Assembly (NCBI GenBank): GCA_963713975.1
Contig: OY970218.1
Span: forward strand, 3,040,001-3,104,000
Reading direction: 5' to 3'
Length of the DNA stretch: 64,000 bases
Source: an uncultured Chloroflexia bacterium
GTDB lineage: Bacteria; Chloroflexota; Limnocylindria; Limnocylindrales; CSP1-4
The notes below the pieces were generated by a model, which saw only the letters and a list, made by a program, of their open reading frames with translations, was not told the DNA's origin and did not search any database. Below, piece after piece: positions 1-64,000 of the stretch (positions within the stretch are counted from its first letter, which is position 1; every line of letters starts with the position of its first letter). Both the position numbers and the translations under genes were made by a program.

Positions 1-118
1 GCAGCTCCTGGCGGCGGATCGCGGCCCGTCGGCCACATTGACCCTCGACGGCGACGGCATCCCGGATGGCCTCGACGCCGCTGCCGGCTGGCCGCTCGAG
101 GTCACCGGCCCCACCTGA
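1..118 (+). CDS. 3' end of an upstream CDS (partial, unknown product)
   Basis: Frame 2 is open with high-GC3 codons (QLLAADRG...LEVTGPT) up to TGA at 116-118. Confidence 0.4.
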   Translation, partial: QLLAADRGPSATLTLDGDGIPDGLDAAAGWPLEVTGPT

Positions 119-416
119 CGTGCGTGGACGGGATGTGGACAATCCTCCCCGCTGGGGCGCGCCCGTCGCGAATCTCGTGGATAACCCCATTGCGACGGTC
201 GCGCTGCGCACCGTATGGTTCGTCTTGCCCGAAGGGGCGGACGAACCGGCGACGGACCCGCAAGTGCTTGCACAGGCGGGGACGAACGGGACCGCAGGTG
301 CTTGCACCAGCGGAACCGGCGCAGGGGAGAAAGTTCCTTCGGGCGTTTCGCTGTCCCCTGCATGACTGCGCCGGACGGCCCTGTGACCACATCGCCAGGA
401 CGGCTAGCCTCGGCTG

Positions 417-1250
417 GTGGACGCTCACGGAGCTCATGCCCGGCCGCGACTGGCGCCGATCGACACGCTGGCCGCCGGTATCGGGCCGGCACTGCTCCTC
501 GCAGGGGCCCTGGTGCCCGGGCTGCGCCCCGCGATTGCCATCGTCATCGTGTGTGGATGGGGCTTGCTGCTGGCCACACGGCGGCCCTCGGCCGTTGCAT
601 GGGCGGCGGTCCTGCCCCTCGCCGTCGTCCTGACCTGGCCGTGGCTGGTCGGGGCGGACGCGCCGATCGGCGACCCGGCGTGCCGTGACCCGCTCTCGAT
701 CATCGCCGTGCGCCGCTTGGCGGTTGCGGGGGTCGGGCTCGCGATCGTCGGTGCCCTGGCCGTCGTACATCGGTCGAGCATCCGTGAGCTGGGCCTGGTT
801 CGGCCTCGCCGAGCCGAGATGCTCGTCTCGGTCGGCGGGTGCGCAACCCTCGTCGTGGTCGGGCTCGTCATCGGCCCGGCCATCGCCCGTCCGTTCTTCG
901 GCGAGCTGGATTTCCCGGTTCCCGTGGCTGCGCTGCTCCCGGCGGTCCTGTTCGGCATCGCCAACGGCGTCGTCGAGGAGGTGCTCTACCGGGGGGCCAT
1001 GCAGGCCTGGCTGGCCCGACTGGCGCCGGCGAGCCTGGCCATCGCCTACCAGGGCCTCGCATTCGGAGTCGTGCACGCCGGACCAGAGGTGCTCGCCCTG
1101 CTGCCGCTCCACATCGTGCTGCTGACGCTGGTGGGGATCGCCGGTGGCGTCGTCCGGTGGCGACTGGGGTCGCTGTGGATCCCGATCGGCATCCATATCG
1201 GCGCGGACATCGTCCTCTACGTGGGCCTGGCCTGCCGAGCCGCCGTCTGA
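417..1250 (+). CDS. CPBP (Abi/CAAX) family intramembrane glutamic endopeptidase
   Basis: Multiple TM segments; EEVLYRG motif, FGVVH and HIGAD motifs. Confidence 0.85.
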   Translation: MDAHGAHARPRLAPIDTLAAGIGPALLLAGALVPGLRPAIAIVIVCGWGLLLATRRPSAVAWAAVLPLAVVLTWPWLVGADAPIGDPACRDPLSIIAVRRLAVAGVGLAIVGALAVVHRSSIRELGLVRPRRAEMLVSVGGCATLVVVGLVIGPAIARPFFGELDFPVPVAALLPAVLFGIANGVVEEVLYRGAMQAWLARLAPASLAIAYQGLAFGVVHAGPEVLALLPLHIVLLTLVGIAGGVVRWRLGSLWIPIGIHIGADIVLYVGLACRAAV

Positions 1251-1280
1251 CCCGGCGCACCCGACGATGGGCCGCCGGTG

Positions 1281-1325
1281 TTGACACGCGCCCGGCGAAG
1301 GAGTATTACTTCAGCAAGTAATACT
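1281..1325 (+). promoter_or_regulatory. Sigma70-type promoter with autoregulatory operator palindrome of the vapBC operon
   Basis: TTGACA at 1281-1286, 17-bp spacer, TATTAC; perfect inverted repeat AGTATTACTT-cagc-AAGTAATACT at 1302-1325 overlapping the -10. Confidence 0.8.
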
Positions 1326-1333
1326 GAGGAACA

Positions 1334-1576
1334 GTGATGCGAATCACGTCGAAGGGGCAGGTGACCATCCCGCAGGCCATCCGAGAGCGGGCCGGGTTTC
1401 TGCCCAATACGGAGGTGGATTTCGTCTTCGACGGCGACCTGGTCTACCTCGTGAAGTCGGCGGCCGCACGGCGACCCACACGGGGCGAGATGCTGGTTGG
1501 ACACCTGCAACGTCATGGTGGCCGGATCACCATGACCACGGACGAGATCATGGCGCTGACCAGGGGCGAGGAGTGA
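1334..1576 (+). CDS. vapB: AbrB/MazE/SpoVT family antitoxin
   Basis: MRITSKGQVTIPQAIRE AbrB signature; overlaps the PIN toxin start (GTGA). Confidence 0.9.
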   Translation: MMRITSKGQVTIPQAIRERAGFLPNTEVDFVFDGDLVYLVKSAAARRPTRGEMLVGHLQRHGGRITMTTDEIMALTRGEE

Positions 1577-1980
1577 CGCCCATCCTCGTGGACAGCAATG
1601 TGCTGATCGACGTTCTCTCCGAGCCCGGGCCGTGGTCATCGTGGTCCGCCAACGCCCTGCGCCGTGCGGCCGACGAGGCCGCGGTGGTGATCAACGCCAT
1701 CATCTTCGGCGAGGTGTCGATCGGATTCCCGACCGTCGAGACCCTAGACGAGGCGCTCCCTGCCGCATGGCTCCGCAGGGAAGATGTGCCGTACGCCGCC
1801 GCGTTCCTCGCGGGCCGATGTTTCATCGACTACCGGAGATGCGGCGGGTCGCGCCTGTCGCCCTTGCCGGACTTCTACATTGGCGCACACGCCGCGGTCG
1901 CCGGCTACCGGCTGCTCACGCGTGACGCCACCCGGTATCGGACGTACTTCCCCACCCTCGAGCTGATCGCGCCGGAGTAG
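1573..1980 (+). CDS. vapC: PIN-domain toxin
   Basis: ILVDSNVLID ... PDFYIGAHA ... LLTRD PIN motifs. Confidence 0.92.
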   Translation: MTPILVDSNVLIDVLSEPGPWSSWSANALRRAADEAAVVINAIIFGEVSIGFPTVETLDEALPAAWLRREDVPYAAAFLAGRCFIDYRRCGGSRLSPLPDFYIGAHAAVAGYRLLTRDATRYRTYFPTLELIAPE

Positions 1981-1994
1981 GGGAGGACCCGCCG

Positions 1995-2909
1995 GTGCCC
2001 GAGTGGAGAGCCGAGCTCGACCTGGACGAGGGACAGGTGCGCTCGCTGGTCGGGGCACAGTTCCCGGGGCTCAACCTCGCCGGCCTGACCCGATTCGCCG
2101 AGGGCTGGGACAACGCGCTGTGGGTCACGGGAGAGGGCCTCCTGTTCCGGTTCCCGAGACGCGCCATTGCGCGCGCAGGCGTCGAACGGGAGGTCGCCCT
2201 GCTGCCGGCCCTTGCACCACGCCTGCCGCTGCCCACCCCGGTGCCGACGTGGGTCGGGGTGCCATCAGATGCCTTCCGGTGGCCGTTCTTCGGGGCTCGC
2301 CTCGTGCCGGGACGGGAGATCGCCGAGGTCGCGCTGGACGGACGTCGCGATGGTGCGGGAGCGGCTCTCGGCGAGTTCCTGCAAGTCCTGCACGAACCTG
2401 CCCTCGTCCGAGACCTCGGGGCCGGGCTCCCACGAGACCCGATGGGGCGGGCTGACATGGCCGTGCGCGTGCCGCGGACGCGCGACCGGTTGGCTGCCGT
2501 GGAGACTGCCGGCCTGTGGAGCGTCCCTGCAAAGGCTGACGCCGTCCTGCGGGCCGCCGAAGCCTTGCCCGCGACATCCGAGGTCGCCCTGGTCCACGGC
2601 GACCTCCACGTCCGGCACCTGCTCGTCGACGATGCCGGGCGGCCGTCCGGGGTCATCGACTGGGGCGACCTGTGCCTCGCCGATCCCGCTGTAGACCTGT
2701 CGCTCTACTGGAGCCTCCTGGACCCGGCTGCTCGATCGGCATTCGCAGTCGCCTACGGTATTGAGAAGCTCCTGCCTGAGCGACTGCTGCGGGCTCGCGT
2801 GCTCGCCCTGTTCCTCAATGCGGCGCTGCTTGCCTACGCGGCGGACGTCGGCAACATGGCGCTCGCGGGTGAAGCGTCTGCGGGTCTCGACCGCACCATT
2901 CAGGACTGA
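1995..2909 (+). CDS. Aminoglycoside phosphotransferase-like (APH/ChoK) kinase
   Basis: EGWDN, FRFPRR, HGDLHxxH and IDWGD motifs. Confidence 0.88.
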   Translation: MPEWRAELDLDEGQVRSLVGAQFPGLNLAGLTRFAEGWDNALWVTGEGLLFRFPRRAIARAGVEREVALLPALAPRLPLPTPVPTWVGVPSDAFRWPFFGARLVPGREIAEVALDGRRDGAGAALGEFLQVLHEPALVRDLGAGLPRDPMGRADMAVRVPRTRDRLAAVETAGLWSVPAKADAVLRAAEALPATSEVALVHGDLHVRHLLVDDAGRPSGVIDWGDLCLADPAVDLSLYWSLLDPAARSAFAVAYGIEKLLPERLLRARVLALFLNAALLAYAADVGNMALAGEASAGLDRTIQD

Positions 2910-3039
2910 CCCTTGCGGCCAGGCGACTGGACAAGGGCCCGATTCCTCACTTCCGATAAGGTAAGTTATGTCTTCTCTGTGAGCGTGGTGCTCGTGTAGG
3001 CGATCGCTGATTCCCCAACGGGCTATTGCCGGCGACCTG

Positions 3040-4029
3040 ATGAACCACGAGGATCGAACGATGCGACCGCACGTCGAGGATCCGCAACGCACCAGGACCG
3101 CGCCTGGTCGGCGCGCCATCGTGGTCCTGCTCGCGGCCGTGACCATCATTGGTTTCGTCGTATTGGTGCGGGTTCGTGGAGCGGCGGATGACACCACACC
3201 GGGCACTGCGACGATCGAGCTCGAAGTCGACGGGCTCCATCGTTCCTACCTGCTCGACGTTCCTGTCGGCGGTAGACCGGACGCACCCCAGCCGCTCCTG
3301 ATCCTGCTTCACGGCGGGGGTGGTTCGGCGGACAACCTCGACAAGCTGGCCGGCAACCTGCCGGCGATGGCGAACGAGGCCGGCTATGTCGTGACCCGGC
3401 CCGACGGCATCAACCACCAGTGGAACGACGGGCGCGAGGTCGATACTGACGCGGACGATGTCGCGTTCCTGGCGGCGTTGGTTGAGGACGTCGGAGCCCG
3501 TGTCTCGATCGATCGGGCGAGAGTCTATGCCTCGGGGATCAGCAACGGGGCGTTCATGTCGGCGCGGTTGGCCTGCGAGCCGGGGTTCGGGCTGGCGGCG
3601 ATCGCGCAGATCGTGGGCACGATCGGGGTCGCCGCGGACGCCGCCTGCGATCCTGATGGGCCGGTCTCGGTGCTTGCCATCCTGGGAGACGCCGACCCGC
3701 TCGTTCCCTATGGCGGCGGACCGGTCCGCCTGCCGTGGGACCGGTCTGAGGCAGGCCGCGGCATCATCCTAGGCGCCGACGCCTACCTCGACCGATGGAT
3801 CGTGCGCAACGGAGCGAGCCCGGCAGTGCCGGGTCCAGCTATCGCTCCCGACACGACCTCGGTCATCGCCACCGCTCCCGACGGGACAGAGGTCGAGGTC
3901 GTGGCGGTCGACGGAGGGGGGCACGGCTGGCCGGGCGGCCCGCAATACCTGCCGAAGCTGCTGATCGGCCGGGTGACCGACTCGTTCTCGGCCTCGGCGC
4001 TCATCCTGGACTTCTTCGACCGCCACTGA
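3040..4029 (+). CDS. Exported PHB-depolymerase/LpqC-like alpha/beta esterase
   Basis: N-terminal TM/signal; LHGGGG, GISNG nucleophile elbow, GDADP, GGGHGWPG. Confidence 0.85.
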   Translation: MNHEDRTMRPHVEDPQRTRTAPGRRAIVVLLAAVTIIGFVVLVRVRGAADDTTPGTATIELEVDGLHRSYLLDVPVGGRPDAPQPLLILLHGGGGSADNLDKLAGNLPAMANEAGYVVTRPDGINHQWNDGREVDTDADDVAFLAALVEDVGARVSIDRARVYASGISNGAFMSARLACEPGFGLAAIAQIVGTIGVAADAACDPDGPVSVLAILGDADPLVPYGGGPVRLPWDRSEAGRGIILGADAYLDRWIVRNGASPAVPGPAIAPDTTSVIATAPDGTEVEVVAVDGGGHGWPGGPQYLPKLLIGRVTDSFSASALILDFFDRH

Positions 4030-4179
4030 GCGATCAGGCGCCTGCCCGACCTTGCGTCGCAACCCGATTGTGGGTGCGGCCTCGAGGTACTCCCCTACTC
4101 CCTGGACGAAGACACCGGGGCAGGAGTCGACGCGGTGGAGTTCCGGCCGTTCGTTACGCTTCTGGTGGGCAAGCAGTCG

Positions 4180-4902
4180 TCAGATGGTCGGTGGAACGGT
4201 CCTGCCCGGGAACAGCAGCCTGAACTGCTTCGCGTACTGGCGCTTGCCGACGAGGCGCCAGAGCACCTTCACCGAGAGGGGCATCCCCGCGTAGAACCGC
4301 TTGCGGTCCGCCGGCGTGGAGTTCGCAAGCAGCATCCCGAGCTGCGGCAGGAGTCGACTCTTCGGGATCACCCCGACACTGTGGTCGGCCATCGCCGTCC
4401 ACTCTTCCGTGGTGACGACCCGCTCCGCGACCGGGACGACCTCCACCACCTCACGGCGCAGGTGCAGCTTGAGCACCTCGAGCATCCGCTCGTACGCATC
4501 GGCCAGCTGCTCGCCGACCGCCGCGTCGGCCGTCGCGCGCCATCGGGCGAGGATCGGACTCGCCTCCTCGAGCAATGCCGCGACCTGCGAGTGTTGCGCG
4601 CGCATCTGGCCGACGTGCAGCGCGCAGGCGGGAGCGCGCTGCTCGAGCTTGTCCCACAGGAGCTCGTCCTCGCTCTCGTGGTGCGTGTGCAGCGTCGCGT
4701 CGAGATCGGCGAGCCATTGGCCAAGGAACTCGCTGCGGGCCACGTCACCGGCGGGGGCGCCGTGCACCATGCCGGGCGCCTCCTCGTATCCCCACAGGAA
4801 CGCGTTGTGCAGGATGCGCATGTCGTCGCCGCTGCACAGCTTCGGCCCGTCAGGAACGGGCGGAGCGGTCTCGCCGGGCAGAGAGACGTACTCCATGGTC
4901 AT
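4180..4902 (-). CDS. Hemerythrin-domain protein
   Basis: H...HHESED...QH...HLRRE HHE cation-binding pattern. Confidence 0.8.
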   Translation of the reverse strand: MTMEYVSLPGETAPPVPDGPKLCSGDDMRILHNAFLWGYEEAPGMVHGAPAGDVARSEFLGQWLADLDATLHTHHESEDELLWDKLEQRAPACALHVGQMRAQHSQVAALLEEASPILARWRATADAAVGEQLADAYERMLEVLKLHLRREVVEVVPVAERVVTTEEWTAMADHSVGVIPKSRLLPQLGMLLANSTPADRKRFYAGMPLSVKVLWRLVGKRQYAKQFRLLFPGRTVPPTI

Positions 4903-4982
4903 GAGCGGACCTCCAGGAGGACGGATGACTGGGGCACAAGTCTAACCAGCGGCGTAGCACGCTGGCCGCACGATCGCCGCTG

Positions 4983-7148
4983 TCAGGACCCCTTGGTCCC
5001 CACGACCGTGACGCCGTCGACCGCCGGGTAATCCGAGAAGTACCGCTTCCGCCAGTGGAGCTTGCCGTGGTCGTAGATCGACACGGTGACCCACACCTTG
5101 GCGCCGTCCGCCGGGGCGTTGTTGTAGTAGCGGTACCCAACGGGCTTGGTCGGGTCCTTCACGACCACGTTGCTGGCGCGCGGGCCATGCTTGATGACCG
5201 TGTTGGTGACCTTGGCGGTCCGCCCGTTCGGCACGCTCCAGATCTTGAACGTGAGCCACCGCTTGCCGCCGGAATTGGTGACGGTCCGCGTGATCAGGAT
5301 CGGGAACTTGGTGTCGTTCCTGAAGCTCATCGTCTGCTTGGCCTTGCCGACGATCCACACGGTGGCGTCGAGGCCTGCCGGATACCGCGTGATGTACTCG
5401 TTGTGGTTCTTCTTGGCGAGCGGCACCATGCCTGCCCGGAAGGCCGCATTGAACAGCGTCGTGGACGTGGTGCAGATGCCGCCGGCGAGGGCTCCGGTGA
5501 CCGTGATCTTTCCGTTCACGATCGCGTTGCCGGGCCCCACGCCCGGGAGCTTGCTGACGTCGCCGACGACCTTCCAGAAGTCGAACTTGGTGCCCGCCGG
5601 CACGACAGTGCCGTTGATCTTCGTGGCCGGTGCCTCGATGTTCCCGCCCCAGTGGTTGTTGATGATGACCCAGTAGAAGACGCTGTACGAGCTGATCATC
5701 TTCATCTTGGGGGCGAAGGCCTTGGCGTCGGCCGCGGTCAGCTTCGGGTCGACGGCCTGGACGACGGCCTCGACGGGCTGGGGGGCAACGCCGGACTGGC
5801 GTGCCTGCACCTGCGCCAGGATCGCGGTCTTCGTCTCGGGGACCTTGAGCGTGCGGCCCTCGCGGCTCGTGCCGGTGGCGACCACGTGGCCGCCGACCAG
5901 CTTGAGGCCTGCGTTCCGCACGGTCTGCTTGACCTTCGGGGCCAGCGTGGTGAGGATGGGGTCGAGGCCCAACTCGTCAAGGACCGGGGTGATGCTCCCG
6001 TCGGCCGCGGTCGAGAACGAGATCAGCGGCGCCAGGTCCGTGCCGGCGATCGTCCAGGTGTCCTCGCCCCGGGCGACGACCACGTCGGCAGCCATTCGAT
6101 CCGCGGCCGCCTTCGCCGCCTCGGCCGAGGCGGTGGCGACGGCGGGCGCCAACGCCACGATCGGCACCTCCATCGTGATCGACTCCGGCGTGCCGAGGGC
6201 CGCGAGCCGCTGGTCGAGAGCCGCCACCAGGGCCGCCCCGTCCACGGCGCGACCGTCCTTCGCCGGGGAGACGAGGAACGCCCCGCGTTGGCCGGGAGAC
6301 ACGAATGCGTCCGCAGGGGCCTGGTCGATCGTCGACGCCAGGGCCTTGACGGCGGCCGCCAGCTTGTCGCGGTCGTAGGCAACGGCCGAGTCGAGGGTCA
6401 CGCCGTGGATCGCGGCCTGGGGAGCGCCGACGAGGTTCGCCAGAGGCTCGCCGTGGCGGCCTGCCGCGAGTGCTGCGTCGAGCAGCGCCGCGGTATCGGG
6501 GCCGCGGCCGACGTCGGCGTAGCTGATGGTCGTCACCTGGTCGTCCGGGCCGCTGAGCGTGATCTGACCGGTGGCGAGCGACCCATAGGCCTTCGCGATC
6601 TCGGCCTCCGCCTGCTCGCGGGTGAGCCCGCCGAGATGAGTGCTGCCGACGCGGACGCCGGGCAGGACCCGGCCATCGTACTGCTGGCCCCATGCGTACA
6701 GGACGCCGGCGCCGACGCCGACCGCGAGGAGGATGCCCAGGACAAACGAGACGCCGAAGCGGAGCGCGAGCGACCGTCTGCGCCGAGGCCGTGCCGAAGG
6801 TTCGGCGTCGATCACGGCGGCCGCGACGGGAAGGACCGGCACGGGTTCGATGGCGGACTCGGCGGTCGGCGACGTGTCAACCGGGGCGGTGTCCGCCGGG
6901 ACGGTGTCGGTCGGCTCACCCGGCTCAGGCGCATCGGCCGGGGCGGCGTCGGTCGGGACGGCGTCGTCGGTCGGGACGGCGCCTGCGGCCGGCGAACCGG
7001 CGGCGTCGGCGCTCGCAGCCACCAGGACCGGCTCTTCAAGGCCGTGCGCGGTCGAGTCCGCCGCGAGCTCGGGGTCACCGATCGGCGTCTCGCCTTCGGG
7101 CGTGGCGTTGGCAGCCTCGTCGGCTGCGGAGTTGGGCAAGTCGGTCAT
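4983..7148 (-). CDS. VanW family protein with PG-binding_4 region
   Basis: Acidic N-tail, TM helix, YDGRVLPGV, GGICTTSTTLFNAA, RYPAGLDATV, FRNDT. Confidence 0.88.
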   Translation of the reverse strand: MTDLPNSAADEAANATPEGETPIGDPELAADSTAHGLEEPVLVAASADAAGSPAAGAVPTDDAVPTDAAPADAPEPGEPTDTVPADTAPVDTSPTAESAIEPVPVLPVAAAVIDAEPSARPRRRRSLALRFGVSFVLGILLAVGVGAGVLYAWGQQYDGRVLPGVRVGSTHLGGLTREQAEAEIAKAYGSLATGQITLSGPDDQVTTISYADVGRGPDTAALLDAALAAGRHGEPLANLVGAPQAAIHGVTLDSAVAYDRDKLAAAVKALASTIDQAPADAFVSPGQRGAFLVSPAKDGRAVDGAALVAALDQRLAALGTPESITMEVPIVALAPAVATASAEAAKAAADRMAADVVVARGEDTWTIAGTDLAPLISFSTAADGSITPVLDELGLDPILTTLAPKVKQTVRNAGLKLVGGHVVATGTSREGRTLKVPETKTAILAQVQARQSGVAPQPVEAVVQAVDPKLTAADAKAFAPKMKMISSYSVFYWVIINNHWGGNIEAPATKINGTVVPAGTKFDFWKVVGDVSKLPGVGPGNAIVNGKITVTGALAGGICTTSTTLFNAAFRAGMVPLAKKNHNEYITRYPAGLDATVWIVGKAKQTMSFRNDTKFPILITRTVTNSGGKRWLTFKIWSVPNGRTAKVTNTVIKHGPRASNVVVKDPTKPVGYRYYNNAPADGAKVWVTVSIYDHGKLHWRKRYFSDYPAVDGVTVVGTKGS

Positions 7149-7309
7149 CAGATGCTCATGCGCGGTCGGAGGTCGCCGGGCTCGTTCCTGGCGGTCGCGA
7201 CATTCTCGCCTGTGCGCGCAAGTCTGTCATGCGACGGCCGGGTCGGCCCGCCGGGACGGGGACGCGAGGCCCCCTCTGACGTTCGCGGTGGCCTCTCGCC
7301 CGCCCTCAG

Positions 7310-8290
7310 CTAGGCCACGACGACAACGATGTTCCCCACCTTCTGGCCCGTCTCGGCATACCTGTGAGCCTCGACCATCTGCTCGAGCGAAAAGCGCTGG
7401 TCGATGACAGGGTGCAGTTGCCCGGCTTCGACGAGTCCCCGCAGGTAGGCCAGGTCCTCGCTCGTTCCGCTTGATCCCGCGAACGACACCCGCTTCCTGC
7501 TCCCCCTCGCCGCCCACTTGGCGCGAACGATCTGCAGGAACCCCGGGTTGGCCATGAGCAGGCATCCGTTGTCAGCCAGCGACCTCACCATGCGAGCTGA
7601 CGGCGTGTTGCGGACGACGTCGAAGATGACGTCGTAGGTCTCGGTGCCCTCGGTGAAGTCCTCCTGCCTGTGGTCGATGACGCGATCTGCGCCGATCGAG
7701 CGCAGCGTCTCCAGCTTCGCTGCGCTGTCGACCGCGGTCACGTGTGCCCCAAGGACCTTGGCGAGCTGGACCGCGAACGTGCCGAAGCTCCCGCCTGCGC
7801 CATTGACCAGGACCCTCTGTCCGGTCCGGACGCCGCCCTTGCGCAGGAACTGCAGTGCCTCGCCGCCACCGTAGGGGATGGCCGCGGCATCCTCGTAGCC
7901 CAGGTTCGCCGGCATCGTCGCGATCGCTCCCGTCTCGGGCTTCTCGCGCAGGCAGATGTACTCGGCGTAGGCACCCAGACCAATGCCCGTCGCCGCGAAC
8001 ACCCTGTCGCCCGTCGCGAACGACCTGACGTCCTTGCCAGCCGATTCCACGTCACCGGCAAGCTCCTGCCCCAGCACGGGCTGCCTTGGTCGGCGGATGC
8101 CGAAGGCCAGCCGGATGGGCACCCAGATCCAAGGCGCGAAGTCGAACCTCCGAAGCTCGCAGTCGGCGGCGCTGACCGTCGTGGCGCGGATTCGGACGAG
8201 CACCTCGTTGTCCTTTGGAACGGGCTTCCGCAGATCCCTGGGCTTGAGGACGTCCGGCGGTCCGTAGTCCGTGCACACGATGGCTCTCAT
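7310..8290 (-). CDS. NAD(P)-dependent MDR-family alcohol dehydrogenase/quinone oxidoreductase
   Basis: MRAIVCTDYGPPDVL start at 8290; NGAGGSFGTFAVQLAK; GNIVV end. Confidence 0.88.
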   Translation of the reverse strand: MRAIVCTDYGPPDVLKPRDLRKPVPKDNEVLVRIRATTVSAADCELRRFDFAPWIWVPIRLAFGIRRPRQPVLGQELAGDVESAGKDVRSFATGDRVFAATGIGLGAYAEYICLREKPETGAIATMPANLGYEDAAAIPYGGGEALQFLRKGGVRTGQRVLVNGAGGSFGTFAVQLAKVLGAHVTAVDSAAKLETLRSIGADRVIDHRQEDFTEGTETYDVIFDVVRNTPSARMVRSLADNGCLLMANPGFLQIVRAKWAARGSRKRVSFAGSSGTSEDLAYLRGLVEAGQLHPVIDQRFSLEQMVEAHRYAETGQKVGNIVVVVA

Positions 8291-8389
8291 GGGCTCCGTT
8301 TCCTGCGTTCGCGCGTGTCCGGCACCAACCGCATGTCGACTCTGCCTGCCTGCCTGATGTTGGCACAGCTTCGATGCGACCATGGAATC

Positions 8390-9292
8390 GTGCGCCGTCT
8401 CCTGGTCGTCGACTTCGCCAACATCGCCCACCGTGCCTACTTCGCGGGACGAGGCCGTCCTGCGTTCACGGCCGACGGACGGCCGGTATTCCTGGTCCGC
8501 ACGTTCCTGCGCCTGCTGCTCGCGCGTATCCACGAGGAGCAGGCCACCCACGTCGCGCTCGCGTTCGAGAGCACGACCGGCTCGCGCCGACGTGAGAGCG
8601 ACCCCGCCTACAAGCCGCGGAAGGCCGACGTGCCGGACGACCTTCTGCCACAGCTGCGCGACGCCAACATCGCGTGCGGCAGGATGGCCTGGGCACGCTA
8701 CCGGGCCGAGGGCTGGGAGGCGGACGATGCGATGGCCGGCATCGCCGATGCCGCCGTGGCAGCAGGGTTCGACGAGGTGCTGCTCCTTACCGCAGACCAT
8801 GACCTGCTCGGCGTCGTCAGCGACCGCGTGGCGGTCCTCATGCCCCGCTCCGGTGGAGGCATCGACCGGTACGGACCCACCGATGTCAAGGAGCGCAGTC
8901 CGTATCGCGTGCCGCCGGGGCAGGTGGCGGACGTGAAGGCGCTGATCGGCGACGCGACCGACGGCTACGTTGGCGTACGGGGCATCGGCCCATCGGTGGG
9001 CCCCGACCTGGTGCGGCGGTTCGGGTCTCTGGCCGCCGTCTACGACCATATCGACGAGATCGAGGCCGCGGGCGTGCGCAACCGCCTGCTCGCCGGGCGA
9101 GAGGACGCCTTCCACTGTCTCGACCTCGCCACCCTGCGCCGCGACGCTCCCCTCGCACCGGCCTTCGATCCGGATGCCGGGTGGGTGGGTGCGCACGATC
9201 CAGAGCGGGTGGCGTCGTGGCTCACGGCGATGGGGCTCGCGGAGCTGATCCGGCTCGTGGATCCGGGGGTTGCGGTTCCGGCGCGGTCCTAA
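8390..9292 (+). CDS. Stand-alone 5'-3' exonuclease (Pol I N-terminal/FEN-like)
   Basis: LLVVD, YKxRK, EADD, DHD, GDxTDGYVGVRGIG helix-3-turn-helix; no polymerase domain follows. Confidence 0.88.
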   Translation: MRRLLVVDFANIAHRAYFAGRGRPAFTADGRPVFLVRTFLRLLLARIHEEQATHVALAFESTTGSRRRESDPAYKPRKADVPDDLLPQLRDANIACGRMAWARYRAEGWEADDAMAGIADAAVAAGFDEVLLLTADHDLLGVVSDRVAVLMPRSGGGIDRYGPTDVKERSPYRVPPGQVADVKALIGDATDGYVGVRGIGPSVGPDLVRRFGSLAAVYDHIDEIEAAGVRNRLLAGREDAFHCLDLATLRRDAPLAPAFDPDAGWVGAHDPERVASWLTAMGLAELIRLVDPGVAVPARS

Positions 9293-9744
9293 CGGATGGA
9301 CAGGATGCGGCGCATGCTGGCCACGGACTGGTCGAAGACGCGCGTCACCGCATCCACGTCGGCGTCATCCCGCGTGTGCAGGCTGACGGTCACCCGGGAC
9401 GAACTCGTCGTGCTGGGCGCGATGACGATCGACCCGCCGTAGTCACTGCCGGGCCGTCCCCAGGTGATCGTGTGGGTGCCTCGGTCCGCGACGAACCCGG
9501 CATCGGGGGCGCCATCGCGATCCGCGATCTCGTCGTCGACGTCGAGCTCGCCCTCGACGGCCGTCGAGTCCTCGAGCCTCACGGTCGAGACGTAGTCGGG
9601 CAGCCGGGTGGGATCCGACAGGATGTCAAAGGCGGCGTCGGCGCCGGTCAGCACGGTGAAGGTCCGTTCCAGATCCGCCAGGGCCTGATCCTCCGCTTGG
9701 TCCGGATTCCGCGGGCGCTGCCGCGTCGGGCACCATCCTGCCAT
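9289..9744 (-). CDS. SRPBCC-like hypothetical protein (start uncertain)
   Basis: AFDILSDPTRLPDY and ITWG resemble the SRPBCC fold. Confidence 0.55.
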   Translation of the reverse strand: MAGWCPTRQRPRNPDQAEDQALADLERTFTVLTGADAAFDILSDPTRLPDYVSTVRLEDSTAVEGELDVDDEIADRDGAPDAGFVADRGTHTITWGRPGSDYGGSIVIAPSTTSSSRVTVSLHTRDDADVDAVTRVFDQSVASMRRILSIR

Positions 9745-9783
9745 GCCCGATGGATGGCCGGGCGCGCCATCGCTCCGGCCGGC

Positions 9784-10338
9784 TCAACTGCGGAAGGTCA
9801 CGTCCTTCGTGTCCACGACCACAGCGGTGCGGCCGGGGGCATCCTGGTCCTGCCAGTACATGTTCGTGTGCGCGATGACCTTGTCCGGCGGCGGGGCGCC
9901 CCACGGGCTTAGGTCCTCCGTTGTGTGCGCGTCACCGACGAGTGTCACGTCGTAGCCCCGCGTGAAGGCGCCGTGGATGGTCGAGCGGATGCAGGCATCT
10001 GTCTGGGCGCCCGCCACGACCAGGTGACCGATCCCGGCGCGAGCCAGCACCGCCTCCAGGTCGGTGTCCTCGAACGAGTCGCCAAAGGTCTTGGCCACCA
10101 GTGGCTCCGACTCGAGGCGTGGCAGCTCCGGGACGTACTCCCAGGCAGCGCTCCCCTGCTCCAGTTGCGCGTCGGAGTGCTGGACCCACACGACGGGCGC
10201 GCCCGCCTCACGGGCCGCGCCTACCAGCGTGCCGATGTTGGCGACGATGGCGTCGCGCTCGTACGCCTCGGCGACGACGCCGTTCTGGACGTCGATCACG
10301 ACAAGGCCGGTGTTGGGCCGATCCGGGAGCGTGGTCAT
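9784..10338 (-). CDS. Isochorismatase/cysteine hydrolase
   Basis: VIDVQNG, K..DSF, GAQTDAC, DAHTT; RBS GGAG upstream. Confidence 0.9.
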   Translation of the reverse strand: MTTLPDRPNTGLVVIDVQNGVVAEAYERDAIVANIGTLVGAAREAGAPVVWVQHSDAQLEQGSAAWEYVPELPRLESEPLVAKTFGDSFEDTDLEAVLARAGIGHLVVAGAQTDACIRSTIHGAFTRGYDVTLVGDAHTTEDLSPWGAPPPDKVIAHTNMYWQDQDAPGRTAVVVDTKDVTFRS

Positions 10339-10448
10339 GACGATCTCCTCCGGGTCTGAACTGGCTCCTGCGAGCGTCGCCATGCTAAGCGAAGCCACCG
10401 GCCGCGTGGTAGGCGGCGTGGACAGGTGCTGCGGGTATCCTCGGCGGC

Positions 10449-11027
10449 ATGTGGACCGACATCACGCTGGAACGTGGTCCAAACGGGGAGATCCCTGATG
10501 CGGCACGGGACGACCTCGTCGTGCGCAGCGAGGCCGAGGTTGCCGCGGCCGTGGCCTGGGTCGAGGCCCACGAGGACAGGGTCGCCTCGCTCGCCAGCGA
10601 CCGGAGCCGGGACGACGAGGCGCGCGCGAGCTTCCGCGAGGCCCAGCGGGTCCGCGAGCTGCTCCGGATCCGGGCCTATTCCATCGAGGCCGCACGGACG
10701 TGGGAGGCACTGGCCCCGGCCGACCGGGCGGCCCTGCTCGCACGCACGGATCGCGCCGGGGTCGACCTGTCCTCGGACGCCGCCACGGTGGCGATCGGGA
10801 TGATGCTGAACCAGGTCGTCGTCGCTCGGCTCGTAGCGCTCGCGTCAGCCACCAAGCACGGCGAAGCATCGGTCGGCGAGGCGATGATCGCGCTGCCGAT
10901 CCGCTTCCAGCTCGACGTGATCGCCGAGACGGGCCGGGACCTCCGGGTTCCGGGCGAGGTGCTGCGGGTCCTCGACGGCGCCGGCGCCGGCGGCAGCCCG
11001 GTTCAGCCCACCGTCGACCCGAGGTAG
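10449..11027 (+). CDS. Hypothetical protein
   Basis: Best-coding ORF in the gap; no recognisable motif. Confidence 0.6.
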   Translation: MWTDITLERGPNGEIPDAARDDLVVRSEAEVAAAVAWVEAHEDRVASLASDRSRDDEARASFREAQRVRELLRIRAYSIEAARTWEALAPADRAALLARTDRAGVDLSSDAATVAIGMMLNQVVVARLVALASATKHGEASVGEAMIALPIRFQLDVIAETGRDLRVPGEVLRVLDGAGAGGSPVQPTVDPR

Positions 11028-11037
11028 CGGGACGCGG

Positions 11038-13095
11038 TCACGACGCCGCGCCAACCGACATCTCCAGGAAGGCGAGCACGTCCGCGCGCTCCTCGACCTG
11101 CTTGTGCACCGGCTTGCCGGCCCCGTGGCCCGCATCCGTGTCGATCCGGAGCAGGATCGGCGCATCCCCGGCCTGTGCGGCCTGGAGGGCCGCCGCGAAC
11201 TTGAACGAGTGACCGGGAACGACCCGGTCGTCATGGTCGCCGGTGGTCACCAGCGTCGGCGGATAGGCGGTGCCGGGCCGCACGTTGTGGAGCGGCGAGT
11301 ACGCCAGGAGCGTGGCGAACTGCCCCGGATCCTCCGCGCACCCGTAGTCGCTCGTCCAGCCCCACCCGATGGTGAAGTGGTGGAAGCGGAGCATGTCCAT
11401 CACGCCCACCTCGGCGATCGCCGCCCCGAACAGCTCCGGATGCTGGGTGAGGCTCGCCCCCACCAGCAGACCGCCGTTGGAGCGCCCGCTGATCCCGATC
11501 CGGGCAGGCCGGGTCCAGCCGGAGTCCGCCAGCCACCGGGCACAGGCGGCGAAGTCATCGAACACGTTCTGCTTGTTCGCCAGCCGCCCGGCGTCGTGCC
11601 AGGCCTTCCCGTACTCGGAGCCACCGCGCAGCGAGGCAACGGCGAGCAGGCCGCCGCGTTCCATCCAGGCCAGCCACTCCGGCTTGAAGGTTGGACCGAT
11701 GGGGATCTGGAAGCCGCCGTAGCCGTAGAACAGCGTCGGGATCTCACCATCTGGCGCCACGTCCCGCCGGCGGGTGAGGAACAGCGGCACCCGGGTGCCG
11801 TCGGCCGACGCGACGAAGACCTGCTCGCTCACGTAGTCGCCAGGGGCCCAGGCCAGCGACGGGCTTCGTACGTCGCGGACGGCTCCGTCGCTCATGTGGA
11901 TGGACAGGACCGATGCCGGTGCCGTGAAGCTCATGAAGGTCACGAACAGCTCGGCGTCGCCCCGCCGGCCCGCGGCGTCGACAATGGTGCCGATGCCGGG
12001 CAGCTCCACGTCCACCACGTGGCGACCATCCAGCTCGAAGATACCCAGTCGATGGTGCGCGTGGTGGAGGTGGATCGCCGCGAGCCGGTCCCCGACCAGG
12101 TACACCCGGTCCAGGGCATCCACTCCTTCCGGAATGACCTCGCGCACCCGCTCGGGCCGGCTCACGTCGACGGCGATCACCCGACGGCGTGGGGCATCGC
12201 GATCCGTGAGCAGGTACAGCCACCCATCGACCACGGAGATCGGGCTGTAGGAGGCATCGGCCGCATCGAGCAGCGGACGGACCTCCGCCGCGTCCACGCC
12301 ATCGGCCAGGTCGGCGACATAGATCCGCTTCTCGGGGTCGGTCCCGCGCTCGATGCTCAGCACCAGCAGCCGGCCGTCGTCCGAGACCTCGGGCTCGAAG
12401 AACCACTCGGGCTCGTGAGGCGTGGCGAAGACCACGGGATCCTCGGCCGGGTTGGTGCCGAGACGGTGGTACCGGATCTCCATGTCCAGGTTCGGGGCGT
12501 CGTGGACGGCGTCCCCCGGCGGCTCGTCGTACCTGCCGTAGAAGAACCCGGCGTCGTCGTGCGTCCACGCGGCCGATGCGAACTTGCTCCACGGGACCCG
12601 GTCGGGCAGCTCCTCACCCGTGGCCACGCGTCGAACACTCCAAGTCTGCCAGTCCGAGCCGGCGTCGCTGGTCGCGACCGCGACGAGCTCGCCACTCTCG
12701 GACACCACGGCATCGGACAGCGTGGTCGTGCCCTGGTCGTTCATGCCGTTGGGGTCGAGGAGCACCCTCCCCTCCCCTCCCGGTGCGTCCGCGGTCCACA
12801 GCACGTCCTGGTCCTGGAGCCCGTCGTTGCGCAGCTGAAACCAACGGTCAGCCACTCGCCACGGCGCCCCGGCACGCGGGATCGCCCACAGCTCCGCGAG
12901 GCGCCGCCGGATCGACGGACGCTCGGGGACACCGTTCAGGACGCTCTCGGTCAGCCGGTTCTGGGCCGTGATCCAGACCCTGGTACCGGGCTCGTCCGAG
13001 TCCTCGAGCGGGCGATACGGATCGGCGACCAGGGTGCCGTGGTAGTCGTCGACCTGACTCGAGGTCGGGGGCGTGGGGTAGGTCGGACGGGACAT
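11038..13095 (-). CDS. Prolyl oligopeptidase (S9A)
   Basis: DPYRPLE, GRSNGG, DDRV, GHG catalytic triad motifs. Confidence 0.95.
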   Translation of the reverse strand: MSRPTYPTPPTSSQVDDYHGTLVADPYRPLEDSDEPGTRVWITAQNRLTESVLNGVPERPSIRRRLAELWAIPRAGAPWRVADRWFQLRNDGLQDQDVLWTADAPGGEGRVLLDPNGMNDQGTTTLSDAVVSESGELVAVATSDAGSDWQTWSVRRVATGEELPDRVPWSKFASAAWTHDDAGFFYGRYDEPPGDAVHDAPNLDMEIRYHRLGTNPAEDPVVFATPHEPEWFFEPEVSDDGRLLVLSIERGTDPEKRIYVADLADGVDAAEVRPLLDAADASYSPISVVDGWLYLLTDRDAPRRRVIAVDVSRPERVREVIPEGVDALDRVYLVGDRLAAIHLHHAHHRLGIFELDGRHVVDVELPGIGTIVDAAGRRGDAELFVTFMSFTAPASVLSIHMSDGAVRDVRSPSLAWAPGDYVSEQVFVASADGTRVPLFLTRRRDVAPDGEIPTLFYGYGGFQIPIGPTFKPEWLAWMERGGLLAVASLRGGSEYGKAWHDAGRLANKQNVFDDFAACARWLADSGWTRPARIGISGRSNGGLLVGASLTQHPELFGAAIAEVGVMDMLRFHHFTIGWGWTSDYGCAEDPGQFATLLAYSPLHNVRPGTAYPPTLVTTGDHDDRVVPGHSFKFAAALQAAQAGDAPILLRIDTDAGHGAGKPVHKQVEERADVLAFLEMSVGAAS

Positions 13096-13109
13096 CGATC
13101 CAGCAGGGT

Positions 13110-13784
13110 TCAGGGCAGCTGGCCGGCAGCCGGCGGCCCCGCCTCGTACGTCTGCGGGATGGAGCCCGCGTAGTCCAGGCCGCCTTCCACGAACGTGATC
13201 TGCTGCATGTCAAGGCCGGTGATCTCCGGGAGTCGAGTCGCCAGGTAGCCGTTGATGGCGTCCTCGGCCTGGGTAACCAGGAAGTCCGGGACGCCGAACA
13301 TGCCGTACTTGAGCGAGTCGATCTGGACGGTGGCAGCCTGGGGTCCGGTCACCTCCAGGTGCCAGGTCGCGTCCACCGGTCCGGAGATCGGGTAGCCCCA
13401 GGCGGCAAGATCGACCATGGCGCTCGTCTGTACGTAGCCGTCGTGGAACCGGATCTGGACGTCGCTGACCGCCGGGCTGGGCTGGCTGACCTCGGGGATT
13501 GCCATGACCGTCCCTTCGGACAGGGTCTGATCGAGCGCGACCGAGCCCGAAAACTCGTGCCTCGACCCGAGCGTGTAGTTCTCCGGCGCGGATGGCGTCT
13601 CGATCCCGAGGTCCTGCTTGAGCGCAGCGTATGCGGCAGCATCGGCCGGCTGGCCGCCGAGGTCGGCTGCCTTGTCCATCGCGAAGGCCGACGACACGAG
13701 CGGAACCCTTGCGATGCCCGAACAGGCTGCGACGAGCACGGCCAGGACCACGAGGACGATGAGCGCGACGACGAGCTTGCGCAC
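13110..13784 (-). CDS. Putative lipoprotein/exported protein
   Basis: Signal peptide with VAAC lipobox-like site. Confidence 0.7.
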   Translation of the reverse strand: MRKLVVALIVLVVLAVLVAACSGIARVPLVSSAFAMDKAADLGGQPADAAAYAALKQDLGIETPSAPENYTLGSRHEFSGSVALDQTLSEGTVMAIPEVSQPSPAVSDVQIRFHDGYVQTSAMVDLAAWGYPISGPVDATWHLEVTGPQAATVQIDSLKYGMFGVPDFLVTQAEDAINGYLATRLPEITGLDMQQITFVEGGLDYAGSIPQTYEAGPPAAGQLP

Positions 13785-13982
13785 GGAGGCACCTCCACGC
13801 GACCCGATTGTCCGCGGGTCGCCGACGGGGACTCGACCATCGTACCGGGATCGGCCATCGCGCTCCCGCAGGTCGTCGGGCCCCTGGGCCGGCTGCGATT
13901 GGGCGCAGAGTAGGGACTCGGGTCACGAAGGCGCCAGCCGTTGGCCCTCTCGCCCGTCGCTTCCGCCTGTCATCATCACCAG

Positions 13983-14288
13983 GTGACATCCACCAACGAC
14001 GCCTTGCGCGCCGGCCAGCTGTTCTGCCGCACCTGCTCTGCACTGCCAAGCGGCGCTGGTGCGATCGGACGAGCCCAGTGCCCCTGGTGCCGGTCCCCGC
14101 TCACTCGCGAGTTCGGGCCCGTGGTCGCCCGCTGCGCGGAGTGCCCGACGAGAGGCATCGTCGGGATCGACCTCGTGACCCGCGAGTACGACCGCGGCCA
14201 CGTCGCGGTTCCTCGGGCCGTCTGCCGGCTGCACGTAGAGAACGGCGCCGCCGAGGGATCCGGTCCGGCCGAGCGCACGCTCCCCTAG
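13983..14288 (+). CDS. Small Cys-rich putative Zn-finger protein
   Basis: CRTC, CPWC, CAEC and CRLH motifs in about 100 aa. Confidence 0.55.
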   Translation: MTSTNDALRAGQLFCRTCSALPSGAGAIGRAQCPWCRSPLTREFGPVVARCAECPTRGIVGIDLVTREYDRGHVAVPRAVCRLHVENGAAEGSGPAERTLP

Positions 14289-14330
14289 TGTCCTGAGGCG
14301 GCTGGCGCATCGGCCGCGTGGTCGCGCCCG

Positions 14331-14624
14331 CTAGCCCTTGCTTCCGGGACGCTGCGCATCGTCCCCGTCCGCCTTGGTCCCGTCCGAGGCCGTTCCCTGG
14401 CTCAGCCGGTACGCCGCGAGGTCCTGCTTCGCCTTGCGATCGAAGAACGGGATCACGAACGGCATCATGAACAGGGCCGCGACGAACAGCGGGCCGAAGA
14501 CGGTCAGGACGTCCTGGATCTGCCTGGGCAGGGACAGGGCGGAGATGATCTGCACGCCCACCGCGTAGCCGACGAACCCGGCGGGCAGGGACAGGACGAG
14601 CAGGACGTTGGGCAGGAACCGCAT
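14331..14624 (-). CDS. Small 2-TM membrane protein
   Basis: MRFLPNVLL... with two hydrophobic segments. Confidence 0.65.
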   Translation of the reverse strand: MRFLPNVLLVLSLPAGFVGYAVGVQIISALSLPRQIQDVLTVFGPLFVAALFMMPFVIPFFDRKAKQDLAAYRLSQGTASDGTKADGDDAQRPGSKG

Positions 14625-14662
14625 CGGATGATCGTAGCGCCCATGGTCGCGGGCGATGTCGG

Positions 14663-15133
14663 TCAGGTCGGTTGATCGGTCAGGGAGCGCTCGTAGCAGA
14701 GGCTGAGCGGATCGTCCCGGTACGGCCCGAACGGCGGACACCGGCGGAAGCCCATGGCCTCGTAGAGCGCGATCGCCTCGCGCTGGTGGATGCCGGTCTC
14801 GAGGCGGACGAGGCCGAACCCCTCGATGCGGGCATGCTCGACGAGGTGGTCCAGGATGCGCCGCCCGAAGCCCGAGCCGCGGAACGCGGGGCGGACGTAC
14901 ATGCGCTTGATCTCGCCGTACTCCCCGGCGACGAGGAGGGTCCCACCGCAGCCGGCCGCGATCCCGTCCGAGCGGAGGACGAAGAAGCGCACGCCCTCGG
15001 CGACGAGGCGCTCGACGCTGAAGCCGTGGCGACTCTGCTCCGGGTAGGCGGCGGCGAGGCCATCCTCGAGCTCGGTGACCAGGGCAACGGCGTCGGGAGT
15101 ATCGGGTCGCTCGCGATCGATCACGACGGGCAT
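14663..15133 (-). CDS. GNAT N-acetyltransferase
   Basis: GEIKRMYVRPAFRGSGFG, RLETG..Q..AIALY. Confidence 0.9.
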   Translation of the reverse strand: MPVVIDRERPDTPDAVALVTELEDGLAAAYPEQSRHGFSVERLVAEGVRFFVLRSDGIAAGCGGTLLVAGEYGEIKRMYVRPAFRGSGFGRRILDHLVEHARIEGFGLVRLETGIHQREAIALYEAMGFRRCPPFGPYRDDPLSLCYERSLTDQPT

Positions 15134-15196
15134 GGCCGGATCCTCGCATGATCCCGCCCGGTTGCGCACGAGCGTGGTCGGCTGGACGATAGCCAC

Positions 15197-15514
15197 ATGC
15201 CGCACCCGTGGCCGCTGTTCGACCTCCGCCTCCGCACGCCGCACCTCGAGCTGCGGCTGCCGACCGACGACGACCTGCTCGACCTCATGGTCCTCGCCCG
15301 CCACGGCATCCATGACCCGGGCATGACGCCATTCCTCTTCCCCTGGGACGGGATCGCGCCGAAGGGCGTGCCGGTGACGGAACACCTCGTCCGGGTGACG
15401 CCGGGGGCGTGGCGGCGTGACCTCGTGCCGGTGACGATCGATGGACTGGAATCGTGCCTCGACCTGTTCGGCGTCCAGGCGACCGGGACAGCGGGTGAGG
15501 CCGGCGAGACCTAG
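15197..15514 (+). pseudogene. Internally deleted RimJ/RimL-type GNAT (Rv0802c-like) remnant
   Basis: N-terminus WPLFDLRLRTPHLELRLP...GIHDP..TPF..PW joined directly to a C-terminal-like VTIDGLESCLDLFG; acetyl-CoA-binding core absent. Confidence 0.6.
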
Positions 15515-15557
15515 TCCTGCGAGGCCGGGCGCGTCCCCAGGCGAGCCCGGAGCCGCC

Positions 15558-16223
15558 TCAGGCGTCCGTGTCCAGGTAGGCGAGGATCGCCAGCACGCGT
15601 CGGTGGTCGTTGCGCGAATCCGGCAGGTCAAGCTTGCCGATGATGCTGGTGATGTGCTTCTCGGCGGCACCCTCGGTGATCGACAGCGCCCGTGCGATGC
15701 CGGCGTTGGTGCGCCCTTCCGCCATCGCCGCCAGGACCTCGCGCTCCCTTGGGGTGAGGGCGGCGAGCCGGTCGTCCTGACGTCGGCGGACCATCAGCTG
15801 GGCAACGACCTCCGGGTCCAGCGCCGTGCCGCCGCCCGCCACGCGGCGCAGCGCGTCCAGGAAGTCCCGCACGTCCGCCACGCGGTCCTTGAGCAGGTAG
15901 CCCACGCCGCCACCGCGATCCGCCAGCAGCTCGCTCGCGTACTGGCGCTCCACGTACTGGCTGAGCACGAGGATTGGCGTTCCCGGGATCTGGCGCCGCG
16001 CCTCGATTGCCGCACGCAGCCCCTCGTCGCGCTGCGTGGGCGGCATCCGGACGTCGACCACGGAGACGTCGGGCCGGTGCTCCACGGCAGCCCGGACGAA
16101 CGACGGCCCGTCCCCCACCCTGGCCACCACGGTCGCGCCGGACTCCTCGATGAGCCGCGTGAGGCCCTCCCGGAGCAGCACCGAATCCTCGGCGATGATC
16201 ACCCTCAGCCCTTCGATCGACAT
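15558..16223 (-). CDS. NarL/LuxR-family response regulator
   Basis: AEDSVLLREGL, DVRMPP, YLLKD, LTPREREVL HTH. Confidence 0.93.
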   Translation of the reverse strand: MSIEGLRVIIAEDSVLLREGLTRLIEESGATVVARVGDGPSFVRAAVEHRPDVSVVDVRMPPTQRDEGLRAAIEARRQIPGTPILVLSQYVERQYASELLADRGGGVGYLLKDRVADVRDFLDALRRVAGGGTALDPEVVAQLMVRRRQDDRLAALTPREREVLAAMAEGRTNAGIARALSITEGAAEKHITSIIGKLDLPDSRNDHRRVLAILAYLDTDA

Positions 16224-16285
16224 GGGCCGATGATGCCTCAATGGCTGCGCAATGGTGCGACGGGGACGGCATCGAGTCTGACTGG

Positions 16286-16303
16286 GGTGGGGATGCCCCC
16301 ACC
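16286..16303. promoter_or_regulatory. Inverted repeat, putative response-regulator binding site
   Basis: GGTGGGG-atgc-CCCCACC between the divergent RR and HK genes. Confidence 0.45.
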
Positions 16304-16410
16304 ACGAAGATGCCCGCTGCCCGGCTGGGACACGGCACCGGCGGCGTCTATGGTCCGGCCATGACATGCATTGCCCGCTGCGCTCACCCCAGAATGGTAG
16401 GGTCGGCCCG

Positions 16411-17766
16411 ATGACCGCCGCTACCGCTCCCGCCCCCGCACCCCCGGCAGGGCGCGGTCGTCACCTGCTCACCCGGTTCGTCCTCTCACCGGTCGACCCC
16501 GCGACATGGCGCGCGGTGTTCGCCATCGGGATCGGCATCATCACGACCACCGTGGCCGTGTCCGTGGTCACCGGGCTGTTCTCGACCGGCGGGTCCCTGC
16601 TCCTGTTCCTCGTGGGCTTCCCGATCGTTGCCCTGGGCATCGAGGCCGCCCGCATCGCGGCTGTGGTCGAGCGCTGGCGGATGACGGTTGTGGACGACCG
16701 GGCCCTCATCCCCCACCCGTACAAGACGGCCGACCTCCGCCCGAGCGAGCCCTACGGTCCGTGGCTCCGCGGCGTCGCCGAGGCCGCCTTCTTCGACACC
16801 AGTCGCTGGCTGGACGTCGTCTACCTCCTGGTCGCGCTCCCCCTCGCGTTCCTGGAATTCATGGTCGCGGTCACGCTGTGGACGACGTCGGTGCTGCTGC
16901 TGCTCGCGCCGCTGCTGCTCGTGATCCCTCAGCAACCCGAGGTTGTCGCCGCCTTCGACCGGAACGGCATGTCGGCCGGCACCGTGATTGGGATCGCGTT
17001 CACGATCGGCCTCCTGCTCCTTCCGGTCGCCGCGTCCGTCACCCGCGGCATGGCCATCCTCCACCGCGCGGTGGTCGAGGGCCTGCTGTGCATCAGCCCG
17101 GCCGATGCGCTGCGGCGCGACAACGAGCGCCTCCGGGGCAGCCGCTCTGCCGCCATCGAGCTCGAGGCCAGTGAGCTCCGGCGCATCGAGCGGGACCTGC
17201 ACGACGGCGCGCAGCAGCGGCTGGTGATGCTGGCCATCGACCTGACGCTTGCCGAGGACAAGGTTGATTCCGACCCTGCGTCGGCCAAGGACCTGATCGC
17301 CGGCGCCCGCGACCAGGCGCGTCAGGCCCTCGCTGAGCTGCGCGACGTTGTCCGGGGTGCGGCGCCGGCCATCCTCGTCGACCGCGGGCTGGCCGCTGCC
17401 CTCAGCGCCGTCGCAGGCCGGAGCCCGATCCCGACCTTCCTCGACAGCGGGCTTGCCCCCGGGGAGCGGCTCCCCCACGGCGTCGAGCGTGCCGCGTACT
17501 ACGTCGTATCCGAGGCCCTGGCCAACATCGCCAAGCACGCCGAAGCGACCCGCTGTGACGTGTTCCTTCGCCGTCAGCCCGGCTGGCTGCAGGTGGAGAT
17601 CCGCGACGACGGCCGTGGCGGCGCGTCGATCATGCCGGGCGGTGGGCTCGCCGGCCTGCGCGACCGCGTCGAAGCCCTTGATGGCCGCCTCGAGCTGATG
17701 AGCCCGGCTGGAGGACCCACGATGATCCGCGTCACCATGCCCGTTGGCGGGGTCCAGGGAGCCTGA
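16411..17766 (+). CDS. Membrane sensor histidine kinase (HisKA_3)
   Basis: TM sensor region; ERDLHDGAQQ, EALANIAKHA, DDGRGG, GGGLAGL. Confidence 0.93.
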   Translation: MTAATAPAPAPPAGRGRHLLTRFVLSPVDPATWRAVFAIGIGIITTTVAVSVVTGLFSTGGSLLLFLVGFPIVALGIEAARIAAVVERWRMTVVDDRALIPHPYKTADLRPSEPYGPWLRGVAEAAFFDTSRWLDVVYLLVALPLAFLEFMVAVTLWTTSVLLLLAPLLLVIPQQPEVVAAFDRNGMSAGTVIGIAFTIGLLLLPVAASVTRGMAILHRAVVEGLLCISPADALRRDNERLRGSRSAAIELEASELRRIERDLHDGAQQRLVMLAIDLTLAEDKVDSDPASAKDLIAGARDQARQALAELRDVVRGAAPAILVDRGLAAALSAVAGRSPIPTFLDSGLAPGERLPHGVERAAYYVVSEALANIAKHAEATRCDVFLRRQPGWLQVEIRDDGRGGASIMPGGGLAGLRDRVEALDGRLELMSPAGGPTMIRVTMPVGGVQGA

Positions 17767-17787
17767 GCCACCCGCTCGCCGAGGCGG

Positions 17788-17810
17788 TACACTCTCGAAC
17801 AGGCGTTCGA
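17788..17810 (+). promoter_or_regulatory. -10 element plus LexA-type SOS box
   Basis: TACACT at 17788-17793, then TCGAAC-aggc-GTTCGA at 17795-17810; GGAGG RBS at 17815-17819. Confidence 0.7.
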
Positions 17811-17822
17811 TAGTGGAGGCGG

Positions 17823-18029
17823 ATGATGGCCGACTGGATCGTGGACATCTCGACGGACCCCCGGCGCTATCCGGTCGTGAATCACCGTCACGTGAACGGG
17901 ACGCTGCACGCGGAGCGGGACAGGACACCCTCGGTCACCCTGGATCACGACGGACGCCGGGTGGAGCACTGGACGTATGCGTGTGCCTGCGGCGAGGTCT
18001 ACGCGTGGGACCGCCGAACGTCCGCGTGA
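17823..18029 (+). CDS. Small hypothetical protein, putatively SOS-regulated
   Basis: 68 aa, strong RBS, C-terminal YACACGE. Confidence 0.65.
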   Translation: MMADWIVDISTDPRRYPVVNHRHVNGTLHAERDRTPSVTLDHDGRRVEHWTYACACGEVYAWDRRTSA

Positions 18030-18065
18030 GGACGGGGCCGCGCCCGCCGTCTCCGCGGGCCGTGG

Positions 18066-18482
18066 TCAGTCCCCGGCGTCCCGCATCCGCGGGCTCTCCT
18101 GGACGGACCACCCGTTGCCGTCGGGGTCGTTGAAGAAGAAGAACATGTTCCAGTCGTCACCCTTGCCGTCAACGAACCCCGCGCCGTCGTGGTGCTGGAT
18201 CGGCGTGACCGTCACGCCGCGTCCCGCCAGGAGCACATGGGCGGCCTCGATGTCGGCAACGCTGAGCTGCAGCCCCTTGAGGCTGCCCGGCACCATGTCC
18301 GTCAAACCCGTCCCGATCGTGACCGAGCAGCCGGAGCCCTCCGGCGTCATCTGGACCACGCGGAACTGCTCACTGGGAGCGTGGTCCACGTCGACCGGGA
18401 ACCCCAGCTGGTCCGCGTAGAACGCCTTGGCCCGGTCCACATCGGCTACCGGCACCACGACGACCTCGAGCTTGAACTTCAT
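18066..18482 (-). CDS. VOC/glyoxalase family protein
   Basis: VPVADVDRAKAFY ... FNDPDGNGWSVQE. Confidence 0.9.
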   Translation of the reverse strand: MKFKLEVVVVPVADVDRAKAFYADQLGFPVDVDHAPSEQFRVVQMTPEGSGCSVTIGTGLTDMVPGSLKGLQLSVADIEAAHVLLAGRGVTVTPIQHHDGAGFVDGKGDDWNMFFFFNDPDGNGWSVQESPRMRDAGD

Positions 18483-18507
18483 GACGCGCTCCTCCGCGGC
18501 GACCGGA

Positions 18508-18990
18508 TCAGGCCTGGATGCGGGCGACCAGCTCGTCCAGCCGCTCGAAGCCCTCGGTGACACCGCCTTCCATGCCGCTCGCGATCATCGCGTCGCGGCC
18601 TTCGACGGTCTGGTGCACCGAGCTCGTCCGGATCAGCGTCCGGCCACCCCGGTCCTCGAGCACGAGCGTGTCGAGCGAGACGTGGCCCGGTGCCCCCTCG
18701 AACTCGAAGGTCTGGGTGACGCCGTCGGGCGAGGGCTCGCCGTGGAACACACCGCGGAACCCGTACTCGGTGCCATCGGTGTCGATGTGCACGTAGCGCC
18801 AGGCCCCGCCATGGCGGACGTCCCACTGCTCGACGCGCATCGTCAGGCGCCGCGGTCCCAGCCACTGCGCAAGGAGCTCAGGCTCGGTGTAGGCGCGGTA
18901 CACGAGCTCGCGCGGGGCAGCCACCTCTCGCTCGAAGGTCAGGAGCGGTGTGCCGGGCTCGGCGGCGAGGCGCAATGCGGTCGTGGTCAC
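18508..18990 (-). CDS. SRPBCC/AHSA1 family protein
   Basis: APRELVYRAYTEPELLAQWLGP ... SGMEGG. Confidence 0.88.
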   Translation of the reverse strand: MTTTALRLAAEPGTPLLTFEREVAAPRELVYRAYTEPELLAQWLGPRRLTMRVEQWDVRHGGAWRYVHIDTDGTEYGFRGVFHGEPSPDGVTQTFEFEGAPGHVSLDTLVLEDRGGRTLIRTSSVHQTVEGRDAMIASGMEGGVTEGFERLDELVARIQA

Positions 18991-19361
18991 GGGACGCTTC
19001 CTTCCTGTGTGTCGGTTCGGGGATCGTCCCCGGTCGGTCCGGCCTGGATGGCCGCGAGGAGCTCGTCGAGGCGGTCGAAACTCTCCTCCCAATACTCCCG
19101 GTAGCGCTCCAGCCACGCCGTGGCATCGCGCAGCGGCTCCGCCCGGAGGTGGCTGAGGCGGGTCGTCGCCCGCCGGCTCCGCGTGATGAGGCCCGCCTTC
19201 TCCAGCACCCGCAGGTGCTTGGAGATCGCCGGCTGCGAGATGGAGAACGGGGCCGCGAGCTCCCCTACCGTCCGGTCGCCCTGCGCCAGGCTCGCGAGGA
19301 TGGCACGACGCGTGGGATCCGCGAGGGCTCCGAACACGGTGCTGAGGTGGTCGATCTGCAT
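18987..19361 (-). CDS. ArsR/SmtB family regulator
   Basis: FGALADPTRRAIL ... SQPAISKHLRVLE. Confidence 0.92.
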   Translation of the reverse strand: MQIDHLSTVFGALADPTRRAILASLAQGDRTVGELAAPFSISQPAISKHLRVLEKAGLITRSRRATTRLSHLRAEPLRDATAWLERYREYWEESFDRLDELLAAIQAGPTGDDPRTDTQEGSVP

Positions 19362-19363
19362 CT

Positions 19364-19379
19364 ATAACCGCTCGGTTAT
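19364..19379. promoter_or_regulatory. Putative ArsR operator
   Basis: ATAACC-gctc-GGTTAT palindrome immediately upstream of the arsR start. Confidence 0.7.
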
Positions 19380-19463
19380 GTAGTGGTCCGCCATTGAACG
19401 CCGGATCGGCAGCGCTGTCAAGCCGGCCGTGCCCGCTGTTGATGATCGGGGGCCGGCGCCCGG

Positions 19464-20765
19464 TCAGGGCAGCGCGTCACCCGCCACGAATCGGTCCATC
19501 AGCTCGGTGTACCCGGGCAGGCCGCGGTCGTAGCCAATGGCCCAGAACCCTGCGCCCGCCAGGCCTCGCTCGTTCGCCAGCGCAAGCTTGGGTGCAAGGG
19601 TCGCAGGCGAATCCACATACACCGCCGTCCACGTCGGCGCCGCGGTTGCGGTCGGGCCCGGCGTCTCCCCGGCGACCGGGGCCGACGTCGACGCGCCGGT
19701 AGCGGCGCTAGGCGACGGCGCGCCGACCATCCCGTCCGACGCCGATAGGTAGACCTCCACCTGCTCGATCTCGTCCCGCAGCGGCACGATCGACGGGTCG
19801 CTGAGCAGGTCGACGTGGCTGCGCGGGAACCATGCCCTGCCCCTCCCCGTCGATGGCGCCCCGATGGCAGGCCCGGCGACCGGCCACTCGACGCCGTAGA
19901 GGGGCAGGCCCAACAGCAGACTCTCGGGTGGCACGCCCAATGCCTGGTACAGGTCGAGCGAGGTCCTGAGGGACTGCCGGCCTCCGTCGCTGCGGTCGAG
20001 CGGGGACGAGGCCCCGGGCTGGGACCGTCCCGTGCGGTAGTCGTAGCCCATGAGGAAGATGCGGTCCGCCCCAGCGGTGGCTGCGGCCGCCGCCATCGCG
20101 GCACCCAGAGAGTTGGCGGCCGTCGATACGGACACCTGGTCGGCTGGATCGGCGGCCACCACGGCGGCCCGCAGGTTCGTGATGAACGTTGCGTAGGCGG
20201 GCACGAGCAGCGGATCGAGGCTCTCGATGTCCACGTTGATGCCATCGATCCGGAGATCGCCGACGGCGGCCACGAGCGAGGCGATGACCTTCGCCTGGAG
20301 CTCCGGGCTCTCGAGCAACTTCCGGTTCCGGGCAGACCCGAAGCTCGTGTAGACCAGCTCGACCGCCGTGCCGCGAGCCTGTGCGTCGCGGATCAGGCCG
20401 CGCCCGGCATCTCCCGTGATGGTCGTGTAGCCGCGCTGGTTCGTGTTCAGCGCGCCCTTGGCCGTGTGAGTGACACTGAACATGGCCAGGGTCGTGAGCG
20501 GCGTTCCGGCCACGTGGTCCGCGATGCCGTCGGCACCCATCTCCCAGTACGGGAGGAAGCCGTACAGCTCGTGGCCGGGCGCAGCGACGGGGGCGGGTGT
20601 GGTGGCGGTGGCCCCAGGGGTCTCCACCGACGGCGCCCCTGTCGCGTCCACGGCGGCCGGCTGCGTCGCGAGCGGCGCCGACGTGACCTTTGGTGCGGGC
20701 TCACACGCTGACACGGCGATCAGCAACAGGATCGCGACCGCACTCCAGGCCCGGCTCCGCGTCAT
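19464..20765 (-). CDS. GH18 glycoside hydrolase lipoprotein
   Basis: Lipobox VSAC; DGINVDIE, LMGYDY, LGLPLYG, GFWAIGYD. Confidence 0.88.
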   Translation of the reverse strand: MTRSRAWSAVAILLLIAVSACEPAPKVTSAPLATQPAAVDATGAPSVETPGATATTPAPVAAPGHELYGFLPYWEMGADGIADHVAGTPLTTLAMFSVTHTAKGALNTNQRGYTTITGDAGRGLIRDAQARGTAVELVYTSFGSARNRKLLESPELQAKVIASLVAAVGDLRIDGINVDIESLDPLLVPAYATFITNLRAAVVAADPADQVSVSTAANSLGAAMAAAAATAGADRIFLMGYDYRTGRSQPGASSPLDRSDGGRQSLRTSLDLYQALGVPPESLLLGLPLYGVEWPVAGPAIGAPSTGRGRAWFPRSHVDLLSDPSIVPLRDEIEQVEVYLSASDGMVGAPSPSAATGASTSAPVAGETPGPTATAAPTWTAVYVDSPATLAPKLALANERGLAGAGFWAIGYDRGLPGYTELMDRFVAGDALP

Positions 20766-22603
20766 CCGCGCGCCGCCGACAGGATGGCTGCCTGCACGTC
20801 GCCCGCCTCGAACTGGAGCCGGTAGAACCGCGCGTACAGCCCGTCGCGGGCCAGCAGGTCGTCATGGGTGCCCAGCTCCACCAGCCAGCCATCGTCGAGC
20901 ACGGCGATCCGGTCTGCCGAACGGATGGTGGACAGGCGATGGGCGACGATGATCGTCGTTCGCCCCACCTGGAGCCGCTCGAGCGCGTCCTGGACCAGTC
21001 GCTCCGACTCGTTGTCGAGGGAGCTGGTGGCCTCGTCGAGCAGCAGGATGGGCGGGTCCTTGAGGATCGCCCTCGCGATCGCGATCCGTTGGCGCTGCCC
21101 GCCCGAGAGCCGCGAGCCGCGATCACCCACCGGCGTGCCGTATCCCTCAGGAAGCGCAGTGATGAAGTCGTCGGCGTTGGCCAGCCGGGCGGCCGCGCGG
21201 ATCTCGTCGTCGGTCGCATCGAGGCGCCCGTACCGGATGTTGTCCAACACACTGCCGCCGAACAGGACCGCCTCCTGGGGCACGAGGCCGATCTGCTCGC
21301 GCAGGCTCTGCGTGGTCACCCCGCGGACGTCGTGCCCGTCCACCCGGATGGTTCCGGCCGTCACGTCCCACAGGCGCGGGATGAGGCCCACGAGGGTCGT
21401 CTTGCCGGATCCCGACGGTCCGACGAGCGCCATGACCTCGCCGGGCCTGATCTCCAGCGTGACCTCGCGCAGCACGTCCGTCCTCCCGTCGTAGGCGAAC
21501 GACACGTGCTCGATGGAGACCGAGCCTCCGACCCTGCCGATCGCGGGCGTCCCGGGCGCGTCCTGGATGGTCGGCTCGGTGTCCAGGATCTCGAACACCC
21601 GCGTCACGGCACCCGTGCCCTCGCGGAACTGGCCGTAGAGGCTGGCAATGGTGGCCAGGCTCGCCCCGATCGTCACCCCGTAGAGCAGGAAGCCGGTCAG
21701 CGTCCCGATCCCCAGGTTGCCGTCGATGACCTGGTGGCCGGTGTACCACAGCAGCCCGGCGATCGCGACGAAGCCCAGGAACCCCATCAGCGCGCCGAAG
21801 GAAGCCCGCCACAGGGCGAGCCGCGAGCCGGAGCCGACGACCCCCGCCAGGTCGGTGCCGTAGCGCTCCTGCTCGAACCCCTCGCGAACGTAGCTCTTCA
21901 CCACGCGGATCCCGCCCAGAGCCTCCTCGGCGGTGACGGTGCTGTGCGCGATGGCGTCCTGGACCTCGGTGCTGACGCGCTGGAGCGGCCGTCCGAAGAG
22001 AACCGCGACCACGATCAGGGCCGGGGCGAGCAGCAGGGCGACCAGGAGCAGGGTCGGGCTCAAGGTGAACAGGATGAGCACGGACCCCACGAGCCCGATG
22101 AGGTTGGACAGCAGCGACGTCGTCGTCTGGGTCAGCATCACGCGGATGAGCATCACGTCGCTGGACAATCGGGAGACCAGCTCCCCGACGCGACTGCGCG
22201 AGTGGAAGTCGAGCGACAGCGTGACCAGGCGCCCGAACAGCTGGCCGCGCATCTGGGCCACGATCCGCTCCCCCACCACGCCCAGGAAGTAGGTCTGAAT
22301 GAAGCCACCCAGGGCCTGCGCCAGGAACAGGACCACGAGGCCGATGATCAGCCGGTCAAGGCCGGCGGAGTCTCCGCCGGCGACGACGGCGGTCACGAGT
22401 CCCGCAACCACGAGTGGCACGAGGAGCGCCAGGCCGGACCCGAGCAGCAGCCCGCCGATCGCCACCGAGAACGGGAACAGGTGTGGGCGCAGGTAGCCGA
22501 ACAGGCGCCGCCACGGGACGCCGCTCACGACCCGGATACGCCGCACGACCTCGCCGGGCGGTTGCGCAGCAGGGGTCGTCGAGGGATCCATCCTCGCGAT
22601 CAT
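20762..22603 (-). CDS. ABC exporter, fused permease/ATPase (MsbA-like)
   Basis: TMD plus GPSGSGKT, LSGGQRQ, LDEATS, AHRLST. Confidence 0.93.
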   Translation of the reverse strand: MIARMDPSTTPAAQPPGEVVRRIRVVSGVPWRRLFGYLRPHLFPFSVAIGGLLLGSGLALLVPLVVAGLVTAVVAGGDSAGLDRLIIGLVVLFLAQALGGFIQTYFLGVVGERIVAQMRGQLFGRLVTLSLDFHSRSRVGELVSRLSSDVMLIRVMLTQTTTSLLSNLIGLVGSVLILFTLSPTLLLVALLLAPALIVVAVLFGRPLQRVSTEVQDAIAHSTVTAEEALGGIRVVKSYVREGFEQERYGTDLAGVVGSGSRLALWRASFGALMGFLGFVAIAGLLWYTGHQVIDGNLGIGTLTGFLLYGVTIGASLATIASLYGQFREGTGAVTRVFEILDTEPTIQDAPGTPAIGRVGGSVSIEHVSFAYDGRTDVLREVTLEIRPGEVMALVGPSGSGKTTLVGLIPRLWDVTAGTIRVDGHDVRGVTTQSLREQIGLVPQEAVLFGGSVLDNIRYGRLDATDDEIRAAARLANADDFITALPEGYGTPVGDRGSRLSGGQRQRIAIARAILKDPPILLLDEATSSLDNESERLVQDALERLQVGRTTIIVAHRLSTIRSADRIAVLDDGWLVELGTHDDLLARDGLYARFYRLQFEAGDVQAAILSAARG

Positions 22604-22627
22604 GCCACGGGGCGGTGGTCGTGGCCC

Positions 22628-23599
22628 TCAGCGGTGGATCGAGGCGCGGATGGCGGCGGCACCGGCCGGGTCCGCGAACGATGCCTGCGTCCCCTGGCGT
22701 GTCACGCTGTCGGCTGCGAAGGCACAGCCCAGGCGGGCCGCGTCAACGGGATCCCAGCCCTCGGCCAGGCCCACCGCGAACGCGCCGACGAACGCGTCCC
22801 CGGCGCCCGTGGTGTCCACCGCCTTCACCACCGGCGGGGCGATGCGGCTGATCGATCCGCCACGGGGCAGCACGGCCGCGCCCCGCTCGCCGAGGGTGAC
22901 CACGAGGGACAGGCCCAGGCGGTTCGCGAGCGCGGCGACCTGGACATCTTCCGCGTCGGGGTCCCCGGAAAGCGCTCCCCCGCCCAGCAGCACGAACTCG
23001 TGCTCATTGGGAACCAGCCAGTCCGAGACGGCGAGCAGCCCCGGATCGAGGTCCGCCGCCGGTGCCGGATTGAGCACCGTGATCGCCCCTGCGGCCCGCG
23101 CTGCCGCGAAGGCGGCCGTCGTCGCGTCCTGGGGGATCTCGAGCTGGCCGACCACGACCGCGGGCCGGACGTCCTCGACGGCCTGGACGCCGAGCCCCGG
23201 TGGGACCTGGAGGTTCGCCCCGGGCACGATGATGATCCGGTTCATCCCCTCGCCGTCCACCCAGATGGGCGCCACGCCGGACGAGCCCGGCACACGTCGC
23301 ACGTAGGTCGTGTCCACCCCCTGGGCGGCGAAGTTGGCCAGGTACTCCGCCCCGTACGAGTCCTCCCCGACGGTGTTCACCATCGTCACGCGTGCACCGA
23401 ACCGGGCGGCGGCCACGGCCTGGTTCGCGCCCTTGCCCCCGAACCCCATGCGGAACCGAGTCCCGACCAGGGTCTCGCCAGCACCGGGCAGGCGGTCCGC
23501 ATAGGCGATCAGGTCGATCATCGTGCTGCCGACGACGAGGATGCCGCGTTCGGACCGGGGCTCGGGCTCGGGTTCGGGCCGGGGTTCGGGTTCGGGCAC
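22628..23599 (-). CDS. rbsK: Ribokinase (PfkB family)
   Basis: GGKGANQA, NEHE, DTTGAGDAF. Confidence 0.88.
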   Translation of the reverse strand: MPEPEPRPEPEPEPRSERGILVVGSTMIDLIAYADRLPGAGETLVGTRFRMGFGGKGANQAVAAARFGARVTMVNTVGEDSYGAEYLANFAAQGVDTTYVRRVPGSSGVAPIWVDGEGMNRIIIVPGANLQVPPGLGVQAVEDVRPAVVVGQLEIPQDATTAAFAAARAAGAITVLNPAPAADLDPGLLAVSDWLVPNEHEFVLLGGGALSGDPDAEDVQVAALANRLGLSLVVTLGERGAAVLPRGGSISRIAPPVVKAVDTTGAGDAFVGAFAVGLAEGWDPVDAARLGCAFAADSVTRQGTQASFADPAGAAAIRASIHR

Positions 23600-23685
23600 G
23601 GTTCACCTCCGTCATGCTGTGGCGCTCGTCGGGGCTATCGTCGCCTGCCGGGCCGGGACGCGCAGGCGCAACGCCCCCGCGAGCT

Positions 23686-24582
23686 TCAGACGCGGACGAG
23701 GGCGCGCAGGCCCGATGCCATCACCACCACAAGTGTCGCGGCCGCCACCACGACGATCGCGACGGCCACTACGGGCGGAACCACGGTGACGCCCGCCTGG
23801 TCCGCGCCCCACCTGGTCAGGGCCGTGGCCGCGCCCACGATCCCGGCGCAGATCGCCAGTCCCGTGGCCACGCGATCCACGGGCCGGTCCGCCACCCGCC
23901 GGTACGACGTCCGCGGCCCACTCCCCAGGCCACGCGCCTCGAGGCTGAGCACGAGCGTCGTCAGGCGGTCGAACGCACCGGCGACCACCGGCACCAGCGT
24001 GGGCGCCAGCGCTGCCAGGCCGCTCGCGCGGAGGCCCCGGGCCCGTTGCGCCTGGAGCACGTCGCGGAGCTCCTGCTGGAGTTGTGGGACGAGCTGCATC
24101 GAGAGCATCGCCATGAGCGACACCTCGTACGGGAGGTGCAGCTGGCGCAGCGACGCGAACAGGTCCGATGGGTGGGTCGTGGCCAGCATCACCACTGCGA
24201 TCGCCTCCATCGCGACCAGCCTCGCCACGAGCGCAAGCGCATGGGACAGGCCCTCCTGGTAGAGCGTCAGTGGTCCGATGGCCGCTGCCGTGGCGCACCC
24301 CTGGGCGCACGCTACCGGCGCCAGGGCCTGCAGGACAACGATCGATGCCCCGATGGGCGCGAGGGCGACCACGGTTCGCCATGCCCTTCGCCCGACGCCC
24401 GCGGAGGCAGCCAGGGCAAACCCGGCGGCAGCGACCACGACCAGCACCGGCAGCTCGTAGGTGAGCAGCACGACCAGGACCGTCGCGGCAAGCCAGGCGA
24501 GCTTCGGCACCGGGCTCATCCGGTGGAGCCACGAACCGCCGGGCACGTATGCGAGCAGGGACGGCGCTGCCATGGACGTCAC
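23686..24582 (-). CDS. ecfT: ECF transporter T component
   Basis: SWLHRMSP; AQRARG and LEARG motifs. Confidence 0.88.
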   Translation of the reverse strand: MTSMAAPSLLAYVPGGSWLHRMSPVPKLAWLAATVLVVLLTYELPVLVVVAAAGFALAASAGVGRRAWRTVVALAPIGASIVVLQALAPVACAQGCATAAAIGPLTLYQEGLSHALALVARLVAMEAIAVVMLATTHPSDLFASLRQLHLPYEVSLMAMLSMQLVPQLQQELRDVLQAQRARGLRASGLAALAPTLVPVVAGAFDRLTTLVLSLEARGLGSGPRTSYRRVADRPVDRVATGLAICAGIVGAATALTRWGADQAGVTVVPPVVAVAIVVVAAATLVVVMASGLRALVRV

Positions 24583-25430
24583 GGTGCCCGAGGTCCGGGT
24601 GGAGGGGTCGCCCGTAGCTCCGCGACGAGACCGGCGACCGTCAGCACGGGCGGGTGGCCCCGCAGACCCGGGATGGCCGCCCCGAAACGCGTCACCTGCG
24701 GCGCCAGCATGCCCGCCTCGGACAGCGCCTCGGGATCGGCGAACACCTCGGATGGCGTGCCGTCGGCGACGATCCGGCCGCGCGCCATGGCAAGGATCCG
24801 CCCCGAGACCGCGGCGAGGAACCGCATGTCGTGGGAGATGCAGACCACCGCCGCCCCGCCGTCGCGCAGGCCGACGACGAGGTCGGTGACCAGTGCCACG
24901 GTCCGGTGGTCCTGGCCCGTCGTCGGTTCGTCGAGGACGAGCACCCGCGGTTCCATCGCGACGACGGAGGCGATCGCCACCAGGCGGCGCCGCGGTGCCG
25001 GCAGCTCGAACGGCGACGTCCGGAGCACGGGGACGAGACCGAAGCGTCTCGCCGCGGCGTCCACGCGAGCCTCGATCTCATCGCGAGTGAGCCCGAGGTT
25101 GCGTGGCCCGAACGCCAGCTCCTCCGCCACGGTTCGCGCGAACAGCTGGGCACGAGGGTGCTGGAAGACCAGCCCGACTGTCCGCGCCAGCTCCCGGACA
25201 TCGTGCGTCCGCGTGTCGAGGCCGTCGACGGTCACGGTCCCGCCCGTCGGCTTCAGGAGCCCGTTGAGCAGTCGGGCGAGCGTCGACTTGCCCGCCCCGT
25301 TGCTGCCCGCGATCCCGATGACGTCACCGCCCCCGATGTCCAGCGAGACGCCGTCGAGGCCGACGATCCCGCCCGGATACCGATAGCTCGCGCCGTCGAC
25401 CCTGACGATCGGCCGTACGTCCCCCGTCAT
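24579..25430 (-). CDS. ECF transporter ATPase
   Basis: GSNGAGKST, FQHP..QLF, LDEPTTGQD. Confidence 0.9.
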   Translation of the reverse strand: MTGDVRPIVRVDGASYRYPGGIVGLDGVSLDIGGGDVIGIAGSNGAGKSTLARLLNGLLKPTGGTVTVDGLDTRTHDVRELARTVGLVFQHPRAQLFARTVAEELAFGPRNLGLTRDEIEARVDAAARRFGLVPVLRTSPFELPAPRRRLVAIASVVAMEPRVLVLDEPTTGQDHRTVALVTDLVVGLRDGGAAVVCISHDMRFLAAVSGRILAMARGRIVADGTPSEVFADPEALSEAGMLAPQVTRFGAAIPGLRGHPPVLTVAGLVAELRATPPPGPRAP

Positions 25431-26311
25431 CGGTCCGCCGCAAGCCAGGCGAGCCCGGCGTCGAGCGTCACCGGCAAGGAGGTCCGCATGCCACTCCCCA
25501 GGGCGTGGGCGACCGCCGTCACGTCCGGCACCCGGATCCCCGCGGCCGACATCCCGAGCACATCACCCAGCACGTCCCCTGGCGGGCCATCGGCCACCAG
25601 GCGGCCCTCGTGGAGCACGAGGAGGCGTCCGGCACGCTCCGCCAGGAGCTCCACGTCATGCTCGACGACGAGGATCGCCGTCCCGTCACCTTCGGCCACC
25701 TCGCCCAGCAGGTCGAAGACTGCGGCGCGCGAGCGCGGATCAAGGCCCGAGGTCGGCTCATCGAGCACCAGGAGCACCGGTCGCATCGCCAGCGCGCAAG
25801 CCAGCAGCAGCCGCTGCTGCTCACCCCCGGAAAGGCTCAGCGGCGAGCGGTCCGCCAGTCCGCCCAGGCCAACGTGTTCGAGCGTGCTCGAGACGCGGTC
25901 GACCATCTCCGGGTATGGCATCGCCAGCGATTCGAGGCCCAGCGCCACCTCCTCGGCCACGGTTCCCTGGCTGAGCTGCGCCCCCGGCTCGTCGAGCACG
26001 ATCCCGACCAGCGATGCCATCCTGCGCACCGGGGTCGCGAGGGCGTCCCTCCCGGTCACGCTCACCATCCCGATCACATGGGCCGTCACCAGCTGCGGGA
26101 CGATGCCGTTGAGACACCGGCACAACGTGGACTTGCCGGCGCCGTTCAACCCCGCGAGGCCGACGACCTCGCCGGCGAGAAGATCGAAGGTGACGCCGTC
26201 AAGCGCATCCACCGCACTGGACGGGTACCGGACGTGAAGGTCGCGAACGGCGACGACCGGGGGCGGGACACCCGGCGCAGCCCCGGTCCCGTTGTCCCGG
26301 GCAGTCATCAC
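25427..26311 (-). CDS. ECF transporter ATPase
   Basis: [26 protein letters not shown]. Confidence 0.9.
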   Translation of the reverse strand: MMTARDNGTGAAPGVPPPVVAVRDLHVRYPSSAVDALDGVTFDLLAGEVVGLAGLNGAGKSTLCRCLNGIVPQLVTAHVIGMVSVTGRDALATPVRRMASLVGIVLDEPGAQLSQGTVAEEVALGLESLAMPYPEMVDRVSSTLEHVGLGGLADRSPLSLSGGEQQRLLLACALAMRPVLLVLDEPTSGLDPRSRAAVFDLLGEVAEGDGTAILVVEHDVELLAERAGRLLVLHEGRLVADGPPGDVLGDVLGMSAAGIRVPDVTAVAHALGSGMRTSLPVTLDAGLAWLAADR

Positions 26312-26320
26312 GGCCGTGAC

Positions 26321-27004
26321 TCAGGCCGGCGGCTGGGTGAGCGCGACCGCGATGGCGAGCCCGACCCCAACGAGGACCCCGCCGATGGCCAGGCCCAGCC
26401 GTCGCGTCCCCGGCTGCTCAGGCAGGACCGCGCGGGCCGTGACCACGACCGGCAGGGCGGCGGTGATCGCGAGGCCCGCATAGGCGGAGATGACCTTGTC
26501 CGGGATCGACGACAGGACGCTGGAGATCAGCGTGGCGCGCTCGAGACCAAAGCTCGCGAGGGCAGCTGTGATCAGGTCGGACGGATGGCCCGTTGCCCCA
26601 CCGAACAGGAACAGGACGATCGGCGTGGCCAGGGCCCCGGTCACGACGCCCACGGCCACCGCCAGCAGGAAGAATGCGATCGAGCTCCGCCCCAGCCCGA
26701 AGGAGCGGATCCCATAGCCCCAGAGGAGTGCGGCGACCACGCTGACCGGGGCGAACAGGAGATTCGAGACGCCATTGGGAACGATGCCCAGGACGTTGGT
26801 GAGCACCCCGGCGAGTGCGCCCCACCAGGGCCCGAGCAGCACGGCCGCCAGGAAGGTCCCGATGGTGTCCAGGTAGATCGGCAGGCGCAGAAGCCCGGCG
26901 ACCCAGTTCGCGATGAAGTTGACCGCGACCGCCAGCGGGATCAAGGCGATGACGAGCATCGTGGGCGGTGCGCCGGACCGAACCCCGCCACTGCTGGCCG
27001 TCAT
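26321..27004 (-). CDS. ECF transporter S component
   Basis: LRLPIYLDTIGT..A..LGP motif and PDK near the end; multi-TM. Confidence 0.85.
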   Translation of the reverse strand: MTASSGGVRSGAPPTMLVIALIPLAVAVNFIANWVAGLLRLPIYLDTIGTFLAAVLLGPWWGALAGVLTNVLGIVPNGVSNLLFAPVSVVAALLWGYGIRSFGLGRSSIAFFLLAVAVGVVTGALATPIVLFLFGGATGHPSDLITAALASFGLERATLISSVLSSIPDKVISAYAGLAITAALPVVVTARAVLPEQPGTRRLGLAIGGVLVGVGLAIAVALTQPPA

Positions 27005-27152
27005 GCCACCTCCCTGGTCGTTCGAGTGCGACGGCTCCAGCCGTGCGGGAGACACTGTACGGGAGGGCGGGCCGCCCGATGGGGGCCGCGGGCGCGCGAT
27101 TGCGCGGCATCGTAGGCTGGCGGCGCACGCGTCCCACCCTGCGGAGATCGTC

Positions 27153-28229
27153 ATGACCGAGCGCTGTCTCATCCTTCTTGGCACGCCCAAGGGGGCGTTC
27201 ATCCTCGACGGCAGCACGGACCGCCGGGAATGGAAGGTCCGAGGACCGCTGTGCGGTGGCTGGCCCATCCACGACATCTCCGTGGACCCCGCCTCGGGGG
27301 CCCTGCTCGCGGGCGCGGGCAGCCCGTGGTTCGGGCCGGCGGTCTGGCGCAGCGACGATCTCGGTGAGACGTGGGAGCATTCCAGCGAGGGCCTGACCTA
27401 TGGCGACGATGGGCCGAAGGTCGCCAAGGTCTGGAACGTGACCGCGGGCCTCGACGGGATCTATGCGGGTGTCGATCCCGCAGGTTTGTTCCGCAGCACG
27501 GACGGCGGCCGCACCTGGGCCCACGTCGAGGGTCTCACCAACCACCCCAGCCGCCCGGAGTGGGGTCCGGGCCTCGGCGGGCTCATCCTCCACACCATCG
27601 TCCCCCACCCCACCGACCCCCGGCGGATGTGGGTCGGCATCTCCTCGGTTGGCGTGTTCGAGACGCGCGATGGCGGGGCGACCTGGCACACCCGGAACCA
27701 GGGTGTGCGCGCTGACTTCAACCCGGAGAACCGGTACCCCGAGTACGGGCAGTGCGTGCACAAGCTCGTCATGGCGCAGGGCGGCGGGGAGCGGCTCTAC
27801 CAGCAGAACCACTGCGGCGTCTACCGCTCGACCGACGGCGGCGAGGCGTGGGACGAGATCACCGAGGGACTGCCGTCCGAATTCGGGTTCGTGATGGCGG
27901 CCCACCCCCGCGATCCGATGACCGTCTGGAACATCCCCTTGACCCCGCCCGAGGAGGGCCGCCTCATGCCCGGCGCGGCAGCCGCGGTCTGGCGCACCAA
28001 CGACGGGGGCGCCACCTGGATCCGCTCGGGCGACGGGCTCCCACAGCAGGACGCGTACGTCGGCGTCCTGCGTGAGGCGATGGCCGTGGACCGCCTCGAT
28101 CCCGTTGGCGTCTACTTCGGCACCAGCACCGGACAGGTGTATGGCTCCGCCGACGAGGGCCGGACGTGGTCGAAGCTCGCCGACAACCTGCCGCCGATCT
28201 GGGCGGTCGAGGCGCATGTCGTCGCCTGA
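27153..28229 (+). CDS. BNR/Asp-box beta-propeller (sialidase-like) protein
   Basis: Repeated SxDGGxTW Asp-boxes; QCVHK, QQNHCG. Confidence 0.85.
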   Translation: MTERCLILLGTPKGAFILDGSTDRREWKVRGPLCGGWPIHDISVDPASGALLAGAGSPWFGPAVWRSDDLGETWEHSSEGLTYGDDGPKVAKVWNVTAGLDGIYAGVDPAGLFRSTDGGRTWAHVEGLTNHPSRPEWGPGLGGLILHTIVPHPTDPRRMWVGISSVGVFETRDGGATWHTRNQGVRADFNPENRYPEYGQCVHKLVMAQGGGERLYQQNHCGVYRSTDGGEAWDEITEGLPSEFGFVMAAHPRDPMTVWNIPLTPPEEGRLMPGAAAAVWRTNDGGATWIRSGDGLPQQDAYVGVLREAMAVDRLDPVGVYFGTSTGQVYGSADEGRTWSKLADNLPPIWAVEAHVVA

Positions 28230-28521
28230 CGCCACGCAGGTGGACGACGGCCCTGCGCCGGCCGTCGTCCACCTGCCCCGCTCGCTGGTGGCGCTGTTCC
28301 CCTCCGCGGAGCGGCGCATGTCCGCCGACGGATCGACGGTCCTCGATGTCATCAGGGACCTGGACCGCCGGGTTCCGGGCATCGCGAACAGGGTGCTTGA
28401 CGCCGGTCCAACGCTGCGGACGCATCTCAACGTATTCGTGGACGGCGACATCGCGGCGCTCGACACGGCGGTGCCGCCCGGCTCCCGCGTGTACATCATC
28501 CCGGCGGTGTCCGGGGGCTGA
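28216..28521 (+). CDS. MoaD/ThiS family ubiquitin-like protein
   Basis: C-terminal IIPAVSGG; overlaps the BNR gene. Confidence 0.88.
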   Translation: MSSPDATQVDDGPAPAVVHLPRSLVALFPSAERRMSADGSTVLDVIRDLDRRVPGIANRVLDAGPTLRTHLNVFVDGDIAALDTAVPPGSRVYIIPAVSGG

Positions 28522-28560
28522 GACCCGGTCCTGCCGCCTGCGGGTCCTCCGGCGTCGCGC

Positions 28561-29241
28561 TTACCCGCCCGAGCCGCCCAGGAGGTCAGCCGCCTCGTCC
28601 ACAGATGCCCGCTGGTCGTCCGTCTGGAGGTGGCGGCGATCGTGCGCGGAAGCGTGCGCGAACCGATCGAGCCGGTCCCGGAGGTCGCGCAGCCGGTCCA
28701 GCTGTCGTCCCTCGATGGCCGGCCACCACGGCGGGACCGTGCGCCGGTCCACGAGGGCCACCAGGTGATCGAGACAGAACTGCGCCGCGGAGACGGCCTC
28801 GGCCCAGGTGGGGTTCTCGGCGAGGCCGACAAGGCCCTCGACCGCCGCCTCGTCATGCTGCGAGAGGCGCCGGCACGCGGGGCAGGCAGGCGGGCTGCCA
28901 GCCTCCAGTGACCGACGGGCACGGGACCGTCGGCCGGCGGCATGCACGGCCTCGAGGTCCCGGAGCCGCGCGGTGAGGGTGGCCCGGAGGAGGATCGACG
29001 CCCCCAGACTGCCGGCCCGTCGCCGATCTGCCACGAGGAATGCGCGGCAGTGGTCCGGGCAGAGGCCACGCCCCTCGTCAAGCTCGCGCCGGAACGTGAC
29101 GTCGTTGACGCTCTCGGCGAGGATCGATTCCAGGTAGCCGGCGTCCGCACGGGCTCGCTCGCGGCACAAGGGACAGCCCGGTGCTGCGAAGGCATCCGCG
29201 AGATGCACGTCGGCACCCGTGCGTGCGGGGAGTCTCGTCAT
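28561..29241 (-). CDS. DUF6062-like Cys/His protein
   Basis: GCPLC, ESVND, GLCPDH, CPAC, FCLDH. Confidence 0.75.
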   Translation of the reverse strand: MTRLPARTGADVHLADAFAAPGCPLCRERARADAGYLESILAESVNDVTFRRELDEGRGLCPDHCRAFLVADRRRAGSLGASILLRATLTARLRDLEAVHAAGRRSRARRSLEAGSPPACPACRRLSQHDEAAVEGLVGLAENPTWAEAVSAAQFCLDHLVALVDRRTVPPWWPAIEGRQLDRLRDLRDRLDRFAHASAHDRRHLQTDDQRASVDEAADLLGGSGG

Positions 29242-29267
29242 GACGTCATGGTGGCCCCTGTTGGCGA

Positions 29268-29385
29268 CCCGCGCACGGCGGGCACGGCGTCGGCCCGCGC
29301 ACGGCGGGCACGGCGTCGGCCCGCCGCCCGCTCGCGTGATGGTGCCGCCCGCGCGCGTGGCGGCGCCGCCCGCTCGCGTGGCGGA
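29268..29385. repeat. Compound tandem repeat (2 x 26 bp plus 3 x 21 bp)
   Basis: cccgcgcacggcgggcacggcgtcgg x2 (29268-29319); gccgcccgc(t/g)cgcgtg-N5 x3 (29323-29385). Confidence 0.85.
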
Positions 29386-29999
29386 CCATTCAGGGACCGC
29401 GATCCTCGGTTGGTCCGCCACGCGGCCGAAACGCCCTCCGAACCGCCACTGAACCACCACCGAAGCCCCGTGCTGCCCGCCATCAGCGGACCAAACAGCG
29501 AACGTGTTCGCCAGATGGTCCTCCGGGCGGCCCGGCGGAGCCCCCACGCCGGACGGCCGTCGCGTAACCCGCAGGTGCCCTGCCCGCGGCGCCCACACCA
29601 CCCGGCTCGTCTCCCGACACTCGTGAAACGGGGGGTTGCGCCGGGGTTCATAATGCAGATGTCTCTCCCCCTCCACCCGCCCGGCGGGCGTCCCGGAGGT
29701 ACCGACGGTGGCGATGCGAACGGCCAGATGGCACAACCTGCAACGGCGCATTGAGGACTTGCGCCGGCCGACCGCAGGCATCGACGCATCGCACGGCGCC
29801 GGCAATCCGGAGTCCCGCCCGCGAGCGGGCAACCTCTCGAGCGACACAAGGGCCGGCAGAGCCGGGCGGTCGGGGCGGTAGTCCCACCGCCGACCGCGCG
29901 GGGCCGGTGCAACACCTGGCCCCAGCTACGACACACGATCCAGGGCCGTCGTTCAGGAAGCGACGGCCCTGTCGCATCCCGCCGTAGACTGGCGACGCC

Positions 30000-30869
30000 A
30001 TGCCGAAACACCCCGGCCCCACCGATTCCTCTGTCGACGTGCGCGCAGCGACATCCACGGAGTCCGCCGACGTGCGCGCGATGCACGAAGCCAACCGCCT
30101 GGCCTGGGACGAGGCCGCGGAACGCTACGAGGGCTGGTTCGACGAGGCCGTTGCCCTGATCGGTGGCGGCGGCTCGAACCTCTACCCCGTCGAACACGAC
30201 CTGATCGGCGACCTGCGCGGGCGCTGCCGCCGTGCGATCCACCTCCAGTGCGCCGGGGGGCGCGACACCCTGTCGCTCTGGAACCTCGGGGCGACCGAGG
30301 TGGTCGGGGTGGACTTCAGCTCCCGGATGCTGGACCTGGCGCAAAGGCTGACATCGGCGACCGGAGCCCGCGCGACCTGGGTCGAGGCGGATGTCCTGGA
30401 GGTGCCACACGACCTCGACGGGACGGCAGACCTGCTGTACACGGGCCGCGGGGCGATCATCTGGCTCCAGGACCTGGACCGGTGGGCGGCGGTCCTGTAT
30501 CGCCTGCTGGCACCCGGAGGCCGGCTGGTGATCTTCGACGGCCACCCCGCCGAGTGGCTGTTCGATGGCGACGGCGAGGGTGGCTGGATCCTCACGGACT
30601 ACGACTACTTCGGCGGACCGGAGGCCTCACGCGGCTGGGCGCCCGAGTACATCGACCGGCTGTCGATCCCGGAGGAGGAACAGCACTGGAAGTTCGCGCG
30701 GGCGTGGACGCTGGGCGAGATCATCACGGCCCTGCTGGGGGCGGGGCTGCACCTCCAGCGCGTCACCGAGCACCCCGTCGACTGGTGGGCGGGCCACCGC
30801 GACGTCGGCCCGGTCGAGCGCGGGCGCGTCCCGTTGTCCTTCTCCGTGGTGGCAACACGCGACGCCTGA
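30000..30869 (+). CDS. Class I SAM-dependent methyltransferase
   Basis: HLQCAGGRDTLS, GVDFS, LAPGGRL..DGHP. Confidence 0.88.
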   Translation: MPKHPGPTDSSVDVRAATSTESADVRAMHEANRLAWDEAAERYEGWFDEAVALIGGGGSNLYPVEHDLIGDLRGRCRRAIHLQCAGGRDTLSLWNLGATEVVGVDFSSRMLDLAQRLTSATGARATWVEADVLEVPHDLDGTADLLYTGRGAIIWLQDLDRWAAVLYRLLAPGGRLVIFDGHPAEWLFDGDGEGGWILTDYDYFGGPEASRGWAPEYIDRLSIPEEEQHWKFARAWTLGEIITALLGAGLHLQRVTEHPVDWWAGHRDVGPVERGRVPLSFSVVATRDA

Positions 30870-30933
30870 GCCGGGCGACTCACGGGTGCGTCGGTGATTG
30901 ACGCGCCCGTGTTCCGGCGGGGAGGATGCGCCC

Positions 30934-31155
30934 ATGGACGACCACGAACCCGAAGCGATCGACGACCTTGACGCCCGGGAGGCGGCCCGCGTCCGCCGCC
31001 GTGACCATGACGCCGAGGCTGCCCGACGCGACCTGATGCGCCCCGGCATGGGCAAGGTGTTCAAGCAGATCACGGACTCGTGGGGCGAGCAGGCCTCTGA
31101 GCACGAAACGCGTGCGCGGAAGGGTGCTGGGCAGGGCTCCCATCGACCTCGGTAG
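30934..31155 (+). CDS. Small hypothetical protein
   Basis: GGAGG upstream; charged 73-aa ORF. Confidence 0.55.
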   Translation: MDDHEPEAIDDLDAREAARVRRRDHDAEAARRDLMRPGMGKVFKQITDSWGEQASEHETRARKGAGQGSHRPR

Positions 31156-31292
31156 GCCGGCGCGAGTGCAGGCGCGGCAGCCACGGTGCCCGACCGCCGT
31201 GCGGAGCCGGGCGGTGAAGCCGCTCCGGGGGTTCGCTGCCGATGGGGCGATTGCCCAGGGAACCGTTAGCTCGCCTGATCGCGGGCGGGACC

Positions 31293-31906
31293 TTATCGCC
31301 GACGCGCGCGGAACGCACGTCTGAGCATCACGATCAGCGGGAATGCCGCGACAAGCGCGATGAGCGAGATGATCGCCACGCCGGCAGCGGGGTGGATACC
31401 GAGCCCTCCGCCGCGTGACATTCCGCGGAGTCGTTCGCTGTACGCCACGATCGGCACCGAGCGACACGGCCACGATCCCCCCGTCGCACTCACCCAGGAT
31501 CGCGTCGTGGCCCCAGGCGCGCACCACGCGAGCGTCGCGGCCCACCGTGCCGACTGCCGTCACGATGGCTTCGGGGTCTCCCCTGTCGGTGCCGGCTGCG
31601 GAGGCTGCCCGTCGTGGGCGGTGAAGGCAGCCATGCGCTTCGGACGTCCGTCCACGCCGAGCACCACCCACCAGGTGTCCGTCGCGCGGTCGAGCGTGCG
31701 GTCGGCCAATCGAATGCCTCGGTGGCCACGAACTCGGGAAGCGCGACGAGGGTCTCCTCGCCGTACTGCCCGGCGGCCGCGACGACGGCGGCACGGACGG
31801 CGGGGGCGGACGGCACATCCCACGGCATCTCCCCGGCGCCGCATGCGCCACCGGCAAGCGCCATCGCCAGTCCCAACACTGCCATGCGCATGCTCGGCCC
31901 CCTCAT
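31293..31906 (-). pseudogene. Frameshifted putative lipoprotein plus downstream small membrane ORF
   Basis: Lipobox GGAC ORF; plausible coding continues in another frame near 31708 (LADRTLDRATDTWWVV), followed by a TM-ending ORF. Confidence 0.4.
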
Positions 31907-31970
31907 CGACGACGGTCGGAGGCTCGTGTAGCCAACTCGGCCCGGGTTGGCGCGACAGCGCCTCGCCGGC

Positions 31971-32312
31971 TCAGCGCGGTGCCGGCTCCAGGAAGCTCCC
32001 GTCCGGATCGCGCAGGAGGCGTCGGACCTCCATCACGCTGGCCGAGTCGATGGGTCCGTAGACGTGTGGGTAGATCCCGCTCGGATCGTCGAAGCGCCAC
32101 GGGCTTCCGGTCCGGTCCAGGTCCAGCGTCAGCAGCAGGAACGGGCGCGGGTCGTCCCGGTAGAAGCGGTTGGCGACGACGACCATCTCGGCGTCACCGT
32201 CCGTACAGTGGACGAACCCGTCCTCCGGGTACGCCGCGGGCAGGTACGGCGCAGCCGGGTCACGGCCGTCCCACGTCGCCTCCGGGATGAGATGGAGCGT
32301 CGGGCGAGTCAC
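31971..32312 (-). CDS. DUF952 family protein
   Basis: GFVHCT ... YPHVYGPI motifs. Confidence 0.88.
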   Translation of the reverse strand: MTRPTLHLIPEATWDGRDPAAPYLPAAYPEDGFVHCTDGDAEMVVVANRFYRDDPRPFLLLTLDLDRTGSPWRFDDPSGIYPHVYGPIDSASVMEVRRLLRDPDGSFLEPAPR

Positions 32313-34261
32313 TCGCCGGTCCCGGTAGCCGGCTCGTCGACGCTGACCCAGCGGCGGTCCAGCGGAACGTGGATCACCGTGGGACCCGAGGCTGCCAAGG
32401 CGGTCCGCAAAGCGCCTTCGAAGGCCGCATCGCTGTCGACCCGAACGCCGCGGGCGCCGCACGCTCGGGCAGCCGCCGCGAAGTCCAGCGGCCCGAGGTC
32501 GGTGCCGGGCGCCACGGGGCTCCCCTGCCGGTCCTGGTGAGCCCGGATCATCCCGTACCGCTCGTTGTCGAACACGATCGCGACCACGTGTGCCTCCTCG
32601 CGGACGGCGGTCTCGACCTCGGCCAGCGTCATGCCCATGCCGCCGTCGCCGATCAGCGCCACGACGCGCCGCTCGCGATGGACGAGCGCCGCTGCGAGGG
32701 CAGCCGGAAAGCCATAGCCCATCGCACCGGATGTCGGTCCCAGGAAGGTCCCGGGCCGCTTGAACCGGAGCCCGCGGGCCGCCCATCCCCCGAAGGCGCC
32801 GGCATCGGTCGTCACGATGGCGTCGTCGGGCAGCAGCCTCCGCAGGTCCGCGATCACCTTGCCGGGATGGACGCCTGGGCCGGTCCATTCGCCGTTGTCC
32901 ACGGTCGCCGCGATCTCCCAGGCCGCCCGGTCCACCGCGTTGTTGCGGTCCCGGGCCTGGAGAGGCTCCGCAGCCAGGACGGCTTCCTTCAGGCGGGCGT
33001 TCGCCGCCCGCAGGAAGGCCCTGGCGTCGGCCCGGATCACGCGCTCCGGAGCTTCGGCAAATCCTACCGGGCCCGTTCGAGGCTCGAGATCCACGTGGAT
33101 CCAGCACTGGTCCATCCCCGGGACCCGGTACCCGAATGAGGTGGGCTCGTTGAGCCGTGATCCGATGACGAGCAGCGCATCGGCCGCCTCAACGCGCTCG
33201 CGCACGACGCTCGGGCTGCCGAACCCGGTCATCCCGAGGTACAGCGGGTGGTCGTTGGGAATGACGTCGCCGCGGCGCCACGCCGCGATCACGGGCACGT
33301 GGAGCTGCTCCGCGAACCGGACCAGATCGTTCGAGCAGCGCGCGCGAAGCACGCCTGCCCCAGCGATGATGAGCGGCCGCTCGGCGGCGGCCAGGAAGTG
33401 CAGGACCGCGCGGAGGTCGGCGATGGACGGCGCCTCCGGATGCAGCCTGACGACGGGCGCCCGCGTGCCCTCCGGCACGGGAAGCTCCTGGACGTCCTCC
33501 GGGATCGAGATCAGTGCGGGCCCGGGTCGGCCGTCGACCGTGGCCCGGACCGCCTCCTCGAGCGTTGCGGCAGCGGTCGCGGGATCGTCGATCTCACCCG
33601 CCCACTTGGCCAGACCGCCAAGCGTCCGGACGAGGTCCACCTCCTGGAAGGCCTCGCGCCCACGGAGGCCACGCTCCACCTGGCCCACGATGACGAACAT
33701 CGGTGTCGAGTCCGCGGTGGCGGTGTGGATGCCGATGGCCAGGTTGGCAGCACCGACCGCGCGGGTGCCGAGACAGACGGCGGGACGACCGGTGAGCTGG
33801 CCGTACGCCTCCGCGGCGAACGCGGCTGCACCCTCGTGACGGGTCGCGACGACCCGGATGTCCGCGGCCACCAGCGCGTCCAGGATGGACAGGAAGCTCT
33901 CGCCGGCGACGGTGAACGCGATGCGGACGCCCGCCGCACGTAGCGTGGCGGCCACGAGCTCAGCGACGGTCCCGGGCTCCGCGGGCCCGGCGGGTGCCTC
34001 CGGCTCCGGCTCAGACTCCGGCTCCGGCGCCGGCTCCGGCTCCGGCTCCGGTGCAGGTTCCTCCGCGGTCGCGGGCTCCTCCTCGGCCGCGGCAGCCGAT
34101 TCCGGCTCAACTTCGGAAGCGGCCGGCGGCTCTTCCGCCGACGCCTCAGCCAGCTCGGGCTCCGGATCCGTCACCACCGGCTCCTCCGTCGATGCTTCGG
34201 GAGGGCTCACCTCGGTCGGGTCGTTTGGCTGATCGGTGGACTCGGCGCGGAACGGTTCCAT
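32309..34261 (-). CDS. Thiamine pyrophosphate-binding enzyme (acetolactate synthase-like) with acidic N-terminal extension
   Basis: RHEGAAAF, GAMGYG, GDGG...NERYG. Confidence 0.9.
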   Translation of the reverse strand: MEPFRAESTDQPNDPTEVSPPEASTEEPVVTDPEPELAEASAEEPPAASEVEPESAAAAEEEPATAEEPAPEPEPEPAPEPESEPEPEAPAGPAEPGTVAELVAATLRAAGVRIAFTVAGESFLSILDALVAADIRVVATRHEGAAAFAAEAYGQLTGRPAVCLGTRAVGAANLAIGIHTATADSTPMFVIVGQVERGLRGREAFQEVDLVRTLGGLAKWAGEIDDPATAAATLEEAVRATVDGRPGPALISIPEDVQELPVPEGTRAPVVRLHPEAPSIADLRAVLHFLAAAERPLIIAGAGVLRARCSNDLVRFAEQLHVPVIAAWRRGDVIPNDHPLYLGMTGFGSPSVVRERVEAADALLVIGSRLNEPTSFGYRVPGMDQCWIHVDLEPRTGPVGFAEAPERVIRADARAFLRAANARLKEAVLAAEPLQARDRNNAVDRAAWEIAATVDNGEWTGPGVHPGKVIADLRRLLPDDAIVTTDAGAFGGWAARGLRFKRPGTFLGPTSGAMGYGFPAALAAALVHRERRVVALIGDGGMGMTLAEVETAVREEAHVVAIVFDNERYGMIRAHQDRQGSPVAPGTDLGPLDFAAAARACGARGVRVDSDAAFEGALRTALAASGPTVIHVPLDRRWVSVDEPATGTGE

Positions 34262-34348
34262 TGAGGACCTCCTGCGTCCGGCCCTGACGGCGGTCCGTCC
34301 GGGGCCGGTGCCTGCGGGTGCGTGGGGAGCGCTGGAGTCGGGAGCTGA

Positions 34349-34459
34349 TCAGTTGGGGGCGACGTTGCCGGCGCCCGCCATCATTCCGGCCATCAGGCCG
34401 GCCACGACGACGAGAGCGACGACGATCATCACCATACGGGCCGCACGGGCTCCGGGCAT
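34349..34459 (-). CDS. 36-aa single-TM peptide (absent from the ORF track)
   Basis: AGGAGG RBS; MPGARAARMVMIVVALVVVAGLMAGMMAGAGNVAPN. Confidence 0.6.
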   Translation of the reverse strand: MPGARAARMVMIVVALVVVAGLMAGMMAGAGNVAPN

Positions 34460-34468
34460 GGGATCCTC

Positions 34469-34960
34469 CTAGCGGTAGTTCTCGAACTGGAGAGGAACGG
34501 CCTCGTCCAGTTCGCGCAGGCGCACGATCACCTTCTGGAGCTCGTCCCTGCTCTTGCTGGCGACACGGATCGCGTCGCCCTGGATGCGCGGCTGGACCTT
34601 GGGGAACTCGTCGCGGATCATCTTGACGAGCTTTCGGGCGAGGTCGTCCGGCAGGCCCCGCCGGAGCGTGATCTCCTGGCGCACCTTGTTGCCACCGGCA
34701 GGAAGCACCTCACCCCAGTCGAAGATCTTGAGCGACAGGTTCCGGCGAACGGCCTTGGATTCGATGAGGTCCCGGATCGACCGCGCCCGCATGTCGCTGT
34801 CGGTCACCAGGACGAGCCGGTCCTTCTCCTGGGCCAGGTCCACGTGGGCACCCTTGAAGTCATAGCGCTGCTGGACCTCGCGCCGGACCTGGTCCAGCGC
34901 ATTCCGCAGCTCCTGTTCGTCGAAGTCCGAGACGACGTCGAACGAGATCTCGCCCGCCAA
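34469..34960 (-). CDS. yajQ: YajQ family nucleotide-binding protein
   Basis: SFDVVS, RYDFKG, IQGDAIRV, PLQFENYR. Confidence 0.93.
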   Translation of the reverse strand: MAGEISFDVVSDFDEQELRNALDQVRREVQQRYDFKGAHVDLAQEKDRLVLVTDSDMRARSIRDLIESKAVRRNLSLKIFDWGEVLPAGGNKVRQEITLRRGLPDDLARKLVKMIRDEFPKVQPRIQGDAIRVASKSRDELQKVIVRLRELDEAVPLQFENYR

Positions 34961-34974
34961 CCGCTCGCTCCTTC

Positions 34975-35358
34975 CTAGTCCGCGACGTGCTCGCGGGTCA
35001 CTGTCCACTGCTTCAGGCGCTCGATGCGCCCGTCATCCCCCGTCTCCGCGGCGAGGAAGCCCGCCTCCCGGACCTTGGCCCCGTCGCTGCGCCGGGTCCA
35101 GCTGGCGTGCCAGGCGGCGAGGACGGTCGCGCCCGAGACCCAGTGGCGCTCGATCGTGAGATCGAAGTACCGCTCGGCCTCGGCCGACTGCAGCAAGTAT
35201 GCCCGCAGGTCGTTGTGGCCGACCAGCGGAGGCGCAAACGGGTCCAGGACGACCTCCCCCATCTGGGCGAACAGGTCGGTGTACTGATCACCGTCGTACG
35301 CGGTGCGAGCCTTGATCAGGACCTTGAGCAGGTCATGGCCCTGCGCGTAGGTGAGCAT
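34975..35358 (-). CDS. NTF2/SnoaL-like protein
   Basis: LF...DPF.PPLVG...LRAY pattern; terminal RIERLKQW. Confidence 0.65.
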   Translation of the reverse strand: MLTYAQGHDLLKVLIKARTAYDGDQYTDLFAQMGEVVLDPFAPPLVGHNDLRAYLLQSAEAERYFDLTIERHWVSGATVLAAWHASWTRRSDGAKVREAGFLAAETGDDGRIERLKQWTVTREHVAD

Positions 35359-36935
35359 CAGCCGGCCGCCAGGTGCTCGAGCAGGAGCTCGGCGATACGG
35401 TACGAGCGTCCGCCACCCATGACGAGGACGGCGTCGCCGGAGCGGACCTCGCCCGCGAGCCAGCGCGCCGTCGACTCCACGGAGCCCGGCGCCGCAGTCG
35501 GGATCCCCGGAGCACGCACGGCGACAGCCGCGGCAAGGCCGGCGGCGGAGGCGATGGAGGTGTCCGGGTCGCGTCCGGCCCAGATGTCGGCGATGGCGAC
35601 AGCGTCGGCAGCCGCCAGAACGTCGGCGAACTCGTCCAGCAGGGCGGCCGTCCGGTGGAAGGTGAGCGGCTCGTAGACGGCCCAGACGCGCCGCCCAGGC
35701 TCGCGCTGGCGGACGGCCGCGAGGGTCTCGCGGATCGCCGTCGGATGATGGCCGTAGTCGTCGTAGACCACGACACCGCGGACCTCGCCCTTGCGTTCCA
35801 AGCGTCGGCCGACGCCCGCGAACGACCCGAGGCCGGCCGCGATCGCGTCCGCGCCCAGCCCCGCAGCCGCAGCCGCACCCGCCACGCCGAGCGCATTCGA
35901 CGCGTTGTGCCGCCCCGCCGTCGACAGGCGCAGTGGGATCCCGGTCCCGCCGTCCTGCAGCCCGATCACCATCAGCCGCGTGCCATCCGGATCCGATGAC
36001 GTGATCCAGGCGAGCAGGGCGGACGCAGGCCCGACGGCCGTCTGGAACCGATCCGTGATCCCTGCCGCGTCCGATGGCGAGGCCGGCCCGTCCACCAGCG
36101 CCGTGGCGACGATACGGCCTGGCCAGTCGCCCAGCCTCGCGGCCAGCTCCGCCACCCCATCGTCGGCCACGTTGGCCACGAGGACCGGCGTCCCCGATCC
36201 GGGCGCGCGGCCCTCCGCAGCCCGCCGGATCCAGCCCTCGAACGCGGCGAGGACCGCCGCCCGGTCCGCGAACACATCCGGATGGTCCCATTCGGCCGAC
36301 GTCAACACGATCACGTCGGGCCGGTACGGATCGAAGTTCCCGGCGTACTCGTCGGCCTCAACCACGAATGGTCGCCCCTCCCCTCGGCGCGCGGTGGCGG
36401 CAACCCCGATCCCGGTGAGCGCCGCCGGCAGGAGCGCCCCGACGAAGGCACCGGGATCGGCGCCCGCGGCAGCCAGCAGATGGACCAGCCAACCGGAGCA
36501 CGTGCTCTTGCCGTGCGTGCCCGCGACCGCGATCAGCTGGCGCCCCGCGGCTGCGTCCGCGACCACCTGCTGCCACGGCTCGAGTGGGATGCCGAGCTCC
36601 CGGGCGGCGAGCAGCTCGGCGTTGTCTGGGTCGATGGCGGTCAGTGCCTTGGTCACGGCGAGACGCGCCGGCGGCTCCGTGCCACGGACGTGCGCCGCGT
36701 CATGCTGACCCGCGATCGCGATCCCGCACGCCTCTAGCGCAGGGGTGTACTGGCTCGGACCGCCGGGGTCGCAGCCGTCCACGTGCGCGCCGGCCCACCC
36801 GGCCAGCAGCGCGGCCGCGGAGGCACCGGCACCCGCCGCCCCGACGATATGGATCCGCTCACCTGCCCGGATCGGGCGTGCGACTCGCGCGGACTCCAGG
36901 CCCGCCCCGATCTGCTCCGCCCCGCGCAACGTCAC
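35358..36935 (-). CDS. murC: UDP-N-acetylmuramate--L-alanine ligase
   Basis: AVAGTHGKST, VEADE, DHPD, DDYGHHPT. Confidence 0.85.
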   Translation of the reverse strand: MTLRGAEQIGAGLESARVARPIRAGERIHIVGAAGAGASAAALLAGWAGAHVDGCDPGGPSQYTPALEACGIAIAGQHDAAHVRGTEPPARLAVTKALTAIDPDNAELLAARELGIPLEPWQQVVADAAAGRQLIAVAGTHGKSTCSGWLVHLLAAAGADPGAFVGALLPAALTGIGVAATARRGEGRPFVVEADEYAGNFDPYRPDVIVLTSAEWDHPDVFADRAAVLAAFEGWIRRAAEGRAPGSGTPVLVANVADDGVAELAARLGDWPGRIVATALVDGPASPSDAAGITDRFQTAVGPASALLAWITSSDPDGTRLMVIGLQDGGTGIPLRLSTAGRHNASNALGVAGAAAAAGLGADAIAAGLGSFAGVGRRLERKGEVRGVVVYDDYGHHPTAIRETLAAVRQREPGRRVWAVYEPLTFHRTAALLDEFADVLAAADAVAIADIWAGRDPDTSIASAAGLAAAVAVRAPGIPTAAPGSVESTARWLAGEVRSGDAVLVMGGGRSYRIAELLLEHLAAG

Positions 36936-37429
36936 GCGGTGGCCGCGCCGTCGGCACGCTCGAGGAGCAGCTCCAGCGCCGCCTCCGCGCTCGCCCGCTT
37001 GTTGGACGATCGGTCTCCGGTCCACTGGAAGCGGCGCACCTCGGCAGGCCCGCCCCCGGCAACCGCGACGTAGACGAGGCCGACCGGCTTGGCCAAGGTG
37101 CCCCCGTCTGGCCCCGCCACACCGGTGACCGCGACGGCCAGGTCGGTGCCGAGCAGCGCGCGGGCGCCCTCGGCCATCGCGAGGGCCACCTGCGCGGACA
37201 CGGCGCCATGGGCGGCCAGGACGTCGGCGGAGACACCGAGCATGGCATGCTTGACGTCGTCTGCGTAGGCGATCACGCCGCCGCGCAGGCAGGCCGACGA
37301 TCCCGGCACCTCGGTCAGCAGGTGCGCGACCAGGCCACCGGTGCACGACTCGGCAGTGGCCACCGTCAGGCCGTGGGCCACGCAGCTGGCCTGCAGGCGC
37401 CCCGCGAGGTCAACGAGGGGATCCGCCAT
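36932..37429 (-). CDS. cinA: CinA C-terminal domain / NMN deamidase PncC
   Basis: AESCTGG, HGAVS, TGVAGP..KPVG. Confidence 0.9.
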   Translation of the reverse strand: MADPLVDLAGRLQASCVAHGLTVATAESCTGGLVAHLLTEVPGSSACLRGGVIAYADDVKHAMLGVSADVLAAHGAVSAQVALAMAEGARALLGTDLAVAVTGVAGPDGGTLAKPVGLVYVAVAGGGPAEVRRFQWTGDRSSNKRASAEAALELLLERADGAATA

Positions 37430-37430
37430 G

Positions 37431-38834
37431 TCAGGTCCGGCTGGTCTTGACCGGGTCTGCGGGTGGGGCGAAGAGCCAGGTCTCGGGATTGCCCTGCTTG
37501 GACATCCGCCCCAGGTCCTCGCCGTTGAGCGTGAAGTACGTCGCGCTGGACTTGCCGGTCCGCACCTCGACGGACTCTTTCGCCGTAAAGGTCAGGACCT
37601 TGCCAGGGCTGAAGACGGTCCCGGCCACGCCCGTCTGCTTCGAGATCTTCCCGTCCACCCAGACCTTGAGCCAGGCCGTCGATCCCTTGATGCTGACCAC
37701 GAGATTCACGCCCCGGTAGACGACCGAGACGTTGCGGCTCAGGCTGGTTGCCTTCCCGTCCGCAGACGTGGCGGTCGCGATGATCTGCCACTGGCCCTCG
37801 GACAGGTCCAGCGGCGTGTCGAACGAACCGTCCTCGCCCACCGGCACGGTGATCGGCCCGACTGTCGGACCAGCCGGGACAGGCTCCGCCGATGCCGAAG
37901 GCGCCGGCGATACCGGGGCCGAGGTCGCCACGGGCGTGCCGTCGCTGGTCGCCGTCTGGATCGCCTTGATGGACACGGTCGCAGCATTCGACGTCGTCCC
38001 ACGCACGGGGATCGCCCCGTTCTCGAACTGGGCCCCCTCCGCAGGGCTTTCCAGCGTGAGCGTCGGTGCCTCCGTGACGAGGAAGGGCACCGTGATGAAG
38101 ATCCGCTCCGTGTTCTCGGACGTCTTCCCGGTCTCCGGGTCCAGCGCGCTGACGTCGAACTGGTTCCGGCCGCGCCGGAGGTCGACGTCGACCGACCAGC
38201 GGCCGGAGGCATCGGCGGTGACCCGGTACGGCTGCTCCCGAGCGGCATCCGCCACGGTCACGGTGGCGCCGGGGATCGATTCGCCACGCAGCGTGAACGA
38301 GGTGCTGTCGTCGGCCACATCGAGGACGGCCTGCGAGGGGTTCGTGACGGCGAGCGTCGGCGGCTTCGCGAACCGCACCAGCTGGACGCCCATGTAGACC
38401 GCAAACACGCCGATCAGGATGGTGAGCAGGGCCGCGACCACGATCACCGGCGAGAATGTCAGGCCCTGACGGGGCGCGGCAAGTGGCTTGGGTACCGCGA
38501 GGGCCGGCTCGGTTGCGACCGATGCGTCGCCACGTTCCCGCTTCCACTGGCGGACCACATCGTCCGGATCGAGCCCGAGGTAGAGCGCGTAGTTGCGGAG
38601 GAAGCCCTTCGTGTACACCGATCCGGGCAGCTCGTTGTACTCGCCGTGCTCGAGCGCCGCGAGGTAGCGGGAACGGATCTTGGTGTCGCGCTCGGCGCGG
38701 TACAGGTCCACGCCCTTGCGCTCCCGGGCGGCGACCAGCCGCTCGGGCAGGGACGGACCTGACTCCGTCGCGTAGGCGCGGTCGGCATCGCGCGCTTCCG
38801 CGCGCGCCCGTCGCAGCCCGTCTCGCGTCGTCAT
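37431..38834 (-). CDS. rodZ: RodZ-like HTH membrane protein with Ig-like/DUF4115 region
   Basis: TKIRSRYLAALE...YTKGFLRNYA.YLGLD, TM helix, WLKVWVDG. Confidence 0.85.
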   Translation of the reverse strand: MTTRDGLRRARAEARDADRAYATESGPSLPERLVAARERKGVDLYRAERDTKIRSRYLAALEHGEYNELPGSVYTKGFLRNYALYLGLDPDDVVRQWKRERGDASVATEPALAVPKPLAAPRQGLTFSPVIVVAALLTILIGVFAVYMGVQLVRFAKPPTLAVTNPSQAVLDVADDSTSFTLRGESIPGATVTVADAAREQPYRVTADASGRWSVDVDLRRGRNQFDVSALDPETGKTSENTERIFITVPFLVTEAPTLTLESPAEGAQFENGAIPVRGTTSNAATVSIKAIQTATSDGTPVATSAPVSPAPSASAEPVPAGPTVGPITVPVGEDGSFDTPLDLSEGQWQIIATATSADGKATSLSRNVSVVYRGVNLVVSIKGSTAWLKVWVDGKISKQTGVAGTVFSPGKVLTFTAKESVEVRTGKSSATYFTLNGEDLGRMSKQGNPETWLFAPPADPVKTSRT

Positions 38835-41554
38835 GCCTCGTCCTCGTCCTCGTCCGGCCCCGGACCGTCGTCGCGACGCAGGACCATCCGGGCATTCGAG
38901 CCGTCGAACGCCCCCACGTATCCCCGCGCCTCGAGCTGGTCCACGATGCGGGCAGCTCGCGCGTAGCCGATCTTGAGACGCCGCTGGAGCAGCGACGCCG
39001 AGGCGCGATCGTACTCCCGAATCACGGCGACGGCATCCGGCAGCAGCCGGTCGGCATCGTCATCGGCCAGGTCGTCGACGGATCCCGTGGCTTCCTCGTC
39101 GGACGTGATGATCGAGAGGTCATAGCGCGGATCATCGATCTGGTCGCGCCAGTACTGGGTCACCCGCCCGATCTCGGGATCGGACACGAACACGCCCTGG
39201 AGGCGCATCGGTCGTGGCAGGTCGGAGGGCTGGTAGAGCATGTCGCCGCGGCCGATCAGGTCCTCGGCACCCGGTGAGTCAAGGATCGTGCGGCTGTCGA
39301 TCTGGCTGGCCATCGCGAACGCGATCCGGCTGGGAAAGTTCGCCTTGATCAGCCCCGTGACCACGTTGACCGACGGCCGCTGTGTCGCTAGCACCATGTG
39401 GATGCCCGTCGCCCTGGCCTTCTGGGCGAGGCGCACGATCGGGTCCTCGACGTTCTTTCCCTCGCGCATCATGAGGTCGGCGAGCTCGTCGATGACGATC
39501 ACGATGTACGGCAGCCGATCCGCCGCGTCCACCCGGGTCTCGTTGAACGCCTTGATGTTGCGGGCCGTGGCGCCGGCGAACCGCCGGTAGCGGTTCTCCA
39601 TCTCGCCCACCGCCCACTTGAGGGCGGACTTGGCGCGCTCGGGCTCCGTGATCACCGGGACCAGCAGGTGCGGCAGGCCGTTGTAGCCCGCGAGTTCCAC
39701 GCGTGCCGTGTCGATGAGGATGAAGTGAACATCGTCCGGGGTCGCGTTGCACAGGAGGCTGGTGATGAGCGCGTTGACCATGACGCTCTTGCCCGAACCC
39801 GTGGCGCCCGCGATCAGCAGGTGCGGCATCTTGGACAGGTCCACGGCCAGCGCGCGGCCGGCCACGTCGCGCCCCAGGGCGAACGTCAGCTGCGACCCCG
39901 AGGCGGAGAAGTCCACCTCTTCCAGGATCCGCCGCAGCGTGACGATGTTGAACTCCTTGTTGGGGATCTCGATCCCGACCGAGCCTTTGCCGGGAATCGA
40001 CGCCTCGATCCGGATGCTGCGGGCCGCGAGGGCCATCGCGAGGTCGTCCGAGAGCGCCTCGATCCGGCTGAGCTTGACCTGGGGGGCGGGCTGGACCTCG
40101 TACTGGGTCACCACCGGGCCGGCATTGCGCCCGATGATCTGCGCCTGGATATTGAAGCCCGCCAGCTTGCGCACGATGATCTCTTCGTTGCGCGCGTGGA
40201 CCGCGTCCGCGATGTCCGTGGTGGCCGCGGACGGGATCTCACCCGGATCGAGCAGATCATGGGGCGGCAGGCGCCACTCGACGGCCTGGCCCGCTGGCGG
40301 CGAGTCCGAGGCGTCGGTGATGTCGTCGGGATCGCGGTCGACCGTGGGCGCCGGCTCCCCAGCAGGCGGGGGCGCGCCGTCGGGGCCGGTCATCGAGCCC
40401 GGAGCCACGACGGTCCCTGCACCCGCCGCCCGCGCCGGCGCGAAGGACGAGGTCGGCACCGCGGCGGGAATGCCCGGCTGCGCTCCATCCGCGCCCCAGA
40501 CACCCACGATCGCATCCGTGGCGTCGCGACCCTGGGCTCGCAGCACATGGCCCGCGGTCGTGAGACTACTATCCGGACCCGAGTCGGTCCAAACAGAGGT
40601 ATCGAGGGGCGCTGGACTCACATTCACCGGACTCCTGAGTACCTCGGAAGCCTGGTAGTTCAACACGGCCGAGAACAAGCGCGCTTCGGCCGTGCTCATC
40701 CGGAACCCAACCGGCTTTCGCTTGCTGCTGAAATGGAAGACGATTGTCGGCCCCACAAACAGACCGACCTGCTGCGCCACAGTGGTCAGAACTTCAACCC
40801 GGGGGATGTCCGCCGTGCTTGCTCTGCCGAGGAACACCACGCGTGACGATGTGAGCAGGACGGTGCCCACGTCAGATGCCTGAAGTGAGATGTGATGGTC
40901 CACCGAGTCTGCGCCAAAGGTTCCTAGCCGCACGGAAACGTTGTCCGAAACGCGAACCCGGGTTCCCGCGTACCCACCGGAGGTGCGACGAACCCGCTGT
41001 GGCTCCATCAGCTCCGCGCCCACCTCTATTAGGCCTACCTCGCCTGGCGACAAAGGAACCTTCGTGGAACTCAACACCGGCAAACTGACGCCCAGTTCGA
41101 TCTGTCGAACCTCGGCCTCTTCAAGACGCTGCTTGATGATCCCTCCAAGGCGCCGTGCGCTAGCGTTCGAGATCGCTGGATCTGGCCCAGTCATGAATGG
41201 CTCCACGGCCGCCAGCAACAGCTCGACTACCTTCTGGTGCCGCCCCACCCCTTCGATATTCGGCGCGACCGCTCGCGCCATATCAAGAAGTACTCCGTCC
41301 AACCCTCTCAGCGCGGACTCGACCATCGAGGTCCGCAGCTCCAGATCTGCGCGCGAGATCTTCGGAATTGCACCAATCGCCGCAGTGATCCGCTCACCTG
41401 CGAGTGGGTCCTCCCCACCGGAGGACACTGCCAAACCAATCGCGGCGGCAACATCCCTCGCGACCCGCGTGTCCAGGTCCCCGCGGCATCGGCCGCACAA
41501 CCGATCGTGACGGAAGAACCCGGTCCCGTCGCCGCATTGCTCACAGGCACTCAT
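38831..41554 (-). CDS. ftsK: FtsK/SpoIIIE translocase paralogue with a non-canonical soluble N-terminus
   Basis: GATGSGKS, IDELADLM, ATQRPS and gamma domain present; N-terminus has CxxC...CxxC and no TM helices. Confidence 0.85.
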   Translation of the reverse strand: MSACEQCGDGTGFFRHDRLCGRCRGDLDTRVARDVAAAIGLAVSSGGEDPLAGERITAAIGAIPKISRADLELRTSMVESALRGLDGVLLDMARAVAPNIEGVGRHQKVVELLLAAVEPFMTGPDPAISNASARRLGGIIKQRLEEAEVRQIELGVSLPVLSSTKVPLSPGEVGLIEVGAELMEPQRVRRTSGGYAGTRVRVSDNVSVRLGTFGADSVDHHISLQASDVGTVLLTSSRVVFLGRASTADIPRVEVLTTVAQQVGLFVGPTIVFHFSSKRKPVGFRMSTAEARLFSAVLNYQASEVLRSPVNVSPAPLDTSVWTDSGPDSSLTTAGHVLRAQGRDATDAIVGVWGADGAQPGIPAAVPTSSFAPARAAGAGTVVAPGSMTGPDGAPPPAGEPAPTVDRDPDDITDASDSPPAGQAVEWRLPPHDLLDPGEIPSAATTDIADAVHARNEEIIVRKLAGFNIQAQIIGRNAGPVVTQYEVQPAPQVKLSRIEALSDDLAMALAARSIRIEASIPGKGSVGIEIPNKEFNIVTLRRILEEVDFSASGSQLTFALGRDVAGRALAVDLSKMPHLLIAGATGSGKSVMVNALITSLLCNATPDDVHFILIDTARVELAGYNGLPHLLVPVITEPERAKSALKWAVGEMENRYRRFAGATARNIKAFNETRVDAADRLPYIVIVIDELADLMMREGKNVEDPIVRLAQKARATGIHMVLATQRPSVNVVTGLIKANFPSRIAFAMASQIDSRTILDSPGAEDLIGRGDMLYQPSDLPRPMRLQGVFVSDPEIGRVTQYWRDQIDDPRYDLSIITSDEEATGSVDDLADDDADRLLPDAVAVIREYDRASASLLQRRLKIGYARAARIVDQLEARGYVGAFDGSNARMVLRRDDGPGPDEDEDEA

Positions 41555-41600
41555 GCCAGGGAGCCCACTTGCCGGGTCGCGCTGGCGCCCGTTGCTGGGA

Positions 41601-44150
41601 TCACAGCTCGTCTCCATCGCCATCGAGGGAGCCATCGGGACCGTCGTCGCCACGCAACACAACTCTGGCGTTGGAGCCGTCGAAGGCACCGATGTACCTG
41701 CGAGCCTCGAGTTGGTCAATAATCCGGGCAGCCCGGGCGTAGCCGATCTTGAGACGCCGCTGGAGCAGCGACGCCGAGGCGCGATCGTACTCCCGAATGA
41801 CCCCTACCGCGTCCATCAGCAGGCGGTCGGCCTCGTCATCGGCCAGTTCGTCGACCGATCCGGTGGCCTCGCCGGTGAGCGACGTGATCGACGTGTCATA
41901 GCGTGGGTCCTCGATCTGCTCGCACCAGCATTTCACGATCCTGGCGATCTCGGCGTCCGAAACAAACACGCCCTGATGCCGAATGGGCCGCGGCACGTCG
42001 GATGGTTGGTAGAGCATGTCACCGCGGCCGATCAGGTCCTCAGCCCCTGGCGTGTCGAGAATGGTCCGGCTGTCGATCTGGCTGGCCATCGCGAACGCGA
42101 TCCGGCTGGGGAAGTTCGCCTTGATCAACCCCGTGACAACGTTGACCGAAGGCCGCTGCGTCGCGAGCACCATGTGGATGCCGGTGGCCCGCGCCTTCTG
42201 GGCGAGGCGGACGATCGGGTCCTCGACGTTCTTGCCTTCGCGCATCATCAGGTCGGCGAGCTCGTCGATAATGATCACGATGTACGGCATGCGGCGACGC
42301 TCGTCGATCCGCCGCTCCGGGTCAGGGCTCTCAGCGAGATCGTTGTAGGCGCGGATGTTGCGCGCCGCATGGGCGGCGAACGTCTTGTAGCGCCGCTCCA
42401 TCTCCAGCACAACCCAGTTGAGCGCAGCCTTGGCCTTCTCGGGCTCGGTGATGACCGGGACCAGGAGGTGCGGCAGTTTCTCGCCCTCGCTGTACGACGC
42501 GAGTTCAACGCGCTTGAGGTCCATCAAGATCATCCGGACCTCGCGCGGCGTTGTGTTGCATAGCAGACTCGTGATTAGGGCGTTGACCATGACGCTCTTG
42601 CCGGAACCGGTGGCGCCGGCGATGAGCAGATGCGGCATCCGGGCGAGATCCACTGCCCGTGCCCGGCCAGCGACATCGCGGCCCAGAGCGAAGGTAAGGC
42701 GGGATACACCGGGATCAGCGAGGTCTACCTCATCGAGAATCCGCCGAAGTGCGACGAGGTTGGACTCCTGGTTGGGGATTTCGATGCCTACCGCGGCCTT
42801 GCCGGGGATCGGGGCCTCGATCCGGATGCTGCGGGCGGCCAACGCCATCGCGAGGTCGTCGGACAGCTCCTTGATCCTGCTCAGTTTGATGTGAGCTGCT
42901 GGCTGGACCTCGTACTGCGTGACGACCGGCCCTGCGTTGCGGCCGATGATCTCCGCCTCGATCCCAAAACTCGCCAGTTTCCTCTTGATTAGCGCCTCAT
43001 TGTTCTTGTGGACGACCGAGCTGTCCTCAGGCTGCGTCGGCGGATCCCCGAGGTCGAGGAGATCCCGGGCCGGCAGTTGAAATTGCGCACCGTCCACGGT
43101 GATGGCCGCCCGCGAGGCGTCCAGAGGCGCATCGTCCGGGTGACCCATGGTCTCGGGCGACATGGCTCCCAGAGCCACAGTCCCCATCGTCCGAGGCACT
43201 CCTCCGCTGCTGTTCGTGTCCCCAATCGGCGCTTCACCGGCGTAGCCCTCGACGCCGGAGCCGACTGGAGCGCCGTTCATCCCCGATGACTCGGTCACAC
43301 CAGGCACGCGCGGCCGCGCAAACGTCGCAGACATCGGACCCGCGGTCGCGACGACAACCGGCAGGATGGCGCCGGTGTCCTCGCCGAAGGCCCCCGTCTG
43401 GCCAGGGGACTCAACGGCCGGGATCTTCTGGCCACGCCCGCGTCGGCCGGCATCCGCGGCTGAACCGTTGTTGGTCGTGGTGGTCGCGCCGGCCCCCGCG
43501 GCGGCCGCCCTGGTCGTCACCGTCGCCGGCGCCTTGGGGGTGCGGTCCTGGAGCGAGCCGCCGGCCACCTTGGCCAGGCCCGTCGCCGGCGCCAGCATGG
43601 AGCGCAGGGTGCGGTCAAAGGCGATGAGGAGCCCGGCAAGCAGGAGCACCAGCATCACCACGAACGCGCCGGGGGCCGTCAGCAGGGGCTCAAGCAGGCC
43701 GACGACGAACCGCCCGATCCGGCCGCCCGTGAACTCATTGAACTGGACCAGCTGGATGAGGCCGAGCAAGCCCACGTAGGCCATGCCGATGCCCAGGAGC
43801 GTGCGACCCCAGGGTGCTCCCGGCTCCTTGCCCGGCCCCCACTCCACGTACCAGCCCGAGAGGAGGAGCACGAACGGCAGCAGCCAGCGCCCTGTCCCGA
43901 AGAATGGCCCGGAAAGGTTGCGCCACCAGTCGGTGAGGCTGCCCTCGCCAGGGAGCAGGAGCGCGATCATCGTCACTGCCCCCAGGCCGAGCAGGAAGAT
44001 GCCGACCAGCGACCGGATAACTGCCGGCGAAAGCCCCAGCGAGACCTTGGGCAGCGGCAGGCCGCCGCCCTTCGAACGACTGCGCGACGCCGGTGAGCGC
44101 GTCGTCCGGCGCGTGGTGGAGCGCGGCGGCGTCCGCCGCGACTTCGCCAT
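41601..44150 (-). CDS. ftsK: DNA translocase FtsK (membrane-anchored)
   Basis: About 4 N-terminal TM helices, linker, motor (GATGSGKS, IDELADLM), gamma SLLQRRLKIGYARA. Confidence 0.93.
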   Translation of the reverse strand: MAKSRRTPPRSTTRRTTRSPASRSRSKGGGLPLPKVSLGLSPAVIRSLVGIFLLGLGAVTMIALLLPGEGSLTDWWRNLSGPFFGTGRWLLPFVLLLSGWYVEWGPGKEPGAPWGRTLLGIGMAYVGLLGLIQLVQFNEFTGGRIGRFVVGLLEPLLTAPGAFVVMLVLLLAGLLIAFDRTLRSMLAPATGLAKVAGGSLQDRTPKAPATVTTRAAAAGAGATTTTNNGSAADAGRRGRGQKIPAVESPGQTGAFGEDTGAILPVVVATAGPMSATFARPRVPGVTESSGMNGAPVGSGVEGYAGEAPIGDTNSSGGVPRTMGTVALGAMSPETMGHPDDAPLDASRAAITVDGAQFQLPARDLLDLGDPPTQPEDSSVVHKNNEALIKRKLASFGIEAEIIGRNAGPVVTQYEVQPAAHIKLSRIKELSDDLAMALAARSIRIEAPIPGKAAVGIEIPNQESNLVALRRILDEVDLADPGVSRLTFALGRDVAGRARAVDLARMPHLLIAGATGSGKSVMVNALITSLLCNTTPREVRMILMDLKRVELASYSEGEKLPHLLVPVITEPEKAKAALNWVVLEMERRYKTFAAHAARNIRAYNDLAESPDPERRIDERRRMPYIVIIIDELADLMMREGKNVEDPIVRLAQKARATGIHMVLATQRPSVNVVTGLIKANFPSRIAFAMASQIDSRTILDTPGAEDLIGRGDMLYQPSDVPRPIRHQGVFVSDAEIARIVKCWCEQIEDPRYDTSITSLTGEATGSVDELADDEADRLLMDAVGVIREYDRASASLLQRRLKIGYARAARIIDQLEARRYIGAFDGSNARVVLRGDDGPDGSLDGDGDEL

Positions 44151-44153
44151 CCG

Positions 44154-45821
44154 CTAGACCTCGACGACCACGGGGAAGACCATCGGGCGGCGCTTCGTCT
44201 GCTCGTACAGGAAGCGCGACACGCCGTCCTTGATCTGGACCTTGAGCAGCGCGATCTCGGAGATCCGGTCACCAGGCGAGTTCACGGCCACCTCGATGCG
44301 GCGGATCGCCTCCTCGATGATCCGGTCCTCCTCGGGTCCGTGGACGAACCCGCGGGTGATGATCTCGGGGCGCCCGACGACCTTGCCGTTCTGCTTGTCC
44401 ACCTGGACCACGATCATGAACATGCCGTCGTTGGCGAGCGCGCGACGGTCGCGCAGGACGATGTCGCCGACCTCGCCCACGGACAGCCCGTCCACGTACA
44501 GGTACCCGGCTGCGACCGGCTGGCCACGTCGGGCGCTGCCGTCCTCGAAGATCTCGATCGGCGTGCCGTTCTCGATGATGAACACGTTGCCGGGGTCGAC
44601 GCCGGTCTCGGTCGCCAGGCGGCCGTGCTGCACCAGCATCCGGAACTCGCCGTGCATCGGGATGAAGTAGCGCGGCTTGGTGAGCCCGAGCATTAGCTTG
44701 AGCTCCTCCTGGCTGGCGTGGCCCGACACGTGGGCCCGCTTGATCGCGTGGTAGAAGACGTTGGCCCCGGCCTTGAACAGGTTGTCGATGGTCCGCGCCA
44801 CGTATTCCTCGTTGCCCGGGATCGGGCTGGCCGACACGATCACGGTATCCCCGGGCTGGATCTCCACGAACCGGTGGTCGCGGTTGGCCATGCGGGCCAG
44901 GCCCGCCATCGGCTCACCCTGGGCCCCCGTGGTCGCGATGACCAGCTTTTCCGGCGGCACGTCCTTGATCTTGTCCTTGCCGACGACCATCGACGGCTCG
45001 TACTTCAGGTAGCCGAGGTCCGTGGCGATCCGGAAGTTCTGCTCCATGGAGCGGCCGATGACCGTCGTCTTGCGACCGAGGTCCGCGGCTGCATCGAGGA
45101 CCTGCTGGACGCGCGCGATGTTGCTGGCGAACGTGGCGATGATCACCCGCCCGTCCAGCGGCTCCATGATCTCGCGGAAGGCCTCTCCCACGATCCGCTC
45201 GGACGGCGTATAGCCCGGGTTCTCGGCGCGGGTCGAGTCCGAGAGGAGGCAGATCACGCCCTCCTCGCCCAGGCGGGCCAGGATGTGGAAGTCGGACAGC
45301 CTGCCGTCGACCGGCGTGTGGTCGAACTTGAAGTCGCCGGTGTGCACGACCGTCCCGACCGGCGTCCGCAGGGCGATGCCCATCGCGTCCGGGATCGAGT
45401 GGCCGATGCGGAACGGGATCGCCGTGAACGGCCCGATCGGCAGCTCGTCGCCGGGCTCCAGGGAGTGCAGCGGGTTGTTGTGGAGCTTGTGCTCCTTGAT
45501 CTTGTTGCCCAGGAGGCCACGGGCCAGGGTGCTGGCGTAGACCGGCACGCCGGGGAACTCGGGCAGCACGTAGGGCAGGCCGCCGACATGGTCCTCGTGG
45601 GCGTGGGTGATGAGGAATGCGCGGAGCTTGGAGCGGTTCTCCTTGAGGTAGGTCACGTCTGGAACGACGAGGTCGATGCCGAACATCTCCTCGTCGGGGA
45701 ACATCAGTCCGCAGTCGATGACGACGATGTCGTCGCCGTACTCGAACACGTAGCAGTTCTTGCCGATCTCCCCTACCCCACCGAGCGGGATGATGCGGAG
45801 CGGCGTGTTCGGATCAGCCAT
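44154..45821 (-). CDS. rnj: Ribonuclease J
   Basis: PLGGVGEIGKN, THAHEDH, HSIPD, HVSGH, PMHGE. Confidence 0.95.
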   Translation of the reverse strand: MADPNTPLRIIPLGGVGEIGKNCYVFEYGDDIVVIDCGLMFPDEEMFGIDLVVPDVTYLKENRSKLRAFLITHAHEDHVGGLPYVLPEFPGVPVYASTLARGLLGNKIKEHKLHNNPLHSLEPGDELPIGPFTAIPFRIGHSIPDAMGIALRTPVGTVVHTGDFKFDHTPVDGRLSDFHILARLGEEGVICLLSDSTRAENPGYTPSERIVGEAFREIMEPLDGRVIIATFASNIARVQQVLDAAADLGRKTTVIGRSMEQNFRIATDLGYLKYEPSMVVGKDKIKDVPPEKLVIATTGAQGEPMAGLARMANRDHRFVEIQPGDTVIVSASPIPGNEEYVARTIDNLFKAGANVFYHAIKRAHVSGHASQEELKLMLGLTKPRYFIPMHGEFRMLVQHGRLATETGVDPGNVFIIENGTPIEIFEDGSARRGQPVAAGYLYVDGLSVGEVGDIVLRDRRALANDGMFMIVVQVDKQNGKVVGRPEIITRGFVHGPEEDRIIEEAIRRIEVAVNSPGDRISEIALLKVQIKDGVSRFLYEQTKRRPMVFPVVVEV

Positions 45822-45838
45822 GGTCGCCTCGATGCCGG

Positions 45839-46573
45839 CTAGAAGAGGGTGAGCTGGGATGCGTCGTCGGCCGCGGGATCGGCGGCGGACGGCGCAGGGG
45901 CATGAATGGGAGCGCTCGCGGGAGTGGAGGTCGGCGCTACGACAGGCGCTGCAGGCGCCGTGGCCTCGGCCTGGCGATCGCGATGGGCGCGGGCACGCAC
46001 CAGGACCTCGGGGACGCGCGCCATGTCCTCGAAGCTCTCGCGCTCGATGGCGGCCGTGCGCAGGGCGGCCGCAGGGTGATACATCGCGAACACGAGGGCA
46101 TCGAGGGCACCGGTCTCGGGGTCCGCCGCCACGCTGGTCCCGTGAACCTGTCCGATGCGTGCGCCGGGCATGAACGTGCCCATCGAGTAGCGGCCGAGCG
46201 TCACGACCATCGCCGGATCCAGCACCTCCAGCTGTCGTCGGAGGTGCGGCGCACAAGCGGCGATCTCGTCGGGCTGCGGGTCGCGGTTGTCGGGCGGCCG
46301 GCACTTCACGACGTTGGTGATGAACACGTCCTCACGCCGCCAGCCGATGCTCTCGAGGAGCCGTACCAGAAGTCCGCCGGCCCGGCCGACGAAGGGCCGT
46401 CCGTCGCGATCCTCGTTGAAACCCGGGCCCTCGCCCACGAAGACCACCTCGGTGTCAGGGTCGCCCTCGCCCGGAACCGCCTGCGTCCGCGTCTCGTGCA
46501 GGCGGCAGCCGGTGCAGGCACGGACATCGTTCGCGATCAGCTCGAGCGCCGCAAGGCGCTCGTCGCGGGTCAC
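45839..46573 (-). CDS. Family 4 uracil-DNA glycosylase
   Basis: CxxC, GEGPG..ED, PFVG, KCRPPDNR, HPAA. Confidence 0.93.
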   Translation of the reverse strand: MTRDERLAALELIANDVRACTGCRLHETRTQAVPGEGDPDTEVVFVGEGPGFNEDRDGRPFVGRAGGLLVRLLESIGWRREDVFITNVVKCRPPDNRDPQPDEIAACAPHLRRQLEVLDPAMVVTLGRYSMGTFMPGARIGQVHGTSVAADPETGALDALVFAMYHPAAALRTAAIERESFEDMARVPEVLVRARAHRDRQAEATAPAAPVVAPTSTPASAPIHAPAPSAADPAADDASQLTLF

Positions 46574-47697
46574 GCGGGTATTCCCCCGGACGCTCCCACG
46601 GCAACTCCGGACGCTCCCGCGCCGGATCCCGTCGCTCCCGCGGCGGCTCGCTCGCTGCCCTTGCGGATCCAGCCTCGCTCCACAAGGACCTCGGCGATCT
46701 CCACCGCGTTGGAGGCCGCTCCCTTGCGCAGGTTGTCAGACACGACCCAGAACGCGAGGCCGCGATTAGCCGCGATCGAGGGATCCTGGCGTACCCGGCC
46801 CACGAACACGAGGTCCGAGCCGGCGGCGTCCATCGCGAGCGGGTAGACGTTGTTGGCAGGATCGTCCTGGACGACGACGCCCTTGACCTCGGCGAACAGC
46901 TCTCGGGCCCGGTCGGGCGTGATCGGGTCGCGGGTCTCGACGTGGACCGCCTCGGAGTGGCTCACGAACACCGGCACGCGGACGGCCGTGCACGAGACAC
47001 GCAGCTCCGGCAGGTGCAGGATCTTGCGGCTCTCGGTGACGACCTTCCACTCCTCCTTCGTGTACCCGTTGTCCAGGAACACGTCGATGTGCGGAAGGGC
47101 GTTGAAGCCGATCACGTGCGGGTAGACCGTGGCGGTCTTCTCGCGACCTTCGGCGTGGGCCTTGACCTGCTCGTCCAGCTCCACGATCGCCTTCTGGCCC
47201 GTGCCCGCCACCGCCTGGTAGGTGTCCACCACCATCCGTTCGATGCCGACCGCGTCACGGAGCGCCATCAGTGGCGGCATGAGCTGCATCGTCGAGCAGT
47301 TGGGGTTGGCGATGATCCCCTCGTGCCACGCCAGGTCGTCCGGGTTGACCTGGGACACGACGAGCGGCACGTGAGGATCCATCCGCCACGCGCTCGAGTT
47401 GTCGATGACCGCTGCCCCGCGCTTCGCCGCTTCGGGCGCCAGCTCCTTGGAGGTACCGCCACCCGCGCTGAACAGCGCGATGTCCACGCCCTCGAACGCG
47501 TCCGGCGTCGCGAGCTCCACGGTGATGTCCTTGCCGTTCACGGTCACGACCTTGCCGGCCGAGCGCGCAGAGGCGAGGAGACGCAACTCCGTGTACGGGA
47601 GCCGCTTCTCGAGGAGCACCTGGATCATGGTCCGGCCGACGGCGCCGGTGGCGCCGACGACGGCGACGGTGAGCTTCTCAGGGCTGGTTTCGGGCAT
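46570..47697 (-). CDS. asd: Aspartate-semialdehyde dehydrogenase
   Basis: GATGAVG, DNSSAWR, ANPNCST, DNLRKGAA. Confidence 0.95.
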   Translation of the reverse strand: MPETSPEKLTVAVVGATGAVGRTMIQVLLEKRLPYTELRLLASARSAGKVVTVNGKDITVELATPDAFEGVDIALFSAGGGTSKELAPEAAKRGAAVIDNSSAWRMDPHVPLVVSQVNPDDLAWHEGIIANPNCSTMQLMPPLMALRDAVGIERMVVDTYQAVAGTGQKAIVELDEQVKAHAEGREKTATVYPHVIGFNALPHIDVFLDNGYTKEEWKVVTESRKILHLPELRVSCTAVRVPVFVSHSEAVHVETRDPITPDRARELFAEVKGVVVQDDPANNVYPLAMDAAGSDLVFVGRVRQDPSIAANRGLAFWVVSDNLRKGAASNAVEIAEVLVERGWIRKGSERAAAGATGSGAGASGVAVGASGGIPA

Positions 47698-47798
47698 GGT
47701 CCGACCTGTTAGCGATAGGTTGTCGGGCACGGCGGGAGTATACCAGCGGGCTCCGGCGCGACCGCCGGGCCGGTCGCGCGGGCGGGCGCCTGGTCACG

Positions 47799-48809
47799 TC
47801 ACGCGTCCCTCGCACCCATGGACCCGGGCGCCGCTCCGCCGTGCCACCCGGCCAGCTCGCGCGCCAGGCCGGCGCAGACCTCAAGAGCGATGTCCGCGAA
47901 GGCGTGCGAGGCGGGGGTCCGGAAACGGTCGCGGTGCCAGATCAGGGCCACACGTCGTGGCGGCAGGTCCGTTGGGATGATGACCACCGACGGGTCCGAA
48001 GGATCTGTCGCGAGCAGCGGGACGAGCGCGACCCCAAGCCCGGCGCCGGCCATCGCCTGGACCGTCCCGTTGTCCTCGGAGCGGAACACGAACGTGGGTT
48101 CGACTCCCCGGGACCGGAGGTGCTCTTCTGTGTCCTTCATGCTGCCGCCGGATCGGAAGCCGATCAGCCGCTGTGCCCCGATCACCTCCAGCGCCGGATT
48201 GGATGGCGTGCTGGCAAAGGGCGAGTCTGTCGCCGCGACCAGCACGTACGGGTCCCGGACGAGCTGGACCGCCTCGAATGGCCCTGGCGAGACCGGCAGC
48301 GTCCCGAACGACAGGTCGATGGCCCCAAGCTCCACCAGCTCCCACAGGCCCTCGTCGTTCGCCTCGGTGAGCCGGACCTCGATGCCCGGCCACACCTGGG
48401 CGAAGCGCGTCATCACCGCCGGCAGGACCCGCGTCCCCACGCTCTGGAAGACCCCCACTCGGAGCGTCCCGGTCTCACCGGCCGCATACGCCAGCAGGTC
48501 GGCCCGAGCCGCCTCCAGCCGGTTGGTGATCGCCAACGTGTGGCGCAGCAGGAGCTCCCCCGCCTCGGTGAGCGCCACCGTCCGGCGCCCGCGCGATCGC
48601 TCGATCAGCCGCACGCCGAGCGCCGCCTCCAGCGCGGCGATGTGCTGGCTCACCGCCGGCTGGGTGTAGTCGAGCGCGGCCGCCGCGGCATGGAACGAGC
48701 CCTCCTCGGCCACCGACCGGAAGCTCATCAGCTGGCGCAGGCTCAGGTCGGACAGGGCGTCCGGCAGGACGACGGGCACCGCGGACGACCGATCACGTGC
48801 GTTTATCAT
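47799..48809 (-). CDS. LysR family regulator (start uncertain)
   Basis: SF.AAA.L.YTQPAVSQHIAALE HTH; LTEAGE. Confidence 0.92.
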   Translation of the reverse strand: MINARDRSSAVPVVLPDALSDLSLRQLMSFRSVAEEGSFHAAAAALDYTQPAVSQHIAALEAALGVRLIERSRGRRTVALTEAGELLLRHTLAITNRLEAARADLLAYAAGETGTLRVGVFQSVGTRVLPAVMTRFAQVWPGIEVRLTEANDEGLWELVELGAIDLSFGTLPVSPGPFEAVQLVRDPYVLVAATDSPFASTPSNPALEVIGAQRLIGFRSGGSMKDTEEHLRSRGVEPTFVFRSEDNGTVQAMAGAGLGVALVPLLATDPSDPSVVIIPTDLPPRRVALIWHRDRFRTPASHAFADIALEVCAGLARELAGWHGGAAPGSMGARDA

Positions 48810-48862
48810 TCCAGTCAGTATATGAGATTGCTCTTATTCCCGACAACGAGCAGGATTGACTC

Positions 48863-48973
48863 ATGGAAATCCTGATCGTCCTCCTGATCGCCATCGTCCT
48901 CGGCATCCTGGCCCAGACGGTCGGGGCCGACTCCCGCGACGCCGACCCCTGGCACGCCTCCCCCTCCTGGTAG
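48863..48973 (+). CDS. 36-aa single-TM peptide divergent from LysR (absent from the ORF track)
   Basis: MEILIVLLIAIVLGILAQTVGADSRDADPWHASPSW with high-GC3 codons. Confidence 0.65.
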   Translation: MEILIVLLIAIVLGILAQTVGADSRDADPWHASPSW

Positions 48974-49049
48974 ACCCACCCCATCCCCGACACGTAGAAG
49001 CGGCCCGGCATCGAGTCCGCGGCGCTCCCTGGTTGGTTGTGGTGCCTTC

Positions 49050-49499
49050 TCAGGCGTCGCCTCGGTCAGGGGCCGGCCGCACCATCCACTGCTCCGGTTC
49101 CCCGAGCGGCTCGAACCCGAACCCCGCGTAGAGGCCGTGCGCGTCCTGGGTCGCGAGCATCATCCGCTTGAGGCCCTGCAGCCGGGGGTCGTCGATGATT
49201 GCGGCCATCAGCCGCTTCCCCACCCCGCGCCCGCGGTTGGACTCGTCGACGAGGACGTCGCAGATCCAGGCGAAGGTTGCCTCGTCGGTGACCACCCGCG
49301 CAAACCCGACCTGCCGACCATCGACGTATGCCCCGAAGCACAGGGAGTGCATGAGGGACCGCTCAAACACGGAACGGCTCCGCCCCAGCGCCCAGTAGGA
49401 GCGCTCCGACAGGGCCGGAAAGAGCCACCCGAGATCGAGTTCGGCCGGGTCCGTGGTGATCCGCACGTCGCCCTCGGGATACTCGAGTCCGGCCGTCAT
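49050..49499 (-). CDS. GNAT acetyltransferase
   Basis: SYWA..., GFARVVTD, RGRGVGK, DAHGLY. Confidence 0.9.
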   Translation of the reverse strand: MTAGLEYPEGDVRITTDPAELDLGWLFPALSERSYWALGRSRSVFERSLMHSLCFGAYVDGRQVGFARVVTDEATFAWICDVLVDESNRGRGVGKRLMAAIIDDPRLQGLKRMMLATQDAHGLYAGFGFEPLGEPEQWMVRPAPDRGDA

Positions 49500-49646
49500 G
49501 GGGTGATGGTACGCGGCATGACACAGCGGAACCCCTGCGGAGCGGTGGTTGTCCGGCCTATGATCCGGATGACCTGGCCACCGCAAATGGTGGCGCGTGC
49601 TCGTCCCGGACCGCGCCGATATGGACTGCAAAGCACCGGAGGCACC

Positions 49647-50324
49647 GTGGAAACCACCCGCAAGGCACCCTACTCCGTCTCCAACGACGGCACGGGGCCG
49701 TACGCCATGTTCACCTGCGAGTCGTGCGGGCGCGACTACCGCGCGCAGCCGGTCCTCGTGGAGGAGGTCAAGGAGACCCTCGCCAAGTCCGCCTTTGGCG
49801 GGTTCCTGCGCAACATCCCGATCGTCGGCGACGCCGCCGCGAACCAGGTCGACAACGACCGCTATCGGAACACGCTGACCAACGACGAGCTCGAGAAGGC
49901 CTGGGCAGAGGTGAAGGTCAACTTCGCCGAGTGCCAGTCCTGCCGCCGGGTCGTGTGCATCCCCGACTTCGACATGGCCTCCGGCTTCTGCAAGGAGGAC
50001 TCGCCGCGCAGCGAGGAACTCCAGGCGCGGGATGCACAGCAGGCCGGCGCAGCCGCCGCGGGCTTCGTGAGTGGCATCGCGAACGTGTTCGGGATCTCCG
50101 ATGCGATGAAGGCCGCGGCCGCCCAGCAGTCAGCTGGGGTCGCGCCGGGTGCCGCGCCGGCGGCCACGTGCGCCTCCTGCGGGGGTGCGCTGGCGGCAGA
50201 GGCGAAGTTCTGCGCCAGCTGCGGAACGCCCGTGCCCAGCAAGGCCTTCTGCACCGGCTGCGGGAAGGAGCTCGCGGCGGGCGCGAAGTTCTGCGCCCAC
50301 TGCGGCCAGCCCGCGGGCGGATGA
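49647..50324 (+). CDS. Zinc-ribbon (double zinc ribbon) protein
   Basis: CESC, CQSC, and C-terminal CASCG..KFCASCG / FCTGCG..KFCAHCG. Confidence 0.8.
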   Translation: METTRKAPYSVSNDGTGPYAMFTCESCGRDYRAQPVLVEEVKETLAKSAFGGFLRNIPIVGDAAANQVDNDRYRNTLTNDELEKAWAEVKVNFAECQSCRRVVCIPDFDMASGFCKEDSPRSEELQARDAQQAGAAAAGFVSGIANVFGISDAMKAAAAQQSAGVAPGAAPAATCASCGGALAAEAKFCASCGTPVPSKAFCTGCGKELAAGAKFCAHCGQPAGG

Positions 50325-50363
50325 CGGCGCCCGCAGGGGAGCCGCTGCGGAACACCTGAATCG

Positions 50364-50400
50364 GAAGCGCCCCCCGGGCCCAAGGCCCGGGGGGCGCTTC
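50364..50400. terminator. Intrinsic terminator hairpin between convergent genes
   Basis: Perfect 17-bp stem GAAGCGCCCCCCGGGCC-caa-GGCCCGGGGGGCGCTTC just downstream of pnp. Confidence 0.85.
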
Positions 50401-50416
50401 TCGTTGCGCGCTGGGG

Positions 50417-53002
50417 TTACTGGGCGAGGTGCCGCTGCATCGCGGCCTTGCGGGACAGGTTGACCCGGCCCTGGCGGTCGATCTCGGTGACCACCACCAT
50501 GACCTCGTCGCCCACCGACACGACGTCCTCGACAGACGGCACGTGGTAGTCGGCGAGCTCGCCGATCCGGATCAGGCCTTCCTTGCCCGGCAGGATCTCG
50601 ACGAAGCACCCGAAGGTCATCAGGCGCGTCACCTTGCCCAGGTACAGGGATCCGATCTCGACCTCGCGGGTGAGGCTCTCGATCCAGTTGATCGCCTTCT
50701 TCGAGTTCTCGCCGGAGACAGCGGCGATCTCCACCGTGCCGTCGTCCTCGACGTTGATCTCGGTACCGGTCTCCTCCTGGATCTTGCGGATCATCGATCC
50801 ACCCTTGCCGATGATCTCGCGGATCTTCTCGGGGTTGATCTTGATCGTGATGATCCGGGGGGCGAACTCGGACATCTCCTGGCGAGCCGAAGGCAGGACC
50901 GAGGTCATCTTGTCCAGGATGAACAGGCGGGCGGCGAGCGCCTGCTTGAGGCCCTCGCGGATGACCCGCTCGTCGATGCCCTTGACCTTGATGTCCATCT
51001 GCAGGGCGGTGATGCCCTCCGTGGTCCCGGTGACCTTGAAGTCCATGTCGCCGATCGAGTCCTCCTTGCCGAGGATGTCGGTCAGGACGACGAAGTTGCC
51101 GGTGTCACCGTCGAGCACGAGGCCCATCGCCGCGCCGGCGACCGGCGCCTTGATCGGCACGCCCGCGTCCATGAGGGCGAGGGTCGAGCCGCACGTCGAC
51201 GCCATGGACGTGGAGCCGTTGCCGGACACGACCTCGGACACGAGGCGGATAACATAGGGGAACTCCTCCTGCGTCGGGAGCACCGGCAGGAGCGCCCGTG
51301 CGGCGAGGTTGCCGTGCCCGATGTCCCGGCGGGACGGCCCGCGCATCGGCTTGTTCTCGCCGGTGCTGTAGGGCGGGAAGTTGTAGTGGTGGAGGTAGCG
51401 CTTGGACAGCTCGGGGCTGATGGTGTCGATCCGCTGGACGTCCGAGGACGGCCCGAGCGTGGCGACGGTCAGCGCCTGGGTCTGCCCGCGGGTGAACAGG
51501 CCGGAGCCGTGCGCGCGCGGCAGGAGGCCGACCTCGACCGAGATCGGGCGGATCTCGTCGGTGGCGCGGCCGTCCATGCGGATGCCCTCGCTGAGGACGA
51601 GCGCTCGGACGGTCTTCTTCTGGACGAGGCCGAACAGGCTCTTGCTGAACCGGGCATTGCGACGGGCTGCCTCGAGCAGGCGGGCGGACTCGTCCTTGTC
51701 GGTCCGGGTCGCCCTGACCGCGCCGGCGATGCCGTCCTTGAGTCCCTCGATCCGGCCGGGCAGGTCGTTGCCGAACCAGATCAGCAGGTTTGCCGTGGCT
51801 TCGGCGTCCGGCAGCGCGCGATGGTTCTCGCTGAGCTCGACGCCGAAGAACTTGGCCAGGGTCCCGAGCTTGTAGTTCTCGAGATCCGGGTAGCCCTCAC
51901 GAGCGATGACGAGCGTGTCCAGGTACGCGCCCTGGGGGATGCGGGTGCCGTCGCCGAGGGCTTCCTCGATGAACGCGATGTCGAACCCGACCGAGTGGCC
52001 GACGAGCGGCGCACTCCCGACGAACTCGAGCGCCTTGCGGGCGGCCTCGGCCGACGCCGGCGCGTTCTTGACGTCCTTGTCGGTGATCCCGTGCATCTGG
52101 TTGCCGACGATCGGCCGGCCCGGGTTCACGAGCGTGGACCAGCGGTCGGTGATCTTCCCGGCCTTGACCCGGACGGCGGCGATCTCGACGAGGTCGGCCA
52201 TCTTGGGATCGGTGCCGGTCGTCTCGACGTCCACGACCACGAACTCGCCGCCCGCCTTCGCCAGGTCGGCGAACTTGAGCACGGAGTCTGTGAGCGGCTC
52301 GAGGTACGGGACGAGCTTGGGCTTGCCGACCAGCTCGCGCAGCTTCTCCTGAATCTCGACCAGGGGCAGCAGGGAGCGCTGGGCGAACAGGATCGCCTCG
52401 GCCATCACGTCCTCGGGGAGGACCTTGACGCCCGCCTCGACCATCATGATCGCGTCGCGGGTGCCGGAGACGACCAGGTCGAGCTCGGAGTCCTGGAGCT
52501 CGGTGTAGGTCGGGTTGAGGACGAACTCACCATTGATCCGGCCGACGCGAACGGCGCCGACGGGACCCTGGAACGGGATCTCGCTGATGGACAGGGCGGC
52601 GGACGCCGCGATCGTCCCGAGGATGTCCGGGTCGTTCTCCTGGTCCGTGGACAGCACGGTGACCACGAGCTGGACGTCGTCCTTGTAGCCCTCGGGGAAC
52701 AGCGGACGGATCGGGCGGTCCGTGAGCCGGGCAGCGAGGGTCGCCGCCTCGGACATACGGCCTTCGCGCTTGATGAAGCCGCCGGGGATCTTGCCGGCCG
52801 CGTACATCCGCTCCTCGAACTCGACGGTGAGCGGGAAGAAGTCGAGACCGGGCCGCGGCAGGCTGCGGTTGGCCGTCCCGAGGACGAGGGTGTCCCCGTA
52901 ACGGAGGGTGACGGCGCCGCCGGCAAGGCCGGCGAGCTTGCCGGTCTCGAGCGTGAGCGTACGACCGCCGAACTCGATCTCGAGCGTGGTGGGTGTGGGC
53001 AC
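50417..53002 (-). CDS. pnp: Polyribonucleotide nucleotidyltransferase with an inserted DEDDh exonuclease domain (861 aa)
   Basis: FFPLTV, DRPIRPLF, RRDIGHG, GDMDFK, KH and S1 domains; AAGGAGG RBS before GTG 53002. Confidence 0.95.
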   Translation of the reverse strand: MPTPTTLEIEFGGRTLTLETGKLAGLAGGAVTLRYGDTLVLGTANRSLPRPGLDFFPLTVEFEERMYAAGKIPGGFIKREGRMSEAATLAARLTDRPIRPLFPEGYKDDVQLVVTVLSTDQENDPDILGTIAASAALSISEIPFQGPVGAVRVGRINGEFVLNPTYTELQDSELDLVVSGTRDAIMMVEAGVKVLPEDVMAEAILFAQRSLLPLVEIQEKLRELVGKPKLVPYLEPLTDSVLKFADLAKAGGEFVVVDVETTGTDPKMADLVEIAAVRVKAGKITDRWSTLVNPGRPIVGNQMHGITDKDVKNAPASAEAARKALEFVGSAPLVGHSVGFDIAFIEEALGDGTRIPQGAYLDTLVIAREGYPDLENYKLGTLAKFFGVELSENHRALPDAEATANLLIWFGNDLPGRIEGLKDGIAGAVRATRTDKDESARLLEAARRNARFSKSLFGLVQKKTVRALVLSEGIRMDGRATDEIRPISVEVGLLPRAHGSGLFTRGQTQALTVATLGPSSDVQRIDTISPELSKRYLHHYNFPPYSTGENKPMRGPSRRDIGHGNLAARALLPVLPTQEEFPYVIRLVSEVVSGNGSTSMASTCGSTLALMDAGVPIKAPVAGAAMGLVLDGDTGNFVVLTDILGKEDSIGDMDFKVTGTTEGITALQMDIKVKGIDERVIREGLKQALAARLFILDKMTSVLPSARQEMSEFAPRIITIKINPEKIREIIGKGGSMIRKIQEETGTEINVEDDGTVEIAAVSGENSKKAINWIESLTREVEIGSLYLGKVTRLMTFGCFVEILPGKEGLIRIGELADYHVPSVEDVVSVGDEVMVVVTEIDRQGRVNLSRKAAMQRHLAQ

Positions 53003-53124
53003 GTGTAAACGACCTCCTTGGTCGTGGACGGAGGAGCGACTGCGGCGGGTGGGGCCGGGTTTCGCCTGGGAGCCGTATTCGATCGACCCCGGGGCATGGC
53101 CCGGGGTCAGTGATGCGGCGAGTC

Positions 53125-53394
53125 CTAGCGGCGAAGGCCGAGCGAGCCGATGACGGCGCGATAGCGCGCAGGATCCTTCTTCACGAGATACGCGAGAAGG
53201 CGACGGCGCTGACCCACGAGCTTGAGGAGACCGCGGCGCGAATGATTGTCCTTCGGGAAGCGGCGGAGGTGCTCCGTCAGGTCCCGGATCCGCTCCGTCC
53301 GGAGCGCGATCTGGACCTCGGGCGAGCCGGTGTCGCCGTCCTTGACGGCGTAGGCGGCAATGACCTCTTGCTTCTTTTCCCGCGCGAGCGGCAC
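53125..53394 (-). CDS. rpsO: 30S ribosomal protein S15
   Basis: [10 protein letters not shown]...[20 protein letters not shown]; 89 aa. Confidence 0.97.
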
Positions 53395-53504
53395 TCGATC
53401 CTCCGACACGAACGATGGCGTGACTGTATTTCCTGTCTTTGACCGGCGGAGGATAGCAGGCGACTGCCGCTTCGGGCAAACGCGGAGTCCCTGCAAGCCG
53501 GCAG

Positions 53505-54887
53505 TCAACCCGCCAGCGTCATCGCCAGCTCGGGCCGCAGCAGGAACGGGGGCAGGAAGGACGGCAGGTTCGAGAAAGGCAGGACGTCCGGGTGGAGATC
53601 GATCCCCAGGGCATCGCGCATGAACGCCCGGCGCGCCTCGATCCTGCGCCATGCATCAGGGTAGGCGGACGAGAACGCCTGTCGCAGGCCATCGTCGGCC
53701 AGCGCCAGGCCGTCCTCGATGTTGGTCGTGAACCAGGGCGTGCCGGTCGCCGGGATGATGTCTGCCTGGAGCGCCATCCCGGACCGGAGCTCGACCGTGG
53801 AGCCTGGGCCGATCGGCGAGTTGACCCACTCATCGAGATGGAGCTGGTGGCCCGGGTTGAGCCCGACCCCGAAGAAGGGGTCTCCCAGCCGCTGGTCGAT
53901 GATGGCCTGGAGCACGCCTCCCTGCTGCCCGACATGGAGCGCCCGATACCAGGCCGCAACGGCCTCGAAGTACGGGCCCACCAGCCGATCGACGTAGTCA
54001 CCGACACCATCCGGCAGCCCGGTGGCGTCCTCCACCACGAACCCCGCTCGACAGTTGAGCGAACCCCAGATCCCGAACGCGACGGTCAGGGGATCGCCCT
54101 TCTCGATCGGCCGGTCCCCCGGGCTGAGCAGGCCCAGGCGCGCGCGAGGCCCGGCCGTGAGCATCAGGTGGCAGGACAGCGGGGTGCCGTCCCAGCCCAA
54201 GAGGCGAACCGCCTCCGCCTCGGTCATCCCCGGCCGCAACCCGGCGAGCAGGCCGCGAATGCCGTTCGAGGTGCGGCACGCGGCATGTTCGAACACGGCG
54301 AGCTGGTCCACGTCGTTGATGACGCGCATGCCGTCGGCCGGGTCGATCAGCAGGCCGGCCGCATTCTCCACCCGCCCGGCTGCTCCAACGAGCGACCTGA
54401 TCGTGTCCGCGATGTAGGCGGGGACCTCAATCGTCGTCGGGTCGGCGAAGGTCTTCCAACCCACGACGCCCACCCGCGAGCCGGGTCCGACGCCCTCGTC
54501 CGCCAGGATCGTGGCAAGCATGCGGGAGCGATCCCGTGGCTGGCTGGGCAGGCTGAAGTCCTGGAACAGCTCCCGGCGCATCTCCAGCGGGGCCTCGCCG
54601 GCCGTCCCCCAGCACTCGTTGCCCACCAGGACGAGGGGCGGGTCGTCCGCGCCGACCACGAGCAACGCCTCCTCGAACCTGGGGTCGAACCCTGTCAGGT
54701 AGGCGACGTTCGCGCTGTGCTCCCGGTCCGCATAGACCACGATCCGGTCGTAGCCACGGCTGTCGGCGCGGGCGCGGAGCGCCACGATGCGCTCGGCGTA
54801 GCGCCCCCCGGGCAGCTCAGGCCGCGGGCCGGGTGGGCCGAACTCCGGCAGATCGATCGGAGCGAGTCGCGCAGGTCCCTCCCGCAT
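53505..54887 (-). CDS. M24-like (Xaa-Pro aminopeptidase-related) protein
   Basis: [27 protein letters not shown]. Confidence 0.75.
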
Positions 54888-56602
54888 CACCCGCCGCCCT
54901 CCAAGGCCGGCGGCACCCAGGGCACAGCACCGCTGGTGCCACGCTTGATCTCCACGAACTGGTTCGCGTCCACGGTGACCCACGGTCCAACCTCACCGTC
55001 CGGCCACGTCACCCGGACGTCGGCTCTCGTGGCGCCGCCCAGCCCCACGTGGAGCGGGCCGAGCCGGCCACCGATGTGTCCGCCGCCGATGGTGAGCTCG
55101 CGTCGAAGGATGGCCTCCCCCACCCTGACCTCGACGATGCTGCCGATGGCATCCCGGTTGCCGGCGGGTTGCACGACGCGGATGCCCAGCCAGCTGCCCA
55201 TCGCGGACGCGGCATCGGCCGTCCCCGCCCCGACGTTCCGCCACACCCGGACCGGCTCATCGACGTTGACCTCCACGAGGTCCGGCAGGCCGTCGAGGTT
55301 GAGGTCCGCGAGCGTCGCTCCACGGCCCAGGCCCATGCTCAGGATCCCTGCCTCCAGCGCACCCTCCGTGAACGTCCCGTCGGGCTGCCCCAGGAACAGG
55401 TTGCTGGGATCCTCCTTCGCGTAGTCCGCCACCCCGCCCACGTTGCCCTTGGAGACGAACAGGTCCACGAAGCCGTCGTTGTTGACGTCCTCAAACTCCG
55501 GGTGCCAGGCCGTCGACGGCAGGACATCGCCGCCGGTGAACGGCACGGCGGCGTTGACCCCTCGCTTGAGCGCGATGTCCCGGTACGTCGGCTGGGCGGG
55601 CCCGGCGAGCAGGGTCTGGAGCTTGTTGTCGCCCTGGCTGGTGAGATAGATCTCCGGCAGGCCGTCTCCGGTCAGGTCCTGGCTCGCGATGCCCATCCCC
55701 CAGATCTGCATGCTGACCCAGCCATCGTCGGCGGTATAGGCGCGCGGCGCGGCTCCGGGATCCATCCGCCACAGCTGGTCCGAGCCATCCGAGTAGTAGT
55801 GGCGGTCGTTGGTGACCCGCAGGTCCCTGCGGAGGGCCCCGTCCCACGAGCTGAACAGCATCGACAGCGTGCAGTAGCCCGGGGCGAGGGTCTCGGGAGC
55901 GGCGTAGCCACCCGCTTCCGTGGCGGGACGGTACAGGAGGCTCGGCTCGCAGTCGAAGGTCGGCTCGTGCGCGGCGTCGAGGGTCACGTAGTTGCCGAGG
56001 GCAAGGGTCGGCATGGCGGCGTAGCCTTCCCATGTCGCCGAGAGTGCCGTCGTCCATGCCTCGGGTGCGGCGAACCCCCAGGCCTCGTTGGCCCGCTCGA
56101 ACCGGCACCCACCCAGGCCCCGCAGGAGCACCGACTCCCCCACCCTGAGCACGGCCAGGTCCGTGCGCCCGTTTCCGTCGATATCGACCGGATAGGCACC
56201 CGTCACGCCCTCGAGGTCCGTCGCGGCATCGGCGATCCGCACGAAACGCAGCGCCCCACCGACGTCGCCGTCGTTGTGGAAGAGACCTGCCGGACCCGAG
56301 CCGCCGGCGACGTAGACATCCGGGCGGCCGTCCTCGTCGCAGTCCAGCACGGCGAGGCCTCCGCCGGTTGCATAGGTCACGCCGCCGCCGTACGTATGGC
56401 CCAGACCCGCTCCTGTGGTCTCCTCGATGAAGTGAGGCGCGCCAAGGGCAGCCTGCGGCGTGGACGACCCGACTCCGCGCACCGCCACGATGATGCCGAT
56501 CACGACGGCGACAACGACCACGACGAGTCCCGCCGCCCAACGGCCGACGCGACGCCGGCCGCCTGACCGGGGCACGATCGTCTCGCTGCCGGCCCCGCTC
56601 AC
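54887..56602 (-). CDS. CRTAC1/ASPIC-UnbV family FG-GAP repeat protein
   Basis: N-terminal TM; repeated DxDxDGxxD; C-terminal NRDAIG...HVGLG...VTWPDG. Confidence 0.88.
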   Translation of the reverse strand: MSGAGSETIVPRSGGRRRVGRWAAGLVVVVVAVVIGIIVAVRGVGSSTPQAALGAPHFIEETTGAGLGHTYGGGVTYATGGGLAVLDCDEDGRPDVYVAGGSGPAGLFHNDGDVGGALRFVRIADAATDLEGVTGAYPVDIDGNGRTDLAVLRVGESVLLRGLGGCRFERANEAWGFAAPEAWTTALSATWEGYAAMPTLALGNYVTLDAAHEPTFDCEPSLLYRPATEAGGYAAPETLAPGYCTLSMLFSSWDGALRRDLRVTNDRHYYSDGSDQLWRMDPGAAPRAYTADDGWVSMQIWGMGIASQDLTGDGLPEIYLTSQGDNKLQTLLAGPAQPTYRDIALKRGVNAAVPFTGGDVLPSTAWHPEFEDVNNDGFVDLFVSKGNVGGVADYAKEDPSNLFLGQPDGTFTEGALEAGILSMGLGRGATLADLNLDGLPDLVEVNVDEPVRVWRNVGAGTADAASAMGSWLGIRVVQPAGNRDAIGSIVEVRVGEAILRRELTIGGGHIGGRLGPLHVGLGGATRADVRVTWPDGEVGPWVTVDANQFVEIKRGTSGAVPWVPPALEGGG

Positions 56603-58512
56603 GTGCCAGCCACACCGGCGTAGTAGCGCTGGGCCAGGGACCAGGCGCCGATCCCGCATTGGGAGCCCACGCGGCGGCCCTCGAGGTCGTCTGGCTCCAC
56701 GTGGATCCCGCCCCACAGGCGGGATCTCCCTGCCTGGTCCGCGGCGTCGAAGTACGTGGCCCACTCCAGGCGGATGTCCGTCGTCGGACCGGCTTCGAAC
56801 TTCAGCGACCCTGGCTTGATCGTGTAGGAGCTCTCCCCGCCCGGGAAGTACTCGCTGCCGGTGAACCCGGTCAGCACCTCGGCCGCGGCCCGGCTGAACG
56901 AGCTGTGGCCCGACACGTAGCCCGGGAAGGACGGCGTCACGAAGGTCGGGAGCTGGTAGGGAATCCAGTCCACCGCGCGGATCCAGCCCACGCCGGCGGT
57001 CTCGTTCTTCGGATCCTCCGGGGTTCCGGCCCAGGACAGGACCGCGATCTCGTTCTCGTGACCTGCGAGGGAGGCGTGCCGGCCCCCGGGGGCCGTGGAC
57101 GCACGGGTGATCAGCTCGATGAGGTCCGGGACCAGGGGCAGGCCCTCCGGGTCGTAGGACGGCTGCGCCGGGTCGCTCGACTGGCCCCGGCCACCCATAT
57201 AGCGGATCATCGAGATCGGCCGGACGCTGTCGTAGTAGCCCTTCAGGCCCCAGGCCGCGATCGCGGCGTCGTGGACCGCACCGTTCAGCGCGAGGTAGAG
57301 CTTCGTGTCCCACTCCAGGCGGTCGACCGGGTCACCGGTTCCGCCAACCCGGAGGTCGGGGTCGATCTCGTCCGACACGAGGTTCGCCAGCACGTTCCAG
57401 TGGCCGGGCGGCGTCTCCGAGCTGGGCCCGTCCGCCCAGAACTCGGCCATCACGCGTCCGTAGTCTCCCTGCAGGACGACGTCGGGCTCGTACGCCTGGC
57501 CCGTGACGGGGTTCACCGGGTGGCCGGTGCCATCGTCGGTGCCGAGATCGTTTGCGCCCATCGCATCCGGCGAGATGTCGATCAGGACGCCGTCCGACGG
57601 ATCGAGGAGGCTGCTGAGGCGGATCACCTCGACGGCGGCGTCCTTGTAGGCCTGGTCGGTGACGGGGTCGCCGAGCTGTGGCGGCGGACCCGGGTCGATC
57701 GGCGTGCCCGTGCCGCTGTCCACGGGAAGTGCGAATCCCTCCACGTGGCCCCAGTGGGGGCCGATGGCCTGCTGGACGCCGTTGGTGACGGGGATGCCGT
57801 TCTGCGAGATCATGTGCTCGATCTGCAGCGGCTGCCAGTGGTTCGGGTCCGTCATCGTGGCGCCCGGCTGGCTGACCACGAGGGGCGGGTTGACCGGCTT
57901 GTAGGCCGGCGCCGCGTAGCCGCCATCCTCGTTCGAGCCGTCGCCCTTGCTGTCCGCGATGACCGCAGCCGCGATGCGGTTCCCCAGTGCCGCCGGCGAG
58001 TCGCCCTCGGTCGTGACGATGTCAACCGGATAGCACAGGGCGTCCATGACGTCGGCGAACTCCGACAGCGAGTCCGAGCCGCCCGTGGCCTTGATGTACC
58101 GCTCGTTGAGGACCCGGTACGCCGCGTAGCTCATCGCCTCCTCGCGGGCGGCCGTCACGTCGTCCGCGTTGTGCTTCTCGGTCAGGAGGTAGCCGCGGGC
58201 GTTCTCATCGTAGGCGGCCCAGGCGTCCCACATCGCCACCGAGGTGTGGAACAGGTTGCGGGCATGGACGGTGGGCGCCGGCAGGGCCCTGCGGATCGCG
58301 TCCAGCAGCACCTCGTCCCAGCGACGTGCGACCGACCATTCCGGGTGGTCCGCAGCGGGCGGGCAGCTGGGAGCCGACACCCATGGCCGCGCGACGGCCA
58401 CGCCAACGCCTGCGATGACCACGAGGACGACCACCGCTGTGATCCCGGCAATCCGGCCCGTGCGCGCGCGTCGGCGCGGCGCCGGGGCGTCAGCGATCTC
58501 CGCCTGATCCAT
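56599..58512 (-). CDS. Vanadium-dependent haloperoxidase/PAP2-like protein
   Basis: K-x6-RP (KGYYDSVRP), PSFPGYVSGHS, SRLWGGIH. Confidence 0.85.
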   Translation of the reverse strand: MDQAEIADAPAPRRRARTGRIAGITAVVVLVVIAGVGVAVARPWVSAPSCPPAADHPEWSVARRWDEVLLDAIRRALPAPTVHARNLFHTSVAMWDAWAAYDENARGYLLTEKHNADDVTAAREEAMSYAAYRVLNERYIKATGGSDSLSEFADVMDALCYPVDIVTTEGDSPAALGNRIAAAVIADSKGDGSNEDGGYAAPAYKPVNPPLVVSQPGATMTDPNHWQPLQIEHMISQNGIPVTNGVQQAIGPHWGHVEGFALPVDSGTGTPIDPGPPPQLGDPVTDQAYKDAAVEVIRLSSLLDPSDGVLIDISPDAMGANDLGTDDGTGHPVNPVTGQAYEPDVVLQGDYGRVMAEFWADGPSSETPPGHWNVLANLVSDEIDPDLRVGGTGDPVDRLEWDTKLYLALNGAVHDAAIAAWGLKGYYDSVRPISMIRYMGGRGQSSDPAQPSYDPEGLPLVPDLIELITRASTAPGGRHASLAGHENEIAVLSWAGTPEDPKNETAGVGWIRAVDWIPYQLPTFVTPSFPGYVSGHSSFSRAAAEVLTGFTGSEYFPGGESSYTIKPGSLKFEAGPTTDIRLEWATYFDAADQAGRSRLWGGIHVEPDDLEGRRVGSQCGIGAWSLAQRYYAGVAGT

Positions 58513-58581
58513 CGGACTGGCTCCCGGATCGTTCTCTCGGCGCGGCCGGGTCCCTGATCCAGCCGCGGGTGACTGCCGTCA

Positions 58582-59568
58582 TCATCGCTCAGCGGCCGCG
58601 AACAGGCGCTCGATGACCCGCAGGTTGGCGATCGCATCCTCCAGGTCGAATGCCGGAGCAGCCCCGTCGATGACGACCGCCGCGAACTCCTCCGCCTCGA
58701 CGGCGTAGGGATCGGCCGGCGGCAGCTCGATTGTGGTCGTCGCCGGCGCCACGGGAGGATCCCCACCCGCCGTGACGTGGATCCGTGACGGCCGGTCCGG
58801 CGGGATGTTGAACGGGATGTCGATCGAGATCCGCCCCTCGGTCCCGTAGATGTGAACACGCTGGTCCGGCTCCACCTGGGTGGCGCAGGTGAACGTCGCC
58901 AGGCCCGACTCGAACGTCAGCAGCCCGCTCGTGAGGATGTCCACGCCGCTCCCGGGATCGCGGACGATGCCGGCGGCCACAGACACCGGCTCGCCGCCGA
59001 ACAGCATCCGCGACAGGTTCACGCAGTAGCAGCCGATGTCGTACAGAGCACCCCCGCCGAACGCGCCGATGTTCCGGATGTTCGCCGGATCGTCGTTGTG
59101 GTACGAGAACCACGAGTCAACCGCCCGCAGGCGTCCGATCCGCCCGGAGGCGACCAGGTCGCGAACCGCGAGCCACGACGGGTGCAGGCGGTACATGAAG
59201 GCCTCGGCCAGGTGCACGCCCGCCTCTCGGCAGGCATCGGCCATCTCCTGCCCCTCGGCCGCCGTCAGCGCCAGCGGCTTCTCGCACAGGACGTGCTTGC
59301 CGGCCCGGGCGGCCGCCATCGTCCACGCGGCATGGAGGTGGTTGGGCAGCGGGATGTAGACGGCGTCGATGTCCGGGTCGGCGAGCAGCGCCTCGTATGA
59401 GCCGTAGGCGCGCTGGATCCCCAGCGCGCCGGCGACCGTGCGGGCCCGCGACGCGTCCCGCGACGCGATCCCCAGCACCTCGCATCGCTCGGCACTGCGG
59501 ATCCCTGGAATGACCTTGCCGGTGGCGATGGCGGCCGTCGACAGCACGCCCCAGCGGAGAACGGTCAT
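58582..59568 (-). CDS. Gfo/Idh/MocA oxidoreductase
   Basis: WGVLSTAAIA, PLPNHLH, CEKP, GGALYDIGCY. Confidence 0.9.
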   Translation of the reverse strand: MTVLRWGVLSTAAIATGKVIPGIRSAERCEVLGIASRDASRARTVAGALGIQRAYGSYEALLADPDIDAVYIPLPNHLHAAWTMAAARAGKHVLCEKPLALTAAEGQEMADACREAGVHLAEAFMYRLHPSWLAVRDLVASGRIGRLRAVDSWFSYHNDDPANIRNIGAFGGGALYDIGCYCVNLSRMLFGGEPVSVAAGIVRDPGSGVDILTSGLLTFESGLATFTCATQVEPDQRVHIYGTEGRISIDIPFNIPPDRPSRIHVTAGGDPPVAPATTTIELPPADPYAVEAEEFAAVVIDGAAPAFDLEDAIANLRVIERLFAAAER

Positions 59569-59685
59569 GACGCTCCTCTCCATCCGTGGTGCCGGATCGG
59601 GAACCCGGCCTGCTCCATCGCTGGGCCCCCGGCGCCGTCGATCCCGCGGACCCGGCACCCCCATCGGGCGTCGCAGAACTCGGAC

Positions 59686-59744
59686 TTGACAGGGACCTGT
59701 TGTTGGGAGAGTCTGGCACAAGTTTGCAAGAAAGGATCACAAAC
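59686..59744 (+). promoter_or_regulatory. Promoter and putative ROK/XylR operator
   Basis: TTGACA at 59686, 17-bp spacer, GAGTCT; dyad GTTTG-N13-CAAAC at 59722-59744. Confidence 0.55.
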
Positions 59745-59760
59745 CTTGCAGCAAGGTCGC

Positions 59761-60978
59761 GTGGATGCCGGGCAGCGCAGCGAGACGGTTCATCGGGCGA
59801 ACCTGTCCGCGATCGTCCGCGGGCTGCACGAGTCGGGTCCACTCTCCCGTTCGGTCCTGGTCGAGGCCACCGGCCTGACCCGGAGCGCCATCCACGGCCT
59901 CGTCGGCGAGCTGGTGGCCTCGGGCCTCGTGATCGAGGAGCCGGCGATGCGGGACGGGACGCCCGGCCGCCCATCTCCGCTGACGCGGGTCAACCCCGAT
60001 GCGGCGACGGTCGTCGCGATCGAGGTGCTCGTGGACTCCATCGCGGTGGCGCTGATCGGCCTGGGCGGTATGGTCCTGGACGTCCGCCGGATCGACCGGC
60101 CCCGTCGCCACCACGCGGTCGAGCATGTCGTCGCGGACCTGGCAGCACTGGTCGAGCAGATGCTGGATGAGAAGCCCGTGTCGATCACAGGCATCGGCGT
60201 CGCGGTTGCCGGCGTGGTGCGCAGGCAGGACGGCATGGTGACCACGGCACCGAACCTGGGCTGGGCGGATGTCCCCTTCGCCACCCTGCTCGCCGCCGCG
60301 CTGGCCGTCCGGTTGCCCATCACCGTGGCCAACGAGGCCGACCTCGGCGCGCTCGCCGAGCATCGGCGAGGCGCCGCCGTGGGCATCGACGACCTCCTGT
60401 ACGTCTCGGGAGAGGTCGGCGTGGGTGGCGGGATCATCACGGGCGGTCGTGCGCTCACCGGCGTGCTCGGTCTCGCCGGCGAGATCGGCCACATGACCCT
60501 GGGTCCGAATCGCGAGCCGTGCCGATGTGGCTCGATCGGCTGCTGGGAGACGGTCGTCGGCGAAGATGCCCTCCTGGCTCGTGCGGGCCTCCCGCCGGAC
60601 GCCGGGCGCGAGGGCGTCGAGCACGTGTTGCGGGAGGCGGCGAAGGGCTCCAGGGTAGAGACTGCTGCCCTGGAGCACATCGGACGCTGGCTCGGGATCG
60701 GCCTGGCGGGTCTGGTCAACTTGCTCAACCCGCAGCTGATCGTGCTTGGAGCGATGCACGGCCGCATCTACCCGGCGGTGCGTGACCTCGTCGAGTCGGA
60801 GCTCGATCGCCGGGCGCTGCCCGCCGCTCGCGCAACGGTCCGCATCGTGCCCTCGACGCTTGGCGTCGATGCGCCGTTGGTCGGTGCCGCTGAGCTCGCC
60901 TTCGAGCCGCTCCTGGCCGACCCGGCCGCCTACATGGAGCGCTTGGCTGCTCCATTTGCCATGGCGAGTGCCTCGTGA
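59761..60978 (+). CDS. ROK family transcriptional regulator (XylR-like)
   Basis: N-terminal HTH, GRP, NEA, GEIGH, CRCGSIGCWE. Confidence 0.9.
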   Translation: MDAGQRSETVHRANLSAIVRGLHESGPLSRSVLVEATGLTRSAIHGLVGELVASGLVIEEPAMRDGTPGRPSPLTRVNPDAATVVAIEVLVDSIAVALIGLGGMVLDVRRIDRPRRHHAVEHVVADLAALVEQMLDEKPVSITGIGVAVAGVVRRQDGMVTTAPNLGWADVPFATLLAAALAVRLPITVANEADLGALAEHRRGAAVGIDDLLYVSGEVGVGGGIITGGRALTGVLGLAGEIGHMTLGPNREPCRCGSIGCWETVVGEDALLARAGLPPDAGREGVEHVLREAAKGSRVETAALEHIGRWLGIGLAGLVNLLNPQLIVLGAMHGRIYPAVRDLVESELDRRALPAARATVRIVPSTLGVDAPLVGAAELAFEPLLADPAAYMERLAAPFAMASAS

Positions 60979-61118
60979 TGGCAGCTCGTCGTCCACTCGA
61001 ACACCGATCCACCGGGCCGCGTGTCCGGACCAGAAAGGGGCTCGCCTAACGATGTAGCATGCGGCCGCACCGGGCATCTTGAGGACGACACGGGTCGTCT
61101 CCATGGAGGAGGAAACAC

Positions 61119-62204
61119 GTGAGCATTCGCAAACTGGCTGCCATCGCGGGGGTCGCGGCCATCCTGGTCGCCGCCTGCGGGTCGAGCAGCTCCAGCCCTG
61201 CCGCCAGTGACGGCGGCGCTGCCGCGGTCGACTGCACGGTCGGCGTCTCGTGGAACAACTACCAGGAGGAGCGCTGGGCGAAGTGGGATGAGCCGGCCCT
61301 GAAGGCCGCCATCGAGGCCGGCGGCGGCAAGTACATCAACAACGACGCCAAGTCGTCCGCCGAGACCCAGGCCAGCAACGTCGAGAACCTGATCTCGCAG
61401 GGCGCGAAGGTCGTGATCGTCCTGGCCCAGGATGGCACGGCGATCAAGCCGGCCGTCACCAGCGCCATCTCGAACGGTGTCCCGGTCATCGCGTATGACC
61501 GCCTCATCGAGGATCCCGGCGCCCTGTACATCACGTTCGACAACAAGCTCGTCGGCAAGCTGGAGGCGGAGGCCCTCCTCAAGGTCAAGGACGCCGGCAA
61601 CTTCGTCGTCATCAAGGGCAACAAGGCCGACGCCAATGCCGACTTCCTTCGCGAGGGCATGGTCGAGGCCGGTGTCCCGGCCGTCGGCGAGAACTCGGAC
61701 AAGCTGATCAACGTCGGCGAGAGCTACACCGACAACTGGGATCCGGCGAACGCCCAGAAGTCGATGGAGCAGTTCCTGACAGCGAACGACAACAAGATCG
61801 ACATCGCCTTCGTCGAGAACGACGGCATGGCCGGCGGCGTCATCGCGGCACTGGCCGCCCAGGGCCTCGCGGGCAAGGTTCCGGTCTCCGGCCAGGACGG
61901 CGACGCCGCCGCCCTCAACCGGGTGGCCCTCGGCACCCAGACGGTCGACGTCTGGAAGGACGCACGCATGCTCGGCAAGTCTGCCGGTGAGGCGGCGATC
62001 CAGCTGTGCAAGGACAAGGACATCAAGAAGGCCGCCGGCACGGTGCAGTTCACCAGCCCCGGCGGCAACGACATGACTTCCATCTTCCTCGTTCCCCAGG
62101 CGATCACCCAGGACAACCTCAACGTTGTCCTCGATGCCGGCTGGATCACCAAGGACCTCCTGTGCAAGGACGTCCCGGCGGGGTCCGTCGCGGCCTGCGG
62201 CTGA
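61119..62204 (+). CDS. xylF: Sugar (xylose-type) ABC substrate-binding lipoprotein
   Basis: Lipobox VAAC; EERW..D, AYDRLI, FDN, SGQD. Confidence 0.85.
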   Translation: MSIRKLAAIAGVAAILVAACGSSSSSPAASDGGAAAVDCTVGVSWNNYQEERWAKWDEPALKAAIEAGGGKYINNDAKSSAETQASNVENLISQGAKVVIVLAQDGTAIKPAVTSAISNGVPVIAYDRLIEDPGALYITFDNKLVGKLEAEALLKVKDAGNFVVIKGNKADANADFLREGMVEAGVPAVGENSDKLINVGESYTDNWDPANAQKSMEQFLTANDNKIDIAFVENDGMAGGVIAALAAQGLAGKVPVSGQDGDAAALNRVALGTQTVDVWKDARMLGKSAGEAAIQLCKDKDIKKAAGTVQFTSPGGNDMTSIFLVPQAITQDNLNVVLDAGWITKDLLCKDVPAGSVAACG

Positions 62205-62227
62205 CGACGACCACCTCGTGACCAGCG

Positions 62228-62263
62228 CGCCCTGCGCCCGCGTCCAGTACGCGGCGCAGGGCG
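62228..62263 (+). terminator. Intergenic hairpin after the SBP gene
   Basis: gcgccctgcgcc...ggcgcagggcgc imperfect inverted repeat; may be a terminator or an mRNA-stabilising stem. Confidence 0.5.
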
Positions 62264-62299
62264 CTCTCCGGTTCTGAGCCCGGTTCCAGAGGTCAGTTG

Positions 62300-63617
62300 A
62301 TGAGCGAGACGACCACCGCACCTCCGACGGCGACCGCCGAGCCGGCGAGCCCCAGGTCCTGGCGCTCGATGCTCCGGATGCTGGAGCTCGATACCAGGCT
62401 CCTCGGGATGATCGCCGCGCTGGCGGTGATCTGGATCTTCTTCAACGTCCTGTCGGGCGGCAACTTCATCACCGCGCGCAACCTGTGGAACCTGTCCGTC
62501 CAGAGCGCGTCGATCGCGATCATGGCGACAGGGATGGTCCTCATCATCGTGTCGCGCAACATCGACCTGTCCGTCGGGTCGATGCTCGGCCTCATCGGCT
62601 ACATCATGGCCATGGTCCAGGTGATCTGGCTCCCCAGCGTGTTCGGGGTCAGCTACCACGAGCCCTGGATCTGGGTCGCTGCCCTTGCCATCGGCATCGC
62701 CGCGGGCGCTGTGATGGGTGGCATGTCCGGCTTCATCGTGGCCTACCTCGGGGTGCCGTCGTTCATCGTCACGCTCGGCGGCCTGCTCATCTGGCGCGGC
62801 CTCATCTTCCGCTTCCAGCAGGGCCAGACCCTCGCCCCCCTCAACGACATCTTCCAGCTCCTTGGGGGCGGGCCGAAGGGCTCGCTCGGCGACACCGCGA
62901 GCTGGATCCTGGGCGTCCTCATCTGCGCCGGGATCATCTACACGCTGTGGGCCGGGCGGCGGCGGAAGGTCCGCTACGGCTTCCCGGCACGCCCCCTGTG
63001 GGCCGAGATCGTGGTCGGCGTGATCGGCTGCGGCGTCGTACTTCTGGCCATCTGGGTTGCCGTCAGCTACTCCTGGCCCGCGGCGCTGGCACCCAGTTCG
63101 CCCAGGAGCACGGGATCACGGAGCCGCCCGGCGGCCTGATCATCCCGACCGGCGTCGCGATCCCGGTCGTCATCATGCTCGGGTCGGCCTGGTCATGACG
63201 TACATGGCGACCCGGCGACGGTTCGGGCGCTACGTCTATGCCATCGGCGGCAACCCGGATGCCGCCGAGCTCGGCGGCATCAACGTGCGTCGCGCCATCA
63301 TGTCGACCTTCGTGGTCATGGGGATCCTGGCCGCGATCAGCGCTGCCGTGCAGACGGCTCGCCTGAACTCGGCGGTCACGAACCTCGGAGTGCAGAACGA
63401 GCTCGATGTCATCGCCGCCGCCGTCATCGGCGGGACCTCGTTCGCCGGCGGCATCGGGACGATCCCCGGGGCGATCCTCGGCGCCGTCGTCATGCAGTCG
63501 CTCCGCTCGGGCATGCTCCTCCTCAACGTCGATTCACCGACACAGGACGTCGTCGTCGGACTCGTGCTGGTGGCCGCCGTGGGATTCGACTCGTACATCC
63601 GCCGGCGGGCGAATTGA
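62300..63617 (+). CDS. xylH: Sugar ABC permease (XylH-like), two apparent frameshifts
   Basis: IDLSVGS, PSFIVTL in the first frame; QFAQEHG...VVIMLG in a second frame; [17 protein letters not shown] in a third frame. Confidence 0.8.
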
Positions 63618-63634
63618 GCGCGGGAGAGCCGGGA

Positions 63635-64000
63635 ATGACGATGACGAAGCAGCAGCAGCCGGTCCCCTCGCCCAGCATGGAAGCGCCTCCGCTGGTCGAG
63701 CTCCGCAACATCTATGTCGCCTTCGGCGGGGTCCATGCCGTCGAGGACGTCACCGTGGACCTGTACCCGGGCGAGGTCGTCGGGCTCGTTGGCGGCAACG
63801 GCGCCGGCAAGTCGACGCTCATCCGCACCCTGTCCGGCGCACATCCTGCGGACTCGGGCCAGATCCTCATCAACGGCAGGCCCATCGCCATCAAGAATCC
63901 GCGCGACGCGAAGTCGCACGGGATCGAGACGATCTACCAGACGCTCGCGCTCGCCGACAACATCGACGCGGCCGCGAACGTCTTTCTCGGCCGCGAGCTC
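63635..64000 (+). CDS. Sugar ABC ATP-binding protein (partial, runs off the window)
   Basis: [31 protein letters not shown]. Confidence 0.88.

What the first reader, a model, noticed from the sequence alone, without database searches (positions are those of the whole stretch)
50417..53002. PNPase with a complete DEDDh (DnaQ-like) exonuclease domain inserted between its RNase PH domains
Seen: after PH1 (...VGKPK) there is an in-frame block of roughly 160 aa (about 51780-52250). It carries ExoI VVVDVETTG, the HGIT motif, ExoII GHSVGFD and ExoIII HRALPDA, so all D-E-D-H-D residues are intact. A shortened helical segment follows, then a normal PH2 (RRDIGHG, GDMDFK), KH and S1. The gene sits at the native rpsO-pnp locus and its codon usage looks uniform by eye. 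Established: canonical PNPase is PH1-alpha helical-PH2-KH-S1 and is phosphorolytic, leaving short oligonucleotides; DEDDh enzymes (DnaQ, RNase T, Orn) are hydrolytic 3'-5' exonucleases. Inference: this is a dual phosphorolytic/hydrolytic nuclease. It could provide a built-in nanoRNase or 3'-end trimmer, or a ssDNA-repair activity, on the PNPase trimer. I do not know of a described example.
Basis: partly seen in the sequence, partly recalled or inferred. Interest (0 to 1): 0.9.

Follow-up and report, generated by a model that had tools for sequence, protein, structure and literature searches.

The report
PNPase carrying a built-in DEDDh exonuclease
The only polynucleotide phosphorylase gene of this Chloroflexota bacterium, and of a large part of its class, has an intact DnaQ/DinG-type hydrolytic exonuclease domain inserted between its two phosphorolytic domains; I found no paper that describes this arrangement.

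Summary
Window 50417-53002 (-) encodes an 861-aa PNPase, downstream of rpsO. A complete RNase_T/DEDDh domain (aa 255-407, Pfam E 7.9e-27) takes the place of most of the alpha-helical linker.

It is not an assembly artefact. The same architecture occurs in three of the five families sampled in the class (named Limnocylindria by database hits): f1 60/60, f2 7/7, f4 64/66. The two f4 misses are assembly gaps. Families f3 and f5, and four other Chloroflexota, have a canonical ~740-aa PNPase.

All five DEDDh residues are kept in 41/41 fusion sequences. dN/dS of the insert is like that of PH1. The domain model (pLDDT 90.9) matches PolC, DinG and DnaQ exonucleases best, not RNase T or Orn.

Trees indicate one acquisition. 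They place the insert among DinG N-terminal exonuclease domains. Fusion-bearing families lack DinG (0/133), while f3/f5 keep DEDDh-DinG (63/67). In 46 of 61 genomes there is a single PF00929 match.

My reading is a bifunctional phosphorolytic and hydrolytic 3'-5' nuclease. Activity and substrate (RNA, RNA:DNA hybrid or ssDNA) are inferred, not shown. The built-in nanoRNase rationale is weakened, because an NrnA-like gene is present. This is a new variant of known kinds; seven literature searches found no description.

The parts
53125..53394 (-). rpsO (ribosomal protein S15), directly upstream of pnp. The start is inferred.
   Evidence: The translation ends ...SLGLRR* at 53125 and is a typical S15 sequence. 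The stop codon is seen.
53003..53124 (-). rpsO-pnp intergenic leader. It holds a GC-rich hairpin (CCCCGGG...CCCGGGG) and an AAGGAGG Shine-Dalgarno 9 nt before the GTG start.
   Evidence: Sequence read. No Rfam family matched at gathering score.
50417..53002 (-). pnp: an 861-aa PNPase with a nested DEDDh domain (stop codon included).
52319..53002 (-). PH1 (RNase_PH plus RNase_PH_C), about aa 1-228, ending ...VGKPK.
   Evidence: Pfam; alignment.
52241..52318 (-). Linker plus one helix (aa 229-254; helix 239-249 in the model) leading into the exonuclease domain.
   Evidence: Secondary structure of the models.
51782..52240 (-). DEDDh (DnaQ-like, DinG/PolC-type) 3'-5' exonuclease domain, aa 255-407. 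Catalytic codons: D258 at 52229-52231, E260 at 52223-52225, D341 at 51980-51982, H394 at 51821-51823, D399 at 51806-51808.
   Evidence: PF00929 1-164/164, E 7.9e-27. The same interval was hit in the genome scan. The five residues are kept in 41 of 41 fusion sequences.
51587..51781 (-). Three-helix remnant of the alpha-helical domain (aa 408-472), rich in conserved Arg and Lys (R430, R447, R448, K462, R466).
   Evidence: Helices 396-431, 436-450 and 454-472. PF03726 tail at aa 450-479. Conservation.
50903..51586 (-). PH2, the phosphorolytic domain (about aa 473-700), with RR558-559, H563, S597, S599, D648, D654 and K656.
   Evidence: Pfam. These residues are invariant in 45 of 45 rows. Their catalytic role is recalled, and is in part supported by the hPNPase passage.
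50678..50851 (-). KH domain (aa 718-775).
50447..50662 (-). S1 domain (aa 781-852).

Best explanation
Shown:
- The sole PNPase of this organism is a conserved chimaera.
- A DinG/PolC-type DEDDh (DnaQ-like) exonuclease domain has replaced most of the alpha-helical domain that links PH1 to PH2.
- It was acquired once in an ancestor of three families (two or more orders) of the class. It has since been inherited vertically under purifying selection, with every catalytic residue of both enzymes kept.

Inferred:
- The protein is bifunctional. The PH2 site degrades RNA 3'-5' by phosphorolysis.
- The inserted domain is an active, metal-dependent, phosphate-independent hydrolytic 3'-5' exonuclease. 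It works on single-stranded 3' ends held on or next to the PNPase ring.
- The alpha-helical domain lies beside the RNA 3' end in solved PNPases. The insert is therefore expected to sit near the phosphorolytic site.

Further inference:
- In most of these genomes the insert is the only DEDDh domain, and the lineages that have it lack DinG. I therefore think it took over the work done in sister lineages by the exonuclease borne on DinG.
- It would also give this RNase II/R-less lineage a hydrolytic route beside PNPase.
For: Architecture and family scores.

Single pnp copy in the genome.

Conservation in databases:
- All 120 listed 90%-identity clusters carry PF00929 plus RNase_PH; most are 858-864 aa and the rest are partial. 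They come from NCBI, ENA and JGI.

Spread within the class (201 genomes):
- Matches at E<=1e-5 were f1 60/60, f2 7/7 and f4 64/66. The listed rows almost all span the whole query (aa 225-470) inside ~860-1000-aa open frames.
- The two f4 misses are assembly gaps.
- The f3 and f5 hits are DEDDh-DinG proteins. Their pnp is canonical in 5 of 5 genomes examined, with a full PF03726 domain in the two scanned.

Spread within the phylum (401 genomes):
- Flank-spanning hits occur only in f1 (23/23), f2 (4/4) and f4 (16/16).

Residues and selection:
- D258, E260, D341, H394 and D399 are kept in 41/41 fusion sequences. The PNPase site residues are kept in 45/45 rows.
- dN/dS of the exonuclease domain is 0.13-0.54 over 15 pairs, against 0.14-0.24 for PH1.

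Fold:
- In the full model (pLDDT 82.4) the insert blocks score 84-95.
- The domain model scores pLDDT 90.9.
- Its best matches are the PolC exonuclease (rmsd 2.2 A over 162 columns, 36% identity), S. aureus DinG and DnaQ. The PDB sequence search agrees.

Single origin:
- The inserts form one clade, supported 100/96.
- Fusion PNPase cores form one branch, SH-aLRT 100, with the insert columns removed.

DinG affinity:
- The insert clade sits in a 30-row group (90/85) whose 12 other labelled rows are DinG N-terminal domains; 5 rows carry no label.
- The DinG helicase part is found in f1 0/60, f2 0/7 and f4 0/66, against f3 62/66 and f5 1/1. The own genome has none.
- 46 of 61 genomes that are at least 90% complete have exactly one PF00929 match.

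Gene context:
- RNB (RNase II/R) is found in 0 of 201 genomes of the class.
- The own genome has no RNase E/G. RNase J is present.

Literature:
- In human PNPase the alpha-helical domain contacts the RNA substrate (passages of PMC12685370).
- B. subtilis DinG's DEDD domain degrades ssDNA 3'-5' and the RNA strand of hybrids (abstract of PMC12525004).
- PNPase has known ssDNA and DNA-repair roles (search listing and abstract starts of PMC2709576, PMC3241651 and PMC5379764).
Against: - No enzymology exists. Activity, metal, polarity and substrate are all inferred.
The position of the exonuclease site relative to the central channel and the PH2 site is therefore unknown.
- The complementary DinG/PNPase-insert pattern maps to a single branch. 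It is one evolutionary event, not a replicated correlation.
- Descent from the resident Limnocylindria DinG lineage specifically is not supported. Holding the two groups together costs 10.4 lnL units, AU p = 0.055.
- Support for the DinG-type group is moderate (90/85). The first, larger quick tree left it a polytomy with GIY-YIG- and FAN1-linked domains.
- The absence of RNB is class-wide. It also holds in families without the fusion, so it does not explain the fusion.
- pnp shows frameshifts in 3 genomes (G152, G195, G162). Two of these lie within the exonuclease part. They may be assembly errors, but I cannot prove that.
Confidence: 0.55

Rival explanations
1. Dedicated nanoRNase. The DEDDh domain hydrolyses the 2-5-nt limit products that PNPase leaves, so that decay finishes on one machine.
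For: - The insertion is in the domain that lies next to the RNA 3' end.
- No Orn-like protein was seen. The three PF00929 hits in the genome are the insert, a 188-aa DnaQ-like protein and a weak YprB-like one.
- RNB is not found in the class.
Against: - An NrnA-like DHH/DHHA1 gene sits next to truB. Its score is only 70 bits, against the equivalog cut-off of 350.
- The domain is of the PolC/DinG/DnaQ type.
- RNase T and Orn give no PDB sequence hit at 1e-5. RNase T ranks below PolC, DinG and DnaQ by fold.
- Sister families without the fusion manage without it.
Confidence: 0.15
2. A DNA-maintenance exonuclease that merely uses PNPase as a scaffold. It would be a 3'-5' ssDNA or R-loop nuclease replacing DinG in repair and replication-stress relief, with little role in bulk RNA decay.
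For: - The insert nests among DinG exonuclease domains.
- DinG is not found in f1, f2 or f4 (0/133).
- The nearest solved structures are DNA enzymes.
- PNPase is implicated in DSB repair and ssDNA degradation in B. subtilis and E. coli (search listing).
- DinG's exonuclease removes R-loops (abstract).
Against: - The host protein is the cell's only PNPase, with intact KH and S1 RNA-binding domains and an intact phosphorolytic site.
- DEDDh enzymes often take both sugars (recalled).
- The DinG pattern is a single event.
- The AU test is borderline against a shared origin with the resident DinG.
Confidence: 0.2
3. A non-catalytic module. The DEDDh fold would serve only as an RNA- or protein-binding platform, or as a structural substitute for the alpha-helical domain.
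For: None is specific. Inactive DEDD-like domains exist in other proteins (recalled).
Against: - All five catalytic residues, plus the HG, HxxxFD and DT motifs, are invariant in 30/30 and 41/41 sequences. These span insert identities down to 40%.
- dN/dS is like that of PH1.
Confidence: 0.05
4. An assembly or annotation artefact: a chimeric contig, or two genes read as one.
For: None.
Against: - A single open frame with no stop and uniform GC.
- The same architecture in more than 100 independent assemblies, including single-contig genomes.
- Short metagenome contigs of relatives bridge each junction (X3 records 26, 30, 31; X15 records 9, 10, 11, 15; X18 records 18, 23; X1 record 7).
Confidence: 0.01

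Closest known systems
Canonical bacterial PNPase (TIGR03591; e.g. E. coli, C. crescentus and M. tuberculosis structures 7ogl, 4aim, 8wxf)
   Same: - PH1, PH2, KH and S1 domains in the usual order.
- The rpsO-pnp locus.
- Phosphate-binding and metal-binding residues conserved.
- The full model matches PNPase chains at E 1e-70, 36-41% identity.
   Different: - About 160 extra residues forming a DEDDh domain.
- The alpha-helical domain PF03726 is no longer recognisable above threshold. Sister lineages keep it.
N-terminal DEDD exonuclease domain of DinG (B. subtilis and S. aureus DinG; PDB 8zef)
   Same: - The same fold and motifs.
- The insert clade nests among DinG exonuclease domains.
- 40-46% identity to the DinG exonuclease of sister families.
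- Known activity: 3'-5' on ssDNA and on the RNA strand of hybrids (abstract of PMC12525004).
   Different: - It is not attached to a helicase. It is embedded in a phosphorolytic RNase ring subunit.
- Descent from the resident DinG is not supported (AU p = 0.055).
PolC proofreading exonuclease nested in the PHP domain (PDB 9qpc, 2p1j)
   Same: - The best sequence and fold match: E 6.5e-23; rmsd 2.2 A and 36% identity.
- It is also a DEDDh domain inserted inside another domain: PHP 234-588 wraps RNase_T 321-473 in P0237.
   Different: - The host is a DNA polymerase and the function is proofreading.
- In the tree the PolC domains fall outside the group that holds the insert.
RNase PH-type rings that work with separate hydrolytic exonucleases: eukaryotic exosome with Rrp6 (DEDD-y) and Rrp44; Caulobacter degradosome holding both PNPase and RNase D; human mitochondrial PNPase followed by REXO2
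   Same: They work alike in principle: a PH-domain ring is paired with a DEDD-superfamily hydrolytic 3'-5' exonuclease. The exosome case is recalled. For the others I saw only the titles and abstract starts of PMC4245959 and PMC7261184.
   Different: In those systems the partners are separate polypeptides and belong to other DEDD subfamilies. Here the two are one chain, in 1:1 stoichiometry.
RNase T and oligoribonuclease (DEDDh RNases)
   Same: The DEDDh motif set and the general fold. RNase T appears from rank 12 in the Foldseek list.
   Different: - No PDB sequence hit at 1e-5.
- They rank below PolC, DinG and DnaQ by fold.
- Their dimeric architecture (recalled) was not tested.

Membership tests
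PNPase (polyribonucleotide nucleotidyltransferase, TIGR03591) | Whole-protein score above the curated equivalog cut-off | tested here: met
   934.1 bits against a cut-off of 525, in two stretches split by the insert.
PNPase (polyribonucleotide nucleotidyltransferase, TIGR03591) | Two RNase PH domains followed by KH and S1 | tested here: met
   Pfam RNase_PH x2, RNase_PH_C x2, KH_1 and S1. The full model matches solved PNPases.
PNPase (polyribonucleotide nucleotidyltransferase, TIGR03591) | Phosphate-binding and metal-binding residues of PH2 | tested here: met
   RR558-559, H563, S597, S599, D648, D654 and K656 are invariant in 45/45 rows. The assignment of roles is recalled; the equivalent Ser, His and Arg residues bind phosphate in hPNPase.
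PNPase (polyribonucleotide nucleotidyltransferase, TIGR03591) | All-alpha-helical linker domain (PF03726) between PH1 and PH2 | tested here: not met
   Only profile positions 51-80/81 match, at 19.8 bits against a cut-off of 24.6. No hit at E<=0.01 in the f4 and f2 fusion proteins, while f5 and f3 PNPases match 4-81/81 and 6-81/81. Helices remain at 239-249 and 413-472.
PNPase (polyribonucleotide nucleotidyltransferase, TIGR03591) | Homotrimeric ring and phosphorolytic activity | not testable with these tools
   A trimer of 861-aa chains exceeds the 1000-residue limit of the complex tool. There is no biochemistry.
DEDDh / DnaQ-like exonuclease (PF00929) | Full-length profile match above the gathering score | tested here: met
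   aa 255-407, profile 1-164/164, 95.2 bits against a cut-off of 24.
DEDDh / DnaQ-like exonuclease (PF00929) | The D, E, D, H, D catalytic set in the ExoI, ExoII and ExoIII motifs | tested here: met
   D258, E260, D341, H394 and D399 are present. They are kept in 41/41 fusion sequences and in 30/30 rows of alignment A2.
DEDDh / DnaQ-like exonuclease (PF00929) | RNase H-like alpha/beta fold of DnaQ-type exonucleases | tested here: met
   Domain model pLDDT 90.9. Foldseek top hits are the PolC exonuclease, DinG, DnaQ and the epsilon subunit, all at probability 1.00.
DEDDh / DnaQ-like exonuclease (PF00929) | Metal-dependent 3'-5' exonuclease activity | not testable with these tools
   This needs an enzyme assay.
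DinG-type N-terminal exonuclease subgroup | Groups phylogenetically with DinG-borne DEDDh domains | tested here: inconclusive
   In the careful tree the insert is nested in a 30-row group whose other labelled rows are DinG domains, supported 90/85. The larger quick tree left this an unresolved polytomy. For a clade with the resident DinG, AU p = 0.055.
DinG-type N-terminal exonuclease subgroup | Fused to an XPD/DinG helicase | tested here: not met
   The host protein is PNPase. No DinG helicase was found in the genome.
RNase T / oligoribonuclease (nanoRNase-type DEDDh) | Closest sequence and fold relatives are RNase T or Orn | tested here: not met
   The best NCBIfam matches to the insert are DEDD/PolC/DinG models. 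No RNase T or Orn chain appears at E<=1e-5 in the PDB sequence search. RNase T appears only from rank 12 by fold.

The most novel reading that the evidence does not exclude
In an ancestor of most Limnocylindria, the cell's only DEDDh exonuclease module moved from the DinG helicase into the PNPase ring, and the helicase was then lost. The result would be a single trimeric machine that couples phosphorolytic and hydrolytic 3'-5' degradation. It would act on RNA, on the RNA strand of R-loops and on ssDNA ends. That would be a one-polypeptide bacterial counterpart of the eukaryotic exosome-Rrp6 pairing, and it would link RNA decay directly to genome maintenance.
Probability: 0.3. Interest if true: 0.8.

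Novelty: new variant of a known kind. Interest (0 to 1): 0.62.

Why it matters
PNPase is one of the most conserved RNA-decay enzymes, and its five-domain layout is treated as fixed from bacteria to human mitochondria. Here a whole environmental clade has rebuilt the linker domain next to the active site into a second nuclease with a different chemistry. By the source names, this clade is Limnocylindria.

If both sites are active, this is a natural experiment in coupling phosphorolysis with hydrolysis on one ring. It could show:
- how 3' ends are handed between sites;
- how a cell lacking RNase II/R and RNase E/G organises decay;
- whether PNPase's debated DNA and R-loop roles can be reinforced by a dedicated exonuclease.

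It is also a clean example of a catalytic domain changing its host protein (DinG-type to PNPase). It is directly testable with one recombinant protein and two point mutants.

Tried and rejected
Artefact and foreign origin
- Misassembly or two genes read as one: rejected.
- Recent horizontal patch: no GC step at the insert, and the insert tree mirrors the host-gene tree (f4 against f1+f2).
- A second, canonical pnp in the genome: none. Only an S1 protein and RNase PH matched.

Other lineages
- The fusion in other Chloroflexota: not found in the roughly 355 genomes outside the class among the 401 searched. Eight genomes had domain-only hits. Of those I checked two (L055, L056); neither has PNPase flanks.
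- Independent PNPase-DEDDh fusions elsewhere in life cannot be excluded. The all-protein search lists only the best 150 of 13,517 hits at 1e-10. Of these I scanned 10 with Pfam: one fusion protein, one with no family, and the rest PolC-type, VRR-NUC-, GIY-YIG- or UVR-linked.

Gene content as an explanation
- A link between RNB loss and the fusion: rejected. RNB is 0/201 in the class, in families with and without the fusion.
- 'The genome lacks nrnA': not supported.

Searches that led nowhere
- Rfam search for a pnp leader or any other RNA in the window: 0 matches.
- Public runs: no run held more than 0.20 of the sampled words. The laid pieces are short contigs of relatives, so they say nothing about expression level or habitat.
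- Trimer or complex prediction was not attempted. Three chains exceed the size limit, and no claim of binding between separate proteins is made.

Rows left out
- One of the five outgroup loci (L059) dropped out of the core tree because my motif filter missed it.
- The P-numbered rows of alignment A1 other than P0001 were left out of the core tree.
- The four rows labelled PNP (fragments of the same family) were left out of the domain trees.
Full report
**1.

The minus strand of window 50417-53002 is one open frame of 861 codons. It starts at a GTG 9 nt after an AAGGAGG Shine-Dalgarno. The leader is 122 nt long, follows rpsO and contains a GC-rich hairpin.

Pfam finds the following:
- RNase_PH twice, RNase_PH_C twice, KH and S1.
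- Between the two PH halves, RNase_T/PF00929 over its whole profile (aa 255-407, 1-164/164, E 7.9e-27, 95 bits against a cut-off of 24).
- Of the PNPase alpha-helical family PF03726, only a sub-threshold tail (aa 450-479).

NCBIfam names the protein PNPase: TIGR03591, 934 bits against a cut-off of 525, in two stretches. The best models for the insert are DEDD-exonuclease, PolC and DinG models.

GC content is even across the insert. The 3.62-Mb single-contig genome has no other pnp.

**2. It is not an artefact and not a one-off**

A word-indexed search with aa 225-470 listed 120 protein clusters.
- All carry PF00929 together with RNase_PH. Most are 858-864 aa; the rest are partial.
- They are 71-92% identical over the insert.
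- Where the sources name them, they are called Candidatus Limnocylindrales or Chloroflexota MAGs, and either 'polyribonucleotide nucleotidyltransferase' or 'DNA polymerase III epsilon subunit family exonuclease'.

I scanned 201 genomes of the class with the same query.
- Matches at E<=1e-5 were f1 60/60, f2 7/7 and f4 64/66.
- In the listed rows almost all matches span the whole query, including both PNPase flanks, inside ~860-1000-aa open frames.
- Of the two f4 genomes without a match, one has no pnp assembled at all. In the other, pnp is broken across contig ends.

Families f3 (62/66) and f5 (1/1) matched only over the exonuclease core, at about 40-46% identity.
- Translation shows these hits to be DEDDh-DinG helicase proteins.
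- pnp in 5 of 5 f3/f5 genomes examined is canonical: about 740 aa, with matches to aa 6-239 and 455-855 only.
- Both proteins scanned with Pfam have a full PF03726 domain.

Across 401 genomes of the phylum, flank-spanning hits occur only in f1 (23/23), f2 (4/4) and f4 (16/16). Eight other genomes had domain-only hits. The two of those that I fetched have no PNPase flanks.

The tallies include nine genomes flagged unpublished. Without them the counts are f4 60/62, and f3 57/61 in both calls. No sequence from them was used.

Short contigs of relatives from four public runs bridge each junction. This adds little beyond the many assemblies.

**3. Both enzymes look alive**

I aligned 41 fusion proteins from f1, f2 and f4 with 4 canonical proteins (alignment A1).
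- D258, E260, D341, H394 and D399 are kept in 41/41 fusion sequences.
- The PH2 residues RR558-559, H563, S597, S599, D648, D654 and K656 are kept in 45/45 rows.

An insert-only alignment of 30 sequences goes down to 40% identity. It keeps the DxETT, HG, HxxxFD, DT and HRxxxD motifs invariant.

Nei-Gojobori dN/dS was computed over 15 pairs of six genes from one genus:
- exonuclease domain 0.13-0.54;
- PH1 0.14-0.24;
- PH2 0.07-0.21;
- the linkers evolve fastest.

Three genomes (G152, G195, G162) show frameshifts in pnp. In G152 one of them lies in PH1. I read them as probable assembly errors, because a frameshift would destroy the cell's only PNPase. I cannot prove this.

**4. Fold**

- The full-length model has mean pLDDT 82.4. 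The insert blocks score 84-95. It matches solved PNPases at E 1e-70.
- The model of aa 225-470 has pLDDT 90.9.
- Its best Foldseek matches are the PolC exonuclease domain (rmsd 2.2 A over 162 columns, 36% identity), S. aureus DinG with ssDNA, DnaQ domains and the epsilon subunit. RNase T appears from rank 12.
- The PDB sequence search agrees: PolC 6.5e-23, DinG 5.5e-14, Cas2-DEDDh, DnaQ, epsilon and ExoX. No RNase T or Orn chain appears at 1e-5.
- The model places one helix before the domain (239-249) and three after it (396-431, 436-450, 454-472). The last of these is the part that still resembles PF03726.
- So the alpha-helical domain was largely replaced, not simply split.

**5. Origin**

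With the insert columns removed, the PNPase cores give two branches.
- The 30 fusion proteins form one branch (SH-aLRT 100). The f3+f5 proteins form another (99).
- All four outgroup PNPases used lack the insert. A fifth locus fell out of my filter.

The inserts themselves form one clade: 98 in a 131-row quick tree and 100/96 in a 55-row careful tree. The internal split into f4 against f1+f2 is the same as in the host gene. This supports one gain followed by vertical descent.

In the careful tree the insert clade lies within a 30-row group (UFboot 90, SH-aLRT 85). Its other labelled rows are DinG N-terminal exonuclease domains: 7 representatives plus the 5 from this class, with 5 rows unlabelled. 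PolC-, GIY-YIG- and FAN1-linked domains fall outside the group.

A clade of the insert with the resident Limnocylindria DinG domains costs 10.4 lnL units, AU p = 0.055. It is neither supported nor firmly rejected.

**6. Gene-content context**

- The DinG helicase part is found in f3 62/66 and f5 1/1. It is not found in f1 (0/60), f2 (0/7) or f4 (0/66), nor in the own genome.
- Among 61 genomes that are at least 90% complete, 46 have exactly one PF00929 match. It is the pnp insert in f1 and f4, and DinG in f3 and f5.
- The pattern is striking, but it maps to one branch. It is a single event.
- RNB (RNase II/R) was found in 0 of 201 genomes of the class. That includes families without the fusion, so it is context and not a cause.
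- The own genome has RNase J 4.6 kb away (window 44154-46304) and RNase PH. No RNase E/G was found.
- A 343-aa DHH/DHHA1 protein lies next to truB. It resembles NrnA only weakly (70 bits against a cut-off of 350).
- The other PF00929 hits in the own genome are a 188-aa DnaQ-like protein and a weak YprB-like protein.

**7. How it most likely works**

Shown:
- the architecture;
- a single origin;
- purifying selection;
- intact catalytic sets;
- a DnaQ-type fold;
- affinity to DinG/PolC-type domains.

Inferred:
- The insert is an active, phosphate-independent hydrolytic 3'-5' exonuclease on the PNPase trimer.
- It sits where the alpha-helical domain normally lies. In human PNPase that domain contacts the RNA substrate near the active site (passages of PMC12685370).
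- It acts on single-stranded 3' ends.
- It took over the tasks of the exonuclease borne on DinG. In B. subtilis those tasks are ssDNA 3'-5' degradation, degradation of the RNA strand of hybrids, and R-loop removal (abstract of PMC12525004).
- PNPase's own reported ssDNA and repair roles make this combination plausible. I saw only the search listing and abstract starts of PMC2709576, PMC3241651 and PMC5379764.

I could not see model coordinates or model the trimer, so the geometry is untested. My odds are:
- a general bifunctional enzyme acting mainly on RNA and hybrid 3' ends: 0.55;
- a DNA-maintenance nuclease only: 0.2;
- a dedicated nanoRNase: 0.15;
- a non-catalytic module: 0.05.

**8. Comparison with what is known, and novelty**

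The protein is a member of the PNPase family by score, domains and active-site residues. It fails one usual feature, the PF03726 helical domain. The insert is a member of the DEDDh/DnaQ-like family by profile, motifs and fold. It is not an RNase T/Orn-type enzyme by sequence or by fold ranking.

Nested DEDDh domains have a precedent in PolC, where the PHP domain wraps the exonuclease.

In function it resembles PH-type rings that recruit separate DEDD nucleases. The exosome-Rrp6 case is recalled. For the Caulobacter degradosome with RNase D, and for mitochondrial PNPase with REXO2, I saw only the listing. Here the two are one chain.

Seven full-text searches found no description of a PNPase-DEDD fusion: plus on DNA repair.
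- Subscription-only papers and domain-architecture databases could not be searched.
- Supplementary files were not consulted.
- Automatic annotations of the protein do exist.

I rate it a new variant of known kinds, of real interest to RNA-decay and genome-maintenance specialists. No function has yet been demonstrated.

Noticed in passing
window 41601-48809 (-): Downstream on the same strand lie ftsK (41601-44150), RNase J (within 44154-46304), a UDG-superfamily gene (45839-46573), aspartate-semialdehyde dehydrogenase (46570-47730) and a LysR regulator (47799-48809). RNase J therefore sits only 4.6 kb from pnp.
   Followed up: partly
whole class (genome search, 201 genomes); own genome: The RNB domain of RNase II/R was found in 0 of 201 genomes of the class. 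The own genome also gave no RNase E/G match. By these searches the RNA-decay toolkit looks reduced to RNase J, PNPase, RNase PH and an NrnA-like protein.
   Followed up: partly
L030 (G000:C1:2841323-2844559), ORFs 652-2133 (-) and 2130-3230 (-): A 493-aa protein has a weak RNase_T/RNase H-like N-terminal region and no NCBIfam hit. It overlaps by 4 nt an upstream 366-aa ORF ending in a Cys-rich motif. The layout recalls the MrfA/MrfB (helicase plus YprB-type exonuclease) repair pair. That name is recalled, not tested.
   Followed up: no
L029 1456-2022 (-) (G000:C1, about 3379669-3380169): A stand-alone 188-aa DEDDh protein whose best but sub-threshold matches are DnaQ or '3'-5' exonuclease' models. 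In the 61-genome scan, the three genus-g1 genomes each had a second PF00929 match, of differing kind.
   Followed up: partly
proteins P0135, P0148, P0153, P0165, P0174 (one search hits): Some proteins carry two or three tandem DEDDh domains. P0135 (1045 aa) has three RNase_T domains plus a UVR motif.
   Followed up: no
L062 (G152), L063 (G195), L064 (G162): The pnp-DEDDh gene is interrupted by one or two frameshifts in these three assemblies. In G195 the shift falls at aa 393/394, next to the ExoIII histidine. These are probably assembly indels, but that is unverified.
   Followed up: partly
window 53505-54983 (-) and 55491-56615 (-): Two sizeable ORFs upstream of rpsO (492 aa and 374 aa) have no Pfam family at E<=1e-5. 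The 492-aa one overlaps long ORFs on the other strand, as is common at this GC content.
   Followed up: no
window 49137-50324 (+): A convergent ORF ends 93 nt from the pnp stop. It encodes a protein with a C-terminal double zinc ribbon (DZR, Zn_Ribbon_1). A GNAT acetyltransferase ORF (49050-49631, -) overlaps its 5' part, so only one of the two reading frames there can be fully real.
   Followed up: no
pnp aa 74-80 (window about 52763-52783): The PH1 loop reads GGFIKRE, where E. coli PNPase has the FFRR loop (recalled). F76, I77 and K78 are at least 90% conserved and R79 is invariant across fusion and canonical PNPases of the class. This is therefore a trait of the class, not of the fusion.
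   Followed up: no
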